Of a DNA stretch of 64,000 nucleotides, positions 1-64,000 are shown piece after piece. The notes beneath the pieces were generated by a model. It did not search any database, was not told the origin of the DNA, and worked only from the letters and a program-made list of their open reading frames with translations. The translations under genes and the position numbers were made by a program. The stretch lies in IMG/VR virus record IMGVR_UViG_3300007754_000852, one strand, 5' to 3'. The DNA comes from a virus (lineage: Duplodnaviria > Caudoviricetes). How positions within the stretch are numbered: the first letter of the stretch is position 1; each line of letters begins with the position of its first letter.

Positions 1-2
1 AC

Positions 3-221
3 GGGTAGATATCGTGGGTCGATAGCATCCCATGTGTACCAGGTATTATCCCTCTTCCCGTCACACCACATCACATGGTATCTCATTCCTCCGTACTCAT
101 GATCATATCTCTCATCAACGATGATACCGTGCAGCCAGTTGAGCGGGTTACCGGCACTATCACCCATGCCAGGATCCCAGATCGCGCAGAGTGAACCGAT
201 CTTGTATAGATCATCATTCAT
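3..221 (-). CDS. Hypothetical SH3/KOW-like small protein, truncated at window edge
   Basis: Hand translation MNDDLYKIGSLCAIWD...GIIVDE...YHVMW runs off the edge; its ATG overlaps the TGA of the upstream gene. Confidence 0.65.
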   Translation of the reverse strand, partial: MNDDLYKIGSLCAIWDPGMGDSAGNPLNWLHGIIVDERYDHEYGGMRYHVMWCDGKRDNTWYTWDAIDPRYLP

Positions 222-448
222 GTTACCACCTGGAGCGCAGTTTCTGCAATGCGTTCCATTAACTTACCGTTTGCCCAGAGAACACTAATGTGACGACCAA
301 ACACCTTCTTTGCCCACGCTGAAGCGTAGATCTCTGAGCTATTTTCATTGTCACGATCTTGGATGTCGACAATTACGCCGAGCTGATCACTCACGCTCTT
401 TCCTCTGACCATCACTCCGCGCTGCTTGACAATGTCACCGATCTTCAT
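218..448 (-). CDS. MKxGDLV-family SH3/KOW-like small protein
   Basis: MKIGDIVKQ...GVIVDI...ISVLW; start moved to ATG 448, just downstream of the promoter at 467-495. Confidence 0.75.
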   Translation of the reverse strand: MKIGDIVKQRGVMVRGKSVSDQLGVIVDIQDRDNENSSEIYASAWAKKVFGRHISVLWANGKLMERIAETALQVVT

Positions 449-466
449 AGCATTATCTCTCTTTTT

Positions 467-495
467 ATTATATCCTGCGACTGGGTCGTTTACAC
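467..495 (-). promoter_or_regulatory. Class I phage promoter GTGTAAA-N16-TATAAT
   Basis: Minus strand GTGTAAA cgacccagtcgcagga TATAAT. Confidence 0.75.
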
Positions 496-693
496 GTGCT
501 GATCCATCACCTCCCACAAACCTTCGTGTGTGCGCATTTGATCATTGTACCTCTCCTCCTCTTCATTGTACACATGTGGGTAGAGTTCAAAGTACACTGT
601 GTCATCGAGTTTCTTCTTGACATCTGACCAATCGAGGCGCCGGATGACGAGAAGATGTTTGTCCTCTATGAAATCACCCGCCATGATCATCAC
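490..693 (-). CDS. Hypothetical protein
   Basis: 67-aa ORF tiling with neighbours (ATGA-type overlap). Confidence 0.55.
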   Translation of the reverse strand: MMIMAGDFIEDKHLLVIRRLDWSDVKKKLDDTVYFELYPHVYNEEEERYNDQMRTHEGLWEVMDQHV

Positions 694-1412
694 TCAACCT
701 TCTGAAGGAAATCAATATTATTCGCCGGGATGTTGAAGATCTCTCCGTTAGAGAACATAGAAACAGTGTGTGGCCAGAGATTCCCTTCAACTGTGACGAT
801 GTCAATGATCATCGCTGTGTTATTACCCCACTTGCACAGATCTCCAGTTCGGAACTCCTCACCATCACTTGTCATAACTGTTCTCTCATCTTTCATCACT
901 GGCATATCTAACTTTCCTATCGCGTGTTTCATCTCGAGGATCACGTCCTGCATGCGGATATCCACGTCAAACACAGCGTTGTCAATGAAGATCAGGTCAT
1001 GCTCCAGACCCCTCCCGACCCCCTTAACATCTGATGTGATGTAACACACATCATGGGTATCACTTGTCTCCGTGTCGCGCATCATGATTACACCGCGAGC
1101 GTACATGAACATCAGCGTGTCGCTTACCTGGTTCAGCCAATCTGTCATTTTGGTCGCAACGTCCTGGACGCTTCCACCGTTGTGACAGATGATGACGGGA
1201 ATCTTCTGGTCGACCTTGATCGCCTTCATCGCCTTGAGGATCATCAGCGTGGTTCGACCGGTCTGGCGTAGTCCAGCGCTGTCAAGAGAACCAGATCGCT
1301 GATTCAATCTGAGCATGTCGTTGAACCACTCACGAGGCGGGGATAGCGATGTGACCTGACCCCTGTTGTGCGTGTTGATCCTGTCCCAGCCGATTCCATC
1401 GATACACCTCAT
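690..1412 (-). CDS. Hypothetical protein with degenerate P-loop and C-terminal SH3/KOW-like domain
   Basis: GLRQTGRTT Walker-A-like motif, LIFIDN Walker-B-like strand, C-terminal FRTGDLC...MIIDI; start at ATG 1412 overlaps the upstream TGA. Confidence 0.6.
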   Translation of the reverse strand: MRCIDGIGWDRINTHNRGQVTSLSPPREWFNDMLRLNQRSGSLDSAGLRQTGRTTLMILKAMKAIKVDQKIPVIICHNGGSVQDVATKMTDWLNQVSDTLMFMYARGVIMMRDTETSDTHDVCYITSDVKGVGRGLEHDLIFIDNAVFDVDIRMQDVILEMKHAIGKLDMPVMKDERTVMTSDGEEFRTGDLCKWGNNTAMIIDIVTVEGNLWPHTVSMFSNGEIFNIPANNIDFLQKVE

Positions 1413-1744
1413 GATGCTCTCACCATTGTCTGTTGCTGACGATCTCTTTGCAGTATCTCTTTGAGAGTTTTCTCTCTCCACGCTGTTGTGCTCGGCGACT
1501 CCCAGTGACCCCAGGGGAAACCCAGGACATCCCAACCCTTGTTTGTCAGCGTTAGCTCCCAATTTGACGTTTGTTTCACCCACTTCCGTTTCATGATCAC
1601 CTCAAGGGTGTTTTTCTTTATCACCCGCTGCGGGTTCTCATGCCTGTGACACAACACGCGGTCAGATCCTGCGAACCAGAACCCACCTAGAGCTATTCGG
1701 GTCAACGCCTGACGCTGGACATCTGTCACCCTTCTCTCACTCAT
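1409..1744 (-). CDS. Hypothetical protein (possible winged-helix)
   Basis: TLEVIMKRKWV...LTLTNKGWDVL resembles a wHTH wing; start taken at second Met. Confidence 0.55.
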   Translation of the reverse strand: MSERRVTDVQRQALTRIALGGFWFAGSDRVLCHRHENPQRVIKKNTLEVIMKRKWVKQTSNWELTLTNKGWDVLGFPWGHWESPSTTAWREKTLKEILQRDRQQQTMVRAS

Positions 1745-1748
1745 GATC

Positions 1749-2966
1749 TCACCCCTTGACACAAACGACAGCGCGGAGTGTATGGAGGACCTCGACCAGA
1801 TCTGATTGTGCCTTCATAACATCCTCGATCGGCTTGTAGCTCATCGGTGTTTCATCGATCACATCCTCATCCTTCCTACACTCCAATCCTTCTGTTGCGC
1901 GAGCGTGATCCTCAACAGAGAACAGCGCCTTCGCCCTGGTCCGTGACATCGCCCTGCCTGCGCCGTGCGAACAGGAGTTGAACGATTCCTTATCTCCCTT
2001 TCCTCTCACAATGAATGAGCTACGTCCCATCGCGCCAGGAATGATTCCCAGGTCACCTCGCTGCGCTCTGACCGCGCCCTTTCTTGTCACCCACACGCTC
2101 CTTCCGAAGTGTTGTTCCTTCGCGATGTAGTTGTGGTGACAGTTAACGACGAAATCACCGTGGGAGAACTCTCGTCGAAGCGCCCATGAGATCGAGTCAA
2201 GAGCACGATCCATCATCAGCTCACGGTTCACCTTCGCGAATCGCTGGGCCCAGTTGACCGCCTGAACATAATCCTTGAAGTGCGGTGACCCCTGTGGGAT
2301 GTACGCGAGATCCTTGTCAGGCAGGTTGATGAACCAGCGCTCCATATCCTTCTTTGCCAGTGAGATGAAGTGGGTTCCGATACGGTTCCCAACACCTCGT
2401 GAACCTGAGTGGAGCATGACCCAAACAGAATCGCCCTCATCGACACACACCTCTATGAAGTGGTTACCTGAACCCAGGCTAGACAGGTGTCGCACGTTAT
2501 TCGACTTCGCGAGGCGCGGGTGTTTATCGCAGATCACATCGAAATCATCCTTGAGGGTGTTCCACTTACGTGCGACGTCGTCAGGGATATCTCTCCACGC
2601 ACCCTCGTCACGTGAACCTCCGTGGTGGGTCCTGCCATGCGGGATCATCCGTTCAATCCGAGAGCGCACCTTCTGCATGTTGTCAGGCAAGTCGCTCGCT
2701 GTCAGAGATGTGCGAACTGCCATCATCCCACATCCCAAGTCGACGCCGACAGCGGCGGGAACGATCGCGTTAAGTGTGGGAATGACACTCCCGACGCAGG
2801 CGCCTTTCCCCATGTGCGCGTCGGGCATCACCGCGATGTGACGATGGATGAACGGCAGGGATGACAACCTTCTCAGCTGATCCCTGGCCTGATCCTCAAC
2901 GTGAACTCCCCTGGTCCACATCTTAACCAGACCAGGGGAGTTATCTAGCACATCGTAGCTTGACAT
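1749..2966 (-). CDS. rtcB: RtcB RNA 3'-phosphate/5'-OH ligase
   Basis: MPDAHxG, GVDLGCG, LGSGNHF, HSGSRG, CHHNY, RKGA, SHGAGR motifs; 405 aa. Confidence 0.97.
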   Translation of the reverse strand: MSSYDVLDNSPGLVKMWTRGVHVEDQARDQLRRLSSLPFIHRHIAVMPDAHMGKGACVGSVIPTLNAIVPAAVGVDLGCGMMAVRTSLTASDLPDNMQKVRSRIERMIPHGRTHHGGSRDEGAWRDIPDDVARKWNTLKDDFDVICDKHPRLAKSNNVRHLSSLGSGNHFIEVCVDEGDSVWVMLHSGSRGVGNRIGTHFISLAKKDMERWFINLPDKDLAYIPQGSPHFKDYVQAVNWAQRFAKVNRELMMDRALDSISWALRREFSHGDFVVNCHHNYIAKEQHFGRSVWVTRKGAVRAQRGDLGIIPGAMGRSSFIVRGKGDKESFNSCSHGAGRAMSRTRAKALFSVEDHARATEGLECRKDEDVIDETPMSYKPIEDVMKAQSDLVEVLHTLRAVVCVKG

Positions 2967-2986
2967 GACGCGTTTCCTTTTTATCT

Positions 2987-3015
2987 ATTATACCCTGCCC
3001 GTGATCCATTTACAC
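2987..3015 (-). promoter_or_regulatory. Class I promoter upstream of rtcB
   Basis: GTGTAAA tggatcacgggcaggg TATAAT, then AAGGA SD and ATG. Confidence 0.8.
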
Positions 3016-3052
3016 GCGACATTATGACAATTGAGGAAAACGCGTGATCACG

Positions 3053-3559
3053 CTACCAGCGATACATGAGCGCCGTGTTCGGCAAGGGCATGATGCCGAA
3101 CCCGTCAGAACCGTATCTGAATCCGAGGGGTAGCTCGAACCTGAATAGCATGTTGTCCCAGAACGTGACTTGCATCCCGACACCTGGACCTGTCACCGCG
3201 CCCCAACCCTCATCGGTCGTTTCCTCGCAGTCGTCAGATTTCGTGTCCTCGTTCCACACGCACTCCTCATACGTGTCACGCCAGAACCCACCGGCGAGGC
3301 CAAGCGAGCCGTATAGCCCGACCTTTCCGTTCTCGTGGAAGTTTCTCTTTAGGTTCACCCCACCAAAAACTCGACCGCCATCGCTCTCGTCCCATACCGG
3401 TAATCCGGTTATCTGGTAACCCCACACGTCATTGTCATGTGAATATGATAGGCCGATACCATAGGTCCCACCCGCTGCAAATCCTAAGCTATTTGTCGTT
3501 TCCGCGTTAGCGGGTGTCACTAGAAGTAATCCAGCGAGAATTGTTATCATCTTAATCAT
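3053..3559 (-). CDS. Secreted outer-membrane beta-barrel-like protein
   Basis: Signal peptide ending ANA, Gly/aromatic-rich alternating strands, terminal YRW aromatic signature. Confidence 0.6.
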   Translation of the reverse strand: MIKMITILAGLLLVTPANAETTNSLGFAAGGTYGIGLSYSHDNDVWGYQITGLPVWDESDGGRVFGGVNLKRNFHENGKVGLYGSLGLAGGFWRDTYEECVWNEDTKSDDCEETTDEGWGAVTGPGVGMQVTFWDNMLFRFELPLGFRYGSDGFGIMPLPNTALMYRW

Positions 3560-3592
3560 TCGTGTTCTCCTTATGAACGATCCTCACATTAT

Positions 3593-3850
3593 CTACAGCG
3601 CGGGTATCAGCGTAAAACAATCTGTGTGTAACCACTTCAGCTCGCCCTCGAATAGCACCTCGTGGTGCCAGTGGGTGATCGCGTTACCTTTCATGTCGAA
3701 CATCCTGGAGTGAAGAACGTATCGTGAGTTTATCTCGATCAGATTGACACCTCGGTCGACAGGCTTAAACGTGTCGATGAACATCGCGACGCCTATGTCG
3801 TCACCATCCTGATCAATGATGCGAACCAGGTCACCCTCCTCTCTCATCAT
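3593..3850 (-). CDS. MKxGDLV-family small protein
   Basis: MMREEGDLVRI...VLFEGELKWLH. Confidence 0.7.
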   Translation of the reverse strand: MMREEGDLVRIIDQDGDDIGVAMFIDTFKPVDRGVNLIEINSRYVLHSRMFDMKGNAITHWHHEVLFEGELKWLHTDCFTLIPAL

Positions 3851-4080
3851 ATCACCTCAAGAAAGCGCTCATTGTAGTTATACATCTCTCCGTTGTCAGC
3901 GAGGACAAGCCAGGTGTCGACGTAGATGATCTCACGCAACGCAATATTCTCTCTTATCTCTGATATGTTCTTGTACTCTGGGATCACATCTCCCGGGCGG
4001 AACTCTATGATCATGCAGATGCGACCGCTGTTATTATCGTTGGGTAGCCCGCTCACCCTGACTAGATCACCGGGTTTCAT
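3847..4080 (-). CDS. MKxGDLV-family small protein
   Basis: MKPGDLVRVS...ERFLEVI. Confidence 0.75.
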   Translation of the reverse strand: MKPGDLVRVSGLPNDNNSGRICMIIEFRPGDVIPEYKNISEIRENIALREIIYVDTWLVLADNGEMYNYNERFLEVI

Positions 4081-4345
4081 CGCTCTCGCTCAATATCTCG
4101 ACGTGATACACATAATTTCTCTTTATATCTCCCACCGAGGAGTAGCTGAACACCTGTGACGACTGTGACAGGTCGATCCTTCTTATGTGACCTGTGTCAT
4201 CCAGGATGTTGACAACACCGGGGTCCTCGTCGTCGTCAGTGACCAGGTCAACCACCAGACCCTTGCTCACCTCGGTTCCGCCGCCAGTTCTGTAATCTGT
4301 GATCTGTATCACCCTTATCAGGTCACCGATGTTTATTCTTTCCAC
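4067..4345 (-). CDS. MKxGDLV-family small protein
   Basis: INIGDLIRV...KGLVVDL. Confidence 0.7.
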   Translation of the reverse strand: MERINIGDLIRVIQITDYRTGGGTEVSKGLVVDLVTDDDEDPGVVNILDDTGHIRRIDLSQSSQVFSYSSVGDIKRNYVYHVEILSESDETR

Positions 4346-4557
4346 TCTTCGTCCGCGTGTGAGATGACCGTGATGTGTGACCTGTGGAACCTAAGCGTTG
4401 CGCCTGTCCCAGGGAACATGATTCTAAAGATGTCATCATATCTCTCAGGCGAGATAGATTCGATGATACCCATCCTGTTGCTGGGTATATCATCCTGATG
4501 AACGACAATGTCGTTCAGAACGACATCTGACACCCTGACTAGATCACCTGGTTTCAC
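4333..4557 (-). CDS. MKxGDLV-family small protein
   Basis: MKPGDLVRVS...MGIIESI. Confidence 0.75.
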   Translation of the reverse strand: MKPGDLVRVSDVVLNDIVVHQDDIPSNRMGIIESISPERYDDIFRIMFPGTGATLRFHRSHITVISHADEEWKE

Positions 4558-4883
4558 TCACAGTTCCTCCTTGTTCTTCTCACCAACATCGCACAATCAA
4601 CTGCAGATTGATACAGTTCCTGTTTCATCCTGACGACGTCAACCTCGAGGTTGAGGTTTCTCTCAAGTAGCTCGGCGCACTCCTCGTCGACGTCCGGCAG
4701 GTTATCAATGATCTGACGATGTTCCTCTGACGCCTTCTCCAATCTTGCCCTATAGTCCTGATGTAGCTCGGCGATCGTGTCATCCTTCGCCTGTGACACG
4801 AGGAAACCCCAGAGGATCGCACCTAGCAACATTCCTGAGAGGTAATCGCTCCACTCGCTGAGGATCTTGAATAGCCTTCTCAT
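4554..4883 (-). CDS. Membrane-anchored coiled-coil protein
   Basis: One N-terminal hydrophobic helix followed by heptad-rich region. Confidence 0.6.
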   Translation of the reverse strand: MRRLFKILSEWSDYLSGMLLGAILWGFLVSQAKDDTIAELHQDYRARLEKASEEHRQIIDNLPDVDEECAELLERNLNLEVDVVRMKQELYQSAVDCAMLVRRTRRNCE

Positions 4884-4887
4884 GTTC

Positions 4888-5079
4888 TTATCGTACCTCT
4901 AGCGATGACAATGTATCTCTTAGGATCCGCATCATTCCGTGTGACATGACGTACTCTGCGTTTCTTATTTTTACCCGAACTCCGAGCGCGCTCTCGTCGA
5001 TGATGACAACTGTTTCAGATCCTGTCAATCCCATCTCTAGCAGGCGCTTACGTGCGGATCTGTTGACGCCACTGCGCAT
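4888..5079 (-). CDS. FeoA-like SH3 domain protein
   Basis: RKRLLEMGL...VVIIDESALGVRVKIRNAEY matches the FeoA pattern. Confidence 0.55.
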   Translation of the reverse strand: MRSGVNRSARKRLLEMGLTGSETVVIIDESALGVRVKIRNAEYVMSHGMMRILRDTLSSLEVR

Positions 5080-5257
5080 CGTTGATCCTCCTTACATCCC
5101 ACCAGATCCTAGCATATGTCAGAACAGATCCGTCGATTAGCACCTCAGGTCCATCGTCAATCTCATCATAACCCATGTACATCCCGACATACATCGGAAC
5201 CAATTCTGACCGCTCCATATCCCTTGGGTACACACCAACCAGGTCACCCGCCTTCAT
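5048..5257 (-). CDS. MKxGDLV-family small protein
   Basis: MKAGDLVGV. Confidence 0.7.
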   Translation of the reverse strand: MKAGDLVGVYPRDMERSELVPMYVGMYMGYDEIDDGPEVLIDGSVLTYARIWWDVRRINDAQWRQQIRT

Positions 5258-5523
5258 GAGATCACCTCGCTTGTTTCTCTCACGTAATCCTCATATGCCA
5301 GGCCTGACGACCTGTAATCGCTGTAGAACTCATTTCTCGTGCAGAAGGGAACATCATCATCCTCATCCCAGTACTCGTCATTGAACTCTCCGTATGAGAG
5401 AACGTGCTTGTCTGAGTTACCGTGACAGTGATCACACATGTTCCACGAGTGGCTGATTCTGAACTCCACGTTTCTCTCTGTTCCACAGATCCTGCAATAC
5501 ATGATACCTCCTATGTGTTTCAT
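5254..5523 (-). CDS. Small zinc-finger protein
   Basis: CRIC...CDHC. Confidence 0.65.
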   Translation of the reverse strand: MKHIGGIMYCRICGTERNVEFRISHSWNMCDHCHGNSDKHVLSYGEFNDEYWDEDDDVPFCTRNEFYSDYRSSGLAYEDYVRETSEVIS

Positions 5524-5729
5524 TATACCTTATCCCCAGCAGGGTTACACGAAATAATCCTGTCAGGAACACGGACGATCTCTGTCCTCTCAACCTCGTG
5601 GACACCCTCATCACCGAACGACACGACATACGACGTGACATCATGCCTGACGATCACCTCAACGATGATGCCGAACGGCGGCGGGCGGTCAACCAATCCG
5701 ATGTACTGAACCAGGTCACCCTTCGTCAT
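5523..5729 (-). CDS. MKxGDLV-family small protein
   Basis: MTKGDLVQY...GIIVEV. Confidence 0.75.
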   Translation of the reverse strand: MTKGDLVQYIGLVDRPPPFGIIVEVIVRHDVTSYVVSFGDEGVHEVERTEIVRVPDRIISCNPAGDKV

Positions 5730-6013
5730 GTTAACAACTCCAATTCATCCTCAAATAATGTGAACAAACCGTTTCTATACGAGACCTCCCAGTAATCACC
5801 GTGCCTAACGATGTTACTTTCGATTATCTCAATCTCCTTCTCGATGTCAGCGCAAACGATGTTTCCCTCAAAGTTTGACATGGTCATCAGCGTTCTCCTG
5901 AAATCCTCGAGGGTGTATCTATACACGAGGATACCGATGTCATCTCTATTGACACCAGTGGGAGGATGATGAGGGTTGTTACCAACCCACCTGACGGGAT
6001 CACCCACCTTCAC
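5726..6013 (-). CDS. MKxGDLV-family small protein
   Basis: MKVGDPVRW...LFEDELELL. Confidence 0.75.
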   Translation of the reverse strand: MKVGDPVRWVGNNPHHPPTGVNRDDIGILVYRYTLEDFRRTLMTMSNFEGNIVCADIEKEIEIIESNIVRHGDYWEVSYRNGLFTLFEDELELLT

Positions 6014-6221
6014 TGATCACCTCAAGATGTTTTATTCCTAAGGTCCAGCACTCAGCACTGTACTCGTCTGAGTATGTCATGATAGTTACCACGGAATTTT
6101 CGCCCTTCTCGCTCACAAAGATCGAATTGTCACTGTCGATGACAACACCCACCTTGCCCTCGAGGTAGTTAGGAAGGTACATCTCATCGAGAGAGATCAT
6201 GACAAGATCACCTGATTTCAC
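6000..6221 (-). CDS. MKxGDLV-family small protein
   Basis: MKSGDLVMI...HLEVISE. Confidence 0.75.
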   Translation of the reverse strand: MKSGDLVMISLDEMYLPNYLEGKVGVVIDSDNSIFVSEKGENSVVTIMTYSDEYSAECWTLGIKHLEVISEGG

Positions 6222-6946
6222 GATAGATCAACGTCTAGATGTGTGTTAAACATCTGGGCACTTGGCTCATTAGGGTATCCTCTCGGATTACAGATCAGCC
6301 TTGTCACTCCGAGAACGTCATCGAATCCCGTGTGAGTGTGACCGAAGAACCAGAACGCTGGCTTGCGATCAAGGATGAGATCAGTGTGGTCACAGACAAA
6401 GAATCTGTTCAGCATGGAGTTCTTCCACTCCCTAGCCACACAGAACTCACTGGGAAGGTGATGCGTGATGACGATGTCACCCTCATCCAGGTTCTCCTCA
6501 AGGTGTCGCTGGAACGCCTCCTGCTGATCATACACCCAGGGCTTGAATCCGGAGATGTGATTGAAATCACCCAAGTTCCGCTCGTAGTGAATATTTAGCG
6601 GGTCATCTCGGAACCAGCCTGTTGACCCATGGAATGTTCTCCCGTCGATCTCAACTGTGGGATTCTCTGGGTGGAGGTAGTGAAGATTGTTATTCTTGTC
6701 ACTGGCCGCGGACAGGATGTCGTGTACCTTATCCGGTGACGACATGTAATACACGTGATTCCCTGGCACATAGATGACCTCGCTGAACCTCTCACAGAAT
6801 ATGTCGAGGGTTCTGTCAATGTCCAGACACGAGTCGATGTCACCCGCTAGAATGAGAAGATCACAACCGCTGTCAAGCCCGTCAACGAACTCACGTCGAT
6901 AACCGGTGTGCTCAAGGTGTAGATCTGATAGGATCCTGACTTTCAC
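6218..6946 (-). CDS. Calcineurin-like metallophosphoesterase
   Basis: SDLHLE, AGDI, PGNH, THH, GHTH motifs. Confidence 0.93.
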   Translation of the reverse strand: MKVRILSDLHLEHTGYRREFVDGLDSGCDLLILAGDIDSCLDIDRTLDIFCERFSEVIYVPGNHVYYMSSPDKVHDILSAASDKNNNLHYLHPENPTVEIDGRTFHGSTGWFRDDPLNIHYERNLGDFNHISGFKPWVYDQQEAFQRHLEENLDEGDIVITHHLPSEFCVAREWKNSMLNRFFVCDHTDLILDRKPAFWFFGHTHTGFDDVLGVTRLICNPRGYPNEPSAQMFNTHLDVDLS

Positions 6947-7070
6947 TTTTTATCTCTCCAAAGATAGGTGATTCCATACACTGCTTGACAGGTTTGCAAT
7001 ACATCATGACCAGAACAACGCTGACGATGATCAGAACGACAAAACCATCCTCGAGGCGCCTTCTCATCAC

Positions 7071-7394
7071 TCACTCCTCATCTTCTGCTTCATTGCAAGG
7101 ATCACAAATGCCGCAACATGCACAACAGGGTGCGCCGCATCGCTCACACTCACCAGGATCAGAGGTACCATCGCTAAGCTCAAGAATGATGTCACACGGC
7201 TCGTTATCATTTAGCCCGTAGAAGAAACACCCAACGATGTAAGTTGGGCGGCCAACATGGTAGATCACGTGATTCCACCATCGCCAGTCGCCGACTGGCT
7301 TATCGAATAGATCCCACCACCTGAATGAGAACTCACACAGGACGTAGCCGATCAACTCACAGATCTCGTATCTAGCCTTTGATAACAGTGACAT
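7071..7394 (-). CDS. Hypothetical protein, Cys-rich C-terminus
   Basis: CERCGAPCCACCGICDPC. Confidence 0.55.
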   Translation of the reverse strand: MSLLSKARYEICELIGYVLCEFSFRWWDLFDKPVGDWRWWNHVIYHVGRPTYIVGCFFYGLNDNEPCDIILELSDGTSDPGECERCGAPCCACCGICDPCNEAEDEE

Positions 7395-7405
7395 CTGTCA
7401 CCTCC

Positions 7406-7786
7406 CTATTTTTCTATCTTACCACGCCCTGTGTCATAGTACACGTCGCACATCATCTCTAGCTCCGCACCGATGAGAGCGATCGCCTCTCTCGTCGCGC
7501 CTGTCACACCTGAGGCGTCGAACTCATCCTGCAACATTATCACCTCATCTGTCAGCCACGAAGTTAGCTCATCATCTGTTAGCCGATCTGTCATCTCATG
7601 AACGACGCTTGCATATCTGTCGTGGACCTCAGAAAATGTAACACGAAACTGATCATCAGAGTCCGCGCAGGCGTTGACAACGTGCGATAGTCGACGTTCC
7701 CTGTACTCTGTCAGAGCCACGCGGATGTTATCGGCATTTCTCACCTGACGCGGTAGGGATGCCTTTCCTCGGTAGAACTCATTCAC
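7406..7786 (-). CDS. Hypothetical protein
   Basis: 126-aa helical ORF with GAGGTG SD. Confidence 0.6.
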   Translation of the reverse strand: MNEFYRGKASLPRQVRNADNIRVALTEYRERRLSHVVNACADSDDQFRVTFSEVHDRYASVVHEMTDRLTDDELTSWLTDEVIMLQDEFDASGVTGATREAIALIGAELEMMCDVYYDTGRGKIEK

Positions 7787-7970
7787 TGATCACCTCGCAT
7801 TGTGTTAAAGAATATGGCTCAATAGGGTTTCCATCCACCAGACATGCTACCCAATCTAAACCTGGGTTAGCATCATCAATATCATCAAATGACGTAAAGA
7901 AAACTAATCCAATCTTATGTCCACAAGGATCAGCAGGGTAGTCAATCTTTACGAGATCACCCTCTTTCAT
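7779..7970 (-). CDS. MKxGDLV-family small protein
   Basis: MKEGDLVKI...CEVISE; start at internal Met with GGAGG SD. Confidence 0.75.
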   Translation of the reverse strand: MKEGDLVKIDYPADPCGHKIGLVFFTSFDDIDDANPGLDWVACLVDGNPIEPYSLTQCEVISE

Positions 7971-8191
7971 TCTTCCTCCACGATCTTCACCCAGCAATCC
8001 TTCACCCACGTCAACATCTTTCCATCGACATCATGATCAGAGCAGAGAACATTAAGATTTCTCGTGCCATGAATGCCAACCCATCTCTCCTCTACAACAA
8101 CGCCGAAGATGCCGGTGGAATGCTGGACAGGTGACAGGATCTCAACAAGATCTCCGATCTTGGCCCATGATCCGTGATTGTTCCTGTACAT
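7967..8191 (-). CDS. MKxGDLV-family small protein (possibly leaderless)
   Basis: AKIGDLVEI...GVVVEE; ATG 8191 lies 6 nt after the TATAAT. Confidence 0.7.
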   Translation of the reverse strand: MYRNNHGSWAKIGDLVEILSPVQHSTGIFGVVVEERWVGIHGTRNLNVLCSDHDVDGKMLTWVKDCWVKIVEEE

Positions 8192-8197
8192 GTTATT

Positions 8198-8226
8198 ATT
8201 ATATCCTGCCATCGGTCGGATTACAT
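8198..8226 (-). promoter_or_regulatory. Class I promoter
   Basis: ATGTAAT ccgaccgatggcagga TATAAT. Confidence 0.7.
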
Positions 8227-8243
8227 GAAAAGCCAGATTGAGC

Positions 8244-8459
8244 TTATTTTACCTTACTTACTGTCCAATATGTGGCATCAACATCCATGACCTTTCCGCC
8301 ATGCAGGACCTTACAAGATGTGATGTGCCCACCGTGAGGAAACACGTAAGAATCTCTCGGCTCCTCAACGAGAATTGCAGTATATTCATCGTAACCGCTA
8401 CCAGTGTCAGGCTCAGTTAATCTTACGAGATCACCCTCTTTCAGGTCATCGTTACACAT
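8244..8459 (-). CDS. MKxGDLV-family small protein
   Basis: LKEGDLVRL. Confidence 0.7.
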   Translation of the reverse strand: MCNDDLKEGDLVRLTEPDTGSGYDEYTAILVEEPRDSYVFPHGGHITSCKVLHGGKVMDVDATYWTVSKVK

Positions 8460-9164
8460 CTATTCACTTTTAGTTTCGAATCCACTCACATTCTTTACAT
8501 GCTGACGATCTCTCTCTAGCTCATCAGCTCGCTCTTTCTTTTGCTCGTCAGTGAGATAATCAGATTTCTCTAGATCCTTTCTTCGCATATCGTAATATTT
8601 ATCAAGCTCTATCTCTGTCTCGAATAGCAGTTCATAGAAGTTAGATGAATTGACAATTGCTGACTCATACTGCGGCCAGAGCCTAACGGCGTCTCGATAT
8701 GTCCAGCGGTAGTGCTGAGCGTCGCGGAACCTGCATGCTTCCCTGAACTCATCAATGTCTGGTGTCTTGACCGGATAACTTTCTTGATCCTCGTATAGCT
8801 TGATCATGTACTTCGCGGGATATTCACATGAGTCAGGTGTCACAGTTCCTTGCTTCCAAGCAAAGTACCTCCTATTCTGCTCAATAATGTGAGAAATCTC
8901 CTTTACATACCTCTCCTGAACCTGTTCCTCAGATGCAAAGTGACAGTAAACTCGGACACCTCCGAACTTTTCTTTGGTCTGAGACACATGTATTGTGTTT
9001 GACCTACATAGGTCGACTCTACATCCGTGGGTTCCCCCGACAAGAGCATAGCCGATCCAATTTGCAATCGTGCTGATATCCCACCAGTAGTTCTCATGTT
9101 CTGATAGAAGATCATCACTCCAGTCACCATAGAAGACCTGCGGAACTTTATATTTTTTACTCAT
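8460..9164 (-). CDS. Phage hypothetical protein with QxKEKFGxxRxY motif
   Basis: QTKEKFGGVRVY, a motif I recognise from uncharacterised phage proteins. Confidence 0.7.
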   Translation of the reverse strand: MSKKYKVPQVFYGDWSDDLLSEHENYWWDISTIANWIGYALVGGTHGCRVDLCRSNTIHVSQTKEKFGGVRVYCHFASEEQVQERYVKEISHIIEQNRRYFAWKQGTVTPDSCEYPAKYMIKLYEDQESYPVKTPDIDEFREACRFRDAQHYRWTYRDAVRLWPQYESAIVNSSNFYELLFETEIELDKYYDMRRKDLEKSDYLTDEQKKERADELERDRQHVKNVSGFETKSE

Positions 9165-9411
9165 CTTCTTCCGCCTCTTTTCCCATCTCTCTCACATCGA
9201 CAACCAGACCGCCCATGTGCTTGCTCTGATAATATCCTGAAAAGTGATCCCAGAGAAGCTGCTGAAGTGCCTCATGGATCCCAGCAGTGTCGTCATACAC
9301 CCAGGTGTCAATGTACTCTGAGTCATTCTCATTGGGAGTTAGCACCTCCCATCCGTTACGGACGCGCCGAATAAGGACATCACCCTTTCTTATCTCTACC
9401 GTTTTACTCAT
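9157..9411 (-). CDS. Hypothetical protein
   Basis: Tiling ORF, IRKGDV near N-terminus. Confidence 0.6.
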   Translation of the reverse strand: MSKTVEIRKGDVLIRRVRNGWEVLTPNENDSEYIDTWVYDDTAGIHEALQQLLWDHFSGYYQSKHMGGLVVDVREMGKEAEEDE

Positions 9412-9715
9412 TTACATCATACCTCTCACAGTCGTTTGGCACGTAATCCCAGCGTCCTTCACCGCACTTCTCACAGTGATTGAACACAAAGGTTCCGTTG
9501 TCAAAAAAATGCTCATTGATCCCGTCCCGCTGGATGTCTCGCTGTGCCATCTCAAGCTCCTCAAGAGTTTGCGGCCTGGCAACACACCAGGCAGCGTAAT
9601 CACCGTCGTCGCCAAGAGGATATAGCTCAACAAGAAGATTAACCTGTGACTCAAAGTCAGTTCCCTCATCCTCGATGGCGACCTTGATCAACCCGTATTT
9701 CCAGCCATTGCTCAT
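9404..9715 (-). CDS. Hypothetical protein
   Basis: Tiling ORF with CEKC. Confidence 0.6.
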   Translation of the reverse strand: MSNGWKYGLIKVAIEDEGTDFESQVNLLVELYPLGDDGDYAAWCVARPQTLEELEMAQRDIQRDGINEHFFDNGTFVFNHCEKCGEGRWDYVPNDCERYDVNE

Positions 9716-9716
9716 A

Positions 9717-9932
9717 CTAAACCTTCCTTAACACGCCTGATGATATAACATATTCCCTACCATTTATTAGCACGTCGAACATCATCTCTCCATCCCATCT
9801 ATGTAAGTTTACAGTTCCTATAATTCTACACTTTTCTTCGTCTGTGTACATGCGAGTGATCAATCCAACATATGTGCATATCGTCTCAAATGATCCTATC
9901 ATATCGTACTGAACTAGATCGCCCACCTTCAT
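9717..9932 (-). CDS. MKxGDLV-family small protein
   Basis: MKVGDLVQY. Confidence 0.75.
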   Translation of the reverse strand: MKVGDLVQYDMIGSFETICTYVGLITRMYTDEEKCRIIGTVNLHRWDGEMMFDVLINGREYVISSGVLRKV

Positions 9933-10264
9933 TCTCTATTTCTCCAACAGGTCTCACTCACGTGGATCTTTTGCATGAGATCCTCACGACCGAACTTCCG
10001 CTGACGAGAGAAGAATCTCTTTCCAACTGACACGTCAGGATCATTTGGCCTCGCACTGCCGATCGGAAACACATCATCATCACTCAGATTCCACACGTCG
10101 CCGCCGATGAGAACCATGAACTCAGACTCGTCAGATCGTGTAGGTTTGTGAAGTGGTCTGATCTCAACGATCACGCCCACATCTTCCTTGTCATCCGTGT
10201 GATTCCACGCTGCAACCATGTCACCAACCTGGTACATCACATCACCTTCTTGATATTTTGTCAT
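9929..10264 (-). CDS. MKxGDLV-family small protein
   Basis: MYQVGDMV...GVIVEI. Confidence 0.7.
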   Translation of the reverse strand: MTKYQEGDVMYQVGDMVAAWNHTDDKEDVGVIVEIRPLHKPTRSDESEFMVLIGGDVWNLSDDDVFPIGSARPNDPDVSVGKRFFSRQRKFGREDLMQKIHVSETCWRNRE

Positions 10265-10446
10265 AGACTTGCTTCTTGACTATCTACAGCACCTGCAATA
10301 GAATTAAAAACGCCCAGAAGACTTTCACATCAAAGAAGACTCGATGATCGTTCTAAGTACCATACCAAAGTGATAAAATACAATAAAGGTAACAGTATGT
10401 GCAGATGTTACTAGAAAAGAATTCATTATTGTTTACCTCTAGATAT

Positions 10447-10475
10447 ATTCTACCATGATATCGATGAAGTTACAC
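10447..10475 (-). promoter_or_regulatory. Class I promoter
   Basis: GTGTAAC ttcatcgatatcatgg TAGAAT. Confidence 0.65.
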
Positions 10476-10637
10476 GAATCTTATCTTTCTCTTGCCTTAA
10501 TCACGTTTGAGACATGTCTTTCCCATATGTAACGAACTAGATCTCCGACGTTGATGACGTCGCCATTAGCATAGTAGAATTCTTCTATCTCGTCAGCCAT
10601 CAGCTTGACTCCTTGACCGGTTTATGTCTTCATCATA

Positions 10638-11054
10638 TCACAGAACTAGCTCATTCCACATGCCGTTTTCATCGGTATACTTAACCCTCTTTATTCCTGC
10701 GTCTTTAATGTGAAACATACAATGCTTACATGGCTTAGCCATTGCAAAACCGTCATCAGATCTTTTAAATCTCATAACCTCTATTTCATCACCTTCCATA
10801 GCAAATCTCAAAACGTTCATCTCAGCATGCATATGAGAGCCTGTCGTTCCATCAGGATATATTCTTTTAAATCTTGGATGAGTCTTACAAGTGTTTTCAC
10901 CGATCTTAACAATCTTTCCCCGACGCCTTAAGATTGCAGCAACGTGATAAGCTCTTCCGTTATTAATTGCTAATTTACGAGCTCGATAGTACACTGGGCA
11001 TGAGTCTTTCTCCTTAATATAACCTATATTACTACATTTTTTGAAGATGTTCAA
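10638..11054 (-). CDS. Cytidine/dCMP deaminase-fold zinc protein
   Basis: HAE and PCKHC zinc motifs; YHVAAIL and GEN N-terminal strands. Confidence 0.85.
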   Translation of the reverse strand: MNIFKKCSNIGYIKEKDSCPVYYRARKLAINNGRAYHVAAILRRRGKIVKIGENTCKTHPRFKRIYPDGTTGSHMHAEMNVLRFAMEGDEIEVMRFKRSDDGFAMAKPCKHCMFHIKDAGIKRVKYTDENGMWNELVL

Positions 11055-11358
11055 CTAAGATCTGAATCTCAACATCGCTCAAATATAGATTTGGCATTGT
11101 TGTACCGGGCTTAACACTATCTGGATCCCTTAGCCATCGTGCAAGATTTTCAGGAGTATTCTCAAGAACGCCGGCAATCATCTTTCGTGATGAAAATCCC
11201 GACAGGTCAGGACACACTCCTGATGTGTGACATGTCTTGCATGCCTTTGACTGAAACAGTCTGTCTCCTTAATCTTGCATAGATATATTTTGACTGATTC
11301 TAAAGCCCTCTGCCGGGGCGTTGAAAGCAGAGAGAAAAATTATCATTAATGAAATCAT
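11032..11358 (-). pseudogene. Class I cytochrome c with signal peptide, interrupted by one in-frame TAA (11269-11271)
   Basis: Hand translation MISLMIIFLSAFNAPAEG...MQD*GDRLFQSKACKTCH...CPDL...ENLARWLRDPDSVKPGTTMP; CxxCH plus distal Met. Confidence 0.8.
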
Positions 11359-11361
11359 TGT

Positions 11362-11562
11362 TTAAAATGGAATATCAGGTGATGTGTTAATATATTGAAT
11401 GTCTGATAGTCTGATAATTGATCCGTCTTCAAATTTAAACATTGACGGCTCTCCGCTTTTTGAACTTTTCTTTAGCGTCGCAAGCAATTTATGATATTCA
11501 CTGGTCTTTATGTGCTTAGAAATATGATGAGCTCTGCTATGAACGTACATGTCAATTATCAT
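11362..11562 (-). CDS. Hypothetical protein
   Basis: Tiling ORF. Confidence 0.55.
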   Translation of the reverse strand: MIIDMYVHSRAHHISKHIKTSEYHKLLATLKKSSKSGEPSMFKFEDGSIIRLSDIQYINTSPDIPF

Positions 11563-11894
11563 TTCTTTCTCTTCTTTTTAGATGATTTTTTTATTAAATC
11601 TTGTTCAATTTCTTTCATTACACAAAGAGAATTACATGCTTTCCATATCTCCTGACTATATCTTATGACATCTGAATTGCAACTATAGTATCCCCTATGT
11701 CCCTCATTTTTTATCTTTGATTTAAGATTTTCTAAGCATTTATGCAATGATTCTATCTTTAGGCTTAGCAAGTCTAAATAAGCTTCTCTTGAGAGATAGA
11801 TCTTCTCTATCATATCCTTCTCGGTCTTTTTCATTGTCTTGTCTTCTTTTCGATATGAAAAATTAATTAAATCATTTCCATATCTTTTAGCCAT
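11559..11894 (-). CDS. Hypothetical protein
   Basis: Helical, basic C-terminal tail; start uncertain. Confidence 0.55.
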   Translation of the reverse strand: MAKRYGNDLINFSYRKEDKTMKKTEKDMIEKIYLSREAYLDLLSLKIESLHKCLENLKSKIKNEGHRGYYSCNSDVIRYSQEIWKACNSLCVMKEIEQDLIKKSSKKKRKK

Positions 11895-13345
11895 TTAGTT
11901 ATTCTATCATTAACTTTAGGATCGTATTCTCCTTCTGGCCAGCCTCCATGAGAGCTTGGTTGATCTAGCATTAAATTCTTAACAGTACCCTTTTCATAAG
12001 ATTCATCTGGATGATAGCCTCTGTATTTTTTCTTTTTTCCTGATTCAGCAATAATCAGATGTCGTATCATGTAGACTAGCTGATCTTTGTTACTTTCATC
12101 TAATCGAGTTCTGTTTGGATTATCTAAGCCAAATCGATTAGACAGCGCATCAACAGTTATCCAGACGTCGTTATAATTCATATCGTGATGAGATGCTAGT
12201 TTTGAATAATCCATCTCATCATTCCATATGATCTGAGCTATATCTCTATCATCTACTACGTCACCTGCAAAATTATCAACTGTATATTGTTGTCGAGGTG
12301 GTAGCTCTATGCCTGCTTCTTTTCTCTTCTTATACACTCTTGACATAACAACGCTTAAGGCAGAGTTCATTGTGTCTTGTGCTGCCTCATCAAGCATTTT
12401 AAATTCATCGATTGCAGTTTTTATCATCAGCGCTGATGCAACAAGCCCTAACCCACCAGACAAATAACTTCCCGTTGCTCCCATACCTGCTGTTGCTGAG
12501 ATTCCCATAGCTGTCAACCCTTTAAGAACAAGTATTCCAACGGGTATTGCAGCTAGACACCCTAAAACGACCCCTGTAAATGTAGCAGTCTTTGCCATCA
12601 TTTTCTGAAACGGTGTTGCTATCTCAAGCTGTTTATCAGTTGCTGCATCATCCAACCAAGACCAACTATCAACCGCACCCTCTACAGCACTACCGCCGAC
12701 ATCTCCAACACCATCAGATATTGCGTTTCCAATACCGTCTGTGATGAAAGCAAGATCGTCTGGTGAAAGTGCTCTTTGAAGTTTTTCAGCGCCAAATACA
12801 AGCTTAATATAGTCGTCAATTGCTGCTCCCGCAAGAATCAAAATTACATTGTCTAAAAAACCAAAGACGAACTGATATGCGAAATCTTTTGCATATCTTA
12901 TTAGTAGCTGTCGAAATGTCGGTGGAACTGGTTTTCCAATAATTCTTTCAACTCTTTCAGTATAGTCTGATATCAGCTTAGTGTTTGTATAAGATGACTT
13001 GTATCTCCTAAGAGCCTTTTTCGCTGATGTTTCTTTTATCTCCCTAAGTTTGTCAGGTGATAAGTCATCTTGACTTTCAATTCCTGGGTTGTCTTCTATG
13101 AACTGTCTTAATTCATCACGAATAGCATTCACATAAAGAGAGGAAAAATCACGAACAGCTCTTTCTCTCATTGCAATTCGAAGTCTTTCATCAATCTCAT
13201 TTCCATGCTCTATGGCACTTGACACGACCTCTATAGATCGATCATCTCCAGCGTGAACGTCACCATACAGATTTTGGCCCATTCCAATTTCGTTAATCAG
13301 CTCTTCTTTTATTATTTTCTTAAGAGACTTCTTAGAAAGTTTCAC
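11867..13345 (-). CDS. TMEM65-like membrane domain protein with phage 'LKKIIKEE' N-terminal motif
   Basis: FVFGFLDNVILILAG, GIGNAISD, GVVLGC match the TMEM65 pattern; GTG start KLSKKSLKKIIKEE. Confidence 0.7.
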   Translation of the reverse strand: MKLSKKSLKKIIKEELINEIGMGQNLYGDVHAGDDRSIEVVSSAIEHGNEIDERLRIAMRERAVRDFSSLYVNAIRDELRQFIEDNPGIESQDDLSPDKLREIKETSAKKALRRYKSSYTNTKLISDYTERVERIIGKPVPPTFRQLLIRYAKDFAYQFVFGFLDNVILILAGAAIDDYIKLVFGAEKLQRALSPDDLAFITDGIGNAISDGVGDVGGSAVEGAVDSWSWLDDAATDKQLEIATPFQKMMAKTATFTGVVLGCLAAIPVGILVLKGLTAMGISATAGMGATGSYLSGGLGLVASALMIKTAIDEFKMLDEAAQDTMNSALSVVMSRVYKKRKEAGIELPPRQQYTVDNFAGDVVDDRDIAQIIWNDEMDYSKLASHHDMNYNDVWITVDALSNRFGLDNPNRTRLDESNKDQLVYMIRHLIIAESGKKKKYRGYHPDESYEKGTVKNLMLDQPSSHGGWPEGEYDPKVNDRITKWLKDMEMI

Positions 13346-13346
13346 T

Positions 13347-13715
13347 CTATTGCCCTTGTGAATCTTCATCTAAAAAATATATTGTTGCATTTCTATCTGA
13401 GCATATTGGTATTAGGTCTGATTCTGACGGGAGCGGAGCAAACGATGGAGATACAAAAAATGAATATGTTGTCCACTCACGTAAGACTTGTTCATCATCA
13501 GAAAGTTTTTCATTAAAACTGACACATCTTACTTTAAACGCTCCTCTGCTTTGAGAATACCCATAATATACTGTGTCACATCCTGCCACGTCCATGTTAA
13601 CAAGAAGAGAATCTACACACATGCTCTGGCTTGGTTCAAAGTTCTTTCCGGCATAATGTAATTTTACTGAACAGCCGCATAATAAAACTAATGATGCTAC
13701 AAGTGGCTTTATCAT
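13347..13715 (-). CDS. Putative lipoprotein
   Basis: Hydrophobic leader with LLCGC lipobox. Confidence 0.65.
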   Translation of the reverse strand: MIKPLVASLVLLCGCSVKLHYAGKNFEPSQSMCVDSLLVNMDVAGCDTVYYGYSQSRGAFKVRCVSFNEKLSDDEQVLREWTTYSFFVSPSFAPLPSESDLIPICSDRNATIYFLDEDSQGQ

Positions 13716-13733
13716 TTTGTCACCTGATAATAT

Positions 13734-14072
13734 CTATTTCTTAACTAATTTAATGTTTTGCCTAAATACGTGATATACGCTGCCATGAACAAGAATTTCA
13801 TACACGTCATACATGCTCCACCTGCCTGCCCTGCTTAGTCTGCTAGGCCTTCCGACGCATCTGATAACTGTTGCGACGTCTCCGTCTCTTACAACTATTG
13901 ACTTTCCAAAAAAATCACTGTGTGACGGATAATTTGTAAGATCAATTCTTTCATAAATTTTTAACCCACCATCTTTAGTGGGTGTTCCTGTTGAAAAACC
14001 GTCAGGTGAGTTCTCTATTACAATAACAACAATATCACCTTTGACTATATCTCTATCACCCATCTGTCTCAT
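13734..14072 (-). CDS. SH3/KOW-like protein
   Basis: IVKGDIVV...YEILV. Confidence 0.65.
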   Translation of the reverse strand: MRQMGDRDIVKGDIVVIVIENSPDGFSTGTPTKDGGLKIYERIDLTNYPSHSDFFGKSIVVRDGDVATVIRCVGRPSRLSRAGRWSMYDVYEILVHGSVYHVFRQNIKLVKK

Positions 14073-14497
14073 TTTGAAATCGTCGGAAGGCCTCTAACAA
14101 TGTCACCGATGGAAATTTTGTTTGAATCAAACCATCCATCATTGACTTCAAGCGCATACATCGCAGGGCCACTAGACCATACACGTTCATCAGACTGTGG
14201 TGACATTTTTTCTATATTTAATATTTCACCTGACTCATTGAGGTATGCAATTGACAGCGGAATGTACGTATTTTTCATCCAAAATGCTCTTCTGCTAGAA
14301 TCTGGAAAGATAAAAAGCATGCCCTCATTTCTCTTTAGATCTGCTCTATTCATTAGGCCTACATCTCGTGAGACGTCTGTGTCAGCAACCTCAACATATA
14401 GCGGCTGAGAATTCACATATATTTCTATCTTGTGTGAATTACGACCATCTAGCATTCTTCTAATCGTCTGTCTAAGCTGGTTTTCTGTTATTAGCAT
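14069..14497 (-). CDS. DUF192-family protein with 'QLRQTIRR' N-terminal motif
   Basis: VEVADT...GLM...GMLFIF...FWMKNTYIPLSIAY...YALEVNDGW. Confidence 0.88.
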   Translation of the reverse strand: MLITENQLRQTIRRMLDGRNSHKIEIYVNSQPLYVEVADTDVSRDVGLMNRADLKRNEGMLFIFPDSSRRAFWMKNTYIPLSIAYLNESGEILNIEKMSPQSDERVWSSGPAMYALEVNDGWFDSNKISIGDIVRGLPTISK

Positions 14498-14509
14498 TCT
14501 ATTTATTAA

Positions 14510-14764
14510 TTATGAAATATTTTGAATAAGATTCAAATCAAGTTCAAACTCTTCTGATACTCCTAGTGTTGTATTCCATTTTTCATCTGACCATTTAACA
14601 ATAATTGTTTTCATAATTGCGCCAGTTTCAAGATTTTCACCTATCACATATTCCTTTATCTCTAGAACAAGACCAATTGGATGTTTGCCATCAGGAATCA
14701 CATTGTGTGCTGATGTATTGTGATGAGAAACATACTGAACAAGATCACCTTTTTTAATTGTCAT
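14510..14764 (-). CDS. MKxGDLV-family small protein
   Basis: MTIKKGDLVQY...GLVLEI. Confidence 0.7.
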   Translation of the reverse strand: MTIKKGDLVQYVSHHNTSAHNVIPDGKHPIGLVLEIKEYVIGENLETGAIMKTIIVKWSDEKWNTTLGVSEEFELDLNLIQNIS

Positions 14765-14821
14765 TATATTTCTACATATTTTGAATTCAAGAATATAGAA
14801 ACTCAGCATATGTATTATCAA

Positions 14822-16414
14822 ATGATCAATATTCGTAAGAGCATTATTGTTTCACTGCTCGCAGTCACTTCCATTAGTTGTATTGACTATGAGCTTTCAA
14901 ACAATCCTACTAAGATGCCTGATATACGTGTGTCACCAGACAGCGTTGACTTTGGTACACTTTTATCTGGTAACGACGTCGGTGTGCAAGAGATAGAAAT
15001 AGAAAACATCGGAACAGATGATTTAAATGTTGAAAACGTCTATCTTAAATTTTCAACAGGTGTCCACACAATTACCTCAATTAGTGATAAAAGCATAGAC
15101 CCTGGAGATAAAACAGAGTTTTTCATTTATTATGAACCAAGTACATATTCATCAGATCAAAATGTTATCTTAATTGAATCAAATGATCCTACTGACAAAG
15201 TTGTTGAAGTTCCAATTAATGGGTCTGGTGATGCACCCATAATACACGTTCAGCCAGAATATTATGACTTTGGAAACGTCATCGTTGGATGTGATGATTC
15301 TTTACCTGTCACAATTTCTAACATTGGAAATGCTGATCTTGAAATTAGCTCAATTAACTACTTTATATCTCATCCAGTTAATCTTGACATAGACAAGAAT
15401 GAACAAGTGAATGGACTCTTTCCGTGGATTATTCCGCCAGGAAACTATGCTGAGATGTTTATCGACTATGCACCGCTAGATGATATCTTTGATGCAGGAT
15501 ATATTGACATTTCATCAAACGATCCTCAGACACCTGTCAAGACTGTTGAGCAGGGTGGTGACGGTGACTATTTTGCATATGTCATAGACGAGTTTGAGCA
15601 AAAAGAAGACATAATGTCTGATGTTTTATTTGTCATAGACAACTCATGTTCAATGAGCGGCCATCAAACAAACCTTAAGAATAATTTTGATTCATTTATA
15701 AATGTATTTTCGACGTCGGGTGCGGATTATCAAATTGCATTTATAACAACAGATAGCGCAGAAATAATTGATAATGCTATTATTACTCCATCAACACAAA
15801 ACCCCATCCTGGCAGTCAATGACATCATTGATAGCATAGGAATATCTGGAAATCCAGTAGAGAAAGGTCTAAAATATTCATATGAAGCAACACTGGCGGG
15901 AGCTTCTGCAGGTCCAGGCAGTCAGTTTATGAGAAATAATGCAAGACTAGTTGTAATTTATGTGTCAGATGAACCTGATGCATCTAGCAATTACTCTCCG
16001 TGGATGTCTCCTTCTGATTACTCTTCACATCTAAGAAGCCTGAAACCTTCGAACAACTTGATTATTGCGCACGCTGTTGCAGGTGACTATCCCGGTGGTT
16101 GCTCTGGAAACGGCTATGCACAATTTGGTGACGGATATTATGACGTTGTGAATGACTTTAACGGAACATTTATGTCAATATGTGCAACTGACTGGGGTGT
16201 TCAAATGGATGCCCTGGCAAGAGATTCAATTTCATCATTTAGCTTTTCTCTAAGCAAAACACCAATAGAGGATACAATAGAGGTTTATGTTGACGGAGTA
16301 GAGTCATTTGCGTGGTCATACAATCAATCTATAAATTCAGTTGTGTTTAGTGTATCACCTCCTGAGGGAAGCAATATTGAAATAACATATGCAATATACG
16401 GTGACTGTCAATGA
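14822..16414 (+). CDS. Lipoprotein with two Ig-like (choice-of-anchor D/ASH-type) domains and a vWA domain
   Basis: Lipobox TSISC; VDFG/YDFG Ig repeats with SNDP; MIDAS DNSCSM and YVSDEPD; start at ATG 14822. Confidence 0.85.
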   Translation: MINIRKSIIVSLLAVTSISCIDYELSNNPTKMPDIRVSPDSVDFGTLLSGNDVGVQEIEIENIGTDDLNVENVYLKFSTGVHTITSISDKSIDPGDKTEFFIYYEPSTYSSDQNVILIESNDPTDKVVEVPINGSGDAPIIHVQPEYYDFGNVIVGCDDSLPVTISNIGNADLEISSINYFISHPVNLDIDKNEQVNGLFPWIIPPGNYAEMFIDYAPLDDIFDAGYIDISSNDPQTPVKTVEQGGDGDYFAYVIDEFEQKEDIMSDVLFVIDNSCSMSGHQTNLKNNFDSFINVFSTSGADYQIAFITTDSAEIIDNAIITPSTQNPILAVNDIIDSIGISGNPVEKGLKYSYEATLAGASAGPGSQFMRNNARLVVIYVSDEPDASSNYSPWMSPSDYSSHLRSLKPSNNLIIAHAVAGDYPGGCSGNGYAQFGDGYYDVVNDFNGTFMSICATDWGVQMDALARDSISSFSFSLSKTPIEDTIEVYVDGVESFAWSYNQSINSVVFSVSPPEGSNIEITYAIYGDCQ

Positions 16415-16992
16415 AAAGCTTAAAAAGCCTTTTAATATATTCTGTTGCATTACTTATTGGGTGCTCATCATGCCTACCAACTCTTACAAAAGACAGCGAT
16501 GATACAAATGAAGTAATATATCCGTGGGATACATGCTCACAGTCAACGGGAGACCATCCTTGCAATTTTACTCTCTTAGACCAGAATGGAAACGAAGTAT
16601 CTCTATATGATTTTTATAGACAGCCTATCGTCTTAGACCTAAGTGCAATGTGGTGTCCACCGTGTCAGGCTGCAGCAGAGGAAATTCAGGAGACAAGTGA
16701 CAAATACTCTGAGTACAACCTATCATACATCACAATTTTAATAGAGACACCTGTGGGAACAGAGCCAACATCTGACGACTGTAAAGTGTGGGCAGATCAA
16801 TATGGAATAATTGATCCAAGAGTTCTTGCAGGAAGCAGAGACATGATAGACTATTCGTCACAAACAGGGTGGAATCTGACAAGCTGGCCCACGTTTTATT
16901 TTATAGACGATAAAATGAAACTTGTTGATGAAATGATCGGATATAGCGAACATCTTTTAGATCAAAAAATTCAAGATCTGATTACAGATTAG
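16411..16992 (+). CDS. TlpA/CcmG-like thiol-disulfide oxidoreductase lipoprotein
   Basis: NFTLLDQNG...SAMWCPPC...WPTFYFID; lipobox LIGC. Confidence 0.88.
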   Translation: MKSLKSLLIYSVALLIGCSSCLPTLTKDSDDTNEVIYPWDTCSQSTGDHPCNFTLLDQNGNEVSLYDFYRQPIVLDLSAMWCPPCQAAAEEIQETSDKYSEYNLSYITILIETPVGTEPTSDDCKVWADQYGIIDPRVLAGSRDMIDYSSQTGWNLTSWPTFYFIDDKMKLVDEMIGYSEHLLDQKIQDLITD

Positions 16993-17723
16993 TCCTGACA
17001 CACATTTGATGATGTCAGGATGCTTCTACAAATCCCTCTAAGAATTTCATCTTCACTAATTCTACTAGACGGGGTTACCCAAATTATGTCCTCAATTATG
17101 TGTGTGCCCTGCCTCCTCTGGACGTCAATTCCCCAAAGAACGCCAACAAAGTTTCCATTAATGTCATATACACCCGATCCTGAACATCCGAACCACCCAT
17201 AGGAATGAAGTATTATTATTTCCTTTCCTGACTGATCTTTCTCATATCCGGATATCATTCCCCTTATCGTCAAAAGACTGTGAGATGATGGAAAGCCTGA
17301 ATATATTATTTGTGTCCCGATGGGCGCAGCATCAGAAGTAGGATTATATTTTATCGGAGATCTGCTCCTCATTGGAGATATCAATAGAGCTGCAACATCT
17401 ATGCTTTCATCCTTGTATATCAAATGACCAACTATTCTTTCATTTTCACCCAGAATAAGAAACTGATTTGATCCATCACTGACAACGTGTGCTGCAGTTA
17501 TTATTACATGAAACCCTTGAATTGTTACATATGTTCCAGATCCGTGGCCTCCTCGCGACTGAACCTTGACAGCAGCTGATCTAATCTTATTCTCAACTGT
17601 TGACAAGCTTGATGTGCTTCCAACATAGTCAAGAGATAAAATCGACTTTAGATCACTAGAACCATAGCAAATATTTGATAAAATAAAAAATAGAAAAAGA
17701 AGCAAAGCAGCCTTTTTAATCAT
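16989..17723 (-). CDS. Secreted trypsin-like serine protease
   Basis: TAAHV, DVALL-type Asp, GCSGSG catalytic Ser; signal peptide. Confidence 0.9.
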   Translation of the reverse strand: MIKKAALLLFLFFILSNICYGSSDLKSILSLDYVGSTSSLSTVENKIRSAAVKVQSRGGHGSGTYVTIQGFHVIITAAHVVSDGSNQFLILGENERIVGHLIYKDESIDVAALLISPMRSRSPIKYNPTSDAAPIGTQIIYSGFPSSHSLLTIRGMISGYEKDQSGKEIIILHSYGWFGCSGSGVYDINGNFVGVLWGIDVQRRQGTHIIEDIIWVTPSSRISEDEILRGICRSILTSSNVCQD

Positions 17724-17768
17724 TTGTCTAAACCCTAGAGATAACTATCTACAAGTCTAGTGTAAAGA

Positions 17769-17993
17769 TCAAGCTCTTTCCCATTTTGGCTTTTTAAACT
17801 TAGGTCTAAGAATGTTTTCTGTTGATTTGATTGACTCTTTCATCTCAGAGTTGTGTTTTTGTAAGTTTTGTATGCTTTCTCTGATGGTCTTTTTTAGCTC
17901 AAAATTTTCTACTTCTAGCTCTTCAAGTCGCTTTTCAAGTAATTCAACCTTATGCATCCACCACCCAGCATCACTTTCTCGACTGTCTTTCAC
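17769..17993 (-). CDS. Coiled-coil hypothetical protein
   Basis: Heptad pattern. Confidence 0.55.
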   Translation of the reverse strand: MKDSRESDAGWWMHKVELLEKRLEELEVENFELKKTIRESIQNLQKHNSEMKESIKSTENILRPKFKKPKWERA

Positions 17994-17996
17994 GGT

Positions 17997-18623
17997 TTAA
18001 TTCTCATGAATAAAAGTAGCAATTTTAATATTTTGATCTGTTAGCGCTATGTCTCTATCAGGTAATCGCTGCAACTGTCTAAGTCTAGCTAGACCAAAAT
18101 TGTCAAATCCACCTCGATCATGTGCAGGATTCATTATGTGACTTCTTCTATTAAGGTGGCCCCACCCAAGAGAATGACCAAATTCATGCTCAAGAACTCT
18201 ATCCCACGTAGCAGTGGTGTTTCTAATATACACTCTTGCACCAATTGCCTCTCTTGTATTAGGGTCATAATATAGAGCAGTCTGCCCAGAATGCTGTTCT
18301 TTCATTGAAGAACCATTCATTTCAACTGTTATGGCTCCAAAGGGCGTGCTATTTGTAAAGCAAATTGTACCATGATCAAAAGAAATACTTCCAATCATGT
18401 ACCCTAGATTTTTCCAAAACTTTAAGGCAGATCTTACTCTCTCTATTCTTGCAGGCGAGTCAGGGCAAATTTTAACCCAGGGTGTCGTTCTCCAGGATGC
18501 TATTAGATCAGGCTCATGACTAGACACCTCTTCACCAACTGAGACATCTCGATCATTGTTGATCTTATCGTCATGCTGATTACACGATAAACCAAAAAAC
18601 AGAATTGGCATCCATTTTTTCAT
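17997..18623 (-). CDS. Matrixin-like (metzincin) zinc metalloprotease lipoprotein
   Basis: HEFGHSLGWGH plus Met-turn SHIMNP; lipobox GLSC. Confidence 0.88.
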   Translation of the reverse strand: MKKWMPILFFGLSCNQHDDKINNDRDVSVGEEVSSHEPDLIASWRTTPWVKICPDSPARIERVRSALKFWKNLGYMIGSISFDHGTICFTNSTPFGAITVEMNGSSMKEQHSGQTALYYDPNTREAIGARVYIRNTTATWDRVLEHEFGHSLGWGHLNRRSHIMNPAHDRGGFDNFGLARLRQLQRLPDRDIALTDQNIKIATFIHEN

Positions 18624-18627
18624 CTAT

Positions 18628-18852
18628 TCACGAATTCATATTTTTCTTTTCTATTTCACTAATTAGCAGGTTGATTCTTCCTGACTTGCAAAGCTCTCTA
18701 TGGACAGACATAACAGATAAAATATTCCACTCATCAGCAACTTTAACCCATGCTGTTTCGAGATCGCTATCAGAACAATTAAGCATAAATGCTACTGTAC
18801 TATCAATTTCATCTGCTGTTGGACTATATTCATATTGATTTTTTTCTGTCAT
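18628..18852 (-). CDS. Hypothetical protein
   Basis: Tiling ORF with GGAG SD. Confidence 0.55.
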   Translation of the reverse strand: MTEKNQYEYSPTADEIDSTVAFMLNCSDSDLETAWVKVADEWNILSVMSVHRELCKSGRINLLISEIEKKNMNS

Positions 18853-18887
18853 TTTTTTACTCCTTAAAGAAGTATAACACTCGCTGT

Positions 18888-19076
18888 CTACTCTTTATTC
18901 TTTTTTTTACTCGGATGAATTTTATCTGGATATAGGCTTTTAATGCGATGTCTTTGCACTATTTGTCTTTCAAACTCATTCCAGTCTTTTCTTTCCTGTG
19001 ACGGAATCACGACAAACAAGTAGATTAAAAGAATTATTATTACAACAGAAGATACAAACAAAAACAAAAACATCAC
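18888..19076 (-). CDS. Small membrane protein
   Basis: N-terminal TM helix. Confidence 0.55.
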   Translation of the reverse strand: MMFLFLFVSSVVIIILLIYLFVVIPSQERKDWNEFERQIVQRHRIKSLYPDKIHPSKKKNKE

Positions 19077-19480
19077 TCTTTTTCGTTAAATTTCATCCAG
19101 CCGCACGGAATAAATACAGATTCGACATCTTTAATATTATGTCTTACTGGTTTAAAGTCACTATCAACTGAAACGATTATGATGTTTTCAATTATTAAAA
19201 AATCACTATTGTTTTCAATGTTTGTGACCTTTGCTTCGAGAGACAACGATGACGAACCTATATTTTTAACTCCGATCCTGACTTCTAGCATGTTATCTTT
19301 TCTTACGGGATTAACAATGTCAATTTTTGAAATATGCTTTATTAGACATTTTAATCCAGACATCGATTCGGCATGTTTTATGAGTTCATCATATATCCAG
19401 GTAAAAAATACATCACTTTTAAGAAGTCCACTTTTGTCAAGATCTTCCTGCCTTACAAGTCTTTTTATGTTGTATTTCAC
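19073..19480 (-). CDS. Hotdog-fold acyl-CoA thioesterase-like protein
   Basis: LVRQEDLDKSG...IDIVNPV...IGSSSL...VSVDSDFKPV. Confidence 0.75.
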   Translation of the reverse strand: MKYNIKRLVRQEDLDKSGLLKSDVFFTWIYDELIKHAESMSGLKCLIKHISKIDIVNPVRKDNMLEVRIGVKNIGSSSLSLEAKVTNIENNSDFLIIENIIIVSVDSDFKPVRHNIKDVESVFIPCGWMKFNEKE

Positions 19481-19736
19481 AGTTTTTTGATGCCTTTATT
19501 CTTTCAAGCTTTTGAGATCTGTTAAGTTTTTTAAATTTACACTCTTCTTTTAGTGCAATAGATCGTGACTCAAACTGAGCCCACCAAATTAACATAACTG
19601 GTCTTCTTGACCTCGTATACTTTGCACCTCTCTTTGACTCATTGTGCTCTTTAACTCTACGAGAGACATCTGTTGTAATTCCCGTATACAATGTGTCATC
19701 TGAACATGACACAACATATACAAACCACGGTTTCAC
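19437..19736 (-). CDS. GIY-YIG nuclease (UPF0213-like)
   Basis: VYVVSCSDDTLYTGITTDVSRRVKEHN...GAKYTR. Confidence 0.92.
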   Translation of the reverse strand: MKPWFVYVVSCSDDTLYTGITTDVSRRVKEHNESKRGAKYTRSRRPVMLIWWAQFESRSIALKEECKFKKLNRSQKLERIKASKNCEIQHKKTCKAGRS

Positions 19737-20005
19737 TATTCTATTTCAGTTAGCTTAAATCGTAGTAAAATGTCTCTACCGTCAATATCTTGAATTGTTG
19801 TCTCATAGTCGTAGTCGTCACCAGTCACAAGATCATAATACTCATCTGACTCTATCACGTCTTGTGCTGTTCTTTTTCCAGTGTGAATATTTTTAGCAAA
19901 CGTCTTTTCAACTTTTTTATAAAAGCCATTCTTGCACCGTTTAAAACAAAGCGAGCTTTCAATAATAAGATCTGGAGCCGATGATCTTATCTGTTTTGTC
20001 CCCAT
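19736..20005 (-). CDS. Hypothetical protein
   Basis: Tiling ORF. Confidence 0.55.
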   Translation of the reverse strand: MGTKQIRSSAPDLIIESSLCFKRCKNGFYKKVEKTFAKNIHTGKRTAQDVIESDEYYDLVTGDDYDYETTIQDIDGRDILLRFKLTEIE

Positions 20006-20202
20006 TAATCGAGCCTCATGAGATCATCAGCCCTAAACTCAACAACTTCATCGTTATTGTTGAGTTTTACCTTTATCATGAACAGAGGCTCCATTGCACC
20101 ACCAACCATCCATTGTGAGCTTACCTGATGATACATGTCAATCACGACGCCCTTTTGGCTCATATTGTGAAACGGTGCAACTTTGTCTCCGATCTTTATC
20201 AT
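20005..20202 (-). CDS. SH3/KOW-like small protein
   Basis: MIKIGDKV...GVVIDM. Confidence 0.7.
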   Translation of the reverse strand: MIKIGDKVAPFHNMSQKGVVIDMYHQVSSQWMVGGAMEPLFMIKVKLNNNDEVVEFRADDLMRLD

Positions 20203-20256
20203 CTGTTTGTAACTATATTGCTACTAACAATTTTGTATATATAACTATGAATAAAT

Positions 20257-20526
20257 TCAGTGATGATGATGTCTGTGATGATGATGTCTGTGATGATTCA
20301 TTCTTGTGTGATAATGACACTCAGTCAGCTTCCAGTGACCTCTTACAACTACACCCCTGACGCTGTGTCGTGGAATCCACTTCCATACAAGATGAGAATT
20401 GTGTCTTGCTGCGTGCTGCCTCTTGTGAGAATTATGAGAGATATCAGTGTGAGCAGATGCTGCACCCATTATCATAAAAACCGCTTGCAATAATAAAAAC
20501 TTCTTAATCATGCCACTTCCTTTCAT
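20257..20526 (-). CDS. Secreted His-rich small protein
   Basis: Signal peptide ending ASA; WKWIP...VRGHW; C-terminal HHRHHHHRHHHH. Confidence 0.65.
   Translation of the reverse strand: MKGSGMIKKFLLLQAVFMIMGAASAHTDISHNSHKRQHAARHNSHLVWKWIPRHSVRGVVVRGHWKLTECHYHTRMNHHRHHHHRHHHH
20261..20297. repeat. 15-bp tandem repeat (about 2.5 copies) encoding the His tail
   Basis: tgatgatgatgtctg x2 + tgatgat. Confidence 0.8.
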
Positions 20527-20551
20527 CTATTATAAGCATGAGAATAGAGAT

Positions 20552-20821
20552 TCATTCAGTAAATTGCTGCATCACATCTAGCTCTTCTTCAAGAAAGCTT
20601 TTCCTAGCTCCGTTTACACTAACAGAATAACTGACTGACAAAGTGCTCTTGCCATTTGACATGCTGTCATACAATGATATCTCATATGATCCTAATATCG
20701 TCCCAGCTTCCTTTTTATCATATGTCACAACTCCATCAACAACTGATGGATTTATTAAGATGGCAACTGTATCACCTTTATTATATTTTTTAGTCACAGC
20801 GCAATTTATCCTTAATAACAA
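20552..20821 (-). CDS. SH3/KOW-like small protein
   Basis: YNKGDTV...FLEEELDV. Confidence 0.55.
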   Translation of the reverse strand: MLLRINCAVTKKYNKGDTVAILINPSVVDGVVTYDKKEAGTILGSYEISLYDSMSNGKSTLSVSYSVSVNGARKSFLEEELDVMQQFTE

Positions 20822-20847
20822 TATCTTCTTTTATTTACACACATCAC

Positions 20848-21072
20848 TCAGCTGTCTAAGTCAATTCTATCTATAATAACAACTACCTGATATCCCATAA
20901 ACGTCAGAGGCAATGACCTTCTAACACTTTCAGAATCCTCAGGGTTTGCTACTACCTCTATCAAGGAGCCAAATGAGCTATAGCATATTTTTGCATCATA
21001 TTCACATGATAGCATCTTAGGCAATCCTTTTTTAAACTCCTTAAAGACTTTAGATATCGATTCTTTTTTCAC
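20848..21072 (-). CDS. Hypothetical protein
   Basis: Tiling ORF. Confidence 0.5.
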   Translation of the reverse strand: MKKESISKVFKEFKKGLPKMLSCEYDAKICYSSFGSLIEVVANPEDSESVRRSLPLTFMGYQVVVIIDRIDLDS

Positions 21073-21075
21073 TGA

Positions 21076-21594
21076 TTAAAATCCCATCTGTTTAACAGTT
21101 TCATATAATAGTATATTTGCGACCTGTGATGTGTTTAAACAGTATCCAACACCGGGCATGGGAATGTGAATAATGTCACTATTTCTTAGAATCTCTGCTG
21201 GGACTCCGGTCTCCTCATTGCCAACCACCAGACACACTCGACATGTAAAGTCAAATCTATAAGAGCCAATTGGTCTTGATCCCTCGCAGATTTCTGCTGA
21301 TACGAGTTTGATCCTTTCACCCTCAGCCCAATCTAAAAAATCGCGAGGTGATGAGTGTTGTTTGATATCTACAAAGTCACATAGACTTCCAGACAAAGGG
21401 TTTAACATCTTTCGTTTCGGAACTGATCCGATTACATGCACTCGCTCTGCTCCAAAACATGCTGCAGCCCTTATTAGATACCCAAGATTTCCATCATGCA
21501 TAAAATTAATACAACAAAGACTAACGGGGTATGACTTAGCATTTTTCAATTTTAGGCTATATCTCTCTCTTCTAGTATTGCTTCGCGTATTCAC
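21076..21594 (-). CDS. SpoU/TrmH-family RNA 2'-O-methyltransferase (SPOUT)
   Basis: GNLGYLIRAAACFG, LVVGNEETGV, HIPMPG..CLNTSQ. Confidence 0.92.
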   Translation of the reverse strand: MNTRSNTRRERYSLKLKNAKSYPVSLCCINFMHDGNLGYLIRAAACFGAERVHVIGSVPKRKMLNPLSGSLCDFVDIKQHSSPRDFLDWAEGERIKLVSAEICEGSRPIGSYRFDFTCRVCLVVGNEETGVPAEILRNSDIIHIPMPGVGYCLNTSQVANILLYETVKQMGF

Positions 21595-22079
21595 TTATCT
21601 CTCTCACTATCATCCTTTAACATCGAATCATTAGAAAGATCATCAAGATAATCAAACTGTAGCTTCTGAAGATTGCATGTAAAAAACGGATCCTTCTCTT
21701 CAAATTCCTTTAGATACTTTTCATCTATGATTGTCTGAAATGTTATGACTCCGCTATCTTTCATCTTTTTTACATAGAACGGATTATCATCATAATAAAC
21801 AGATATGTTATGAGATCTTATCTGATCTAGCTTGTGATCCGCCATTCTCTTAAAATGATCAAGGGTCATATCTGATTTATCATACTCAAAGCCGCACAAA
21901 ATATCATCATACATATCTTCAGTGATTTTCAAGCTATTCAGACCTTCAGATATCTCATTTTTTCTAGAAGCAGGTGTTCCAGTTACTATGTAGATCTTTC
22001 CCTTCCAAAGTCTTATTAGCTCTATAAAAAAGTCAGGAGAATATGAAAGCGTGTCGTGAAAATCAATTCCAATGTTCAT
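21591..22079 (-). CDS. HAD-superfamily phosphatase
   Basis: IGIDFHDTL (motif I), VTG (II), K (III), YYDDNP (IV); upstream ORF extension overlaps tRNA-Ser, so start at 22079. Confidence 0.85.
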   Translation of the reverse strand: MNIGIDFHDTLSYSPDFFIELIRLWKGKIYIVTGTPASRKNEISEGLNSLKITEDMYDDILCGFEYDKSDMTLDHFKRMADHKLDQIRSHNISVYYDDNPFYVKKMKDSGVITFQTIIDEKYLKEFEEKDPFFTCNLQKLQFDYLDDLSNDSMLKDDSERDK

Positions 22080-22105
22080 CTTGCGCACCTTTTTAAAGAT
22101 AAATA

Positions 22106-22193
22106 TGGCAGTGAGGGTGGGATTCGAACCCACGGTGCCTTACAACACTCAGGTTTTCAAGACCTGCGCCTTAAGCCTCTCGGCCACCTCACT
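22106..22193 (-). tRNA. tRNA-Ser(UGA)
   Basis: AGTGAGG/CCTCACT acceptor, G73-CCA, CAGGT-CTTGAAA-ACCTG anticodon arm, long V-arm, TTCGAAT T-loop. Confidence 0.95.
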
Positions 22194-22198
22194 AGTTG

Positions 22199-22265
22199 TG
22201 GAGCCTCCGGTCAGATTCGAACTGAGAACTGGCCGCGGAGATTCTAACCACTGAATTAAGTGCCC
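22199..22265 (-). pseudogene. Chimeric anticodon-less tRNA remnant
   Basis: 5' GGGCACT plus intact D-arm, only 14 nt to the T-arm (canonical about 23), 3' acceptor CGGAGGC-T-CCA does not pair with GGGCACT. Confidence 0.75.
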
Positions 22266-22271
22266 TGAGAA

Positions 22272-22358
22272 TGGAGCTCAGAGTGGGATTCAAACCCACG
22301 ACGTACTTTCGTATCAGGATTACAAAACCTGTTCCTTCGATCACTCGGACATCTGAGC
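22272..22358 (-). tRNA. tRNA-Thr(UGU) with non-canonical long variable arm
   Basis: GCTCAGA/TCTGAGC acceptor, U73-CCA, anticodon loop TTTGTAA, V-arm TAC-GAAA-GTA, T-loop TTTGAAT. Confidence 0.75.
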
Positions 22359-23105
22359 ATTAAAATTTTTATACTTACTATAGCCTCTCCTGAAGCAATG
22401 TTCATCATAAAATTCTGGCATCAATCGTCTCAATCGCCTGCCTGTAACTTGAGAAACTTCGCCAAAACGTTCGCTAAGCTTTTCTACCCACCCAAACTTT
22501 GAAAAATCAATTTCTCCAGATTCGTGTAAATCTTTTACTTTCTCTACGAACTTCTTATTAAACTCTTCTTTCAATTCTTTCAAGGTCGATCTTTCTTTCT
22601 GATATTTTTCAAAATCCTTGTTTCCTTTTCGAATTCTAGCTGACGTTTTCTTGTTGCTTTTCCTGCCCCAGTTTCGAAAATTTGAAGTTAGTGCATGACA
22701 ATTTGGACACAAAACCCTGAGATTATCTTTTGAATTATTCTTATGATTTCCATCAATGTGATCGATCTCTAGTATTGAACTTCCACACTTTCTCGTTTTA
22801 TCAAACCCACACTCTGAACATTTGAAATTTACTTCTTGGATCAAAATATTTCTTTTAATGGCCCATCCCACTTCGTTCCATGATCTTTTGCAGAATCGAT
22901 TATGAGCTGCTCGCGCCCTGTGTGTATCAAACTGTCTACTACACTCATCACATTTATGATTTCCTAGCGCGTTTAAATCTCTACGCCTTTGTATTTTTCG
23001 ATTTTTTGATCCTTCTCCATTACAAGCTACTATATGCTTACTAATATTATTAGCACTAAAATAGTCATTGCACAACTCGCAGTGTTTCATTTTGTTTGCT
23101 GACAT
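22341..23105 (-). mobile_element. HNH endonuclease (putative homing endonuclease) with zinc-finger motifs, inside the tRNA cluster
   Basis: CSECG...LEIDHIDGNHKNNSKDNLRVLCPNCHA; CELC and CDEC fingers; 3' end overlaps tRNA-Thr. Confidence 0.92.
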
Positions 23106-23155
23106 ACATATCTATTATATAGACAATTCGAACTTTTGTTTAGGATAAGATAAAG

Positions 23156-23182
23156 TGCAATAGGCCACTATGCGACGGAGGC
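23156..23182 (-). pseudogene. Orphan 5' half of a tRNA (probably Thr)
   Basis: GCCTCCG-TC-GCAT-AGTGGCCTA-TTGC-A; acceptor strand is 7/7 complementary to CGGAGGC in the 3' half at 22199-22232. Confidence 0.75.
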
Positions 23183-23218
23183 AATAAGTAAAAGAACGAA
23201 AAGAACGAGCTGTCTAAC

Positions 23219-23635
23219 TTACGAGAGCGTGGTCTCGGTGATCTCAACCCTGAAGGTTGTCTCATTGATATACTCTGGCTCCCACAGCTCATCAGCGTGG
23301 CACTGAAAGAACATCACGAGATCACTCAGGCACGGCTCACCGTCAGCGTGGAGGTCAGCCCACTCAATCCCTGCATTGATCCGAGCAGGGATGTCACACC
23401 ACATGTCCTCCTCATTCCAGCTGTCATAGAGGTACATCTTTGTATACTCCTTTACAAGACAACGCTCAGCGTCCTCGCGGCTCTTGAACGTGCCGACAAC
23501 GTTAGAGTATGTCTCAGCACGCTTGTAACAGTCGATCTCATCGAATTTTGTCACGGTATACACCGTCTCAACGGCGTCTTCCACCTCAACATTATCTGTT
23601 TCCTCTGCTGTATTTTTAAACCTAACTGTGATCAT
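23219..23635 (-). CDS. Hypothetical protein
   Basis: 138-aa ORF with GGGAG SD, visibly higher GC than flanks. Confidence 0.65.
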   Translation of the reverse strand: MITVRFKNTAEETDNVEVEDAVETVYTVTKFDEIDCYKRAETYSNVVGTFKSREDAERCLVKEYTKMYLYDSWNEEDMWCDIPARINAGIEWADLHADGEPCLSDLVMFFQCHADELWEPEYINETTFRVEITETTLS

Positions 23636-23671
23636 ACTATTTCTCCCTTATGTTGTTTTGATAGCAAAATT

Positions 23672-23756
23672 TGGTAGGCACGGTAGGACTCGAACCTACA
23701 TGCACCAATTACCCTAGTTTTATGCACGGTATATAAGACCGCTGGGATACGTGCCC
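23672..23756 (-). ncRNA. D-armless tRNA-like RNA with UAU anticodon loop
   Basis: GGGCACG/CGTGCCT acceptor, A73-CCA, perfect T-arm, GCGGT-CTTATAT-ACCGT arm, only 5 nt in place of the D-arm, 26-nt extra arm. Confidence 0.75.
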
Positions 23757-23775
23757 AAATAATTCATCTATGTCA

Positions 23776-23804
23776 ATTATATTCTAATCGTTACACATTT
23801 ACAC
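23776..23804 (-). promoter_or_regulatory. Class I promoter upstream of the D-armless RNA
   Basis: GTGTAAA tgtgtaacgattagaa TATAAT. Confidence 0.75.
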
Positions 23805-23811
23805 GAAAAAG

Positions 23812-23886
23812 TGGCTGGGGCGGGAGGGGTCGAACCTCCAGCTTCGGCATTAACAGTGCCGCGTTCTGCCATTGAACTACACCCCA
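23812..23886 (-). tRNA. tRNA-Asn(GUU)
   Basis: TGGGGTG/CGCCCCA acceptor, G73-CCA, CGGCA-CTGTTAA-TGCCG anticodon arm. Confidence 0.95.
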
Positions 23887-24132
23887 TCACTGTTGCTCAT
23901 TCTCATCAGAAGTAAAAGCCTCACCGATGATCTTGCTGATGCCCTTGACATATCCTGGATTATGTGTGTTGTTGACATCAAGCCAGACTCTGACCCAGTC
24001 ATCCCAGACGACTTGGATCTTATCGAGTGGATAGACCTCCATGACTGTTCCAAGTTTGCCTGTTTTTTGACATTGAACTCTGTCACCGTACAGATAGTTA
24101 TTTGACATCTGTGTTAGCATCTTCTTTTTCAT
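23887..24132 (-). CDS. SH3/KOW-like small protein
   Basis: YLYGDRV...LGTVMEV...IQVVWD. Confidence 0.7.
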   Translation of the reverse strand: MKKKMLTQMSNNYLYGDRVQCQKTGKLGTVMEVYPLDKIQVVWDDWVRVWLDVNNTHNPGYVKGISKIIGEAFTSDENEQQ

Positions 24133-24143
24133 GATATATCCTT

Positions 24144-24172
24144 ATTATACACAATAGGCAAAGAAATTACAC
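24144..24172 (-). promoter_or_regulatory. Class I promoter
   Basis: GTGTAAT ttctttgcctattgtg TATAAT. Confidence 0.75.
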
Positions 24173-24173
24173 A

Positions 24174-25244
24174 CTATAGCAACTTAATGTGAGTGGAGCT
24201 TTCAATCGCTCCTGATGATGTCTGACAGATGAATCTTGCCTTTGCATGAAGCTCATCGATGTTTATTGCGCCGGTATATGACAAACCTGATCTGATTCCT
24301 GCGCCTATCTCTCTTAAGACGCTATCGACAGACCCCTTTGTCTGAACTATGGTTGACACTCCCTCAAGAGATGACGCGTGACCTCGCCAGTCAATTTGAG
24401 CCTCTGCAGATGCCATTCCACGATAGGCCTTATACGTCTTATCACCTTTATAAATTATCTCACCTGGAGATTCAAGTGTGCCTGATAACATTGACCCTAG
24501 CATTACAAAGTCTGCACCTGCCGCAAGAGCTTTGACGATATCTCCGCTATTTTTAATTCCGCCATCCGCAACAATCTGTACAGATCCAGCAAACTCTGAT
24601 GACGATATGTCAAGAATAGATTGAAATGTTGGAACACCATGACCAGTTTGAATTCGAGTGGAACATATCGATCCACCTCCCACACCTACTCTAACACTTG
24701 TCGCGCCCCACCTTGACAGGTCATCAAACCCTTCTCTTGTTGCAACATTTCCTGCCATGATATGAACATCTCTAATCTCTTTACGAAGAGCCTCAAGAGC
24801 AGTTTTCATCATTGTGTGATGACCATGAGCAACATCAACACATAGAACTTTTACACCTGATCTCACTAGCTCTACTGCTCTATCAACATAATCACCTGTT
24901 ATTCCAATAGCTGCGCCAACATTTTTTACTCCATTCCTTCGTGCGATCAAAACCTCAGACACCTGATCGTCGATTGTATTGTATCTATGAATTATTCCCA
25001 TTCCACCAGATAGGCACATCTTCTCTGCCATAGCTCCGCAAGTTACAGTATCCATTGGGCTTGAAAAAATAGGAAGACCTAATCGACCGACCCTCTCCAA
25101 AGATGATCCTATGTCTATCTTAGACCTGCTTCTAATTTCAGAGTACTGTGGAACCAACAGGACATCATCAAAACAAAGGCCTGTCATAAATTTTTCATAA
25201 TTTTTCTTACTAATAAGCATGTGATCTCCCGCAATATTTCTCAC
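24174..25244 (-). CDS. guaB: IMP dehydrogenase / GMP reductase family protein (no CBS pair)
   Basis: [33 protein letters not shown] catalytic Cys, ADGGI, YRGMAS; IMPDH vs GMPR not resolved. Confidence 0.88.
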
Positions 25245-26857
25245 ACAAAGCTTTTCTTAAACTCTTCAGGAAACATATCTCTATTCTGTCTAAAGAATCT
25301 TTCCCAGTCAGAATCTAGAATGTACGTTACAGCACTATCATCTTCTGATCTTACACTTCGTCCTGCAGACTGAACTATCTTTTTTGCAGTCTGTAGGGGA
25401 TACCATCCTTTCCACTTATTCATTCTCTTCTTTATAAGCGGATCTCCAAGATAGGGATATGGAATCTTCATTATGATCTGAAATCTTGATAGATCACCGT
25501 GAAGGTCAACACCCTCAGACATTGAAGGTGATAGTAAAACTGTCGGCTCTTTTGATCTCATGTGCTTTCTTAGAATCTCATCCCTGTTTTCACTAGTATG
25601 AATTAAAAGCCTCTTTGACCTAATGTGACTCTTTAGATATTTTGCAATTCGATAAGTGTGGCAGTGAATAACTCCCTTCGAATTCTTGTGTTCCTTTAGA
25701 ATTTCTCTAACCGCTTGCGTCATTTTCGGAAGAGACATATCAATGTTTTTAGCACTCATACTTCCAATCGGATATGATATCACGGGTCGATTCTCAACAG
25801 CAAACGGTGAGGGAATTGAAATAAATGCGACATCAGACTCATCAAGACCTAGAGATCTACAAAATGTCTTGTGATCTAATATCGTCGCTGACATCATAAG
25901 AATCTTATCACCCAACCTGAACAGATATTCGTCAGCAAAAGGAGACACATCAATTGCCTTGAATACAAACTTCCTCTTCGATCGACCGTATGCGCTGACA
26001 CTATCCATCACCCAGTTATCTTTATCGTATACCTTGAGAAACTTTTCAATTTTTCCAACGTGAGACTTTAGCATGTCATACTGCTTTGAAAGTGATGCAA
26101 ATTCCTTAATTCTGCTTTTAAGACCCGTCTCTTTAAGCGTCTTATCCATGTGGCTAAGCTGTGATTTGATCTTAGGAAAATATGTCTCCTTCATCCACTT
26201 CACAACCTGAAACTGTGTGGTGTGGACAGGCCATGATATCTTCAATGCGTGCTTAACAAACCTCTCAGAGACTGTTACTTCAACAAACTTACTCAGCTCA
26301 GATTCAATATTGTGACACTCATCTATCACAAGAACGCGTCTAGGGGTTATCTTTCTAGAAAATGCTGCTTCTGTTAGAAAATATGGAAAATTTGTAACAG
26401 ACGAAGGTGAATCTAGAAACTTTTGTTTTGCATTTTTGTATGTGCAATTATATGTGCACACCTTAAAGAAGCGACTGTCTTTGTCTTCATTTCTTATTAG
26501 CCTCTGCGATTCTTGACATGAATTTTTTTTATGATATGAGCACTTATAATTTGACGAAGACTTTATTGACTTCATGCTCCCACGACGGCATCCGAAGTCA
26601 TTTTCATATTGATCTTGCAAGATCTTTTGAGTCGTTACAAAATATGATCCAGGAGAATATTCATCGACACTGCCAAGATTGTTATTTAAATATCTTGAAA
26701 CAGTTAGTCCAATTGCTGATTTTCCTGTTCCAGTTCCTGACTCTAAGATAACTAGCTTTTTTTCATTGTTGATAAATGCATTTAACGCAAAGTTAATTGC
26801 TTTAACCTGACAATCTCTGATCTTTTCGTGTGGAAATAATTTAGTATAGTCAAACAT
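25241..26857 (-). CDS. DinG/XPD-family SF2 helicase
   Basis: SGTGTGKS, Cys cluster, IDECHN, MSATI, EGVDL, KIPYP, QSAGRSVRSEDD. Confidence 0.93.
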   Translation of the reverse strand: MFDYTKLFPHEKIRDCQVKAINFALNAFINNEKKLVILESGTGTGKSAIGLTVSRYLNNNLGSVDEYSPGSYFVTTQKILQDQYENDFGCRRGSMKSIKSSSNYKCSYHKKNSCQESQRLIRNEDKDSRFFKVCTYNCTYKNAKQKFLDSPSSVTNFPYFLTEAAFSRKITPRRVLVIDECHNIESELSKFVEVTVSERFVKHALKISWPVHTTQFQVVKWMKETYFPKIKSQLSHMDKTLKETGLKSRIKEFASLSKQYDMLKSHVGKIEKFLKVYDKDNWVMDSVSAYGRSKRKFVFKAIDVSPFADEYLFRLGDKILMMSATILDHKTFCRSLGLDESDVAFISIPSPFAVENRPVISYPIGSMSAKNIDMSLPKMTQAVREILKEHKNSKGVIHCHTYRIAKYLKSHIRSKRLLIHTSENRDEILRKHMRSKEPTVLLSPSMSEGVDLHGDLSRFQIIMKIPYPYLGDPLIKKRMNKWKGWYPLQTAKKIVQSAGRSVRSEDDSAVTYILDSDWERFFRQNRDMFPEEFKKSFV

Positions 26858-26909
26858 AATCTTGTATTTTTATTCTATCCCGCTATTTTTGACACTGCTA
26901 TGTTAATTG

Positions 26910-26996
26910 TGGTAGGGCGAGAGGGACTCGAACCCTCAAGGGCAAATTGCCCAGCGGGTTTTAAGCCCGCCTCGTAGACCATTCCGACATCACCCC
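26910..26996 (-). tRNA. tRNA-Leu(UAA), intronless
   Basis: GGGGTGA/TCGCCCT acceptor, A73-CCA, GCGGG-CTTAAAA-CCCGC, long V-arm. Confidence 0.95.
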
Positions 26997-27021
26997 AAAG
27001 CTTGTATCTCATTTCAGAAAT

Positions 27022-27050
27022 ATTATACATCAGCTTCTACAGGTTTACAC
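27022..27050 (-). promoter_or_regulatory. Class I promoter upstream of tRNA-Leu
   Basis: GTGTAAA cctgtagaagctgatg TATAAT. Confidence 0.8.
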
Positions 27051-27255
27051 GCTATTGGTCATACAACCTGTCTAATATTACTATCATCATGATGCTTGAA
27101 ATCGCACCAACAGAGCTAAAGCAAAATGATGAAACGTTTGAAAGCACCGCAGAGAGAATTATTACTGATATATTTGTTGCAAGTATGAGATACCAAAATT
27201 GAAGATGTCTTAGCAATTTTACTCTCCGCTTTCATTTCTCTCAAGACACATTTCT

Positions 27256-28188
27256 CTATAGGGAGACCTTATATCCAACCTCAACAAGCTCACCATAATC
27301 AGGAATAAATCCCAATCTCACGGCATTCATCTCTTCAATATATTCCCAGTCATGTGTCTGAACTCTTTCGACATAAACCACTATTGATTTAACGACTGGA
27401 TCATCGGAACTCAAAACTATGCTGTCTCTCATCTGCGTTATAAACGATGATTCAGATAACCATAAAGACCAGTCATCTGCACAAATATCAATCGAATCCT
27501 TTCCATATAGACTAGCTAGCTCTGTGTACTTATATCCATATTCCCACGTATACGGACACTCGCTGTCGCCGCTATCAATTGTCGTTATTGACACAACATC
27601 ATGGTCAACGTCAACAAATGACGCGTCCATCCAATCTTTAAAAATAGATGGAGTTATATTACTTTGTTCATCCTCGTCAGAAATAAAAAATAGTAAAAAA
27701 TCAGACTCATCTCTTGAAAATTCTACACCTTCTGACGACGTTAAAAACGTGTATGTTGCTGCAAAGCCTTCCTCATAGAATGTTGAGGGTAAGAGGCTTG
27801 GTGCCATCAACATGTCTAGGGTACCTGAGTTGATGTCATATGGTCCTTGATATCCCAGATTTGTTGAATCAGCCGTGATATATCCAAACTGGTAATTGGA
27901 TGTAAGCATCTCAATATCTAGTCGAAGAAGATCCATTCCGCTTGCAACTGTTGAAAAGTTATCACTCATGCTACATGACGTGTCAAGCACAACAAGCACA
28001 TCAAGACTATCTATTTTATCAACCTGTGTAAATGAATCAACAATGACACGAGTTTCAGACTGATCAGTCATCTTAAAATCGCTACTGCACCCAGACAGCA
28101 TAAAAAGCACGCCAGCAAGAGACAATATGAACATGCAGGTCTTTTGACAAGCTAAAGACAGATAACTATCGGGCAGACCCAGCTGCAT
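27256..28188 (-). CDS. vWA-domain lipoprotein (paralogue of the C-terminal part of 14822..16414)
   Basis: Lipobox LSGC; DVLVVLDTSCSM; FISDEDEQS; YGKxxIDICADDW. Confidence 0.85.
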   Translation of the reverse strand: MQLGLPDSYLSLACQKTCMFILSLAGVLFMLSGCSSDFKMTDQSETRVIVDSFTQVDKIDSLDVLVVLDTSCSMSDNFSTVASGMDLLRLDIEMLTSNYQFGYITADSTNLGYQGPYDINSGTLDMLMAPSLLPSTFYEEGFAATYTFLTSSEGVEFSRDESDFLLFFISDEDEQSNITPSIFKDWMDASFVDVDHDVVSITTIDSGDSECPYTWEYGYKYTELASLYGKDSIDICADDWSLWLSESSFITQMRDSIVLSSDDPVVKSIVVYVERVQTHDWEYIEEMNAVRLGFIPDYGELVEVGYKVSL

Positions 28189-28248
28189 AACACCCTCAGA
28201 TATACATATGTGCTATGCGTAAAATGTCGATCTAGTCTTGTCTAGACT

Positions 28249-28437
28249 CTACTTAAAATTAACGTAAGGAGAGAGAATATCATCAATTTTTTTAATGACA
28301 CTTTCACACATCGCAGCAACGTTTTGCTGCTTAATGACCGACACTGATGGACTTGACCTTCCATCAAGAGAGTTATATGCATTTAAAACGATATTTCTTA
28401 CATCAACTATTTTATCTATATCTTCTTTTTTCATCAC
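28249..28437 (-). CDS. Hypothetical protein
   Basis: 62-aa helical ORF. Confidence 0.55.
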   Translation of the reverse strand: MMKKEDIDKIVDVRNIVLNAYNSLDGRSSPSVSVIKQQNVAAMCESVIKKIDDILSPYVNFK

Positions 28438-28554
28438 ACATGTTCCTGTAGCTGATTATTATTCAGCTCTGGGCAGCCACCAAGCCATTCATCTGATGTG
28501 ATTATCATTAAATGACCCAGGAGCTTACAGAGACAATTCTACATAGGCTGGATG

Positions 28555-29028
28555 CTAATCGTAAATTACATCAAGAATTTCAAAATACTTTACGCCACTC
28601 GGTGCGTCGATCTCAACATCATCACCAACAGATAGCCCTATTAGCTCAGATGCCAGAGGAGACTTATAGCTTATCTTTCCACCCTTTATATCAGACTCTG
28701 TCTCACCTACAATTCTATATGTTACCTCTTTCTCTGTGTCACAATTAAGAAGCTTGACTTTGACACCGAATACGACCCTTCCGTCTCTTGGTAAGCCGAT
28801 ATTGTAAATCACCTCTGTCTCACTGAGAAAGTTTTGTATCTGATTAATTCTCATCTCATTTTGCTGCTGTCTATCCTTCGCATATGTGAACTCTGCATTT
28901 TCACTGATGTCGCCATATTCACGCGCTACCTCTATCTCTTTTGCTATCTCTAGTCTTACAACAGTTGATAGATTGTTTAGCTCTCTTGCAAGATCATTAT
29001 ATCCGTTCTGTGTTATTGGATGTCTCAT
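28555..29028 (-). CDS. greA: Transcription elongation factor GreA
   Basis: PITQNGY, AREYGDISENAEF, VVFG, ISYKSPLA. Confidence 0.96.
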   Translation of the reverse strand: MRHPITQNGYNDLARELNNLSTVVRLEIAKEIEVAREYGDISENAEFTYAKDRQQQNEMRINQIQNFLSETEVIYNIGLPRDGRVVFGVKVKLLNCDTEKEVTYRIVGETESDIKGGKISYKSPLASELIGLSVGDDVEIDAPSGVKYFEILDVIYD

Positions 29029-29498
29029 TATTTCTTGTCCTCTATTTTATCTCTCATTCCTCTGTGGTCATTGACAAGTGTGCTACTACTTTGCACCTTT
29101 TTTCCACCAACATTCCACAGAAGATCAATTCCTAACTTTTTACATATGCTAATTTCAGGAGTGTTTGTGTTAATTCTATCACCCCCGTTTGCAAAATACG
29201 TAAGATCAACACTTTCTTTTAGCGTATTTAGCGCATCGCATACTGTTCTATCACTATCATTAACTGACACGACATCCACAACTCCCTTGATTGATCGCAA
29301 TATCTCTGCCCTCTCATCCCAAGGCATGAACACATATCCTTTTTTATTTCTAAGCCACCTATCGCTATTAAGGATCACTATCACCTCTCCGTGCCTCGCC
29401 GCATCTAATATCATCCTAACGTGACCAACATGAATCGGATCAAATCCTCCGCTTACTGCCACAGTATCTCTACACTTCTTGCCCATAGCTTTCTCCAA
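29028..29498 (-). CDS. Cytidylyltransferase/adenylyltransferase (TagD/RfaE-like)
   Basis: SGGFDPIHVGH, FANGGDR, KVQSSS. Confidence 0.92.
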   Translation of the reverse strand: MEKAMGKKCRDTVAVSGGFDPIHVGHVRMILDAARHGEVIVILNSDRWLRNKKGYVFMPWDERAEILRSIKGVVDVVSVNDSDRTVCDALNTLKESVDLTYFANGGDRINTNTPEISICKKLGIDLLWNVGGKKVQSSSTLVNDHRGMRDKIEDKK

Positions 29499-29697
29499 TT
29501 AAAATAAGGTCCTCCCTAAAGAACATCTCAGATTTTCCTGACACCATAACTATCATGATCTCAGGAAACTTCTCATCCATCTGCATGATATCTGAGCCGA
29601 TCACTATCCCGTACATCCCGCCAGGTGAAGCACTAGGCTCCCAACCGGCTGATAACATCGCAGACTCAGACAGTCTTACAAGACTTCCTACAACCAT
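29470..29697 (-). CDS. SH3/KOW-like small protein
   Basis: MVVGSLV...GIVIG...FREDLILI. Confidence 0.65.
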   Translation of the reverse strand: MVVGSLVRLSESAMLSAGWEPSASPGGMYGIVIGSDIMQMDEKFPEIMIVMVSGKSEMFFREDLILIGESYGQEV

Positions 29698-29744
29698 AAG
29701 GGTAAGTTTAACACATACGTTAAACTTTTACAAGGATAAGAGCT

Positions 29745-30194
29745 CTATCCCACACCTTCAAACTTAGAGCTCTGATAGTTGTTGTTGCTTCCAGTTAGTG
29801 TTCCTGTGAGAACTGGGAACTGATCGCTTTGGATTCCCGTTAGGCCGGCAACAAGGCTGAAACTTGCAGGAGCTGTTCCAGCATCCGCAGCAAACCACAG
29901 CTCCTTGCACCTTAGCTCAAGACGCGGAGTCGCCTGATTTCCTGAGACTAATAGATAGTTATTTGTCTCTTTTGAACCCAGAGTTCCTGTAACACCATTT
30001 TCAGAAAATCCGACACGGAGCCAGTTTTGACTTGTGTTCTGGACAACAAAGAAGCGAGTTACATATGGAAATTTAACTCGAACTGCCTCAGTCACGACCT
30101 CACTTGCTGCTGAACTAGTGACAAAAGGAACACCTGAAACCTCATATGCTGGAGTAAAATTTACTCCCTGTTTTGCTCTATTATCAACGCCCAC
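29745..30194 (-). CDS. Putative virion-associated beta-rich protein
   Basis: AYEVSGVPFVTSS...FPYVTR...LRVGFSENGV; preceded by class II motif; function inferred only. Confidence 0.55.
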   Translation of the reverse strand: MGVDNRAKQGVNFTPAYEVSGVPFVTSSAASEVVTEAVRVKFPYVTRFFVVQNTSQNWLRVGFSENGVTGTLGSKETNNYLLVSGNQATPRLELRCKELWFAADAGTAPASFSLVAGLTGIQSDQFPVLTGTLTGSNNNYQSSKFEGVG

Positions 30195-30272
30195 TTATAA
30201 CACCTCACTCATGCAATATTAATTATATACCCACAGATGAAATTGTGAATTTCATTTCTTTATGATTTTGTC

Positions 30273-30863
30273 TTACAGCTTAGACTCCCTATATGCATTG
30301 ACCATATCATGACAGTCGTCTTCATCTTGACTTTCTGGCGGAATACCACACTGTGCCATGTAAAAGTGAGTCAGCTCATGAACAAAGATATCATCTGCAG
30401 ACTCATCACAGTCTGAACAGATAAATGACCATGCGATATCTGGATAGATATATGTCGTAATTCCATAGAATTCCTTTCCAGGCATTCTATCTTTTGTAAA
30501 TGTCATAACAGATCGATCATTCAGCTTATCATCAGAAATAATGTGAACATTGATAAGACCCTTTCTACATGGCTGATCATCTATCAGGCTGGCCACATGA
30601 TTAGATACAAACATCACAGCTTCAGATACAACATTATTCAAGTCGTCAAGGTCTTTTTGGGTAGAGCCTTGAATCTGGACAATTGTCTCTCCGGTGACTG
30701 GAAGTACAAATGTCTTCTCAGACCTGACGTATGGACCTGCGTTAATTCGAGACTGTGAAACAAGTGATGTCTGGCTTGGCTCAGAGCATGAAAAAAGAGA
30801 AAGAATAAAGGAAAGCTTTAGAATCATCAGTATTACCTCTTGCTTAGATAATACCATACGCAC
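30273..30863 (-). CDS. Zincin (HExxH) lipoprotein
   Basis: Lipobox LFSC; FVHELTHF. Confidence 0.7.
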   Translation of the reverse strand: MRMVLSKQEVILMILKLSFILSLFSCSEPSQTSLVSQSRINAGPYVRSEKTFVLPVTGETIVQIQGSTQKDLDDLNNVVSEAVMFVSNHVASLIDDQPCRKGLINVHIISDDKLNDRSVMTFTKDRMPGKEFYGITTYIYPDIAWSFICSDCDESADDIFVHELTHFYMAQCGIPPESQDEDDCHDMVNAYRESKL

Positions 30864-30888
30864 TAGGCGCTTGCATGAAATCAGGTAG

Positions 30889-31302
30889 TTATTTTACCCA
30901 CACAATCATTGAATCAGCTATAGCGGGATCATCACCAAATTCTGCGTCTTGCTCTTTTGCCCATGAAATAGCCTTAAGTTCGTCTCGTTCGCGATGGCCA
31001 TCAAACATAGCAGCAAGAACATCTCCCCTTAGGCCAGGAAAGTTGACAGAGTCTGCCAAGGCTTCATATGCACTTTCAGGTGTAACATTAAACTTAGCAC
31101 CCTGATCAATCACTGACTGCCAATCACCGCCCTCTAAGGCACTTTTCATCGTTCCATGCTTAACTGTATTATGTCTGCTAGGGAGGGCTGCATGAACAAG
31201 TCGAGCTGCCGCCTCAAGCTTATCATCACCGGCTTGTTCAAATAGATGTCTTTCTAATTCTTCTCTAATGACCTGTCGAAGCTGGCTTTTTGTAATTCGC
31301 AT
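30889..31302 (-). CDS. Phage protein with MRITKSQLRQVIREE N-terminal motif
   Basis: Motif typical of large-phage head-associated proteins; ATATTTA upstream. Confidence 0.75.
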   Translation of the reverse strand: MRITKSQLRQVIREELERHLFEQAGDDKLEAAARLVHAALPSRHNTVKHGTMKSALEGGDWQSVIDQGAKFNVTPESAYEALADSVNFPGLRGDVLAAMFDGHRERDELKAISWAKEQDAEFGDDPAIADSMIVWVK

Positions 31303-31368
31303 TTGTTTTATCTCTCCAGAACATTATTAAATATGTTATGATTGTGAAACTTTCCCTTCTTTTCGATC

Positions 31369-31620
31369 CTAATTGTCGTATTCATCAGGTACATCTGGCT
31401 TTCTTATGAGAAATTCCTTTTGATTTTCTCCATCTGTTATTTTTCCAGTTATGTATCTATCATCTTTAAGAAGAGACTTACGAGACTCTTCAACCTCATC
31501 GCAAAAGCTTAAAAACTCTTCAACGGGAAATGCGATAGATGTCCTGTCAATTGATATAACCACTACGTCTGTGTCAGTGTCTATCCATATATTTTCTGTT
31601 AAGATCGTAAGACTATTCAC
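31369..31620 (-). CDS. Hypothetical protein
   Basis: GAGGTG SD, tiling ORF. Confidence 0.6.
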   Translation of the reverse strand: MNSLTILTENIWIDTDTDVVVISIDRTSIAFPVEEFLSFCDEVEESRKSLLKDDRYITGKITDGENQKEFLIRKPDVPDEYDN

Positions 31621-31670
31621 ACTGCACCTCTAAATGTGATGATCATAGAATATCTATGTTAACAATGATG

Positions 31671-32249
31671 TCAGATATCTATTTTTTTAAAGACATACAG
31701 CTTTGATCTGTGGTCAGGGACAACCTCAATCTCTTTCATCTTATTGATGCTTCCAAACAGTCCTGGAACAACTTCATCGTCGTGTGAGAAGATCAAGTCA
31801 TAATCCTTTAGCGTCTTTTTTATCTCACGCTCAGACAACAGCAACCCACGAATATATCCGTTTGAATTCTCGTATTCCTCATATGAAGCCCTCTCCCATG
31901 TTTCATCATGTGCGATCATTGTCTTAATGATTATGTATGACGGTGAAATTCTTCTCCACAGAGATGCCATTGCATGAAAATACTCAAGAGACGGAAAGTG
32001 ATAGATCACAGAAAATACTGTTAAAAGGTCTATCCTTGTAGACCCTAGTACGTCAGACACATCTTTAAATGTTGACGTACTATCTATAAGATACGTAGTT
32101 GCTGCTGGAATCACAGCAGCTGCGACATCAAGAACATCCTGTGACACGTCAACAAGGTGAACATCCCTTCCATCACTTATCATCTCAGACGTCCAGCACG
32201 ATCCAGGTCCCCAGTCTAAGACTGATGTGATATCGCTCATGTCAATCAT
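31671..32249 (-). CDS. Class I SAM-dependent methyltransferase
   Basis: VLDWGPGSC, LVDVSQ, VFSVIYHFPS; frame stays open 47 codons upstream of this ATG. Confidence 0.85.
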   Translation of the reverse strand: MIDMSDITSVLDWGPGSCWTSEMISDGRDVHLVDVSQDVLDVAAAVIPAATTYLIDSTSTFKDVSDVLGSTRIDLLTVFSVIYHFPSLEYFHAMASLWRRISPSYIIIKTMIAHDETWERASYEEYENSNGYIRGLLLSEREIKKTLKDYDLIFSHDDEVVPGLFGSINKMKEIEVVPDHRSKLYVFKKIDI

Positions 32250-32359
32250 CTCAATACATCTTGAAAATGATCTTTGAACATGGTGCTTTTTCTTTCTTAC
32301 CGCATCTCCAGGAGGCTTAATGTGCTTCCACCCTGGTGAGACGTCTTTCCACGTATCAT

Positions 32360-32638
32360 TTATTTTTTTGTGGATGTCTCTTTTTTTTTGTTATTATTTT
32401 TTACCTTCACTGATTTTTTAGCAAGATTACTTATGACTTTTTTCGGTCTAAATAGATCAGGATTACCCAAACCAAATGATGATAGTAAGCTATCTACTGT
32501 GTCATCATCCGGTGCACTGATGTCTTCTGCAAGAAGCACATCAATAAACTCCTCTCGTGTTCGAATGTTATTCTTTTTAAAAAACTCCTGAACGTTCACC
32601 CTTCTTCTTCCTACAAAAAAATTCCAACTGATACCCAT
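32360..32638 (-). CDS. Hypothetical protein with Lys-rich tail
   Basis: 92-aa ORF; A9 run near 3' end. Confidence 0.7.
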   Translation of the reverse strand: MGISWNFFVGRRRVNVQEFFKKNNIRTREEFIDVLLAEDISAPDDDTVDSLLSSFGLGNPDLFRPKKVISNLAKKSVKVKNNNKKKETSTKK

Positions 32639-32677
32639 AACAGACTTTCTCTCCCTATAACATTAACTATTCAAAGC

Positions 32678-33043
32678 CTAGTCTAACAGCTTTAACATGT
32701 CAAGAATTCCAGACTGGAACCTGGGATCAGATGAGATTCTCTTTACATTTTCATCTGTTAGTTTGATGTCATATAGCCTACAAGTATTCTCAACAAACTT
32801 TGTCATCGCAGATAGAAAGATGTTTCTAGCCGTAGAGTGATTCATTTTGTGACCCATTGATGTCATCATCTCAGCGATCTCTCTATATCCTAGACCATCA
32901 TCTTGAGATCTAACAGTTGCATATCCATGATCAGTTTTATAACCTTTTGGCATTGACATATCTTTATCCCTCCACAATCTTGGCCACAGCGGCTTCATCG
33001 ATATCAAATTCATCTGTACTGTTAAAATTATCAGATATTCCAA
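32678..33043 (-). CDS. HTH-type protein downstream of the sigma gene (likely start MSMPKGY)
   Basis: LGYREIAEMM...NHSTARN helix-turn-helix pattern. Confidence 0.65.
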   Translation of the reverse strand: MEYLIILTVQMNLISMKPLWPRLWRDKDMSMPKGYKTDHGYATVRSQDDGLGYREIAEMMTSMGHKMNHSTARNIFLSAMTKFVENTCRLYDIKLTDENVKRISSDPRFQSGILDMLKLLD

Positions 33044-33725
33044 ATCTAAGTCTTAGAATTTGCTCTTCTCTCTGCGAGAGTCTTGACAGACATGATTTGA
33101 TCATGATTAAAACCTTTTCCTTGTCTAGAATACTATCAACATCTACATTATCATTATCAGCGATGACCTCAATAATTGACCTTCCGCCTTCATCATTTCC
33201 CATTGTGCTATCAATTGAAATCATATTTTGAAACTTTATAGACTCAAGGCTTGCCTTGACCATATTCTCTGTAACACCGAGAAGTTCAGATATCTCAGCA
33301 ATGCTAGGCTTCTGTCCAAGATCGCTCTCATATTCCTTCATGATCATTCTGACCTTATAGGCCAAAGATGCTGTGTGTGCTGGAACCTTAACTGTGTTTC
33401 TATTTGTGCTGATGTGTCGACAAACAGACTGCTTTATCCACCAGCATGCATATGTGCTAAACTTGAAGCCCCTTCTCCAGTCAAACTTTTCAACAGCTTT
33501 CATTAGGCCGATATTTGACTCTTGGATGAGGTCTTCCATATCACATCCGCTTTTATAATATTTTTTTGCTATACTAATTGCAAGACGAAGATTAGATTCA
33601 ATCATAATGCTTCTGGCTTCTGCGTCTCCTTTTTCAATTCGCTTAGAGAGAATTACCTCCTCCTCTCTTGTTAGAAGGCTTGTTTTTGAAACATCTTTAA
33701 AGTATGAATCAAGTGATTGCGACAT
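32964..33725 (-). CDS. Sigma70-family (RpoD-like) RNA polymerase sigma factor
   Basis: Region 1.2 LLTREEE, region 2 DLIQESNIGLMKAVEKFDWRRGFKFSTYACWWIKQ, region 4 LSQREEQILRLRFG. Confidence 0.96.
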   Translation of the reverse strand: MSQSLDSYFKDVSKTSLLTREEEVILSKRIEKGDAEARSIMIESNLRLAISIAKKYYKSGCDMEDLIQESNIGLMKAVEKFDWRRGFKFSTYACWWIKQSVCRHISTNRNTVKVPAHTASLAYKVRMIMKEYESDLGQKPSIAEISELLGVTENMVKASLESIKFQNMISIDSTMGNDEGGRSIIEVIADNDNVDVDSILDKEKVLIMIKSCLSRLSQREEQILRLRFGISDNFNSTDEFDIDEAAVAKIVEG

Positions 33726-33747
33726 TATAAACTCCGATTCTTAGATC

Positions 33748-33776
33748 ATTTAATCGCTGATTGTGAAAAGTTACAC
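33748..33776 (-). promoter_or_regulatory. Class I-like promoter upstream of the sigma gene
   Basis: GTGTAAC ttttcacaatcagcga TTAAAT (weaker -10). Confidence 0.5.
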
Positions 33777-33834
33777 GAAAATACGTGTTCCTAATGATTA
33801 ATATAGACACCCATCTAGAATAGAAAAGGGGTAT

Positions 33835-34068
33835 TTAGAAAGATGTATTTCGACGCCTGTTTTCTAGTGATGCTGTGTAGTTTATGTGAGCAATCTTTCT
33901 GGCACGTCTCACCTCTAGCTCTCTGTGAACATAGCATAGTTCAGTCTCTAGAAACTCTCTACTGCCTCTGTCTCTTGTTCTTTCAATTCGACGTGTCAGA
34001 TTATTGAAGATCCTGTTAAGCTCATGCTCATCCATCTTCAGAAGCTCATCATAGTCTAGTCTTCTCAT
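33835..34068 (-). CDS. Hypothetical helical protein
   Basis: MRRLDYDELL... after GGAGG SD. Confidence 0.65.
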   Translation of the reverse strand: MRRLDYDELLKMDEHELNRIFNNLTRRIERTRDRGSREFLETELCYVHRELEVRRARKIAHINYTASLENRRRNTSF

Positions 34069-34095
34069 GCTACCTCCTTTTAACGGTGCATGTTT

Positions 34096-34124
34096 ATTAT
34101 ACCAAAGCAAAGCTAAGTTTACAT
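34096..34124 (-). promoter_or_regulatory. Class I promoter
   Basis: ATGTAAA cttagctttgctttgg TATAAT. Confidence 0.75.
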
Positions 34125-34128
34125 GAAA

Positions 34129-34362
34129 CTAAGAAACATTTACAAACGTTCCAAACCTATCCTTTATTAGCAGGTGTAACTGTGATTTTGGAATTCGTGT
34201 CCTGACGGAGACAGCATACTTTTTTACACCCTTGTTGCCTATCTCTCTAATTTCACCCATTGAAACTAAGGCCTTATTTAGCTTTGCCCACCTTATCGCT
34301 AACTGCAAGTCTGTTACATATGTTGCAATAATTATAGATTTTTTTGAATTGGGTCTTTTCAC
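34129..34362 (-). CDS. Hypothetical protein
   Basis: Tiling ORF. Confidence 0.55.
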   Translation of the reverse strand: MKRPNSKKSIIIATYVTDLQLAIRWAKLNKALVSMGEIREIGNKGVKKYAVSVRTRIPKSQLHLLIKDRFGTFVNVS

Positions 34363-34746
34363 TTAGATCACAATCGGCTTTCCATTATATAAGACCTTCT
34401 TATTGTTTAGCGTCAAAACTGTTACAATCTTAACGCCAGGCAGGCCCTTTATTAACTTTCCTATAGATTTTAGATTTTTTAAATCGCTTCCCGCTCTCGG
34501 TAAAAATTTAACGTACACCTCAAGAATCGTATTTTTATCTCCTGCTCTCTGAACAGGTTCCTTTTGTCCAACAACAGCAACCGTTGGTAGAACCCTGATT
34601 CTTGTAAGTGTGTCAGGAACGTGAGCGTCACTAACCATTGTCAGTCGACAAGTTATGTTCACAAGATCAGACTTTAATCTAAGACCAGCAGACTGCTCGC
34701 TTAAAATCATCTTAACAATGCTTTTTAATAGATGGTTTTCTGACAT
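34363..34746 (-). CDS. Phage protein with 'LLKSIVKMILSE' N-terminal motif
   Basis: Motif plus ATACCTA upstream. Confidence 0.65.
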   Translation of the reverse strand: MSENHLLKSIVKMILSEQSAGLRLKSDLVNITCRLTMVSDAHVPDTLTRIRVLPTVAVVGQKEPVQRAGDKNTILEVYVKFLPRAGSDLKNLKSIGKLIKGLPGVKIVTVLTLNNKKVLYNGKPIVI

Positions 34747-34803
34747 GTCTAGGCGTTTTTCACTTCCACATAGATAGGTATGTCGACCAAATTGAAATAA
34801 AGA

Positions 34804-36715
<1,912 letters not shown>

Positions 36716-36719
<4 letters not shown>

Positions 36720-37123
36720 GTAAGACCTTCGATATTAAAACTCGCCTTCGTTCCGTCTCCTAGATCTACAGATATTTTTTCAGAGTATTCATCACTGCCC
36801 GGAGTCTGTGATAAATCGACATCAGGTGCATCATCACCAAATATATTCTTTTTCATCTCGTTTGCCGATAGCACCATACTATTTACTGTCTCTAGCGCAT
36901 CACTTATCAGCTTTTCCTTTAGCTCATCGAGAGATGTAAACACATCGACATCAAGATTGTCAAGAGAAACACAGCTCATTTTTTTATCAGGCAGCTTCAC
37001 GACATACGACACCTCCTCAGATTCAAGAGTTCTTCTTGACACCTGCTCAGTGATCAATGATGGAAAAATACGAGAATTATTCCTTGACAGTAAATACACT
37101 ATCTGACCAACACTATAGCCCAT
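36716..37123 (-). CDS. Hypothetical protein with SH3-like N-terminus
   Basis: YSVGQIVYLL...EQVSRRTL. Confidence 0.7.
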
Positions 37124-37172
37124 AACCTCTCCCGTTGAAGGAAATATACATCATAAATCATCAATAATATAC

Positions 37173-37207
37173 AAAAACAGCCCACCTTTTTAAAGGCAGG
37201 CTGTTTT
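37173..37207 (-). terminator. Rho-independent terminator
   Basis: ACAGCCTGCC-loop-GGTGGGCTGT followed by TTTT; A/T tracts on both sides. Confidence 0.8.
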
Positions 37208-37230
37208 ATCTGGAGGTATACTAACGAATC

Positions 37231-37674
37231 TTACTTAAATCCAATTCCAGGAAATGCGAGATTTATCAATCCCTTTCTGCTGTTGGAGGGCTGATTTTCA
37301 CCATACAGCCACTTACTATCACTTTCAAGCATTCCAAGATCTTCAAGAACAGTTCTTATCTCTCCTCGAACTGCCTCGCGAAGTCGTGACTCTTCAAGAT
37401 TTTGTCTTCTCATGCTTAAAACGGCCTCTCTTAGTTCATTCTCATCAACCTCAAGAACCTCATCTTCATCAATAGATTCACCTTCTTCTAAATCACCCTC
37501 TTCATCAGATTGTAACTCATTTAATTGTTCAGCCTGATCTGGGTCATCGACACCAGGGTCATCATGTCTGCTTCTATTCTGCGCTTCTGTTAGCATCTCA
37601 GACTCAGAAGATGGTAATCCTGCTAACTTAGAAAGCCTATTTACGTCAAAGTTCATATTAAATTTCTCCAGCAT
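37231..37674 (-). CDS. Acidic putative head-associated protein
   Basis: RLSKLAGL...MLTE; LREAVRGEI; ATATTTA immediately upstream. Confidence 0.65.
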   Translation of the reverse strand: MLEKFNMNFDVNRLSKLAGLPSSESEMLTEAQNRSRHDDPGVDDPDQAEQLNELQSDEEGDLEEGESIDEDEVLEVDENELREAVLSMRRQNLEESRLREAVRGEIRTVLEDLGMLESDSKWLYGENQPSNSRKGLINLAFPGIGFK

Positions 37675-37716
37675 AGATTAAATATGACCCATTAAAAAAA
37701 ACATCCCTCACTATTG

Positions 37717-38067
37717 TCATGTTTCAAGATTATTTTTAACATTACTTGATATCGCTTGGCCTTTTTTAACAGCTGCGGCCAGGGGGTCTAGGCCGAGAGA
37801 AACTCTCACAACATCGTATGTATCTCGATCAAGCCTCTCCTTAAGAACAGCCATATCAGCATATTGGTGAAGATCCCACTGTGAAACAGGTACGTCTTCT
37901 CCATCTAGACCTGGCTCAAACTCTCCTGTCTCTCTTGATTCAAAAATGTACAAGAAGGTCGGCATGTCTTCATCTTCAGGAACCATTACAAACGGAATGC
38001 TTGAAGATGATCCGTCAGTATTTTCCTCATATAGTATCTCTGGAACCCAATTAGATGTATTGCTCAT
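37717..38067 (-). CDS. Hypothetical protein
   Basis: WVPEILYEE...IPFV; GGAG SD. Confidence 0.7.
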   Translation of the reverse strand: MSNTSNWVPEILYEENTDGSSSSIPFVMVPEDEDMPTFLYIFESRETGEFEPGLDGEDVPVSQWDLHQYADMAVLKERLDRDTYDVVRVSLGLDPLAAAVKKGQAISSNVKNNLET

Positions 38068-38122
38068 TTAATCTCCTAATAGAATAAGTGAATTATTTCA
38101 CACACACCCTGAAACGTTTATG

Positions 38123-38887
38123 CTAAATGCTACCTTCTAATCCCAGTGTAACCCTGGCATCATTAAAAATCCCTTTAATAGCTGCAGCCTCACCGGGAAA
38201 ATCCTCTGTCATATCTAGGAACGAAGACTCCCAAGACGCAATCAGAAGGGTAGAAATTGCAGGAATCACATTTGTAACAATAATATGTCGAAGAGAATCG
38301 ATCTGGTCGACATCTAGCTTTGATAAAATTTCTCCAATTATTCTTTCAGCATCTGATTCAGACTTCGCCATCTCGTTGAGTTCATTAACTATCTCGCTCA
38401 CAGTTCCGTCGGAGATGCGTGACAGCATAGATGTTATCTGTTCAACATCCTGACTAAGAGCAGGAATAAATCTTCCAAGATTCCCTTCCTCTATTGTTTC
38501 AATATCATCACCAATTTTACCTCCGAGCACCTCACTAACTCTTGGAAAGTGATCACCGAATAGCGAGCCAGACTTCTGAAAGATGTCATTAAACATATCA
38601 ATAAGACTTTTTGTAATAAAGTCATCTTCAAGACCGATTGTATTCTTGATCTTTTCATACGTCTCTGGTCCATAGACGCCTAAGAGACCTATGATTCCTC
38701 CAGCTCTGCTAATAATTGAGCTCGGTATGAATCGTCCAAGGCCGCTGGTTTGGACCTCTCCAAACATCTCAAAAAAGCTATCATTTCTATTTGTCTGTCG
38801 TTGGGCTCCGAGAGTGAAGCCTATATCACCCATTATTTCACTTATTACCCTAGAAAGTCTCACATTGTCATATTTTTCTGATGTCAC
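38123..38887 (-). CDS. Hypothetical protein
   Basis: 254-aa helical ORF with repeated GRFIP. Confidence 0.7.
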   Translation of the reverse strand: MTSEKYDNVRLSRVISEIMGDIGFTLGAQRQTNRNDSFFEMFGEVQTSGLGRFIPSSIISRAGGIIGLLGVYGPETYEKIKNTIGLEDDFITKSLIDMFNDIFQKSGSLFGDHFPRVSEVLGGKIGDDIETIEEGNLGRFIPALSQDVEQITSMLSRISDGTVSEIVNELNEMAKSESDAERIIGEILSKLDVDQIDSLRHIIVTNVIPAISTLLIASWESSFLDMTEDFPGEAAAIKGIFNDARVTLGLEGSI

Positions 38888-39146
38888 CGAATAACTCCCT
38901 TCTTTCTGCTAGTGTTCTTAGCTTTAGGTCAACCCCTGTTAGATCCTTATAATAACTAATCAGATATATCTCAAAGTCATTGAGCCACTGCTCCTTTGTC
39001 TTTTGATCCCTTCGTGAAAAATTCTTTCTTAAGTGAGATGGTATTCCAAGCATTATCTGTTTTTTTATCGTAACCCAGTCATCACAGTCACCGGCATAGC
39101 TTGCAACAAACTCGACCTGCTCTCTTATTCTATCATTAATTTGCAC
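38868..39146 (-). CDS. Hypothetical protein
   Basis: Tiling ORF. Confidence 0.6.
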   Translation of the reverse strand: MQINDRIREQVEFVASYAGDCDDWVTIKKQIMLGIPSHLRKNFSRRDQKTKEQWLNDFEIYLISYYKDLTGVDLKLRTLAERRELFGDIRKI

Positions 39147-42100
39147 TTACAGCCTTCTCGTACACAACATATCTTCCCTGCGTTGTTCTCTTAACAAATA
39201 GCCTCTCTTTAGGAGTAAACGAAAGCCTTCCCTTGTGATACCAGATAATTCCCTCAACATCCTTCAATGCTGTGTCTCTGGCGTCTTGAGACAAGACATC
39301 TAAAAATCTCTCAGCCGTCTCTATTACGTCGCCGGTATCATCCTTTATAGAGAATTGACTTACAACATCACGTGCAAATGACTTTAAGGCCACTGAACCG
39401 ATATCACTAAGGTCGCTGTGATAAAGGCCCAGGGACATCAATCTCTTGTAAAGCCTTCCGTCTAAAACCTTTTTTCCCTTTGCTGATCCTAGCTTTATTC
39501 CATTTGACTTTTTTGCTGCTTTAACCTCCCAGTTTAATCCGCCTATTGTAACATCAAATGGAGCTGTGCCGACTGAAACACTGGCATCGTTAAATAAAAA
39601 TGGAACAATCAATTCACCGGCACCTGTTTGACTTCCTCCTCTTCTTGTCGATCTATACTCAGCAAGAGGTAGAAGCTCCTCAGGAACTATAACTCTCTCG
39701 CCGGGTGTAGCTGAAAAGAGAGCGCTGTTTATATTGCCGCGGAGTTGTGACAGGATTTCCATTGTAACTGTTTGTAGACTTTTTGGTATGGAGTTTTTCA
39801 TCACATTTCTCACCCTTTCAGCATTTGTATCATCCAGCATTAGTAGAAACGATTCAAATCCAGACTCAGGCGTAAACTTATCAATCTTTAGATCGTCTCT
39901 AATATATTTTATAACAGAGAGCACCTCTAGGTCTGACATGTCAAATGCGTCATCTCCTAGTTTAATAATTGCTTCTTTGATGAGTGATCTCACCTTTGAC
40001 TCAGACAAAGCTGACGACATCGACTGATTGACATAACTAACAGCCCTTTCAGACTCCTCAGCCGGCAGGTATCCAGGAAGATATTCCTCAAATTCATCTA
40101 ACGCCTGCAACAGTATTTCATCATTAGACTTTGACATGTGATCGACTAGCTCTTCAAATGAGTCAATTTTAAACTTATCAATGCCGCTCAAGCCTATCAG
40201 CGGAAGATACTCATCTGGATCTCTGATCCTCTTAACCTCCTCACCGTTTATATTTTCTGTATATCCTCCTGGCCATCTTAATGTCACCTTTACGACATCG
40301 TCAGGCGTTGTTCTGCTTCTTCCCGTGATGTTTGCAAGAAGAGATAGCATCAGATTTCTATACACACCCTTTACCTTTCCCTTATGTCCGCCCCTTAACT
40401 CCCACCATGTATCACCAGCATGTTCAGGTCTCTCAGAGACAAGATCTATTTGAAATAGCTCATCTTGCAGAGGAGCACTACTGTCATCAGAATCAGGATC
40501 TCTAAGCATTACACTCACCATGCTTCCTCCGACAACAATGTTAGAAACCCCTGGCACCAGCTCTTTCTGCAGGAACGGTGAACTACGAAGCATTGCCTCT
40601 AGTGTTTCCTTTACAGGATCATCTTTCCTCTTTTTCTTTTTTCTCTGCTGCCTTAGCTCTTCTACATCGCTAGAATATTTGTCAATCATGTCATCTGTAA
40701 TGACTGCCAGCAAGTCTATATCACCCAAGATGTCTGCATCTGTTCCCGTGCTTCCAAGAAGGCTATTTCCAGACTCACTTTTCTCTATGTTGAGATCAAT
40801 TCCAAGAGGATCTAAGACGTTCTTTTTTAACGATGAGATAAGTCTGTTTGCCTGGTCCCTAGATATCTTTTCCTGTGATGTGACAACAACCTTTTTCTTC
40901 TTTCCGTCGGCATCAATTATCGATCTCTTGAAGGCCTTTCCTCCTTCAGACAAGATCTTTTTAAATATCTTTAAAGCTTCTGATAGCGCCTCTTCATCAG
41001 AGTCAGACATGTTTACATCTTCAGGTTCATCAATAAAAAGAACTTCACCCCTAGACGGATATCTAAACAGCGTTACAAGCCTATGGACCGGTGTAAACAT
41101 TCCTGTTAACTTAACAGATATATCTCTACCCTCTTTTCCTGGGAGCCTGAGGACGACACCCTCAACAGCCTTTTTAAACATAGACATCTGTTCAACTCGT
41201 GAAATCGACGTATCTAGCTTTGTTGCCCAGGCTGTGTCAACGATGTCGCTTATCTCACCACTTTCAACATTCCTTACATGTATGGTGCTAGACTGTAACG
41301 CACTTTGTATTCTATCAACCTCGCTTGCGAGATCAGCTGTAACACCGTCATTTGTCGCCAAGGTAAATTCTAGCGTCTCAAAGAAATAGTATCCTAATTT
41401 TTGAATAATTTTTTCAAGATCAACAATTGCAGCAACAACGTGTGCTGTTGCCATCTTATCAATTTTTTGAAATACCTTCCAGTGAACAGAATCCATTTCT
41501 CGACTTGAAATTCTTTTTTCTATAAACTTTTCAGAGCCTACGTGAAATTTATCTAAAAGTCGATGAACTGCCCTGGTTCGTATGTCATCAGGCATGCTAT
41601 CTAGCTCAGGAGCATAGTGACTTAGATAGTCTTTCATCACAAGCGTTGCATACTCACCTACTGTCTTGGGTGGGTGATCAAATCTTTTTAAAAGTGAATC
41701 AATTTCACCTTTGAGCTCATTTATCTGGCCTATTATCTCTGATGCGACCTGCTTTGTCTGCTCTAGTTTAGGAACTGTACCGACAGACCACGATCTGTCA
41801 GAATTATCCTGTATCTCAATATCATCATTCATAAAGAGGTCATTGTATATATCAACATCTATGTCGATATCTGGATATGGAGATGAAGGTCTTATAAATC
41901 TAAAGTGATTCTCAGTATAGGGAATCGTGTTGGGGTTTATTGGTGTGAGTATCTGACCCTCTACAACAACCTTACCATTTAAAAATAACTGTCTTACTTT
42001 GTTTATGTCTAGCTTTTTTACATATTCATCTAAGACATCATAGGCTGAGGCAAATGCATCTTTTGTCTTTTCTCCCCACGTCTGAATGTTTCTTATGTCA

Positions 42101-43233
42101 TCTCTTCCCTTTCCGCCTTTTTCAAGAGTAGAAACTCTTGGACCTTTTCCGTACTGTCGTATTTCGCCATCGTCTAAAACTGTAAATGTGAAATTTTGAC
42201 CATCCATCTTTTCCTCGATGTGATCAATTCTTCCGCTAAGAACATCCTCTATTAGCTGTTTCAGATTATCAAACGTAAGATTCATATCTTCAGTTAGGCC
42301 CGGGATGTGACCTTCTGGTCTCGATGTTGCCTCTCTAATCGATTTCATCGCAGTAAATCTAGATGCTGCCCTTAGAATCGTTGAGCTGCTTATAGCTGAT
42401 GATAAACGTGACTCACTGACATTTTCATCACTGATAATTATCTTGACAATCTCGTCTTTTTCAGCATCGCTTAAAACACCCGGAAGATATCTCTTAAATG
42501 ACTCGATGTCACCAGAGCCAATGAACCCTCGAACGTCAGTTCCCCTAACATTGATCATCTCCTCAGATGCGTCTGGATGATAATCTTTCAATAGGTTTAC
42601 GAGGTCCGATACATTAGACATGCCTGATTTAAATGATATCTTTCCTTTGTCAATTAGCTCATACACCTTTTCTCCGATGACTGCGTCACCTCTTTCAGCC
42701 CTTTTTTTCATTCCTAACAAAAAGGCATATGAGTTTATCTCATCGTCTCCTGCATACACGGTTATGCTATCTACTGCAGATAGATCTATGTCACCCTCAG
42801 GACTGCTATGTTTTGTCGTGAGATTTCCAACTGCAAGCGCCGGGTTTCTTGACTGTCCTGCCTCGTCTTTAGCTCTCTTTCTTTCTTCATCTGTTAGATG
42901 GGCGTATGCGAACCTGTCAAGAATATTGTGAATATTATTGATTGGAGACGTGTGCTTTGCAGAAATCACATCAAGCTTGTCAGGATATCTATCCTGTAAT
43001 GCTTTTTCATACACAGCAAATACAGCGTCCTGGAGAGGTTCAGTATATAGCCTGCCTGTATCTCCAAATGTTCTAAACTTTGTTTTTAAAGGCTTTCCTT
43101 TTTTATTTAGCTTTTGCTTTTGAATCCCAAAAAAAGAAAGAACCTTATCATTCTCACCTAAAGCAAGAAGCAATTTTGAAAAGTGACCCGTGTGAAACGG
43201 TTTAAATCCACCACCATAGAGACCTAATTTCAT
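39136..43233 (-). CDS. 1365-aa multidomain protein: HxGH nucleotidyltransferase + KxDG ligase-like domain + Pol-beta NTase + PD-(D/E)xK nuclease
   Basis: GGFKPFHTGH (aa 8-17); EEKMDGQN (aa ~340); LGSTG...GDIDL...QIDL (aa ~825-900); GAGE...FDV...WEVKA (aa ~1200-1240). Confidence 0.75.
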   Translation of the reverse strand: MKLGLYGGGFKPFHTGHFSKLLLALGENDKVLSFFGIQKQKLNKKGKPLKTKFRTFGDTGRLYTEPLQDAVFAVYEKALQDRYPDKLDVISAKHTSPINNIHNILDRFAYAHLTDEERKRAKDEAGQSRNPALAVGNLTTKHSSPEGDIDLSAVDSITVYAGDDEINSYAFLLGMKKRAERGDAVIGEKVYELIDKGKISFKSGMSNVSDLVNLLKDYHPDASEEMINVRGTDVRGFIGSGDIESFKRYLPGVLSDAEKDEIVKIIISDENVSESRLSSAISSSTILRAASRFTAMKSIREATSRPEGHIPGLTEDMNLTFDNLKQLIEDVLSGRIDHIEEKMDGQNFTFTVLDDGEIRQYGKGPRVSTLEKGGKGRDDIRNIQTWGEKTKDAFASAYDVLDEYVKKLDINKVRQLFLNGKVVVEGQILTPINPNTIPYTENHFRFIRPSSPYPDIDIDVDIYNDLFMNDDIEIQDNSDRSWSVGTVPKLEQTKQVASEIIGQINELKGEIDSLLKRFDHPPKTVGEYATLVMKDYLSHYAPELDSMPDDIRTRAVHRLLDKFHVGSEKFIEKRISSREMDSVHWKVFQKIDKMATAHVVAAIVDLEKIIQKLGYYFFETLEFTLATNDGVTADLASEVDRIQSALQSSTIHVRNVESGEISDIVDTAWATKLDTSISRVEQMSMFKKAVEGVVLRLPGKEGRDISVKLTGMFTPVHRLVTLFRYPSRGEVLFIDEPEDVNMSDSDEEALSEALKIFKKILSEGGKAFKRSIIDADGKKKKVVVTSQEKISRDQANRLISSLKKNVLDPLGIDLNIEKSESGNSLLGSTGTDADILGDIDLLAVITDDMIDKYSSDVEELRQQRKKKKRKDDPVKETLEAMLRSSPFLQKELVPGVSNIVVGGSMVSVMLRDPDSDDSSAPLQDELFQIDLVSERPEHAGDTWWELRGGHKGKVKGVYRNLMLSLLANITGRSRTTPDDVVKVTLRWPGGYTENINGEEVKRIRDPDEYLPLIGLSGIDKFKIDSFEELVDHMSKSNDEILLQALDEFEEYLPGYLPAEESERAVSYVNQSMSSALSESKVRSLIKEAIIKLGDDAFDMSDLEVLSVIKYIRDDLKIDKFTPESGFESFLLMLDDTNAERVRNVMKNSIPKSLQTVTMEILSQLRGNINSALFSATPGERVIVPEELLPLAEYRSTRRGGSQTGAGELIVPFLFNDASVSVGTAPFDVTIGGLNWEVKAAKKSNGIKLGSAKGKKVLDGRLYKRLMSLGLYHSDLSDIGSVALKSFARDVVSQFSIKDDTGDVIETAERFLDVLSQDARDTALKDVEGIIWYHKGRLSFTPKERLFVKRTTQGRYVVYEKAVSAN

Positions 43234-43874
43234 TTATTCCTTCCGTCCTGTGATCTGTTTATCGTTGAATAAATATGTTCAATGACACCTGAAAAATCAT
43301 GAACATGCACAGCGATGTGAGACCTAATCATATTTCCGCTTACATGACTATCACACCACACATTGTCATCTCCACACTTTTTAACATTTAGCATCGCTAT
43401 TTCATCAATTGAAACAGGTGTATAGTTCCATAAGTCTGAGCAGACATTCACCCTGCCACCTCGAACCCTTTCTCCCTTGTGGATGTGTCCGTGAATTAAT
43501 ACGTCAAATCTTTCAAAGAGAGGCTCAGGAAGGGGGTGATGCTGGACCAGGGCATTTTTTCCACACGGCATATCATATTCTATAGATCGATGATATTCAT
43601 CAAACCCTGCTTCGATCATTCTTCTTTTAGACTGATCATGGTTTCCTTTTATAAGGATCTTATATCCATTTAATCTGTCTATTATACCTTTTGGATCGTC
43701 ACACCCTCTAAGAAATGCATCTCCTACAAGAAAAACCCTATCATCGTCTGTTATAACACTGTTCCAGTTGTCAATTAACGAATCATTCATCTGATTAACG
43801 CTGTCGTATGGACGATCACAGTACTTTATGATATTCCTATGGCTAAAGTGCGTGTCTGCTGTAAAGAAATCCAC
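43230..43874 (-). CDS. Calcineurin-like metallophosphoesterase
   Basis: ADTHFSH, VGD, KGNHD, HHP, HGHIH. Confidence 0.92.
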   Translation of the reverse strand: MDFFTADTHFSHRNIIKYCDRPYDSVNQMNDSLIDNWNSVITDDDRVFLVGDAFLRGCDDPKGIIDRLNGYKILIKGNHDQSKRRMIEAGFDEYHRSIEYDMPCGKNALVQHHPLPEPLFERFDVLIHGHIHKGERVRGGRVNVCSDLWNYTPVSIDEIAMLNVKKCGDDNVWCDSHVSGNMIRSHIAVHVHDFSGVIEHIYSTINRSQDGRNK

Positions 43875-45190
43875 TATTGCTTTCCATTCATGCTAAAGAT
43901 ATCCCCTACGATGCTTAGAACACTATCATTTAATCTTTCAAGTTGTTTATATTTTTTATCATCTATTCCAAGAGAAAGCTTTTTATCAATGTTCTTTCTT
44001 AAGCCGTCTTTATACAGCACAAGAATTTCATCAAGCATCTCATTAGAAGATGATATCACATCATTTTCAGCAAGTGTCAGTGCAAGACCCTTTATTCCAA
44101 GAGATAGACTTCTGATTGTGATATCTTTAGGGTCAACACCGGGATATTGTGTCAATAATTCATTTTCTGTAAACTCATCACCAATAAATTCCCTTGCAAT
44201 ATCTCGTAAAAATGTTTTGATATTCTTGCTAACCAAGACCAAAGATGTATCTTTTCTCTGTCTAAACGGAACTATCTCACCGTCTCTTACCTTTGCAAGA
44301 ACGCCTCTGTCTCCTATTGACATGTTGAAATAGCTTCCAAGTGCTGTATAGAGATTTCCTATCGTATATCCCTTCTTCCCTTTTTCAGGAATCCATCTCC
44401 ACGGCATCCATCCCGACTCATCTTGAGATGAATCGTCCTCTTTTACATAGAGCGGAAATGTAACAATCGTATCTGCTTGAACGTGATCACCGCTTGGCAG
44501 TCTCAGTATGAGCAAAAGAGCTGAATCTGGGTTTTTATCTGCTCCATGAAGAGTTGCTGCAGTGTTAACATATTTTTCAATCTCAACAGACTGGTTTAAA
44601 AAATCAATCAATGAAGAGACATACTTCTTCTTTGTCAGGTTTTCTGCTTTCCTTATCTCATCAGGTGATGCACCAGACTCGACACCAACAGGAAATGACA
44701 CTGATACGTCTATGTCACCATACTCTGCATCGGGATCGTCAACAAGATGATAGTAAGATGATCCCACAGTAGTCACCACCTTGACGGCTTCCATTCCTTC
44801 AGACTCAAGATGCTTATTCCACATGTCAATGACAATCCTATAGACGTCAAATGTCATTGAAACTATCTCTGGATCGATCTTTACATGAGATGTGAGATGA
44901 GGGGCCTTGAGACCACCCTCCTTCAGAATTCCTGATTTTATCCCTTCTCTCTCTGCTACTTTCTTTAGATATCTTAAGGCACCTATGGCATCTTGAATTC
45001 TATGCATCTCTTTTCTATGCTTCAGCCTATTAGGGCCTTTTCTCAAAGAGTTTTTTACGAGAATTAATCTTGATATCATAGACTCTAAGTCATCTATGTG
45101 AACTCTAGACCCATAGTCTGCTGCAGTGCCATCTGACATCGACACAAGAGACTCTGCCACTTGCCTCATTACGTCACTATAGTCACCCAT
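43874..45190 (-). CDS. Pol-beta-superfamily nucleotidyltransferase with N-terminal helical extension
   Basis: TVGSS...GDIDVS...VQADT catalytic triad. Confidence 0.75.
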   Translation of the reverse strand: MGDYSDVMRQVAESLVSMSDGTAADYGSRVHIDDLESMISRLILVKNSLRKGPNRLKHRKEMHRIQDAIGALRYLKKVAEREGIKSGILKEGGLKAPHLTSHVKIDPEIVSMTFDVYRIVIDMWNKHLESEGMEAVKVVTTVGSSYYHLVDDPDAEYGDIDVSVSFPVGVESGASPDEIRKAENLTKKKYVSSLIDFLNQSVEIEKYVNTAATLHGADKNPDSALLLILRLPSGDHVQADTIVTFPLYVKEDDSSQDESGWMPWRWIPEKGKKGYTIGNLYTALGSYFNMSIGDRGVLAKVRDGEIVPFRQRKDTSLVLVSKNIKTFLRDIAREFIGDEFTENELLTQYPGVDPKDITIRSLSLGIKGLALTLAENDVISSSNEMLDEILVLYKDGLRKNIDKKLSLGIDDKKYKQLERLNDSVLSIVGDIFSMNGKQ

Positions 45191-45232
45191 TAGAGAACGC
45201 CTCCAACGATAAATATGTTTTAATATTAGTGT

Positions 45233-45445
45233 TTATGATTCATCAACAACAACCCAGTCTGGATCTGATTCAACATTATCAAGGGCCGACTTTACACTTC
45301 CGTGAATAAACATCCTTATATCATCATCAGTTACATCATCGCCATCAGGAATTTTAAAGTGATTTCTTACATGCAGCAAGAATGACTCAGTCAGATCTAC
45401 CTCAAGACTACCACCACCAGGTAGCTGTATTATTTTTTTCTGCAT
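45233..45445 (-). CDS. Hypothetical protein (possibly leaderless)
   Basis: ATG 5 nt after the -10 of the promoter at 45451-45479. Confidence 0.65.
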   Translation of the reverse strand: MQKKIIQLPGGGSLEVDLTESFLLHVRNHFKIPDGDDVTDDDIRMFIHGSVKSALDNVESDPDWVVVDES

Positions 45446-45450
45446 GATTT

Positions 45451-45479
45451 ATCATACAGGGCTTTCTTTAAAAGTACAC
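45451..45479 (-). promoter_or_regulatory. Class I-like promoter
   Basis: GTGTACT tttaaagaaagccctg TATGAT. Confidence 0.55.
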
Positions 45480-45484
45480 AATTA

Positions 45485-46165
45485 TTATAGAGACATCAAG
45501 CTTCTTACTTTCTCTCTTATCTCATTTACCCTCTGTTCTCCAACTCGAATCGGAGGAGATGTATCTTCTGGGCCGTGCTTCTCTTCTTCTTCCTCTTCAT
45601 CATCTGTATGATCTATCCCTGCTGTATCTTTCTCTGGCTCTTGAACAATGTCTTCTTCTCCAGCAGACATTTTTATATTTTCTGGGGGCTCACTAGGATC
45701 TTGCGCATCTGCACCGGTCACTGATCCTGTCAATATCCCAGCAAATGATCTCAAGAAAATTAGAAGGACCTGCCTCTCTTGATCATCTAGTCTGTCAAAA
45801 TATGTTCTCATCTGAGCACTTATTTGACTATCATCAACAGACCTTCCGCTTCGTAGAGTCTTGATTGCATCTGCAACACTATCAAGAGATACCTCTATGT
45901 CATTTTCATCGCTTTCAGGCTGCGTAGGCTCATTATCGTCTTCTGATTTTGTAGACAGCGATAGATCATCATCTACGTCACCTGATTGACTGTCTTGTTC
46001 ATCAACCTTATATACATCTTTATCAACCTTAAGCATGTCAGAGATTCTACCTTGCATAGGATCAACATTTGACACTGCAGACGTCGCCTCTTTTACACTT
46101 TCTTCAGCTAAAATCTTTAAAAACATCTCAACATCATCGGTGCTCTTAAGTCTTACTGTGCTCAT
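45485..46165 (-). CDS. Acidic putative head-associated protein
   Basis: LKILAEES; Asp/Glu-rich linkers. Confidence 0.7.
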   Translation of the reverse strand: MSTVRLKSTDDVEMFLKILAEESVKEATSAVSNVDPMQGRISDMLKVDKDVYKVDEQDSQSGDVDDDLSLSTKSEDDNEPTQPESDENDIEVSLDSVADAIKTLRSGRSVDDSQISAQMRTYFDRLDDQERQVLLIFLRSFAGILTGSVTGADAQDPSEPPENIKMSAGEEDIVQEPEKDTAGIDHTDDEEEEEEKHGPEDTSPPIRVGEQRVNEIREKVRSLMSL

Positions 46166-46338
46166 TTTTTCTCTCCATACTTTATTCTATTTTGCCATAG
46201 CTCACGATATAGACGATTATACTGTCTCTGGGGAATCTCTTCAGGCCTTCCTGTATCTTCATTTGTCATATTGTGATCAATCTTTTCCCGGTTGCATATA
46301 TCATCGATAAACTTATCAAAATTAAATTTTTGGCTCAT
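46162..46338 (-). CDS. 58-aa hypothetical protein (not in the supplied ORF track)
   Basis: Hand translation MSQKFNFDKFIDDI...YNRLYRELWQNRIKYGEKK; TGA overlaps next ATG; ATAGTTA upstream. Confidence 0.65.
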   Translation of the reverse strand: MSQKFNFDKFIDDICNREKIDHNMTNEDTGRPEEIPQRQYNRLYRELWQNRIKYGEKK

Positions 46339-46368
46339 GTAATCACCCTTTAAAGATAACTATTTGTG

Positions 46369-46770
46369 TTATTGGTTCGTTACTGTTATCTCACAATCAT
46401 ATTCATCTTCACCAATAAAGATCGACGACTGTCTCATAACATTTACGCTGTCTAAATTAAGCGACGAACCAGAGCTTGTCTCTAGTATCTTAATTTTTTT
46501 AATTCTTCCAGAAAGAAGGTTCATCGCCTTAATTGCATTGCATGAAAATGATATCGTTATCTCATCTTGCTTCTTTTCTATCTTTTTAACATAGCGCTCA
46601 ATTTTATCGTTTTCTAAGATAATTTTGCACATTATGCTAGCTTCTACATCATTATAGAACTGTGTGATATCAATCTTTTCAACCAGTGAATCGCTCATTA
46701 TTACAGATTTTTTATTAATGTTCGTCATCTTATAAGCTGATATATCTTGTGTCATCATATATCTCATCAC
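46369..46770 (-). CDS. Hypothetical protein
   Basis: Tiling ORF; start uncertain. Confidence 0.6.
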   Translation of the reverse strand: MMRYMMTQDISAYKMTNINKKSVIMSDSLVEKIDITQFYNDVEASIMCKIILENDKIERYVKKIEKKQDEITISFSCNAIKAMNLLSGRIKKIKILETSSGSSLNLDSVNVMRQSSIFIGEDEYDCEITVTNQ

Positions 46771-47125
46771 AAAATCGTGATATTTTCTGATCCTGTTCTG
46801 TTACACCGTTTACATCTTTGGTAAATGTCTCAATTCTAACTAACAGGCCATCGACGATGATCATAATATCGTGATGTATTCTTTTTTGCTCACCTAGTAC
46901 CTCATTAATAAAGTATCTTGCTCTGTCATAGTTATCAAACTGAAAGCCTTTGACTAGCCTCTCTGGCTCATGTAAAACCTGCCATGATGAAATAGAAGCC
47001 TTTATCGGAGAATCACTAGATGGCATTCCAACAATTGACTCAACAATTCTCTCGCTTCTCTTGCGATCTCCTCGACACTCTATAAATTTTTTATTATCAA
47101 TCAGGTCTAAAAGCGTTCTCATCAC
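46730..47125 (-). CDS. Pterin-4a-carbinolamine dehydratase-like protein
   Basis: WQV...LVKGFQFDNY...FINEV...HHD...VRIETFTKDVNGVTEQD. Confidence 0.8.
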   Translation of the reverse strand: MMRTLLDLIDNKKFIECRGDRKRSERIVESIVGMPSSDSPIKASISSWQVLHEPERLVKGFQFDNYDRARYFINEVLGEQKRIHHDIMIIVDGLLVRIETFTKDVNGVTEQDQKISRFCDEIYDDTRYISL

Positions 47126-48927
47126 TACCTTCTAAACTTTGAAACACGCTTTGGAGCTGTAGCGAGAGCCTTCTCTAACATCCTATATGAAGCCTCTTCA
47201 TCAAAAACAATATTTTCAATATCATTGATTATTCCTATCATATAGTCATCATATTTTTCTGATGAATAAATTTCATCATCGCTAGATCGCCTAAATACAC
47301 CATCGGCATTGAGCTGTTGAATAAATGCACGGACTCCACCCTCTTTTGCGCCTTTTGTCTTGTCTGCATCAAGGACGTCTTTTGCAACCTGTTGTATAAA
47401 TGCAACAACAGACTCAAATGCATTTCTTTTATCAATATATGACTGTGACTCAACATCAACGTCTCTTGTGTTGATGGCAGTGTTTTGAACAACAAGATAT
47501 CCACCAAGTCCATCAGGATCATCAGGATCATCAGAGTCAACATCTGGAAAAATGGAATTGTCTGCATCAAGAAGATCATTGACAATTGTCATCTCAGCGT
47601 CATCATCATATCCAACTGACTCGACATAATCTCTTAAAACAGACCTAAACACATTATAAATTGCTGCAACTATCTGATCTTGCGCCTTTAATTTCAGCGG
47701 ATCATATGTTGATGGAATCTTCTTTGTCGTCGGAAAGCCCAGCGTAGCTGCATCTTCTGGATCGAATCCAAAAACCTTTAAATCATCATATAGAATGTTC
47801 TGAATATTGTTTGTCTTTAATCCCGTCTCATCAGATATTCTATCCTTTAATGCTTGCATTGCTTTTTGTGACATTTGCAATCCAATTCCCTCATCCTCAA
47901 GAATCTCATCTCTCAGCTGCCTTCTTATCTTTGCTGCCTCATCTGGGTTTATATTTTCATCGGCTGCGATCTGATCAACGGTATTTTCTGGCTCTCTTGC
48001 TTCTTGTTCTGTCTCATCAGCAAGAGCTTTGAGTCTTTTTGCTCCTTGCACATCACCCTGGGCCGCGATCTCATCTGCCCTGGCCCTAAGAGCACTAGCC
48101 AAGTTAACACCTGTTAGACCTGTTTCCTTTCTAATCTTTGCAAGCTCTTTGGTTGATGATCTTGATTCTGCCTCTTCTTTTCCTGCTGCAACATATCCAG
48201 CAACCTCTTCAGGGGTGACATCTCTGCTTCCAAGAACTGATGATAGATATTCTAAGACCTTTCCCCTAACCTCTTTCTTTTCATCATCAGAGAGGTCTTT
48301 CATCATCTGCTTAATTCTTCGATTATTTCTCATCTCTCCGATTGCCTTAAGATGAACTAATCTTGTGTCAGTTCCTCTAACCACAGAGTGACCAGTCTCA
48401 GAATCTATATCAACATTGGCAAATAGCGCAGGATTTTTCATAAAATAATCAACAATAGCATCAGTTGCAACCTGAACATCATCTTCTATGCTAAGCGGTC
48501 TGTCAAGATCATCATCTAGATCATCAAGCATTCCCTCAACTATCTGCCTAAACGCTTTCTCATGAATCGTCGTTTGATCATCATCACTTTTTCCATAGAC
48601 TTTTTCATCGTGCTTGTCAATGGACAGGTCTAGAAGCTGATGTAATCGTCTATAGAAAAATTCTATTTGATCAGCAGGAACCTCATTAGATATCACAGAT
48701 GACGCCCTCGATAGCTCCTCCTGATTTGATGGAATGTACTCAGGATCATCAACAGGAGGAATGTCAGCAGATAGCTGGACAGCCATCTGGGGGGTTGGTT
48801 CTATTGGCTCTTCATCACTCTTCGCTGGGATGTCGCTGATATTGCTAGACTTCGGACTTCTATCTTCAGATAGAATTCTTCCTATTGCATCTCTCAGGGC
48901 ACGCTTATTTACTATGACACGCATCAA
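47125..48927 (-). CDS. 600-aa acidic phage protein with 'ALRDAIGRILSE' N-terminal motif
   Basis: Long ORF; PQMAVQLSADIPPVDDPEYIP; ATACCTA upstream. Confidence 0.75.
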   Translation of the reverse strand: MMRVIVNKRALRDAIGRILSEDRSPKSSNISDIPAKSDEEPIEPTPQMAVQLSADIPPVDDPEYIPSNQEELSRASSVISNEVPADQIEFFYRRLHQLLDLSIDKHDEKVYGKSDDDQTTIHEKAFRQIVEGMLDDLDDDLDRPLSIEDDVQVATDAIVDYFMKNPALFANVDIDSETGHSVVRGTDTRLVHLKAIGEMRNNRRIKQMMKDLSDDEKKEVRGKVLEYLSSVLGSRDVTPEEVAGYVAAGKEEAESRSSTKELAKIRKETGLTGVNLASALRARADEIAAQGDVQGAKRLKALADETEQEAREPENTVDQIAADENINPDEAAKIRRQLRDEILEDEGIGLQMSQKAMQALKDRISDETGLKTNNIQNILYDDLKVFGFDPEDAATLGFPTTKKIPSTYDPLKLKAQDQIVAAIYNVFRSVLRDYVESVGYDDDAEMTIVNDLLDADNSIFPDVDSDDPDDPDGLGGYLVVQNTAINTRDVDVESQSYIDKRNAFESVVAFIQQVAKDVLDADKTKGAKEGGVRAFIQQLNADGVFRRSSDDEIYSSEKYDDYMIGIINDIENIVFDEEASYRMLEKALATAPKRVSKFRR

Positions 48928-48959
48928 AACCTCTCAACAATAGGTATCTAAGATGTCGC

Positions 48960-49400
48960 TTAATTTGCTGTATTTGCCTGAGAAACAGCCCAAACTCCAA
49001 CAGATGTTGCTAGTATTCCTGTCAAAATTCCTCCTACATACCATGCTGACACTGACGGGCTATTTCTTTTTAACATCTCATCAGTTAAAAGCTCTATGTG
49101 ATCATTCTTTAGATCGATTATTTGACTGCTTCTTTCCTCACAGGATTCTGCTTTAACTCTTTCAACATCAATAAGATATTGTGTTTCTGCTTCTTGAACG
49201 TCTAAAGCCTCACTCATCTTAAGCTCACAAAGCTCCTGTGAGCTTTCTAACTCAATTAACAATCTTGCTGATGCATTTGTGCTAAATAGAGTTCCAGAAA
49301 ACGGTGCTTCCTCACCTGCCTGAATAGTTGTGACCTGCTCAGAGTCCTGTGCGTATGATGATCCACACAAAGGGAACAGAGAAAATAAGAAAAACATCAT
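48960..49400 (-). CDS. Secreted coiled-coil protein with C-terminal TM (spanin-like)
   Basis: Signal peptide, EAPFSGTLF, coiled coil, C-terminal hydrophobic helix. Confidence 0.55.
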   Translation of the reverse strand: MMFFLFSLFPLCGSSYAQDSEQVTTIQAGEEAPFSGTLFSTNASARLLIELESSQELCELKMSEALDVQEAETQYLIDVERVKAESCEERSSQIIDLKNDHIELLTDEMLKRNSPSVSAWYVGGILTGILATSVGVWAVSQANTAN

Positions 49401-49801
49401 AGCATTATCTCAAAGCCCGTGATGTCTGCAAGCCTTTTTGTAATTGTATCTGGGTCATCAAGATTTTCCTCAAGAACCTTCTCAACCTCTTTTCTTTTTT
49501 TCTTATCAAGCTTTTTATTTTCAAGCTCATATTTTTCCTCTATCTGTTTTATAGCTACCTTTCTTACATTTTCAAGCTCAAGCATTTTTTCAATTTGACT
49601 CTCATATGATGAATTTATCACATTTATTTCATCATTATATAGCTGTCTTGTTTTATCAAGAGCTTCACTTAATGATCTAGTTTTATTTCGAGATACTACA
49701 CTAATAATAGCAAATGAAAGGATTGCTAGCGATAATTCCCAGTGAGACTTCACCCAGACGCTAATTTTTTTTAATACGTGCCTAAGTTTAAAAAATTTCA
49801 T
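49397..49801 (-). CDS. N-terminal TM plus coiled coil (i-spanin-like)
   Basis: Topology and position between holin-like and spanin-like ORFs. Confidence 0.5.
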   Translation of the reverse strand: MKFFKLRHVLKKISVWVKSHWELSLAILSFAIISVVSRNKTRSLSEALDKTRQLYNDEINVINSSYESQIEKMLELENVRKVAIKQIEEKYELENKKLDKKKRKEVEKVLEENLDDPDTITKRLADITGFEIML

Positions 49802-49802
49802 T

Positions 49803-49991
49803 TTAGCTATTGTGTCGGTATGCCTTCATGGCATCAACCGCAGCCTGACTACCGATGTACACTATTGCTATCATGCCCCATGTTTCAGACGTCAATCCAT
49901 CCCACACCATCAGGCCTGTTGCTGATAGAAACACTAACAGCTTTCTAGAGATCATCTTTTCTAGAAGGCTGTCTAAATGACCTTTTATCAT
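49803..49991 (-). CDS. Putative holin
   Basis: 62 aa, two hydrophobic helices, SRKLLV...YIGSQAAVD. Confidence 0.55.
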   Translation of the reverse strand: MIKGHLDSLLEKMISRKLLVFLSATGLMVWDGLTSETWGMIAIVYIGSQAAVDAMKAYRHNS

Positions 49992-49992
49992 A

Positions 49993-50226
49993 TTAGTTCT
50001 CGTTTTCAGTTGTCTCTGTGTTCGCCTCAGCCGTCTCTGCGGCCTCTGCGGCCTGTGTTGTAGTTTCTGTTGTCTCTGTTGCTACCTCGACTGTTTCAAC
50101 ATCATCTGACTCGACAGCCGACGGTTCATATACACATTTACCATATGTAGTTGCAACAACGAGAGCACCACCTACAAGATAAACCTCAACCTTCCACTTT
50201 TTTAATAATTCTTTTAAGCCATTCAT
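49993..50226 (-). CDS. Small membrane protein with Thr/Glu-rich tail
   Basis: One TM plus low-complexity tail; AGGAG SD. Confidence 0.6.
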   Translation of the reverse strand: MNGLKELLKKWKVEVYLVGGALVVATTYGKCVYEPSAVESDDVETVEVATETTETTTQAAEAAETAEANTETTENEN

Positions 50227-50288
50227 GCTTATTCTCCTGTTTGATTAAAAATTATATATAGAAGTAGTGAAAATATAAAATTTCTTAA

Positions 50289-50612
50289 TCAATTAATTAA
50301 ATCATCGTCGACATCTGGTATTGTGAATATGATACTCCCTGTCCCACCCTTTCCAGCAGTCTTCTGATCAAACATAGATATCGTATCAAGAATTTCATTT
50401 TGAACAGCACCAAGCGTCGATATTACATATGACTGCTTTATAATGACAGTTTCAAGATCATAAATCACATCTTCAAGAGATGATATCTTTTTCATTATCT
50501 CATCTCTATTACTAGGCACACTATCTTTGCCATTGCTTGTAGAAAACCTTTTAAAAAGATTATTTAAAAAACATCTTATCTTCTGAAACATTAGCTTAAT
50601 CCTTCTTATCAA
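50289..50612 (-). CDS. Coiled-coil hypothetical protein
   Basis: Tiling ORF. Confidence 0.55.
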   Translation of the reverse strand: MIRRIKLMFQKIRCFLNNLFKRFSTSNGKDSVPSNRDEIMKKISSLEDVIYDLETVIIKQSYVISTLGAVQNEILDTISMFDQKTAGKGGTGSIIFTIPDVDDDLIN

Positions 50613-50934
50613 GAGGATTATCTGCAGCTATTATTTCAAATAATGACTCTGCATCAGTCCTTGATAACTTCTTAATGATTTTATCACGTTTTTTCTGCGA
50701 GAGCTCTTCCATCATTCTCATCATGTCAGGAGACTCAGATGCTATTCTCTGTGATATTTCTTCAAATATCTCTTGCATCGATAATCTATTTTTAAAACAA
50801 GCTATTCTTACGGCACTATGTGTTTCTCGAGTTGTTGTGAAGTGAATTGACTTCTTTGTTTCAAAATCAACATAGTCTTTGCTCACACCGCTCCTCCACC
50901 ACCGCCGCCAAGGCCTCCCGTGCCCCCAGCCCAT
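50596..50934 (-). CDS. Possible ribbon-helix-helix protein (true start likely GTG SKDY)
   Basis: KSIHFTTTRETHSAVRIAC...LSMQEIFEE. Confidence 0.55.
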   Translation of the reverse strand: MGWGHGRPWRRWWRSGVSKDYVDFETKKSIHFTTTRETHSAVRIACFKNRLSMQEIFEEISQRIASESPDMMRMMEELSQKKRDKIIKKLSRTDAESLFEIIAADNPLDKKD

Positions 50935-51482
50935 GCACCTGTAGCAAACGGAGCTACAGGATGATCGGCATCGTCGTCAATGCTGATGTCAAACTGTGTG
51001 TGTAGTATTTCCTTCATCTCACTCACATGATCATTGTCGTAATGATCTGCAAGAAAACTTGATGCTCGATTCACGATCGCTGCCTTTATGTCAAGAAGAA
51101 CCTCATTATTCATTACAAGTCTTGCAACTCTCTTTGTAAAGGCGTCTATGTCAATAGGGGGCTTAGGCGGCTCTAGAGACTCATCACTCTCTTCGCTATC
51201 TGTCTCACTGTCATCATCTACCTCCTCTTCATCATCAGCAGCACCCTCTTCACCCTCTTCAGCATCCTGTTCTAAAAATAGCTTTCTAAGAGATGTTGAC
51301 GACATTGACTCCATCATCATATCATCATCAGATGACATTGAATCCTTTTCAAACTTTATTAAAAATGCATCAATCTGATCATCAACAGAGTCAGCTGATC
51401 TTTTTTCATCACTACTGTCAGGTGACATCATCTCATCCATCTGCTCAAGTATTAGTCTTCTAAGTGTCTTTTTGTCAATCAT
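50883..51482 (-). CDS. Acidic phage protein with 'TLRRLILEQ' motif
   Basis: Motif, acidic linker, Gly-rich tail. Confidence 0.7.
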   Translation of the reverse strand: MIDKKTLRRLILEQMDEMMSPDSSDEKRSADSVDDQIDAFLIKFEKDSMSSDDDMMMESMSSTSLRKLFLEQDAEEGEEGAADDEEEVDDDSETDSEESDESLEPPKPPIDIDAFTKRVARLVMNNEVLLDIKAAIVNRASSFLADHYDNDHVSEMKEILHTQFDISIDDDADHPVAPFATGAWAGGTGGLGGGGGGAV

Positions 51483-51483
51483 G

Positions 51484-52191
51484 TTATGTCCTTAAGGCAT
51501 TCTGAATTTTTTCTGCCCTGTTAACTCTTCCCTCGATCACAGTCCAATTTAATTGTTTCATCATTGCATGAACATATGTTCTTACATCTGTTAAATAGTC
51601 TCGATAGTACGCATGTTGCCACAGGTCTAAGGCTATGATCGGATATGAGCCAACAGGAACTTGTATGCTGTGAAGGTCAACGACGCAGTTCATATATCGC
51701 TGAAGATATGAATTATACACCGTCATAGCCCAGCCACATCTAGATGACATGCAGCATGCTATGAAGTCCTCTTGCCAGGCATCAAAGGTCCCAAAGTCTC
51801 TAGAAAGCCGCATATATGAAAGTGAATCCATTGATATATTGCTATGAAGATCACTTATATTTGAGAAGTATAGCTCATGCAAATAAGCTGCGTTCATATT
51901 GTGAACTTCATCAATCTTTAACGATCTAAACTTAGAATAGTTTGAATCTGCCTCTGATCGATTAACAGCGTCTAGCTCAGCACTTATCCTATTAAATTTT
52001 TCAACATAGCCCTCGTATAGTGCGACATGGCTCTTTTTATTTGCCATGCTTAAAAGCTCTGTAGGAAGATCATGATGCTTTGGCTGTGCAACATATGCCT
52101 CATCTAGAGTCTTGTCGTCTCTAGCATCATTGTCTAGACCAAGTGAATCTCGTATGTTCTTTCTTAGATCATCATTTGTAAAGCTTGACAT
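51484..52191 (-). CDS. Fe/Mn superoxide dismutase family protein
   Basis: SHVALY, YLHELYF, DFGTFDAW, GWA, DLWQHAYY. Confidence 0.9.
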   Translation of the reverse strand: MSSFTNDDLRKNIRDSLGLDNDARDDKTLDEAYVAQPKHHDLPTELLSMANKKSHVALYEGYVEKFNRISAELDAVNRSEADSNYSKFRSLKIDEVHNMNAAYLHELYFSNISDLHSNISMDSLSYMRLSRDFGTFDAWQEDFIACCMSSRCGWAMTVYNSYLQRYMNCVVDLHSIQVPVGSYPIIALDLWQHAYYRDYLTDVRTYVHAMMKQLNWTVIEGRVNRAEKIQNALRT

Positions 52192-52499
52192 TATTTCCTC
52201 TCATAGTCTTTAAACTCTTTCTTTTGTATCTCTATTGTCATACCAGGCCTATTACATATAACTTTTGGATTTGACCTGTCTGATACGTCAACATATACAA
52301 CTGTATAGTCGATTCCTGTTTCTTTATGCTTTATCTTCAGCCCAGGTCTTACAATTAATCTTTTATCGTCACCTTTTCCGACAAAGAGATCTAAGCCTTC
52401 AATCACACGAGGCCTTATTTCATTAACAATATTTTGTATATCATCTTTTGTGTATGTTTCCAACACTTTCTCCGTGTGATGCCTCAATATAAATATCAA
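52191..52499 (-). CDS. Hypothetical protein
   Basis: Tiling ORF. Confidence 0.55.
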   Translation of the reverse strand: MIFILRHHTEKVLETYTKDDIQNIVNEIRPRVIEGLDLFVGKGDDKRLIVRPGLKIKHKETGIDYTVVYVDVSDRSNPKVICNRPGMTIEIQKKEFKDYERK

Positions 52500-52519
52500 G
52501 AATTCTTGGTTATTTAATT

Positions 52520-53749
52520 CTAAAAGTCAAGTCTGACCCTGAGAGACAAGCTCTTCTCATTGTTTTTTTCAACGGGTCTGCTTAGTTTAGCAACTGCAAG
52601 AAGATTATCGTGTGCATCATATAGCCCTACAGATGTAAAAAATGTAAATGATTGCTGCCTGTTCTCCACTCCTCCCTCAAGCACGTTTATTGTGTCGCTT
52701 TCATCTGTATATGTTGGATTCGATGAATAATTAAACTCATCTGATCCCACCCTACAAAAAATCAAGGTCGAATTAATATTTGTTGCATTTTGAAATGTCA
52801 TGGCTGTGTATGTTCCAGAGCTAAATCTACATGTACAGACATGATCAAGAATATCATCAACTGACGCAGACACCATGAGATCTGGAATATATCTCGCCTT
52901 AGGGTTGCCTGATCCCGATGACCCTATTACCATAGTTCCAGCGGGTGGTCCAACAGCCGGACTATTTTCATTTATAGCGCATATTACACCTGAAACATGC
53001 TGTGATCCTGACATTATCTTATTTAGATCTAAAACGGCTATTCCTTTTTTATACCATAGAGACCCTACTATCTTTTTTGTAGGATTGTCTGCATTAGCTA
53101 TATGACCAACCTTTCCACCAAACATCGTTGTCTGTGTGGCTGTTGATCCAACGTCTGTGAAGATGTGAGATCCTGTCTCTGATGTAACGCTTAAATTAAA
53201 TCCAGGATTATGAGGATGATCGACAACTGACGCGGTTGAAAAAAACTTCATCGCAAATGTCTCAGGTTTTATCTCATCTCTGGTAAATTGACGCTTAAAA
53301 CTTATAAACAATGCCTCATCTATCTTATCAGACTCAAGTGTGCCAGTTACAGGTGATCTGAACTGAATATCTGCACTACCAAGAAGAAGCTGAGAATACT
53401 GTCTGTATATGTCTATCTTCTCATTCATCATAACAGACTGCGATGAAAATAAAAATTTCCCATAATAATCTACGCTTGTCACTGCATCTGTTACAGTTGT
53501 GCTTCCGCTATATAGACCAACTGTTATGTCAAAGACAGGATTAGCTGAGTGTAGAGAAAAATTATTATCATAGACTGTCTGAAATAATGATGATGTTATG
53601 CCAGGACCCTGGCCTCCTGTCATAAACGTCTGACGCTTCTTTCTTGATGACGATCCAGATATTCTCTGCTGGGATATATCAACCAACTGATGAAGAAACG
53701 ATCTTCCCGCACGTATATCAGACTGCGGTATTTCCTTAAAGATTGCCAA
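52520..53749 (-). CDS. Putative virion structural (baseplate/tail-collar-like) protein
   Basis: FNYSSNPTY...VGLYDAHDNLLAVAKLSRPVEK...VRLDF C-terminus. Confidence 0.65.
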   Translation of the reverse strand: MAIFKEIPQSDIRAGRSFLHQLVDISQQRISGSSSRKKRQTFMTGGQGPGITSSLFQTVYDNNFSLHSANPVFDITVGLYSGSTTVTDAVTSVDYYGKFLFSSQSVMMNEKIDIYRQYSQLLLGSADIQFRSPVTGTLESDKIDEALFISFKRQFTRDEIKPETFAMKFFSTASVVDHPHNPGFNLSVTSETGSHIFTDVGSTATQTTMFGGKVGHIANADNPTKKIVGSLWYKKGIAVLDLNKIMSGSQHVSGVICAINENSPAVGPPAGTMVIGSSGSGNPKARYIPDLMVSASVDDILDHVCTCRFSSGTYTAMTFQNATNINSTLIFCRVGSDEFNYSSNPTYTDESDTINVLEGGVENRQQSFTFFTSVGLYDAHDNLLAVAKLSRPVEKNNEKSLSLRVRLDF

Positions 53750-53809
53750 CTGGACTCTCCAAACTTCTCACAATGTTTTATTATACCAATATATTAAGTA
53801 TGAGAAATA

Positions 53810-54220
53810 TCAGATAAGTTTTTTAACAATGATATTGCTATCTGTGAGAACGCTTAGCCCACTGGAATCCCTATATTCTTCATCATATATCACCTTTTTT
53901 ATTCCTGCATTAATAAGGGCCTTGCTGCACATTCGACATGGACTTAAGGTGACATACATTATTTTGTCCTTTGGATTGTTATAGTCCATCTTAAGCAGTG
54001 CATTAATTTCTGCATGTAGCATTCCAGACTCACCTGGTGTTAGTGACTCCACCTCATTTGGACCACCTTTGTGATCCCCGTTATATCCTACTGCTAAGAC
54101 CTGCGTGTTATCTGACGTTACAACAATTGCACCGACCTTGTGTCTTGGATCAATCGACCTTCTTGCAATTGAATGTGCAAACTCCATCCAGATCTGATCC
54201 CATTTCGGTCTATGCTCCAT
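53810..54220 (-). CDS. dCMP deaminase
   Basis: RPKWD, KVGAIVV, GYNG, HAEINAL, SPCRMC. Confidence 0.93.
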   Translation of the reverse strand: MEHRPKWDQIWMEFAHSIARRSIDPRHKVGAIVVTSDNTQVLAVGYNGDHKGGPNEVESLTPGESGMLHAEINALLKMDYNNPKDKIMYVTLSPCRMCSKALINAGIKKVIYDEEYRDSSGLSVLTDSNIIVKKLI

Positions 54221-54234
54221 TGTAACCTCCCGAA

Positions 54235-54462
54235 CTAAAAGGGATTCTCCTCACAGTATCGAATTATCTCCATGATGTCATCAACAAAGGAGTCATCTAG
54301 ATCCTTATAAGACTCACCTAGAATGTCTCTGATTGTCTTCCAGATGTGTGCATGGGCATTCCTACCTTTTGGATGCTTCGAGGTCTCTGGCAGCTTACTG
54401 CTTAGGCTTCTTGCTGCTTCTTCGACCCTTTCCTGCACTCTTTTTTGGTTTTTTGGGCTCAT
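54235..54462 (-). CDS. Hypothetical protein
   Basis: HPKGRNAHAHIW; start uncertain. Confidence 0.6.
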   Translation of the reverse strand: MSPKNQKRVQERVEEAARSLSSKLPETSKHPKGRNAHAHIWKTIRDILGESYKDLDDSFVDDIMEIIRYCEENPF

Positions 54463-55447
54463 CCTTTTTCTCTGGCTTCTCTAGCTCATCTAGAAGTGAC
54501 TCAAGACCTTCGACGACGACGTTCTTGTCAGTGTCACCCTTCTTCTCAAGTGACTCCTTTATCTTTTTTATCTCCTCACGGGCACTTGACGTGTCAACCT
54601 TCTCCTCAACAACATCAAAGAGATTGTCAACAATTGTGTTTCCAGTCAGTGTAAATCCTGCTGCCTTCGGATGCCCGCCGCCGCCAAACTCCTTTGCAAC
54701 CTCTGACACATCGACCTTGTCGTGAAATGCCCTAAGGCTCACCCTGATGTTCCTCTTCTCATGGTCGTAATACCATATCACCGCAAAGTCACAGTCATGT
54801 GATAACCTTGCACCGATCTCAGACATCCAGTGCGATGCATTGACGACAAGAACATCATGACCCATGTATTTTCTCGGTTTTGCTTTCTCACACACCTTTC
54901 TAACAACTGACTTAGAATACTCAAGGATGTAACTACCTTTCTTAACTGCTGCGTCAAACACTGAGTCATCTTCAAATTTCTCAAACTCCTCAAAGTCAAA
55001 CGGAACCATGTCAAATGACGCTGAAAATTCTTTTGAGTAAGGTAGTTCCCACTTCCACAGGTCACGATCCTCGATATACCTAAGGAATTTAGGTGGTTCC
55101 TTTCCTGGGTGGAAGAAATTCCATGAGATTATCGTCCCAGAATGTTTCAGGTCAAATATTGTCTCCGTGATATCATGTAGCTCAACAACTGCTGACTTGT
55201 GATGATCAAGAACAATTAATGAATTTGCCTTTTCAATCAGCTCCTTTGTTGTCTCATTGCTAAAACTGAAATCGCAGATCGCGACGTTTTTTCCCTCGAC
55301 GTCTGGCGGAGCATCTCCATGAGCACATGCAACATATGCTGCTCTATTACCAAGCAGCTTCCATGCTGCATATGCACTTCCCTGCCCATCACTACAGTTC
55401 TTATGATAGATCACCAAATCTACGTCATTTGGATTAGGTCTTGCCAT
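54395..55447 (-). CDS. DHH/DHHA1-family phosphoesterase
   Basis: YHKNCSDG, CDFS, LDHH, EDRDLW, SLRA, GGGGHPKAAG. Confidence 0.93.
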   Translation of the reverse strand: MARPNPNDVDLVIYHKNCSDGQGSAYAAWKLLGNRAAYVACAHGDAPPDVEGKNVAICDFSFSNETTKELIEKANSLIVLDHHKSAVVELHDITETIFDLKHSGTIISWNFFHPGKEPPKFLRYIEDRDLWKWELPYSKEFSASFDMVPFDFEEFEKFEDDSVFDAAVKKGSYILEYSKSVVRKVCEKAKPRKYMGHDVLVVNASHWMSEIGARLSHDCDFAVIWYYDHEKRNIRVSLRAFHDKVDVSEVAKEFGGGGHPKAAGFTLTGNTIVDNLFDVVEEKVDTSSAREEIKKIKESLEKKGDTDKNVVVEGLESLLDELEKPEKKDEPKKPKKSAGKGRRSSKKPKQ

Positions 55448-55450
55448 ATA

Positions 55451-56017
55451 TTAGTCCAGATTGTTTACAAAACTATGATATTCCCAACAGCGAGGCTCAT
55501 ATAAATCTGATCCACCAATGGTTATCTCATCAATACAATCACTTTTTCTATGAGTGTAATATGCATCTCTTCCTGTTACTGGACAAACTGCCGGACATAT
55601 CTCGATCTTTGTTGCCCAGGGCATCATGTCTCGAACCTCTTCAAATACCTTTCCTGTCGCAGATAACTGTAGAGATGAAACGACAATCGTCTTTCCCTTT
55701 CTAAAAAGATAAATAAGAGCTCTAGCAACGTCATCGATCATAAATGCCTCATCAACAGCAATAACATTAGCTGAGCCATCTGAGCTCTTGACGTGATTAA
55801 CTATATCGTCTCCGCTCTCAACTATTATAGCCTTCAACATTCCACCATTATGCGTTGTTATATCTCCGCTTGCATACCTATCATCTAACTTTGGCTTAAA
55901 CGATAGAACAGTTTTATTCTGATACCTGAATCTATCAACTGCGCCTAACAGTCTCGTTGTCTTTGATCCAAACATTGGTCCTGTAAATATTATAAACTCA
56001 GGCGATCTCACTTGCAC
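55451..56017 (-). CDS. tdk: Thymidine kinase
   Basis: GPMFGSKTT, KPKLDDRY, VDEAFM, IGGSDLYEPRC. Confidence 0.94.
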   Translation of the reverse strand: MQVRSPEFIIFTGPMFGSKTTRLLGAVDRFRYQNKTVLSFKPKLDDRYASGDITTHNGGMLKAIIVESGDDIVNHVKSSDGSANVIAVDEAFMIDDVARALIYLFRKGKTIVVSSLQLSATGKVFEEVRDMMPWATKIEICPAVCPVTGRDAYYTHRKSDCIDEITIGGSDLYEPRCWEYHSFVNNLD

Positions 56018-56409
56018 GTTCTCCCATAGTCATCATCTAGTCTTGTGAATTGACTTTTCTTATTATTTCCTATTTCAATAATCTCACTATTTTCAATTGC
56101 AGTAATTCTATACGGGCTACATGACTGGACGTGCAACACATCACCTGGAAAAAACTCATCAATCACATACGGCCTTTCATCCTCTTTTGTCAATGTCAAT
56201 TGATCTCCATGCTGTATTAAAACCTTTCCGCTAAGCACATATAACACCTCATCCTTATGATTATTATATTTTAAACTTGTTCTATTTCCTGCTTCAATGG
56301 ATAAAATTTTTCCATGAACTCCTGGTAGTGCACTCCAGACAATCTCATAACCCCATGGCTTTTTAACTTTTTCACTGCGTCCTTTCCACGAGCACTTATT
56401 CATCTTCAT
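56008..56409 (-). CDS. Cupin-fold protein (mannose-6-P isomerase type II C-terminal-like)
   Basis: VKKPWGYE, TSLKYN..KDE..YVLSG; two canonical His replaced (YN, YR). Confidence 0.75.
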   Translation of the reverse strand: MKMNKCSWKGRSEKVKKPWGYEIVWSALPGVHGKILSIEAGNRTSLKYNNHKDEVLYVLSGKVLIQHGDQLTLTKEDERPYVIDEFFPGDVLHVQSCSPYRITAIENSEIIEIGNNKKSQFTRLDDDYGRTCK

Positions 56410-57430
56410 TTACTCCCCACCACCTAAGTGTTCTCTCAAGACCTTCCCAAAATCTCACTTGCACCTCATACCCGAGATCTCGCTGAACCTTAGAGATGTC
56501 TGCCTGTGTATGCATTACATCTCCAGGACGCCACGGAGCGTGTCTAACAACAGCATGACTAAACCTATTAGTAAAAAAGTCAAGAACTTCCTTGTTAGAT
56601 GTCCTATCTCCACACGATACATTATATGCACTTCCTAAAAATGACTTGTTAGATGTTGCTGCTAAGACGTTTGCCTCAACTGCATTGTCAACATAGCACA
56701 TGTCTCTTGACTGACTTCCATCACCGTCACTTCTTAGCGGGAGACCATTTTTAATTGCATTACACCACGCTGATATCGCTGTGGAGTATGGTGAATCTCC
56801 ATACTGTCCTGGCCCGAATACATTAAAGTATCTTAAACACACGATGTCAAGATCATAAAGGTCGCCAAATAGCCTTGCAGCATCCTCTATTGCACTTTTT
56901 TGCCAGGCATATGGTGACTTAGGTGATTTTTGTGTTTCCTCTCCTGTAGGAAGAACTTCTGCGCCGCCATAGACTGACGATGATGATGCCCACACGACAC
57001 GGTCGACGTTATTCACGCATACCTCAAAGAGCCTAATAGTCCCTGCTATATTTACATCAGTTGTCAGCGATGGATTTTCAACTGAATATGATACCCTTGG
57101 AATCGCTGCCTGATGAAATACCACATCATACATTTTTTCTGATATGTTCCTAATGATCTCCTTATGAGAAAAATCTCCCTGTATCACGAGAACTGCCTTA
57201 TCATCTCTATCTGTTACAGCACTGTAAAAATTTTGCAATAAATCTACAGGAACAACTCTCATGGCTACACCTTCAAGCAATTCAAGATGTCCATTTGACA
57301 TATCATCAACTACATCAACCTTCCAGCCATCACTCACAAGACGCTTTGTTAGATTTGATCCAATAAATCCGCAACCTCCGGTCACTAAAGCTCTTTTCAT
57401 CTTTTCTCCATTCTCATTAATTTTACTCAA
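56396..57430 (-). CDS. NDP-sugar epimerase/dehydratase (extended SDR, WbpP/GalE-like)
   Basis: TGGCGFIGS, HQAAIP, ASSSSVYG, YAWQK, LRYFNVFG. Confidence 0.93.
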   Translation of the reverse strand: MSKINENGEKMKRALVTGGCGFIGSNLTKRLVSDGWKVDVVDDMSNGHLELLEGVAMRVVPVDLLQNFYSAVTDRDDKAVLVIQGDFSHKEIIRNISEKMYDVVFHQAAIPRVSYSVENPSLTTDVNIAGTIRLFEVCVNNVDRVVWASSSSVYGGAEVLPTGEETQKSPKSPYAWQKSAIEDAARLFGDLYDLDIVCLRYFNVFGPGQYGDSPYSTAISAWCNAIKNGLPLRSDGDGSQSRDMCYVDNAVEANVLAATSNKSFLGSAYNVSCGDRTSNKEVLDFFTNRFSHAVVRHAPWRPGDVMHTQADISKVQRDLGYEVQVRFWEGLERTLRWWGVNEDE

Positions 57431-58334
57431 TTATGTGCGCAGAGTTTAAATTCATTCTAATTCTCGCAGATGTACAATTTACACCAATTCTTTTCCAACA
57501 TTCCGACGCAAGATAGTAAAGAAACCTTAAGTCGTGTTCAAACAGCCTGACAACATCGCATGATCTTATCACACAATGAAAATCCATTATTTTATTTCTC
57601 TGACTAACTTGAATAAATGATATACAAGAATCATCAGTGTATACAAACCTTCTAGAAAAAATATCTTCCTTTCTCAGATACTCATTTTCTCCTGACATCT
57701 CTGATTCTATCTTTTTAAGAAGTGCTAAGAATATCTTTATGTAGTATTCTGACTCTGGCTCAAATTCTAAACTTTTTGGTGTTGCTTCCCTAAATTCTCC
57801 GTCGTCATGCAGTGTCAGCTGGAGCGGGAAGACCTCACTCCTCTCTGTCTGTCTTACAACCTTAGCTACAATACCTGCAACATCTTTGAGCTGAAATTTT
57901 TCATGTGACGTTAATTCATCTATAACATGATCAGCTATATCATTTATTGGTGAGCTTTCAGATGTTATTCTTACAGCTAACGGATGATCATTTAAACGCT
58001 TAAACTCTTTTTTAAACGACCTATGAACAGACTTTAAAGATCTAGCGTCGTGGATCTCATCTCCTCTCTTTTCAAATCTCTTCTTTATTACCCTAAACGG
58101 CAGATCGATGATAACATACCTGTTATTTAAATTGTACATCTCTCTGTGTAGATGGTCTTCCATATAGTCAATAGACCTACCATACATCTCTGAAAACACC
58201 TTTCTAGATAGCTGTGATCTATCCATGAGGTGCCACCGATACCCAGTTTTTTTATGAATCTCCCGAATCAGAGACGTCTTTCCTGAACAGTCTGGACCCT
58301 CTACAAATATTGTATGTGCTGGAAATGATAACAC
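57423..58334 (-). CDS. dNMP kinase fused to a minimal thymidylate-synthase/dCMP-hydroxymethylase-fold domain
   Basis: N-term EGPDCSGKT, DRS; C-term SRR...SCISFIQ...RSCDVVRLFEHD...SAHI. Confidence 0.8.
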   Translation of the reverse strand: MLSFPAHTIFVEGPDCSGKTSLIREIHKKTGYRWHLMDRSQLSRKVFSEMYGRSIDYMEDHLHREMYNLNNRYVIIDLPFRVIKKRFEKRGDEIHDARSLKSVHRSFKKEFKRLNDHPLAVRITSESSPINDIADHVIDELTSHEKFQLKDVAGIVAKVVRQTERSEVFPLQLTLHDDGEFREATPKSLEFEPESEYYIKIFLALLKKIESEMSGENEYLRKEDIFSRRFVYTDDSCISFIQVSQRNKIMDFHCVIRSCDVVRLFEHDLRFLYYLASECWKRIGVNCTSARIRMNLNSAHIIE

Positions 58335-61300
58335 TATGCCACGTTCACCTGTTTCATCTTATATGACGACGTAGAACACCCCCACGATTCACTGGACGAA
58401 ACCTCAGCCAGCCATATTGTGTACAAGCCTGGGACAGTTTTAAACTTCGTCCACACGCGAAGCCAGGCGCTTTCTGAATTATTGTCACATACCTTCATTC
58501 TATAGAACACCTTTCCATTTTTTGTAGTTCTCTCTTCAATAGATTGAATGCAGAACCATGCAACTGTCTTCTCGCTTCCACTCATGCTAACAACTGACTT
58601 CACGCCAGACTCATTTATCTTTTTCATAAGCTGTGGAGGAAAAATTAGATCCTCATCTGCACCTGCCATTAGATCAACACACATCTCAATTTTTTCAGAC
58701 CTTGACCAGTCGCTAAGATCGTGACTTTCAAGAATCTTCTCGTTGATAAAGACAGGAACTCGACCTGTATCTTTTATCATTCTCTTCACAGCTGTTTTTG
58801 TCATACCGTGTCTACCCTTCTTAAGAAGATCATAATTTCCAACAATTATCTCATGAAGCTGTCTATGATTTAAGATCTTTCCACTTTTCATCTCATCAAG
58901 AGATCCAAATGCCTCAACCTTACAAAGTGAATCGAAACACGTCTTATTCATCTTTGAAGGTTTCCACGTTCCTTCATCGGTAAATAGCATCTGGTCTATG
59001 CATGTAAATGGCCTTCGCATCATTATTTCCTGAACTGCTGACTTACCCACACCCTTTATTGCTGTGAGAGGAGGAACAAATCCTTCTCGATCATCACTGT
59101 AAACCCAGACGTCAGATGATGTATTGATGTCAGGAGGAAGAAACTTATATCCAAGAGATTTTATTTCCGCCATTATCTTTCCAAACTTTGGTGAGCCGTT
59201 CCACGTCTGAAGGCATGTCGCCAGCCACTCTTTTTCATAATATGTGTGAAGCCATGCAGAGTAATATGAGTCAACTGCATACGATACAGCGTGACTTGCG
59301 TTAAAGCCATATCCTGAGAAATATTCTATTGTCTCATATAGCTTCTCGGCCTTTTCCCTATCCATTCCGCTTAGGTTGACTGACCCATCTACAAATTTCT
59401 TTCTAAGATCAATTCTTTCCTGAACCTTTGCTGCGTTTGAATCAAGAGATTTCTTTACAAGAGTCTTTCTCATCTTGTCAGACTCACCTTTATCAAACCC
59501 TGCTAGCTTCTGTGCTAACATCATAAACTGCTCTTGAAAACACAGATAGGAATATGTCTTGCCTGTAACCTCCTCTATGACAGGATGGTCGTATGATATT
59601 TTCTTACCGGCATCAACTTCTTGCTTAGTCTTTACATACTTCTTATCGACCTTTGCTGCTAAAGGTCCTGGACGATATATTGCGGTAATTGTAGCAAGAT
59701 CATCAATCGATCGTGGCTTTGCATTTTGACAAAACTTTCTTGCACCAGAATTTACAAACTGAAAGATTTGAACGAATCGCCCACCATGATACACATATTC
59801 CCACACCCTTTGATCATCCATGTCATGATATCTGCTGTTTAAGTGATCATCAAAGAACTTATTTATCTGATCGAATGAAGGATTTTCAACACCTTTCTTT
59901 CTTAAAACTAGCCTAATGGTGTCCTCCACCATCTTCAATGTCGCAAGACCAAGAAAGTCAAACTTTAGAAATCCATTCTCTTCTAGATGCCTAAAGTTCA
60001 TTCCTTCAGACCACGGTGTCTGCAACTCACCTCTGACTTTGACTATCGGCATGTGGGTCTCAAGATCAGGACACACCAAGACGCCGCCAGCGTGTCTGCC
60101 AATAGACCTCAACTCCATAAATAGTGTTTGAACATGCTCAGAAACCTTAGGGTATTTTTTCATAAACTTCTGGTATGGTTCACTATATTTCATGCAATCC
60201 TCATGAGTCAAAACATATGTTGATTTTTCCTCGTGGTCTCCCATAGCACGAGGCATCACCTCTCTTTCTAAAGGGTTTGTGAGCTTATTGACTTCATCAA
60301 ATGGAATCCCGTAAAACTTAGACACATCTTTGATCAATGATTTGAGTTTTAATGTATTAAAATTTGATACAGGAATTACAGAATCGTCTCCAAAGAGCTC
60401 TCTTGACACATCGATTAAAACATCTCGATCTCCGACGTCTGTATCAATATCAGGCCAGCTTGCTTTATGAAGACCCAAAAATCTCTCAAAGAGAAGATTA
60501 TACTTTATTGGATCAACATGAGTTATTCCTAAGACATAATTAACAAGACTACCCGCACCTGATCCCCTTCCCGGACCTATCAGGGTTTGATTCTTAGCCT
60601 TATCAAACACTTTAGTTAAGGTTAAAAAGTAGTTTTCAAACCCTAGTTCTTTAATGACAGAAAGCTCTTCTTTGACCCTGACGAGATATTCAGGCTTCTC
60701 ATGAAGGTCTGACTTTATCATTCCTTCCTTTACCTGATCAACTAATTGTCCGAATGCTGACCTTTGGGGTGTTGTAAAGTCTGGAAGTTTTGCGCTGTTA
60801 CCGTCAAACCAAACCTCATCACACATATCCCACGCAATGCCATAGGTTCTCCCAATTGAATCCTTTACTGTGTTCTCATGACCGCGATAGAAGTCATATT
60901 GATCATAGCCTTTCTTAAATGACTCCCACATCTGTTGAGCATTCTTTGGGTATAGCTCGCACTTTAGCTCACTCTTCTCTGGAAGTTTTGGCATCTCATC
61001 ATCTCTAGATCCCATTCTTCCTAAAATTTTATACATCTCTCGTGCCTCCCACATCTCAGGCCTGCAATAATGTGAGTCAGCAGTTGAGATAAGCGGGATA
61101 CCAGTTTTATCTGACAGCTCTAGAAGACATCGATTTGTAAGGTGTTGTGCGACAAGATCGTTAAATTGCAACTCTAAAAAGAAATTTTCTCTGCCAACAG
61201 CATCAACAAATCTATCAGTCATGTTCTCAAGCTTTCTCATCACTGACTTGAGAACATAGGGATCATCAACTAATCCTGGTGATAGCTCATCAAATTGCTT

Positions 61301-61936
61301 ATCTGGAAATTCCTGGAATATGTGACCTGATGCTCGGCCTCCCACACATGCTGTAGATACAATAAGCCCATCAGAATTTTCCTTTAGCATCTTGAAGTCA
61401 ATCCTTGGAAATCTATAAAACCCTTCCTTATATGACATCTTAATAAGCCTAAAAAGATTTTGGAGACCTTTGAAATTTTTCGCTATAACAACAAGATGAT
61501 ATCTCCTCTTCCACTCTGGGTATTCACCTCTATCTTTCTTTGTCTCATTTTCATTTTCAACAATGAGACCCTCACTTTCGTCTCCGTCATCTACAGAGAT
61601 CTTTCTTTTGGTCTCTCTCTCAAGCCTAACCCTCTCACGATGCTTATTGTAGTCATTTCTCCATTCTGATAGATCATCAACGAAATAGCACTCACATCCG
61701 TATATGTGCCTATACTGCTTCCCTTTTGTCTTTAGCTTCTTTGCATAGTTATGCGCATGAGCTGCTGAATTCATGTGACCGTGATTTGTTAAGGCTAGAG
61801 AATTCATTCCGTTCTCAAGAATGAAATCGATGTGCTCATTAGGATAGCCTAGACCGTCATAGACACTTGATCCATCATGTGCATGTAATCCGACAAATCG
61901 TCTGGGCGGAGAAATTTTATTAATTGACATTAGCAT
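58334..61936 (-). CDS. dnaE: DNA polymerase III alpha subunit (family C)
   Basis: PHP LHAH...TNHGH...TADSH; GRGSGAGS; PDIDTD; GRHAGG; KFDFLGL; FSGYGFNASH. Confidence 0.96.
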   Translation of the reverse strand: MLMSINKISPPRRFVGLHAHDGSSVYDGLGYPNEHIDFILENGMNSLALTNHGHMNSAAHAHNYAKKLKTKGKQYRHIYGCECYFVDDLSEWRNDYNKHRERVRLERETKRKISVDDGDESEGLIVENENETKKDRGEYPEWKRRYHLVVIAKNFKGLQNLFRLIKMSYKEGFYRFPRIDFKMLKENSDGLIVSTACVGGRASGHIFQEFPDKQFDELSPGLVDDPYVLKSVMRKLENMTDRFVDAVGRENFFLELQFNDLVAQHLTNRCLLELSDKTGIPLISTADSHYCRPEMWEAREMYKILGRMGSRDDEMPKLPEKSELKCELYPKNAQQMWESFKKGYDQYDFYRGHENTVKDSIGRTYGIAWDMCDEVWFDGNSAKLPDFTTPQRSAFGQLVDQVKEGMIKSDLHEKPEYLVRVKEELSVIKELGFENYFLTLTKVFDKAKNQTLIGPGRGSGAGSLVNYVLGITHVDPIKYNLLFERFLGLHKASWPDIDTDVGDRDVLIDVSRELFGDDSVIPVSNFNTLKLKSLIKDVSKFYGIPFDEVNKLTNPLEREVMPRAMGDHEEKSTYVLTHEDCMKYSEPYQKFMKKYPKVSEHVQTLFMELRSIGRHAGGVLVCPDLETHMPIVKVRGELQTPWSEGMNFRHLEENGFLKFDFLGLATLKMVEDTIRLVLRKKGVENPSFDQINKFFDDHLNSRYHDMDDQRVWEYVYHGGRFVQIFQFVNSGARKFCQNAKPRSIDDLATITAIYRPGPLAAKVDKKYVKTKQEVDAGKKISYDHPVIEEVTGKTYSYLCFQEQFMMLAQKLAGFDKGESDKMRKTLVKKSLDSNAAKVQERIDLRKKFVDGSVNLSGMDREKAEKLYETIEYFSGYGFNASHAVSYAVDSYYSAWLHTYYEKEWLATCLQTWNGSPKFGKIMAEIKSLGYKFLPPDINTSSDVWVYSDDREGFVPPLTAIKGVGKSAVQEIMMRRPFTCIDQMLFTDEGTWKPSKMNKTCFDSLCKVEAFGSLDEMKSGKILNHRQLHEIIVGNYDLLKKGRHGMTKTAVKRMIKDTGRVPVFINEKILESHDLSDWSRSEKIEMCVDLMAGADEDLIFPPQLMKKINESGVKSVVSMSGSEKTVAWFCIQSIEERTTKNGKVFYRMKVCDNNSESAWLRVWTKFKTVPGLYTIWLAEVSSSESWGCSTSSYKMKQVNVA

Positions 61937-62003
61937 CTTACCGCATGAATATCATAATTTTACCACACGCATGCAAGATGAACAAGAATTATGACTTAAA
62001 TCG

Positions 62004-63869
62004 TTAGTCAACCTCTTCATACTCTGCTTCAGAGAAGTCATCGCTTTCATGAGATGTCTCTTCATTTTTTGATGCATTCTCATACATTTCCCTTCCGGCA
62101 TTTTGAGATACCTCTTCAAGCTTCTCAAGAGCGCTTAAGAGAGCCTCTCTGTCATCCCCAGACAACGCATCCTTGGCATCAGCAACTGCAGACGTAATAT
62201 CAGCAAGAGTCTGATCTGATATCTGCCCACCTGAATCCTTTGTCATTTTTTCAACCTGATAGACTAGACTGTCGCATCTATTTCTATCTTCTACGTCTTT
62301 CTTTCTAATTGCATCTTCCTCTTCATGTTGCTTTGCATCATTAATCATTCTTTCAATATCGTCATCAGACAGTGATCCTTTACCCTCTATTCTAATAGAC
62401 TGATTTTTTCCTGTCGCCTTGTCTTTTGCTGAAACACTAACAATTCCGTTTGCATCGATATCAAATGTAACCTCGATCTGCGGGATCCCTCTCGGTGCGA
62501 CTGGTATGCCGTCTAGCCTAAACCTTCCAAGACTCTTGTTGTTCTTTGCAAACTGCCTTTCACCCTGAAGAACATGAATATCAACAGACGTCTGACCATC
62601 AGCTGCTGTGCTAAATGTCTCATTTTTTGAACACGGTATTGTTGAATTTCTATCAATTAGCCTAGTCATAACACCGCCCAGAGTCTCAATTCCAAGAGAC
62701 AAAGGTGTTACATCTAGCAAGAGAACATCGTGAACATCACCTGAGAATACCCCTCCTTGAACTGCTGCACCTAATGCGACAACTTCATCAGGATTTACAG
62801 AGCTGTTAGACTTTTTGTCAAAGAGCTTCTCAACTGCAGACTTAACTGCAGGGATTCTTGTTGATCCGCCTACGAGTATTACCTCATCAATGTCACCAAC
62901 ATTTAGCCCTGCATCCTTTAGGGCTCTCTTTGTAGGCTTCAGCGTTCTTTCAACAAATGACTCAATCATCTGTTCAAATTTTGACCTTAGAAGCTCAACT
63001 TGAAGATGTTTTGGCCCTGTTGAATCTGCTGTTAAAAATGGCAAGTTTACCTCTGTTTTTTGGGTGCTGGAAAGCTCTATTTTTGCCTTTTCAGATGCAT
63101 CTTTTAGTCGCTGTAAGACCATCTTATCTCCGCTGACGTCGATACCTGTTTTGTTCTTAAACTCTTCAATCAGCCATGATATTAATATCTGATCAACATC
63201 GTCGCCGCCTAGTCGAGTATCTCCATTTGTGCTAAGCACCTCAACAACGCCTTCTGCTATTTCAAGAATTGATATGTCAAATGTTCCACCTCCGAGATCA
63301 AATACAGCAATTTTTTGATCCTTTTTTTTGTCAAATCCATACGCTAATGCTGCAGCCGTCGGCTCATTAATAATTCTCTTTACATCAAGACCAGCAATCT
63401 GCCCAGCATCCTTTGTGGCCTGCCTTTGATCATCGTTAAAATATGCAGGAACAGTTACTACTGCTTCATTTATCTCACATCCAAAATATGACTCAGCTGA
63501 CCTTTTCAACTTTAAAAGAATCTGTGCACTTATCTCCTGTGGCGTATACTTCTTATCATCTATCTTTACGCTACATAGCTCACCCTCACCTGAGACAACA
63601 TTGTACGGCACATTCTTAATATCATCTTTTGAATCTGAAAATCTCGCCCCCATGAACCTCTTGATAGAAAATACTGTGTTTTCTGGATTAACAACGGCCT
63701 GTCTTCTGGCAGGATCACCTACAAGCCTCTCACCCTCCTTTGTAAATGCAACAACAGAAGGTGTTGTTCTGCTTCCTTCTTCGTTTGTAATTATCTTTGG
63801 TGTATCACCCTCTATGACTGAAGCGCAACTATTTGTTGTGCCCAAATCAATTCCTAGTACTTTTCCCAT
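62004..63869 (-). CDS. dnaK: Hsp70 chaperone DnaK
   Basis: [44 protein letters not shown]. Confidence 0.98.
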
Positions 63870-64000
63870 TTTTATCTCCTAGATTTGTTTTATCGGAATT
63901 TTCCTATCATAAATGTAGACACGATTTTATAAGAGGAAACCCTTTTATTGATTTTTTTGTCTTATTTTTTCAAGCTTTTCAATTAAAGACCGTTCTTCTT

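What the first reader, a model, noticed from the sequence alone, without database searches (positions are those of the whole stretch)
39136..45190. Four-enzyme nucleotidyl-transfer 'polyprotein' with phosphoesterase and second NTase: candidate virion-delivered system
One 1365-aa ORF chains an HxGH (cytidylyltransferase-fold) domain, a KxDG ligase/capping-type domain, a Pol-beta NTase (GS...DxD...D) and a PD-(D/E)xK nuclease. Domain junctions coincide with I/L-x-E motifs: KSIRE (~aa 301), KKILSE-GG (~763) and ALSE...LIKE (~1078-1087). The neighbouring 438-aa Pol-beta NTase also starts its catalytic domain after ILKE-GG (aa 91). A metallophosphoesterase lies between them, and ATATTTA motifs precede both the big gene and the second NTase. 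Inference: a prohead-protease-processed polyprotein whose pieces heal, tail or ligate nucleic-acid ends, or make or destroy nucleotide signals, after injection. I know of no characterised function for this arrangement.
Basis: partly seen in the sequence, partly recalled or inferred. Interest (0 to 1): 0.8.

Follow-up and report, generated by a model that had tools for sequence, protein, structure and literature searches.

The report
Phage repair polyprotein with protease-site linkers
A marine T4-like phage fuses an NMNAT-like transferase, an RNA-ligase-like enzyme, a family-X-polymerase-like enzyme and a probable nuclease into one protein, and the conserved Leu/Ile-x-Glu junction motifs suggest that the head-maturation protease cuts it up inside the capsid for delivery with the DNA.

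Summary
The three overlapping genes exist: 1365, 214 and 438 aa. Three of the four domain calls are confirmed by fold and invariant motifs:
- an NMNAT/PPAT-like HxGH domain;
- an Rnl-type ligase;
- a Pol-beta NTase, which is specifically a minimal family-X polymerase palm plus thumb.

The PD-(D/E)xK nuclease rests on motifs only. The 438-aa neighbour is a paralogue of the PolX-like domain. The ATATTTA motifs occur no more often than chance.

The module is conserved in about 20 marine phage contigs. In many of them the big gene is split into separate genes at exactly the same junctions. All three linkers carry a conserved [LIVM]-x-E.

The PolX-like family is large (843 clusters) and shows an all-or-none rule. 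Of 119 representatives, 80 have [LIVMF]-x-E directly before Gly-Gly, and 25 start directly at Met-Gly-Gly. The same x-E|GG motif also precedes the unrelated ligase fold in a wider phage family.

Relatives, and all three complete cultured phages with a family member, encode a T4-type prohead protease, which cuts after Glu. A distant PolX-like member in phage PA5oct is annotated as found in virions by mass spectrometry.

Cleavage, packaging, substrates (RNA or DNA) and activities remain untested. I found no published description. Interest is high.

The parts
42424..43233 (-). P0001 domain 1 (aa 1-270): HxGH nucleotidyltransferase, NMN/NaMN-adenylyltransferase- and PPAT-like
42316..42423 (-). Linker 1 (aa 271-306): conserved helix ILRAAxRF followed by I-x-E301, a predicted cleavage site
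   Evidence: pLDDT is under 50 for 270-306. The hydrophobic-x-E is conserved in 20 of 20. In split relatives the same segment is the N-terminal leader MAIL..RF..x-E of the ligase gene.
41029..42315 (-). P0001 domain 2 (aa 307-735): Rnl-type covalent nucleotidyltransferase (ligase) with a helical insert of about 200 aa
40945..41028 (-). Linker 2 (aa 736-763): two conserved sites, L-S-E752 and L-S-E763, the latter directly before G764-G765
   Evidence: E763 is invariant and G764/G765 nearly so. Conserved in 21 of 21 and 20 of 21. pLDDT is under 50 for 752-764.
40009..40944 (-). P0001 domain 3 (aa 764-1075): minimal family-X-polymerase-like nucleotidyltransferase (palm plus thumb, no 8-kDa or HhH domains)
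39949..40008 (-). Linker 3 (aa 1076-1095): amphipathic helix VRSLIKE ending in I-K-E1087 (also L-S-E1078)
   Evidence: Every family member ends this helix with hydrophobic-hydrophobic-x-E, 21 of 22. Stand-alone PolX-like proteins end with the same LR..IR..L helix.
39139..39948 (-). P0001 domain 4 (aa 1096-1365): putative PD-(D/E)xK nuclease
   Evidence: GELIVP 1206-1211, then D1227 .. E1236-x-K1238, nearly invariant across the family. The AF2 model is not confident here (pLDDT under 50). The nearest named Atlas clusters are restriction endonucleases at only 0.82-0.83. No PDB sequence hit. Motif-level only.
43230..43874 (-). P0002: calcineurin-like metallophosphoesterase, 214 aa, with no leader
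   Evidence: phrog_547 6.3e-42. Pfam Metallophos 20.9 bits against a cut-off of 21.5. PDB 1xm7 (aq_1665) 8.9e-11. Motifs DTHFSH, GDAF, GNHD and HGHIH are present. Found as a neighbour in 12 related loci.
43874..44926 (-). P0003 catalytic part (aa 92-438): second PolX-like nucleotidyltransferase, paralogue of domain 3, beginning G92-G93
   Evidence: hhalign of the PolX-domain profile against the P0003 family gives probability 95.6, E 1.1e-8. The alignment covers x-E-GG, GS, GDxD, QxD, W and KG. Invariant residues: G92 G93 G143 S144 G158 D159 D161 Q238 D240.
44927..45190 (-). P0003 N-terminal region (aa 1-91): short leader MGDYSDVMRQVAE, then a basic helical domain of about 75 aa ending I-L-K-E91
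   Evidence: The leader is conserved in homologues. A GGAGG ribosome-binding site lies at 45200-45204. In relatives the N-domain is a separate gene of 93-102 aa that ends just after the L-x-E. Some homologues start M-GG and lack it.

Best explanation
This is the fused form of a conserved marine-phage module for processing polynucleotide ends.

Shown: P0001 chains four domains: an NMN/NaMN-adenylyltransferase-like HxGH domain, an RNA-ligase-type lysine nucleotidyltransferase, a minimal family-X-polymerase-like nucleotidyltransferase and a probable PD-(D/E)xK nuclease. It is co-transcribed with a metallophosphoesterase and a second PolX-like paralogue. The catalytic residues are intact and conserved. 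The domains are separate genes in many relatives.

Inferred function: together the enzymes trim (nuclease), clean (phosphoesterase), fill or tail (PolX-like) and seal (ligase) broken RNA or DNA ends. The HxGH domain either supplies or handles an adenylylated cofactor or intermediate.

Inferred maturation: the protein is a precursor. Each linker ends in [LIVM]-x-E, which is the specificity of T4-type (Peptidase_S77) prohead proteases. Cutting there would release the single enzymes and give the PolX-like parts the same Gly-Gly N-terminus that stand-alone genes get from Met-Gly-Gly. That protease acts only inside the assembled prohead. The pieces would therefore sit in the capsid and enter the next cell with the DNA, as T4 Alt and the internal proteins do.
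For: Folds and motifs:
- Ligase domain: RNA ligases are the top ligase hits in two independent searches, with K342, E425, E691-G692 and K708 invariant.
- P0003 is a paralogue of the PolX-like domain.
- The phosphoesterase motifs are intact.

Module:
- The order P3fam - MPE - big gene is conserved, inside a syntenic block of about 25 kb shared by about 18 loci.
- The big gene is split as HxGH | LIG-POLX-CT, or as HxGH | LIG | POLX, at the same junctions.

Processing:
- Hydrophobic-x-E is conserved at all three linkers, which the AF2 models leave at low confidence.
- Of 119 PolX-like cluster representatives aligned at the N-terminal boundary, 80 have [LIVMF]-x-E|GG and 25 start M|GG. Twelve more lack GG, several of them starting M-SG. 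Only 2 of the 107 that have GG fit neither form.
- The same [LIM]-x-E|GG precedes the unrelated ligase fold in about 50 HxGH-ligase proteins, which also carry 15-aa N-terminal leaders.
- Peptidase_S77 is present in 4 of 5 related contigs, in 4 of 5 MAGs that hold the family, and in 3 of 3 complete cultured phages with a family member.
- A gp23-type capsid protein is present in 4 of 5. Its propeptide ends QLL(R/K)E|S/G, and the small proteins encoded next to the protease read ..EIL(K/Q)E|G.
- S77-type proteases cut after Glu at short motifs. T4 targeting propeptides are 10-20 aa, and the enzyme Alt is packaged and cut at both ends (PMC5694885; PMC9026906).
- PA5oct EST35_0231 is a bona fide family member (82 bits to the family profile). 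It is annotated 'structural protein, ESI-MS/MS' (PMC7318152).
Against: - There is no direct evidence of cleavage, packaging or any activity.
- The window's own genome is not held, so its protease could not be checked.
- P0001 and its stand-alone HxGH relatives start directly at the Rossmann strand, without an N-terminal leader, so what would target them to the prohead is unknown.
- The phosphoesterase has no leader either.
- Many family members have leaders of only 4-6 aa, too short for a targeting signal.
- M-GG forms and PA5oct's M-SG form show that the enzyme can be made, and even be virion-associated, without any leader.
- Five fragmentary jumbo-phage contigs (14-75% complete) that carry short-leader members showed no Pfam-detectable S77.
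- The ligase looks like an RNA ligase, whereas PolX and PD-(D/E)xK enzymes usually act on DNA, so a single common substrate is not obvious.
- The nuclease fold is unconfirmed.
Confidence: 0.5

Rival explanations
1. The enzymes are the same, but they act in the cytoplasm and are not cleaved. P0001 is a Rosetta-stone fusion of enzymes that work as a complex during infection, for example tRNA/RNA repair against host anticodon nucleases or repair of phage DNA. The hydrophobic-x-E-GG motif and the LR..IR..L helices are structural N-caps, hinges or docking helices that hold the split versions together. They are not protease sites.
For: - Fission and fusion at domain borders is typical of enzymes that act together.
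- The amphipathic helix also sits at C-termini without a following Glu, as docking elements would.
- 4-6-aa 'leaders' look more like part of the domain than like propeptides.
- P0001 and the phosphoesterase lack N-terminal leaders.
- The module lies among non-structural genes such as GroEL, a sigma-like gene and DnaE.
- The same phage also encodes RtcB and tRNAs.
Against: - Glu at position -1 is present in 80 of 82 forms with any upstream residue, but is replaced by the initiator Met in 25 leaderless forms. No intermediate forms such as M-E-GG occur. That pattern fits a P1 residue, not a structural residue.
- The same motif precedes two unrelated folds.
- The linkers are of low confidence in the AF2 models.
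- A family member is in the PA5oct virion proteome.
Confidence: 0.3
2. The module is a counter-defence nucleotide-metabolism kit rather than an end-repair kit. The NMNAT-like domain would rebuild NAD+. The Pol-beta-fold NTases and the phosphoesterase would make, cap or destroy signalling nucleotides, against systems of the CBASS, Thoeris or Pycsar type.
For: - The closest structures to domain 1 are NMN/NaMN adenylyltransferases.
- Pol-beta-fold NTases include signal synthases, and phosphoesterases include signal-degrading enzymes (general knowledge).
Against: - The NTase is specifically PolX-like, including the thumb and the YRN and DP..L..LG elements. It is not cGAS/DncV- or MNT-like.
- The HxGH domain is tied to an RNA-ligase domain across a wide phage family.
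- A ligase and a nuclease have no role in this scheme.
Confidence: 0.08
3. The module serves the phage's own genome ends or replication intermediates. Possible roles are circularisation or end-joining after entry, sealing of packaged nicks, or terminal nucleotide addition. It would be a DNA-only PolX-ligase-nuclease-phosphoesterase pathway like LigD NHEJ or ASFV base-excision repair.
For: - The PolX fold, the PD-(D/E)xK motif and a weak similarity of the phosphoesterase to ligase-associated PdeM.
- Giant viruses pair PolX with AP endonuclease and ligase (one search lists such fusions).
Against: - The top ligase-domain matches are all RNA ligases, and no OB domain is present.
- The PdeM match is far below its cut-off (16.7 against 150 bits).
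- This rival overlaps with the best explanation and differs only in substrate.
Confidence: 0.1

Closest known systems
T4 Alt and internal proteins IPI-III (capsid-targeting leader, gp21 processing, injection)
   Same: The phage lineage has a T4-type head: Peptidase_S77 and gp23 are present in relatives. Short N-terminal leaders end in Leu/Ile-x-Glu. An enzyme is carried in the head. Alt is cut at both ends (PMC9026906).
   Different: Here several enzymes are chained in one 155-kDa precursor with internal sites. The big protein has no N-terminal leader. The cargo is a polymerase, a ligase, a nuclease and a transferase, not an ADP-ribosyltransferase or a restriction inhibitor. Cleavage and packaging are only inferred.
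Minimal family-X polymerases with partner ligases (ASFV Pol X plus ASFV ligase; giant-virus PolX fusions)
   Same: Palm plus thumb only, like ASFV Pol X. The three catalytic Asp residues and the GS loop are kept. A ligase and a nuclease are associated.
   Different: Sequence identity is about 11-15%. The family has its own signature (GGNxFKD N-terminus, KGxYRN). There is an extra C-terminal helical region. The partner ligase is RNA-ligase-like. The family is found only in phages: just 6 hits in 185,579 prokaryote species genomes, all on MAG contigs.
RNA repair systems: T4 Pnkp-Rnl1, bacterial Pnkp-Hen1, fungal Trl1
   Same: An Rnl-type ligase is combined with an end-healing phosphoesterase. 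In Clostridium Pnkp that phosphatase is also a calcineurin-type enzyme (own knowledge). Trl1, Rnl1 and Rnl2 are among the best ligase-domain matches.
   Different: The module has no polynucleotide kinase or methyltransferase. It adds HxGH, PolX-like and nuclease domains. The ligase has an insert of about 200 aa between motifs IIIa and IV.
Bacterial LigD (polymerase-phosphoesterase-ligase NHEJ enzyme)
   Same: One polypeptide combines a polymerase, an end-cleaning function and a ligase.
   Different: LigD uses an AEP-type polymerase, a different phosphoesterase fold and a DNA ligase with an OB domain (own knowledge). None of these is homologous to the parts here.
NadM/NadR/NadD NMN(NaMN) adenylyltransferases
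   Different: The domain carries large insertions (270 aa against about 170). It is always linked to a ligase domain in phages. Its substrate is unknown.
Pseudomonas phage PA5oct EST35_0231 (virion protein of unknown function)
   Same: It belongs to the same PolX-like family (profile score 82 bits over its full length). It is annotated as detected in virions by ESI-MS/MS. The phage encodes Peptidase_S77.
   Different: It is only distantly related. It starts M-SG without a leader. No ligase or HxGH partner lies nearby.

Membership tests
HxGH (cytidylyltransferase-like) nucleotidyltransferase superfamily | (H/T)xGH motif after the first strand | tested here: met
   GGFKPF-H14-T-G-H17-F; G8 G9 F10 K11 P12 F13 G16 H17 F18 are nearly invariant. 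Some relatives have TxGH.
HxGH (cytidylyltransferase-like) nucleotidyltransferase superfamily | Second signature motif (ISxTxxR type) | tested here: met
   R230-G231-T232-x-x-R235 are nearly invariant. The wider family has SAS(V/T)LR.
HxGH (cytidylyltransferase-like) nucleotidyltransferase superfamily | Rossmann-like alpha/beta fold of NMNAT/PPAT | tested here: met
HxGH (cytidylyltransferase-like) nucleotidyltransferase superfamily | NMN/NaMN as substrate | not testable with these tools
   This needs an enzyme assay.
ATP-dependent RNA ligases (covalent lysine nucleotidyltransferases) | Motif I KxDG with the catalytic Lys | tested here: met
   E341 K342 D344 G345 Q346 are invariant in the N-terminal alignment.
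ATP-dependent RNA ligases (covalent lysine nucleotidyltransferases) | Motifs III, IV (EG) and V (K) | tested here: met
   E425; E691-G692-x-V694; K708-x-T710-G711 are invariant or nearly so. Assigning them to the numbered motifs is by order and spacing, which is inference.
ATP-dependent RNA ligases (covalent lysine nucleotidyltransferases) | Nucleotidyltransferase fold closest to Rnl families | tested here: met
ATP-dependent RNA ligases (covalent lysine nucleotidyltransferases) | Pfam RNA_ligase (PF09414) at gathering score | tested here: not met
   20.6 bits against a cut-off of 27. 13 of 22 family members match below threshold.
Family X DNA polymerases | GS loop plus three catalytic Asp residues (DxD ... 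D) | tested here: met
   G827 S828 T829; G837 D838 x D840; Q928 x D930 are invariant.
Family X DNA polymerases | Palm and thumb (nucleotide-selection) subdomains | tested here: met
Family X DNA polymerases | 8-kDa dRP-lyase domain and HhH DNA-binding subdomain | tested here: not met
   The best Pol beta alignments begin at about residue 140 (a few lower rows reach back to 91-104). Only about 25 residues precede the palm. Minimal PolX enzymes such as ASFV Pol X also lack these parts.
Family X DNA polymerases | Templated DNA synthesis | not testable with these tools
   This needs primer-extension assays.
PD-(D/E)xK nucleases | Conserved D ... (D/E)xK on adjacent strands | tested here: met
   D1227, E1236 and K1238 are nearly invariant. 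An upstream GELIVP is found in the P0001 subtype.
PD-(D/E)xK nucleases | Restriction-endonuclease-like alpha-beta-beta-beta-alpha-beta fold | tested here: inconclusive
   The model has pLDDT under 50 for 1120-1365. The nearest named Atlas clusters, all restriction endonucleases, reach only 0.82-0.83. No PDB sequence match.
Calcineurin-like metallophosphoesterases | DxH, GD, GNH(D/E), H and GH metal-binding motifs | tested here: met
   DTHFSH, VGDAF, GNHDQ, QHHP and HGHIH in P0002. phrog_547 6e-42. Pfam 20.9 against 21.5 bits. PDB 1xm7 9e-11.
T4-type prohead-protease substrates (capsid-internal proteins) | A Peptidase_S77 prohead protease in the same genome | not testable with these tools
   The window's genome is not held. 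In relatives it is present: 4 of 5 contigs, 4 of 5 MAGs and 3 of 3 complete cultured phages. It was not found in 5 fragmentary contigs.
T4-type prohead-protease substrates (capsid-internal proteins) | Accessible Leu/Ile-x-Glu site(s) | tested here: met
   The motif is conserved in all three low-confidence linkers and before the GG of P0003.
T4-type prohead-protease substrates (capsid-internal proteins) | N-terminal targeting propeptide | tested here: inconclusive
   P0003 has a conserved leader ending V-A-E13. P0001 starts directly with the catalytic strand. In split relatives the ligase gene has a 13-25-aa leader.
T4-type prohead-protease substrates (capsid-internal proteins) | Presence of the processed protein in virions | not testable with these tools
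   The only indirect evidence is that the distant member PA5oct EST35_0231 is annotated from virion ESI-MS/MS.

The most novel reading that the evidence does not exclude
T4-like and jumbo phages carry a previously unrecognised class of capsid-internal enzymes. It comprises a PolX-like nucleotidyltransferase family of hundreds of clusters, together with RNA-ligase-like, NMNAT-like and nuclease partners. They are made as precursors or polyproteins and released by the prohead protease at Leu/Ile-x-Glu|Gly-Gly. This exposes a required Gly-Gly N-terminus. The enzymes are then injected with the genome and heal, fill and seal nucleic-acid ends before any phage gene is expressed. This would be the first virion-borne polymerase-ligase repair kit in a bacteriophage.
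Probability: 0.4. Interest if true: 0.85.

Novelty: new variant of a known kind. Interest (0 to 1): 0.72.

Why it matters
If this is right, phages of a large and abundant marine lineage deliver a ready-made toolkit of polymerase, ligase, nuclease and nucleotidyltransferase with their DNA. That would widen the known cargo of phage heads, which so far comprises ADP-ribosyltransferases, restriction inhibitors and RNA polymerases, to include nucleic-acid repair.

It would give a function to a PolX-like family of at least 843 sequence clusters that has none today. It would also show polyprotein processing by a prohead protease, which is unusual for tailed phages.

The rule 'x-E|GG with a leader, M-GG without one' is a sharp hypothesis that can be tested directly. 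The enzymes themselves could be of practical interest: a minimal PolX, and an RNA ligase with an NMNAT-like partner. Even if the cleavage idea fails, the conserved fission and fusion pattern defines a new multi-enzyme end-repair module.

Tried and rejected
- DNA similarity to known phages: none.
- PHROGs gave nothing for P0001 or P0003. Pfam gave only sub-threshold hits. NCBIfam gave nothing useful.
- BLASTP of P0003 against the PolX-like domain found nothing significant. Only the profile-profile comparison showed the homology.
- The C-terminal domain could not be resolved. The AF2 model is not confident there, the PDB profile search was empty, and Atlas gave weak leads only.
- ATATTTA and the T4 late-promoter box TATAAATA are both at or below chance in the window. 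Sigma-70-like promoters and terminators are also at chance.
- The own genome is not held, and the window's phage is not in IMG/VR.
- The first scan of prokaryote genomes with the close-subfamily pattern found nothing.
- S77 and gp23 were not detected in five fragmentary contigs that carry short-leader members. This is inconclusive.
- Leader-like N-terminal helices were tested for enrichment. In the window alone the enrichment is not significant: 8 against 7 and 3, or 4 against 1, 2 and 3. It is clearer in relatives (21 against 2, 6 and 3), but those genes are orthologues and not independent.
- [LIVM]xEGG occurs in two further window ORFs, which is within chance expectation.
- No RNA holder was listed among the sequencing runs.
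- Literature searches found no description of this architecture.
- A double-glycine bacteriocin-type leader was considered and rejected. GG is kept in leaderless forms, and the register of the hydrophobic positions differs.

Full report
**What is there.** The three genes exist as described and are packed as an operon:
- P0003, 43874-45190(-), 438 aa.
- P0002, 43230-43874(-), 214 aa.
- P0001, 39136-43233(-), 1365 aa.

Their ends overlap by 1 and 4 nt. A GGAGG lies 9 nt before the first ATG.

The window is part of a marine phage. It encodes GroEL, DnaK, a DnaE-type polymerase, RtcB, a DHH phosphoesterase and five tRNAs. The same DNA occurs in marine and seawater metagenomes, on a contig of about 205 kb. 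No genome is held for it.

**Domains.** Standard libraries see almost nothing. A family of 21 full-length homologues allowed alignments and two AF2 models.

- *Residues 1-270.* NMNAT/PPAT-type HxGH nucleotidyltransferase.
  - Both signature motifs are conserved: GGFKPFHTGHF and RGTxVR.
  - In a search that does not rely on Foldseek, the first sixteen matches are NMN/NaMN adenylyltransferases or PPAT.
- *Residues 307-735.* Lysine nucleotidyltransferase of the ligase type.
  - K342-x-DG, E425, E691-G692 and K708 are invariant.
  - A helical insert of about 200 aa is present.
  - The best structural matches are all RNA ligases (Pab1020, REL1, Trl1, T4 Rnl1 and Rnl2, NgrRnl), ahead of any DNA ligase.
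  - The scores are only middling, and Pfam RNA_ligase stays below its cut-off.
- *Residues 764-1075.* More than a generic Pol-beta NTase: they match the palm and thumb of Pol beta, lambda, mu and TdT.
  - The GS loop, DxD and third Asp are invariant.
  - The 8-kDa and HhH parts are missing, as in ASFV Pol X.
  - In the viral structure library the nearest neighbours are uncharacterised phage proteins, followed by giant-virus PolX.
- *Residues 1096-1365.* These keep D1227...E1236-x-K1238 across the family. The model is not confident there and nothing else confirms a nuclease fold.
- *P0002.* An intact calcineurin-type phosphoesterase.
- *P0003.* A paralogue of the PolX-like domain by profile-profile comparison: probability 95.6, E 1e-8, aligned from x-E-GG through GS, GDxD, QxD, W and KG.

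**Comparative anatomy.** In IMG/VR the order P0003-like, phosphoesterase, big gene is conserved. It sits in a syntenic block of about 25 kb shared by some 18 loci.

Some have HxGH | ligase-PolX-Cterm. Others have HxGH | ligase | PolX. The N-terminal 90 aa of P0003 is also a separate small gene in several loci.

A wider family of two-domain HxGH-ligase proteins exists in many phage contigs and in the cultured Microcystis phage Mel-JY01.

**The junction motif.** This is the main result.

- *Single sequence.* Leu/Ile-x-Glu near a junction means little, because P0001 has 26 such motifs.
- *Across the family.* The motif is fixed at all three linkers:
  - 20 of 20 at E301;
  - 20 of 21 at E752;
  - 21 of 21 at E763;
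  - 21 of 22 at the end of the linker-3 helix.

  These are segments that the AF2 models leave at low confidence.
- *All-or-none rule.* A profile search of 1.8 billion proteins found 843 PolX-like clusters. Of the 119 representatives aligned at their N-terminal border:
  - 80 read [LIVMF]-x-E directly before Gly-Gly, with leaders from 4 to several hundred residues;
  - 25 begin Met-Gly-Gly;
  - 12 lack Gly-Gly, several of these beginning Met-Ser-Gly;
  - only 2 of the 107 with Gly-Gly fit neither form.

  So the Glu is there whenever anything precedes the domain, and it is gone when nothing does. That is what one expects of the P1 residue of a cleavage site, and not of a structural residue.
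- *Same motif before a different fold.* [LIM]-x-E|GG also precedes the unrelated ligase fold in about 50 HxGH-ligase proteins. These also begin with a 15-aa leader of the type M..L..ES.L.E.
- *Leaders in split relatives.* The ligase gene starts with a 13-25-aa leader ending in hydrophobic-x-E.
- *A recurring helix.* An amphipathic LR..IR..L helix recurs at the N-termini of P0003-like proteins, at the C-termini of stand-alone HxGH and PolX-like proteins, and in linker 3.

**Which protease.** The evidence points to the T4-type prohead protease, Peptidase_S77.

- It is present in relatives of the window: 4 of 5 contigs, together with a gp23-type capsid protein in 4 of 5.
- Only 6 hits for the PolX-like family turned up in 185,579 prokaryote species genomes, all on MAG contigs. 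Four of the five MAGs tested also hold S77 genes. The control set gave 0 of 14.
- All three complete cultured phage genomes that hold a family member have it: Mel-JY01, PA5oct and Atu_ph07.
- In the relatives the capsid-protein propeptide ends QLL(R/K)E|S/G. The small proteins encoded next to the protease begin with a helix ending EIL(K/Q)E|G.
- Published work shows that this protease family cuts after Glu at short motifs, that T4 targeting propeptides are 10-20 residues long, and that the enzyme Alt is packaged, trimmed at both ends and injected (PMC5694885; PMC9026906).
- That T4 gp21 prefers Leu/Ile at P3, and that it acts only inside the assembled prohead, is established knowledge that I did not test.

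**Virion evidence.** One piece is indirect but experimental. PA5oct EST35_0231 starts M-SGNAF and matches the family profile over its full length (82 bits). It is annotated 'structural protein, ESI-MS/MS', from a study that linked 93 gene products to virions (PMC7318152).

**Caveats.**
- Nothing here shows cleavage or packaging.
- P0001 and the phosphoesterase have no N-terminal leader.
- Leaders of 4-6 residues are too short to be targeting signals.
- Leaderless forms exist, one of them in a virion.
- Five fragmentary contigs with short-leader members showed no detectable S77.
- My test for leader-like N-termini on neighbouring genes is only suggestive.
- The substrate is open. The ligase looks like an RNA ligase, whereas PolX-like and PD-(D/E)xK enzymes usually act on DNA.
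- The role of the NMNAT-like domain is unknown, although its linkage to the ligase is conserved across a wide phage family.

The most likely reading (about 0.5) is a kit for repairing polynucleotide ends, made as a precursor, cut by the prohead protease and carried in the capsid. The main rival (about 0.3) is the same kit acting uncleaved in the cytoplasm.

I found no published description of this architecture.

Noticed in passing
window 1-10000: The first 10 kb have 46-53% G+C against about 39% in the rest of the window. They encode an RtcB-type RNA ligase (1749-2966, phrog_1075 1.6e-142) and a second metallophosphoesterase (6218-6946). This could be a second RNA-repair island, an acquired segment or an assembly join.
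   Followed up: partly
window 47125-48927, 50883-51482, 45485-46165, 38123-38887, 34363-34746, 30889-31302 (all on the - strand): Several conserved neighbours of unknown function begin with amphipathic leaders ending in hydrophobic-hydrophobic-x-E, for example ..LRDAIGRILSE..LRRLILE and ..LRQVIREE. They resemble the leaders in the module. Enrichment at N-termini is not significant in the window but is clearer in relatives. These may be further capsid-internal proteins.
   Followed up: partly
window 44927-45139 (P0003 aa 18-88); L008 9702-10004, L021 9654-9935 and others: The basic helical N-domain of P0003 is a free-standing gene of 93-102 aa in several relatives. It is sometimes kept directly upstream of the HxGH gene even where the catalytic part and the phosphoesterase are absent. 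There is a weak Pfam hint to wHTH-Calcineurin_assc (E 0.012).
   Followed up: partly
window 45139-45190: The public protein call for P0003 (P0025, 421 aa) is 17 residues shorter at the N-terminus, which implies a start at Met18. The upstream 17 residues are conserved in homologues, and a GGAGG precedes the ATG at 45190. The database start is probably wrong, and it hides the leader.
   Followed up: yes
alignment A1, junction 1 (P0005-P0016): Fused relatives keep a Met at the junction (..MPIITDST..), where split relatives have the ligase gene's start (MAIL..). It is either a fossil start codon or a possible internal initiation site.
   Followed up: no
L029 9017-11227, L036, L044 and similar loci: Many proteins of the wider HxGH-ligase family carry a hydrophobic stretch that looks like a membrane helix (..AASVLPGGVIYF.LIKLL..), about 25 residues before the x-E|GG site.
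   Followed up: no
window 34804-36414, 62004-63869, 58334-61936: The phage encodes GroEL, a DnaK-type Hsp70 and a 1200-aa DnaE-like polymerase, while its relatives have a T4-type head. This is an unusual mix of replication and morphogenesis modules.
   Followed up: no
window 16989-17723 and 17997-18623: A trypsin-like peptidase (Trypsin_2, 6.7e-15) and a matrixin-like zincin (below Pfam's cut-off) are encoded 20 kb away. They are alternative candidate proteases, but neither is known to be Glu-specific.
   Followed up: no

What the first reader, a model, noticed from the sequence alone, without database searches (positions are those of the whole stretch)
53810..61936. Candidate cytosine hypermodification pathway: kinase-TS-fold fusion with Asp specificity residue plus NDP-sugar enzymes next to dnaE
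The C-terminal ~130 aa of 57423..58334 aligns by eye to the TS/dCMP-hydroxymethylase core (SRR, catalytic Cys in SCISFIQ, RSCDV, SAH). Established: the residue after RSxD is Asn in ThyA (PFN, dUMP-specific) and Asp in T4 gp42 (FRND, dCMP-specific); here it is FEHD. The domain lacks the usual N-terminal part and is fused to a dNMP kinase that could phosphorylate the modified dCMP. An NDP-sugar epimerase and a cupin sugar-isomerase-like gene follow directly, then tdk, DHH and dCMP deaminase, all downstream of dnaE. Inference: a glycosylated hydroxy(methyl)cytosine made at nucleotide level and incorporated by a family C polymerase. Such chemistry is mostly known from family B polymerase T4-like phages.
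Basis: partly seen in the sequence, partly recalled or inferred. Interest (0 to 1): 0.8.

Follow-up and report, generated by a model that had tools for sequence, protein, structure and literature searches.

The report
Kinase fused to minimal thymidylate-synthase-like enzyme
A large uncultured marine phage encodes, right after its DNA polymerase gene, one protein that joins a nucleotide kinase to a stripped-down thymidylate-synthase-like domain built to grip cytosine nucleotides; this probably means the phage and hundreds of relatives put an altered cytosine into their DNA, though neither the chemistry nor any attached sugar is shown.

Summary
ORF 57423-58334 (-) encodes a 303-aa protein with two domains.

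- **Kinase domain (residues 1-147):** a YorR/thymidylate-kinase-like P-loop kinase.
- **TS-like domain (residues 148-303):** a minimal thymidylate-synthase (TS) fold. It keeps the Arg-Arg pair, the nucleophile Cys237, Arg257-Ser258, His300 and Asp268 at the dCMP/dUMP specificity position. These residues are nearly invariant in about 50 viral homologues down to 27% identity. The folate-binding insert and the C-terminal third of TS are missing.
- **Closest structures:** the flavin-dependent dCMP 5-hydroxylase AfhB, then T4 dCMP hydroxymethylase, MilA and ThyA.
- **Parallel with known systems:** in every characterised 5-hydroxycytosine phage a YorR-like kinase lies beside the TS homologue. Here the two are fused. 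A gp56-like dCTPase/dUTPase homologue, a ThyX-like gene, tdk and dCMP deaminase complete a T4-style pathway around dnaE.

The sugar link is weaker. The WbgU/WbpP-like 4-epimerase and the cupin are conserved only in the nearer clades. They are absent from the distant fusion-bearing clade, and no glycosyltransferase lies nearby.

Verdict: this is a new minimal branch of the TS superfamily, probably making a C5-modified dCMP. The product and any glycosylation remain unproven. The scan noted this same stretch once more in an overlapping window.

The parts
58334..61936 (-). dnaE, family C replicative polymerase alpha subunit (1200 aa). It is the first gene of the conserved block.
   Evidence: Pfam PHP, DNA_pol3_alpha, finger and HHH_6 domains. 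Found upstream of the fusion in nearly all related loci.
57894..58334 (-). Kinase domain of the fusion (residues 1-147), a YorR/TMK/dNK-like P-loop nucleotide kinase. Motifs: EGPDCSGKT, DRS, RFxxRGDE.
   Evidence: VIA-align Z 14.5 to YorR 3kb2 (141 residues, rmsd 2.5), then deoxynucleoside and thymidylate kinases. PDB profile hit to YorR at E 3.5e-5. PHROG 761 thymidylate kinase at E 1.7e-12. Motif residues are invariant in 51 viral homologues.
57426..57893 (-). Minimal TS-fold domain (residues 148-303). Key codons: Arg228/Arg229 at 57648-57653, Cys237 at 57624-57626, Arg257-Ser258, Asp260 at 57555-57557 (equivalent to E. coli ThyA D169), Asp268 at 57531-57533 (equivalent to N177), His300.
   Evidence: for fold and motif alignment. 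for conservation. for a predicted TS-like homodimer.
56396..57430 (-). Extended-SDR NDP-sugar 4-epimerase, WbgU/WbpP/TviC-like. The likely true start is the ATG at 57400, after a GGAG.
   Evidence: Pfam Epimerase E 6e-49. PDB hits to WbgU, WbpP and related epimerases at E 1e-43 to 1e-48, with SSS and YxxxK motifs aligned. NCBIfam best hit is TviC, far below the equivalog cut-off. Start-site context.
56008..56409 (-). Small single-domain cupin (133 aa), type II phosphomannose-isomerase-like but without the usual metal-binding histidines.
   Evidence: Weak Pfam MannoseP_isomer hit, E 1.8e-4. PHROG 7851. In the alignment of 18 homologues, K52, E54, Y100 and R101 are invariant where PMI cupins have His/His/Glu/His by my recollection. 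AF2 pLDDT 92. Generic cupin fold matches; the only whole-chain match is T. kodakarensis PMI 7zvy.
55451..56017 (-). Thymidine kinase (TK1 type).
   Evidence: Pfam TK E 2e-32. Directly follows the fusion in the distant clade.
54395..55447 (-). DHH/DHHA1 phosphoesterase (NrnA/RecJ-like).
   Evidence: Pfam DHHA1. PHROG 4771 at E 6e-76. Present in most loci that have the SDR gene; four SDR-bearing loci lack it (L044, L046, L054 and the truncated L020 lacks only the cupin).
53810..54220 (-). dCMP deaminase.
   Evidence: Pfam dCMP_cyt_deam_1 E 7e-24 and PHROG 174 E 3e-45. Conserved downstream of the fusion in nearly all relatives whose locus extends far enough.

Best explanation
The 303-aa protein is a bifunctional enzyme of a T4-style, pre-replicative pyrimidine pathway. 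The C-terminal minimal TS-fold domain works as a homodimer. It binds dCMP through Arg257/Ser258 and the partner subunit's Arg228/Arg229, and it reads the cytosine face with Asp268. Cys237 attacks C6, so that C5 can take a substituent. The most likely products are 5-hydroxy-dCMP (flavin/O2 chemistry, as in AfhB and RB69 gp48) or 5-hydroxymethyl-dCMP. The fused YorR-like kinase then phosphorylates the altered dCMP towards the triphosphate, which the adjacent DnaE-type replicase would incorporate. A gp56-like dCTPase/dUTPase homologue upstream would supply dCMP and keep dCTP low. dCMP deaminase plus the ThyX-like enzyme and tdk would supply dTMP. Shown here: the fold, the motif conservation, the fusion, the synteny and the homology of the partner genes. 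Inferred: substrate, product, cofactor, direction of the kinase step, and incorporation into DNA. Whether a sugar is later added is left open.
For: (1) Fold. The AF2 model has pLDDT 93.5 and pTM 0.89. The best Foldseek hits are dCMP hydroxylase AfhB 9iqu (E 8e-7) and 9iqc, then ThyA, T4 dCH and MilA. VIA-align gives Z 11.1 and 10.8 over residues 148-303. Atlas TS clusters match at TM 0.69-0.75.
(2) Motifs. The SRR, Cys, RS and Asp motifs align with RB69 gp48, an experimentally verified 5hodCMP synthase (hhalign E 5.4e-5; activity from PMC13326640), and with T4 dCH C148/RSND/D179.
(3) Conservation. R228, C237, R257, S258, D268, S298 and H300, together with the kinase P-loop, DRS and LID arginines, are invariant or nearly so in 51 viral fusions down to 27% identity. 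The protein as a whole diverges faster than its neighbours.
(4) Specificity. Asp at the N177 position is the established dCMP determinant (PMC13326640, section 24).
(5) Kinase link. DLP3 gp78, RB69 gp45 and RL38J1 gp214 are YorR/TMK-like kinases lying beside the 5hodCMP synthase in all three phages (Table 1 of PMC13326640). The same EGPDxxGKT kinase type overlaps a 252-aa dCMP-type TS homologue in T7-like contigs. It lies next to the stand-alone mini-TS in L076 and L079. A viral cluster of 437-aa TMK-TS fusions exists in the Atlas.
(6) Dimer. ipSAE is 0.48 against a best control of 0.00. That mark was reached by 20 of 30 proteins solved as homodimers and 1 of 23 solved as monomers. The runs agree in 100% of contacts, and the partner pLDDT is at least 89. 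The interface is the beta-sheet, with Arg228 touching residues 297/298 of the partner, as in TS. TS dimers are solved structures, so this pass may reflect likeness.
(7) Pathway context. The 121-aa upstream protein aligns end to end with RB69 gp56 dCTPase/dUTPase (hhalign probability 90%, E 1.8e-6). A ThyX-family gene, NDT and a HAD nucleotidase lie upstream. The dnaE-fusion-tdk-dCD order is kept in nearly all of about 60 related loci.
Against: P0001 gives no Pfam PF00303 hit, and all sequence links to TS are weak individually. About 60 residues of the folate/flavin-side insert and about 55 C-terminal residues of TS are absent, so the cofactor site is largely missing. It is unclear what would deliver the one-carbon or oxygen unit. 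The D169-equivalent position, proposed as diagnostic (Asn = hydroxylase, Asp = hydroxymethylase or methylase), varies within this one orthologous family: N 28, D 15, E 7. The window protein has Asp, so the signature does not name the product. In L076 and L079 a stand-alone mini-TS coexists with a normal-length dCMP-type TS homologue. This hints that the mini-TS may have a different or accessory role. There is no chemical evidence that the DNA of any of these uncultured phages is modified.
Confidence: 0.5

Rival explanations
1. The TS-like domain binds a cytosine nucleotide but adds nothing at C5. It could be a regulatory or channelling module for the kinase or the replisome. It could also catalyse cofactor-free chemistry that Cys-C6 addition allows, such as 5-H exchange or deamination. 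Virion DNA would then carry canonical bases.
For: The cofactor-binding insert and C-terminus of TS are missing. The D169-equivalent position is free to vary among D, N and E. The mini-TS coexists with full-length dCMP-type TS homologues in L076 and L079. The phage has its own ThyX-family gene, tdk and dCMP deaminase, so an ordinary pool-boosting role for the whole block is possible.
Against: The nucleophile Cys, the specificity Asp, and the phosphate-binding Arg and Ser residues are invariant across very divergent sequences, which argues for catalysis. The recurrent pairing with the same kinase type that accompanies verified C5-modifying TS homologues also argues against a passive role (PMC13326640 Table 1). 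A zinc dCMP deaminase is already encoded three genes away, which makes a second deaminase redundant.
Confidence: 0.25
2. The full first-reader pathway. The modified cytosine carries a hydroxyl that is glycosylated, and the adjacent 4-epimerase and cupin make the NDP-sugar donor.
For: The epimerase and cupin lie inside the nucleotide operon, with overlapping reading frames, between the fusion and tdk. The SDR gene is conserved at 50-76% identity in 38 of 48 distinct fusion-bearing loci. Independently, a stand-alone mini-TS in L076 sits in a cluster with a kinase, a dCMP-type TS homologue, a cytidylyltransferase-like gene and another SDR epimerase. Known 5hoC and 5hmC phages do glycosylate (PMC13326640).
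Against: Seventeen distant fusion loci lack both sugar genes, and the cupin is limited to the closest clade. No glycosyltransferase family was found among the 39 window ORFs scanned or among 10 genes inserted between the fusion and SDR in relatives. The cupin has lost the usual metal ligands and its activity cannot be named. SDR presence does not track the Asn/Asp state.
Confidence: 0.15
3. The sugar enzymes serve protein or cell-surface glycans, not DNA. Their place in the operon reflects early co-expression or lineage history only.
For: The closest relatives of the SDR are O-antigen and capsule UDP-HexNAc 4-epimerases. Earlier unchecked notes of this scan report a 29-kb glycan-building island beside the baseplate genes of the same genome. 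The SDR and DHH genes mostly appear and disappear together as a lineage block.
Against: The position inside a nucleotide-metabolism operon is tightly conserved. In some relatives GMP reductase is inserted between the SDR and the cupin. The glycan island is more than 100 kb away.
Confidence: 0.45
4. The module modifies uracil or thymine nucleotides rather than cytosine, working with the unusual long ThyX-like enzyme.
For: The mini-TS is translationally coupled to a ThyX-like gene (38% identical to this phage's) in L080/L081, next to a UDG-polymerase fusion, an NDT and an HD nucleotidase. HAD/NT5C-like and HD nucleotidases are typical of thymidine-replacing phages (my own knowledge).
Against: Asp, not Asn, is invariant at the N177-equivalent position in both fusions and stand-alone forms.
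Confidence: 0.1

Closest known systems
5-hydroxy-dCMP synthases (phage HY126 AfhB, PDB 9iqu; RB69 gp48; DLP3 gp80; RL38J1 gp216) with their neighbouring YorR/TMK-like nucleotide kinases
   Same: TS fold. Catalytic Cys, Arg-Arg, Arg-Ser and Asp at the N177 position. Top structural match. The same kinase type is the genomic partner. A gp56-like dCTPase/dUTPase homologue is in the genome. Most family members carry the D169N signature.
   Different: The domain has about 156 aa against 217-238. No Pfam TS hit. The window protein has Asp, not Asn, at the D169 position. The kinase is fused rather than adjacent. The replicase is DnaE rather than family B. No arabinose-pathway genes or adjacent glycosyltransferases. 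Flavin use is untested.
T4 gp42 dCMP hydroxymethylase with gp1 dNMP kinase and gp56 dCTPase
   Same: dCMP-specific Asp, an acidic residue three positions before the Cys, Asp retained in RSxD, and the same pathway logic (dCTPase, TS homologue, kinase, dCMP deaminase, tk).
   Different: The folate-binding elements and C-terminus are missing. The kinase belongs to a different P-loop subfamily (YorR/TMK-like, not gp1-like). No T4 alpha- or beta-glucosyltransferase was detected.
ThyA thymidylate synthase (PF00303)
   Same: Core sheet-and-helix fold, predicted sheet-to-sheet homodimer, and the nucleophile and phosphate-binding residues.
   Different: Asn177 is replaced by Asp. About 115 residues are absent. 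The protein scores below Pfam thresholds. The phage has a separate ThyX-family gene for dTMP.
Bacillus SPbeta YorR (PDB 3kb2/2axp) and thymidylate or deoxynucleoside kinases
   Same: N-terminal domain fold (Z 14.5), an EGPDC-type P-loop, the DR(S) motif and LID arginines.
   Different: YorR is a stand-alone protein of unknown substrate. Here the kinase is fused to the TS-like domain.
Viral thymidylate-kinase/thymidylate-synthase fusions (ESM Atlas cluster of about 437 aa) and overlapping kinase plus 252-aa TS gene pairs in T7-like contigs
   Same: The same two functions, joined or translationally coupled. The TS part has the dCMP-type Asp.
   Different: Those carry a full-length, Pfam-recognisable TS domain. 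This family carries the minimal one.
WbgU/WbpP/TviC UDP-HexNAc(A) 4-epimerases
   Same: The SDR gene shares the full-length fold, the GxxGxxG motif, and the Ser and YxxxK catalytic residues (E 1e-43 to 1e-48).
   Different: About 35-40% similarity only, below every NCBIfam equivalog cut-off. The substrate is unknown. The gene is encoded in a phage nucleotide operon.

Membership tests
Thymidylate synthase superfamily (fold level) | TS alpha/beta fold with a central sheet | tested here: met
   Foldseek probability 1.00 to many TS-family chains. VIA-align Z 11.1 and 10.8 over residues 148-303. Atlas TM 0.69-0.75 to TS-domain clusters.
Thymidylate synthase superfamily (fold level) | Catalytic Cys nucleophile (E. 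coli ThyA C146) followed by the strand pair that carries Arg166-Ser167 | tested here: met
   C237 and R257-S258 align with T4 dCH C148/R-S and RB69 gp48. They are present in 49 of 51 homologues.
Thymidylate synthase superfamily (fold level) | Arg126'/Arg127' pair donated across an obligate sheet-to-sheet homodimer | tested here: met
   SRRF at 227-230 is invariant. The homodimer model scores ipSAE 0.48 against a best control of 0.00, with Arg228 contacting partner residues 297/298. This is a prediction only and may reflect likeness to solved TS dimers.
Thymidylate synthase family as defined by Pfam PF00303 | Score above the gathering threshold | tested here: not met
   No PF00303 hit for P0001 at E<=0.01. 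PHROG 160 matches only at E 0.0075. A stand-alone relative, P0251, reaches E 0.07.
Folate-dependent TS and dCMP hydroxymethylase (ThyA, T4 gp42) | Folate-binding insert (ThyA residues about 66-125, W80/W83) and a C-terminal segment that closes the site | tested here: not met
   The domain has 156 aa, and the protein ends three residues after His300. Only the core elements are modelled.
dCMP-specific branch of the TS superfamily | Asp in place of ThyA Asn177 | tested here: met
   D268 is present in 50 of 51 fusions and in all stand-alone forms read.
5hodCMP synthase (AfhB / RB69 gp48 type) | Asn in place of ThyA Asp169 (the proposed diagnostic, PMC13326640) | tested here: not met
   The window protein has Asp260 (RSCDV). 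Among 50 relatives the position is N 28, D 15, E 7.
5hodCMP synthase (AfhB / RB69 gp48 type) | Flavin cofactor and O2-dependent hydroxylation of dCMP | not testable with these tools
   Needs purified protein or an in vivo LC-MS assay.
5hodCMP synthase gene clusters | Adjacent YorR/TMK-like nucleotide kinase | tested here: met
   The kinase is fused in the same polypeptide. The N-domain's best match is YorR 3kb2, the same hit reported for DLP3 gp78 (PMC13326640 Table 1).
5hoC and 5hmC hypermodification systems | DNA glycosyltransferase(s) encoded with the pathway | tested here: inconclusive
   No GT family was found among the 39 window ORFs scanned or among 10 inserted genes in relatives. The rest of the genome could not be searched. 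Several neighbours have no family at all.
T4 gp56-type dCTPase/dUTPase (pathway partner) | Homology over the full length | tested here: met
   hhalign of the 121-aa upstream protein family against RB69 gp56 gives probability 89.8% and E 1.8e-6, covering columns 2-123 against residues 31-173. Pfam dUTPase_2 scores 27.2 bits against a cut-off of 22.9. The preference for dCTP or dUTP was not tested.
P-loop nucleoside/nucleotide kinases (YorR/TMK/dNK) | Walker A motif, DR(S/Y) motif, LID arginines, and the fold | tested here: met
   The substrate (nucleoside or monophosphate; canonical or modified) was not tested.
UDP-hexose/HexNAc 4-epimerases (GalE/WbpP/WbgU) | Extended SDR with GxxGxxG and a Ser...YxxxK triad, without the dehydratase Asp-Glu | tested here: met
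   The alignments to 6dnt and WbgU show GGxGFIGS, SSSSVYG and SPYAxxK matched. No NCBIfam equivalog cut-off is reached.

The most novel reading that the evidence does not exclude
The minimal TS domain is a new kind of pyrimidine-activating enzyme that has shed its own cofactor site. It would receive the group to be installed from a partner, for example the unusual long ThyX-like flavoprotein. That ThyX-like gene co-occurs with the mini-TS in three otherwise unrelated phage types and is translationally coupled to it in one. The pair would make a so far undescribed cytosine derivative that fills the DNA of an abundant clade of marine jumbo phages replicated by a DnaE-type polymerase.
Probability: 0.15. 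Interest if true: 0.9.

Novelty: new variant of a known kind. Interest (0 to 1): 0.7.

Why it matters
TS homologues are the entry point of almost every known pyrimidine hypermodification in phage DNA, and their active-site signatures are used to predict which base a phage makes. This family shows that the fold can be cut down to about 156 residues and still keep every nucleotide-activating residue. It also shows that the fold can be fused to the kinase that known systems only place next door. The proposed Asp/Asn diagnostic position flips freely within one orthologous group. The family has at least 255 clusters at 50% identity, mostly from marine viromes, in contigs of up to 280 kb. If the product is a modified cytosine, a large and common group of ocean phages has non-canonical DNA. 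That would affect sequencing bias, host defence evasion and enzyme discovery. It would also be an example of such a base being handled by a family C replicase.

Tried and rejected
- **Whole-genome search:** I used identical and related contigs instead.
- **GenBank phages:** megablast of the region found nothing. tblastn found only kinase-domain hits in Bacillus phages.
- **PDB sequence searches:** the whole-protein profile found only YorR and kinases.
- **Cupin:** no informative PDB sequence hit. The fold search gave only generic cupins and seed storage proteins. There was no similarity to RB69 arabinose-5-phosphate isomerase.
- **409-aa gene downstream of dCD:** no hit in Pfam, PHROGs or NCBIfam. 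The Atlas shows only viral hypothetical proteins. It occurs only in the closest relatives, so it was not pursued as a candidate transferase.
- **Glycosyltransferases:** none was found by Pfam among the 39 window ORFs scanned or among 10 inserted genes. PHROGs gave nothing for ten large unknown ORFs.
- **Nanopore runs:** I looked for public nanopore runs holding this stretch, to check base-specific miscalls as a sign of modification. None was listed, which is no evidence either way.
- **D169 signature and the sugar genes:** I tested whether the Asn/Asp state tracks SDR presence. It does not.
- **Literature:** searches found no description of a minimal TS domain or of this fusion.
- **HAD protein:** the 323-aa upstream HAD protein shows only weak HAD-level similarity to RB69 gp51. 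This is not enough to call it an AfhF analogue.

Full report
**What is there**

The window is almost entirely coded on the minus strand. From about 10 kb onward it has about 39% G+C and carries five tRNA genes. IMG/VR holds about 60 related viral contigs. The protein database holds more than 148 homologues of the key protein, on marine metagenome contigs up to 280 kb.

The block in question reads, on the minus strand:
- dnaK 62004-63869
- dnaE 58334-61936
- a 303-aa ORF 57423-58334
- an extended-SDR epimerase 56396-57430
- a 133-aa cupin 56008-56409
- tdk 55451-56017
- a DHH/DHHA1 phosphoesterase 54395-55447
- dCMP deaminase 53810-54220

The 303-aa ORF starts at a GTG whose last base is the first base of the dnaE stop codon, with an AGGTGA upstream. 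A database gene call of 267 aa from an internal ATG (P0002) would cut off the P-loop. The full-length homologues show that the GTG start is right.

**The fusion protein**

Pfam sees only weak P-loop matches and no thymidylate synthase. PHROGs give thymidylate kinase for the first half (E 1.7e-12) and a marginal TS hit for residues 237-301 (E 0.0075).

An AlphaFold model built on 33 homologues is confident: pLDDT 93.5, pTM 0.89. It has two domains.
- Residues 4-147 match SPbeta YorR (Z 14.5, 141 residues, rmsd 2.5), followed by deoxynucleoside and thymidylate kinases.
- Residues 148-303 match the flavin-dependent dCMP hydroxylase AfhB of phage HY126 (9iqu; Foldseek E 8e-7; VIA-align Z 11.1, 147 residues, rmsd 3.1). 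They also match CMP hydroxymethylase MilA (Z 10.8, 141 residues, model 148-303 against chain residues 8-219), then ThyA and T4 dCMP hydroxymethylase.

The ESM Atlas gives TS-domain clusters as structural neighbours at TM 0.69-0.75 over 141-146 of the 156 residues.

At sequence level, the domain profile aligns with RB69 gp48 (hhalign E 5.4e-5), with SRR, the Cys, RS and the Asp in register. The only PDB sequence it finds is T4 dCMP hydroxymethylase, again with Cys148, RSND and Asp179 aligned (E 0.65).

The domain is not merely the C-terminal half of TS. It keeps the first helix, the first strand, the long helix and the four core strands plus helix J. It lacks the internal insert that forms most of the folate site and everything after the His of the DAH motif.

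**Conservation**

In 33 database homologues and in 51 IMG/VR fusions reaching 27% identity, the following are invariant or nearly so:
- kinase domain: E12, G13, D15, G18, K19, T20, D38-R39-S40, R86, R90-G-D92
- TS-like domain: R228, R229, C237, R257, S258, D268, S298, H300

The residue three positions before the Cys (ThyA L143) is mostly acidic or polar. The residue equivalent to ThyA D169 is Asn in 28, Asp in 15 and Glu in 7; the window has Asp.

Lee et al. (PMC13326640) proposed D169N as the signature of 5-hydroxy-dCMP synthases, with N177D for dCMP specificity. Here N177D is universal, but the D169 position flips within one syntenic orthologous group. The signature therefore cannot name the product.

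A homodimer prediction of the domain passed its controls. ipSAE was 0.48 against a best control of 0.00. That mark was reached by 20 of 30 solved homodimers and 1 of 23 monomers. The runs agree in 100% of contacts, and the partner pLDDT is at least 89. The interface is the beta-sheet, and Arg228 reaches residues 297/298 of the partner, as in TS. Because TS dimers are solved structures, this shows likeness rather than independent proof.

**Context**

Contigs identical to the window extend it upstream. They show dnaJ, a nucleoside 2-deoxyribosyltransferase, a 328-aa ThyX-family protein, a 323-aa protein with an NT5C/HAD-like C-terminal half, and a 121-aa dUTPase_2/MazG-like protein. That last family aligns end to end with RB69 gp56 dCTPase/dUTPase (probability 90%, E 1.8e-6).

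tblastn of the window's proteins on 66 related loci shows that dnaE-fusion-tdk-dCMP deaminase, usually followed by SOD, is kept throughout.
- The SDR gene is present in 38 of 48 distinct fusion-bearing loci.
- The DHH gene accompanies the SDR gene in most of them.
- The cupin is present only in the clade at about 38% identity or more.
- Seventeen loci of the most distant clade lack SDR, cupin and DHH.

GMP reductase sits between the SDR and the cupin in some relatives. The fusion itself is less conserved (27-57% identity) than its neighbours (SDR 50-76%, dnaE 52-78%).

**The kinase link**

Table 1 of PMC13326640 lists a nucleotide kinase with YorR or thymidylate-kinase structural hits next to the 5hodCMP synthase in DLP3 (gp78/gp80), RB69 (gp45/gp48) and RL38J1 (gp214/gp216).

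RB69 gp45 shares the GPDxxGKT P-loop stretch with the fusion. The weakest hits of the locus search turned out to be T7-like contigs. There an EGPDCSGKT kinase of 181 aa overlaps a 252-aa TS homologue that has Asp at the N177 position. The Atlas also holds a viral cluster of 437-aa thymidylate-kinase/TS fusions.

So this kinase type is a recurrent partner of dCMP-type TS homologues. The window's protein is the fused, minimal form of that pair.

**Stand-alone minimal TS proteins**

A profile search of 1.84 billion representatives found 255 proteins at E<=0.001. Most are fusions of about 300 aa. Some are stand-alone proteins of 166-190 aa with the same motifs. Their contexts are telling.
- **L076:** kinase, a 221-aa dCMP-type TS homologue, mini-TS, an unknown gene, a cytidylyltransferase-like gene, an unknown gene, and an SDR epimerase.
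- **L079:** family A polymerase, dUTPase_2, a 222-aa TS homologue, ThyX, an unknown gene, a HAD protein, a kinase overlapping the mini-TS, and dCMP deaminase.
- **L080/L081:** kinase, NDT, an HD nucleotidase, and a ThyX-like gene (38% identical to this phage's) overlapping the mini-TS, then a UDG-family B polymerase fusion.

Two conclusions follow. First, the mini-TS always travels with nucleotide-pool genes next to the replicase. Second, it can coexist with a normal TS homologue, so it may do something other than the first C5 substitution.

**The sugar genes**

The SDR is a 4-epimerase type, not a 4,6-dehydratase. Its best relatives are WbgU, WbpP and TviC-like UDP-HexNAc(A) 4-epimerases (E 1e-43 to 1e-48), with the Ser and YxxxK residues aligned.

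The cupin resembles the type II phosphomannose isomerase cupin at both ends (KPWG...DDYGR). However, it has Lys, Glu, Tyr and Arg invariant where I recall the metal ligands to be. Its model is a plain cupin barrel.

No glycosyltransferase family appears among the 39 window ORFs scanned or among genes inserted beside the fusion in relatives. Those insertions encode a phosphoribosyltransferase, a cytochrome c peroxidase and unknowns.

Earlier unchecked notes of this scan describe the genome as a marine T4-like jumbo phage with a 29-kb glycan island far from this window. That gives the sugar enzymes another possible client. The independent SDR association in L076 keeps the DNA-sugar idea alive, but it is the weakest part of the reading.

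**Verdict**

The most likely function is a dimeric, dCMP-specific, Cys-dependent C5-modifying enzyme fused to the kinase that carries its product onward. It sits in a T4-like pathway (gp56-like dCTPase/dUTPase homologue, dCMP deaminase, ThyX-like gene, tdk) around a DnaE replicase.

The product (5-hydroxy, 5-hydroxymethyl or something new), the cofactor and any glycosylation are unknown. A non-transferase or accessory role cannot be excluded.

I found no paper describing this minimal TS branch or the fusion.

Noticed in passing
L076:2583-7737; L079:3485-8980; L080:4955-10636: Stand-alone minimal TS proteins (166-190 aa, with the same SRR / DC[IL]S / RSSD / Asp / GS[LA]H motifs) occur in unrelated phage contigs. 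They always lie among nucleotide-pool genes next to a replicase of family A, B or C. Twice they sit beside a normal-length dCMP-type TS homologue.
   Followed up: partly
L001:1656-2642 (about 3 kb beyond the window end); L080:6404-7276: A long ThyX-family protein (290-349 aa). Its RHR...S..R motif region carries a conserved AQC(T/S)GD with Cys. In L080 its gene overlaps the mini-TS gene by 4 nt. It is 38% identical between two otherwise unrelated phages.
   Followed up: partly
L071:9995-11261; L072:2062-3328: T7-like contigs (a primase-helicase gene follows) carry an EGPDCSGKT kinase of 181 aa that overlaps a 252-aa TS homologue with RSSD and Asp at the N177 position. This is a likely cytosine-modification pair.
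   Followed up: no
L001:225-590 (beyond the window end): A 121-aa all-alpha NTP pyrophosphatase aligns end to end with RB69 gp56 dCTPase/dUTPase, including the terminal Gly-Tyr. It is about 50 residues shorter.
   Followed up: partly
window 1-10000: G+C is about 50% in the first 10 kb against about 39% in the rest. This part holds RtcB (1749-2966), a metallophosphoesterase (6218-6946) and unknown ORFs. It may be an acquired block or an assembly join.
   Followed up: no
window 16411-36414 and 51484-52191: Many cell-like genes in a phage: GreA (28555-29028), a sigma-70 family factor (32964-33725), GroEL (34804-36414), GMP reductase (24174-25244), an XPD-like helicase (25241-26857), a SpoU methylase (21076-21594), an AhpC-like protein (16411-16992, + strand), Fe/Mn SOD (51484-52191), and DnaK and DnaJ at or beyond the window end.
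   Followed up: no
L004:1161-1967; L005:770-1573: Relatives encode an Fpg/Nei-type DNA glycosylase close to the nucleotide cluster. From my own knowledge, Nei-type enzymes excise 5-hydroxycytosine, which would sit oddly with unprotected 5hoC in the DNA.
   Followed up: no
window 57423-58334 against its neighbours: The fusion diverges much faster (27-57% identity) than the flanking dnaE, SDR, DHH and dCMP deaminase genes (50-78%) across the same loci, while its catalytic residues stay fixed.
   Followed up: partly
window 58226-58334: A public gene call for this protein (267 aa) starts at an internal ATG and drops the P-loop. The real start is a GTG overlapping the dnaE stop codon.
   Followed up: yes
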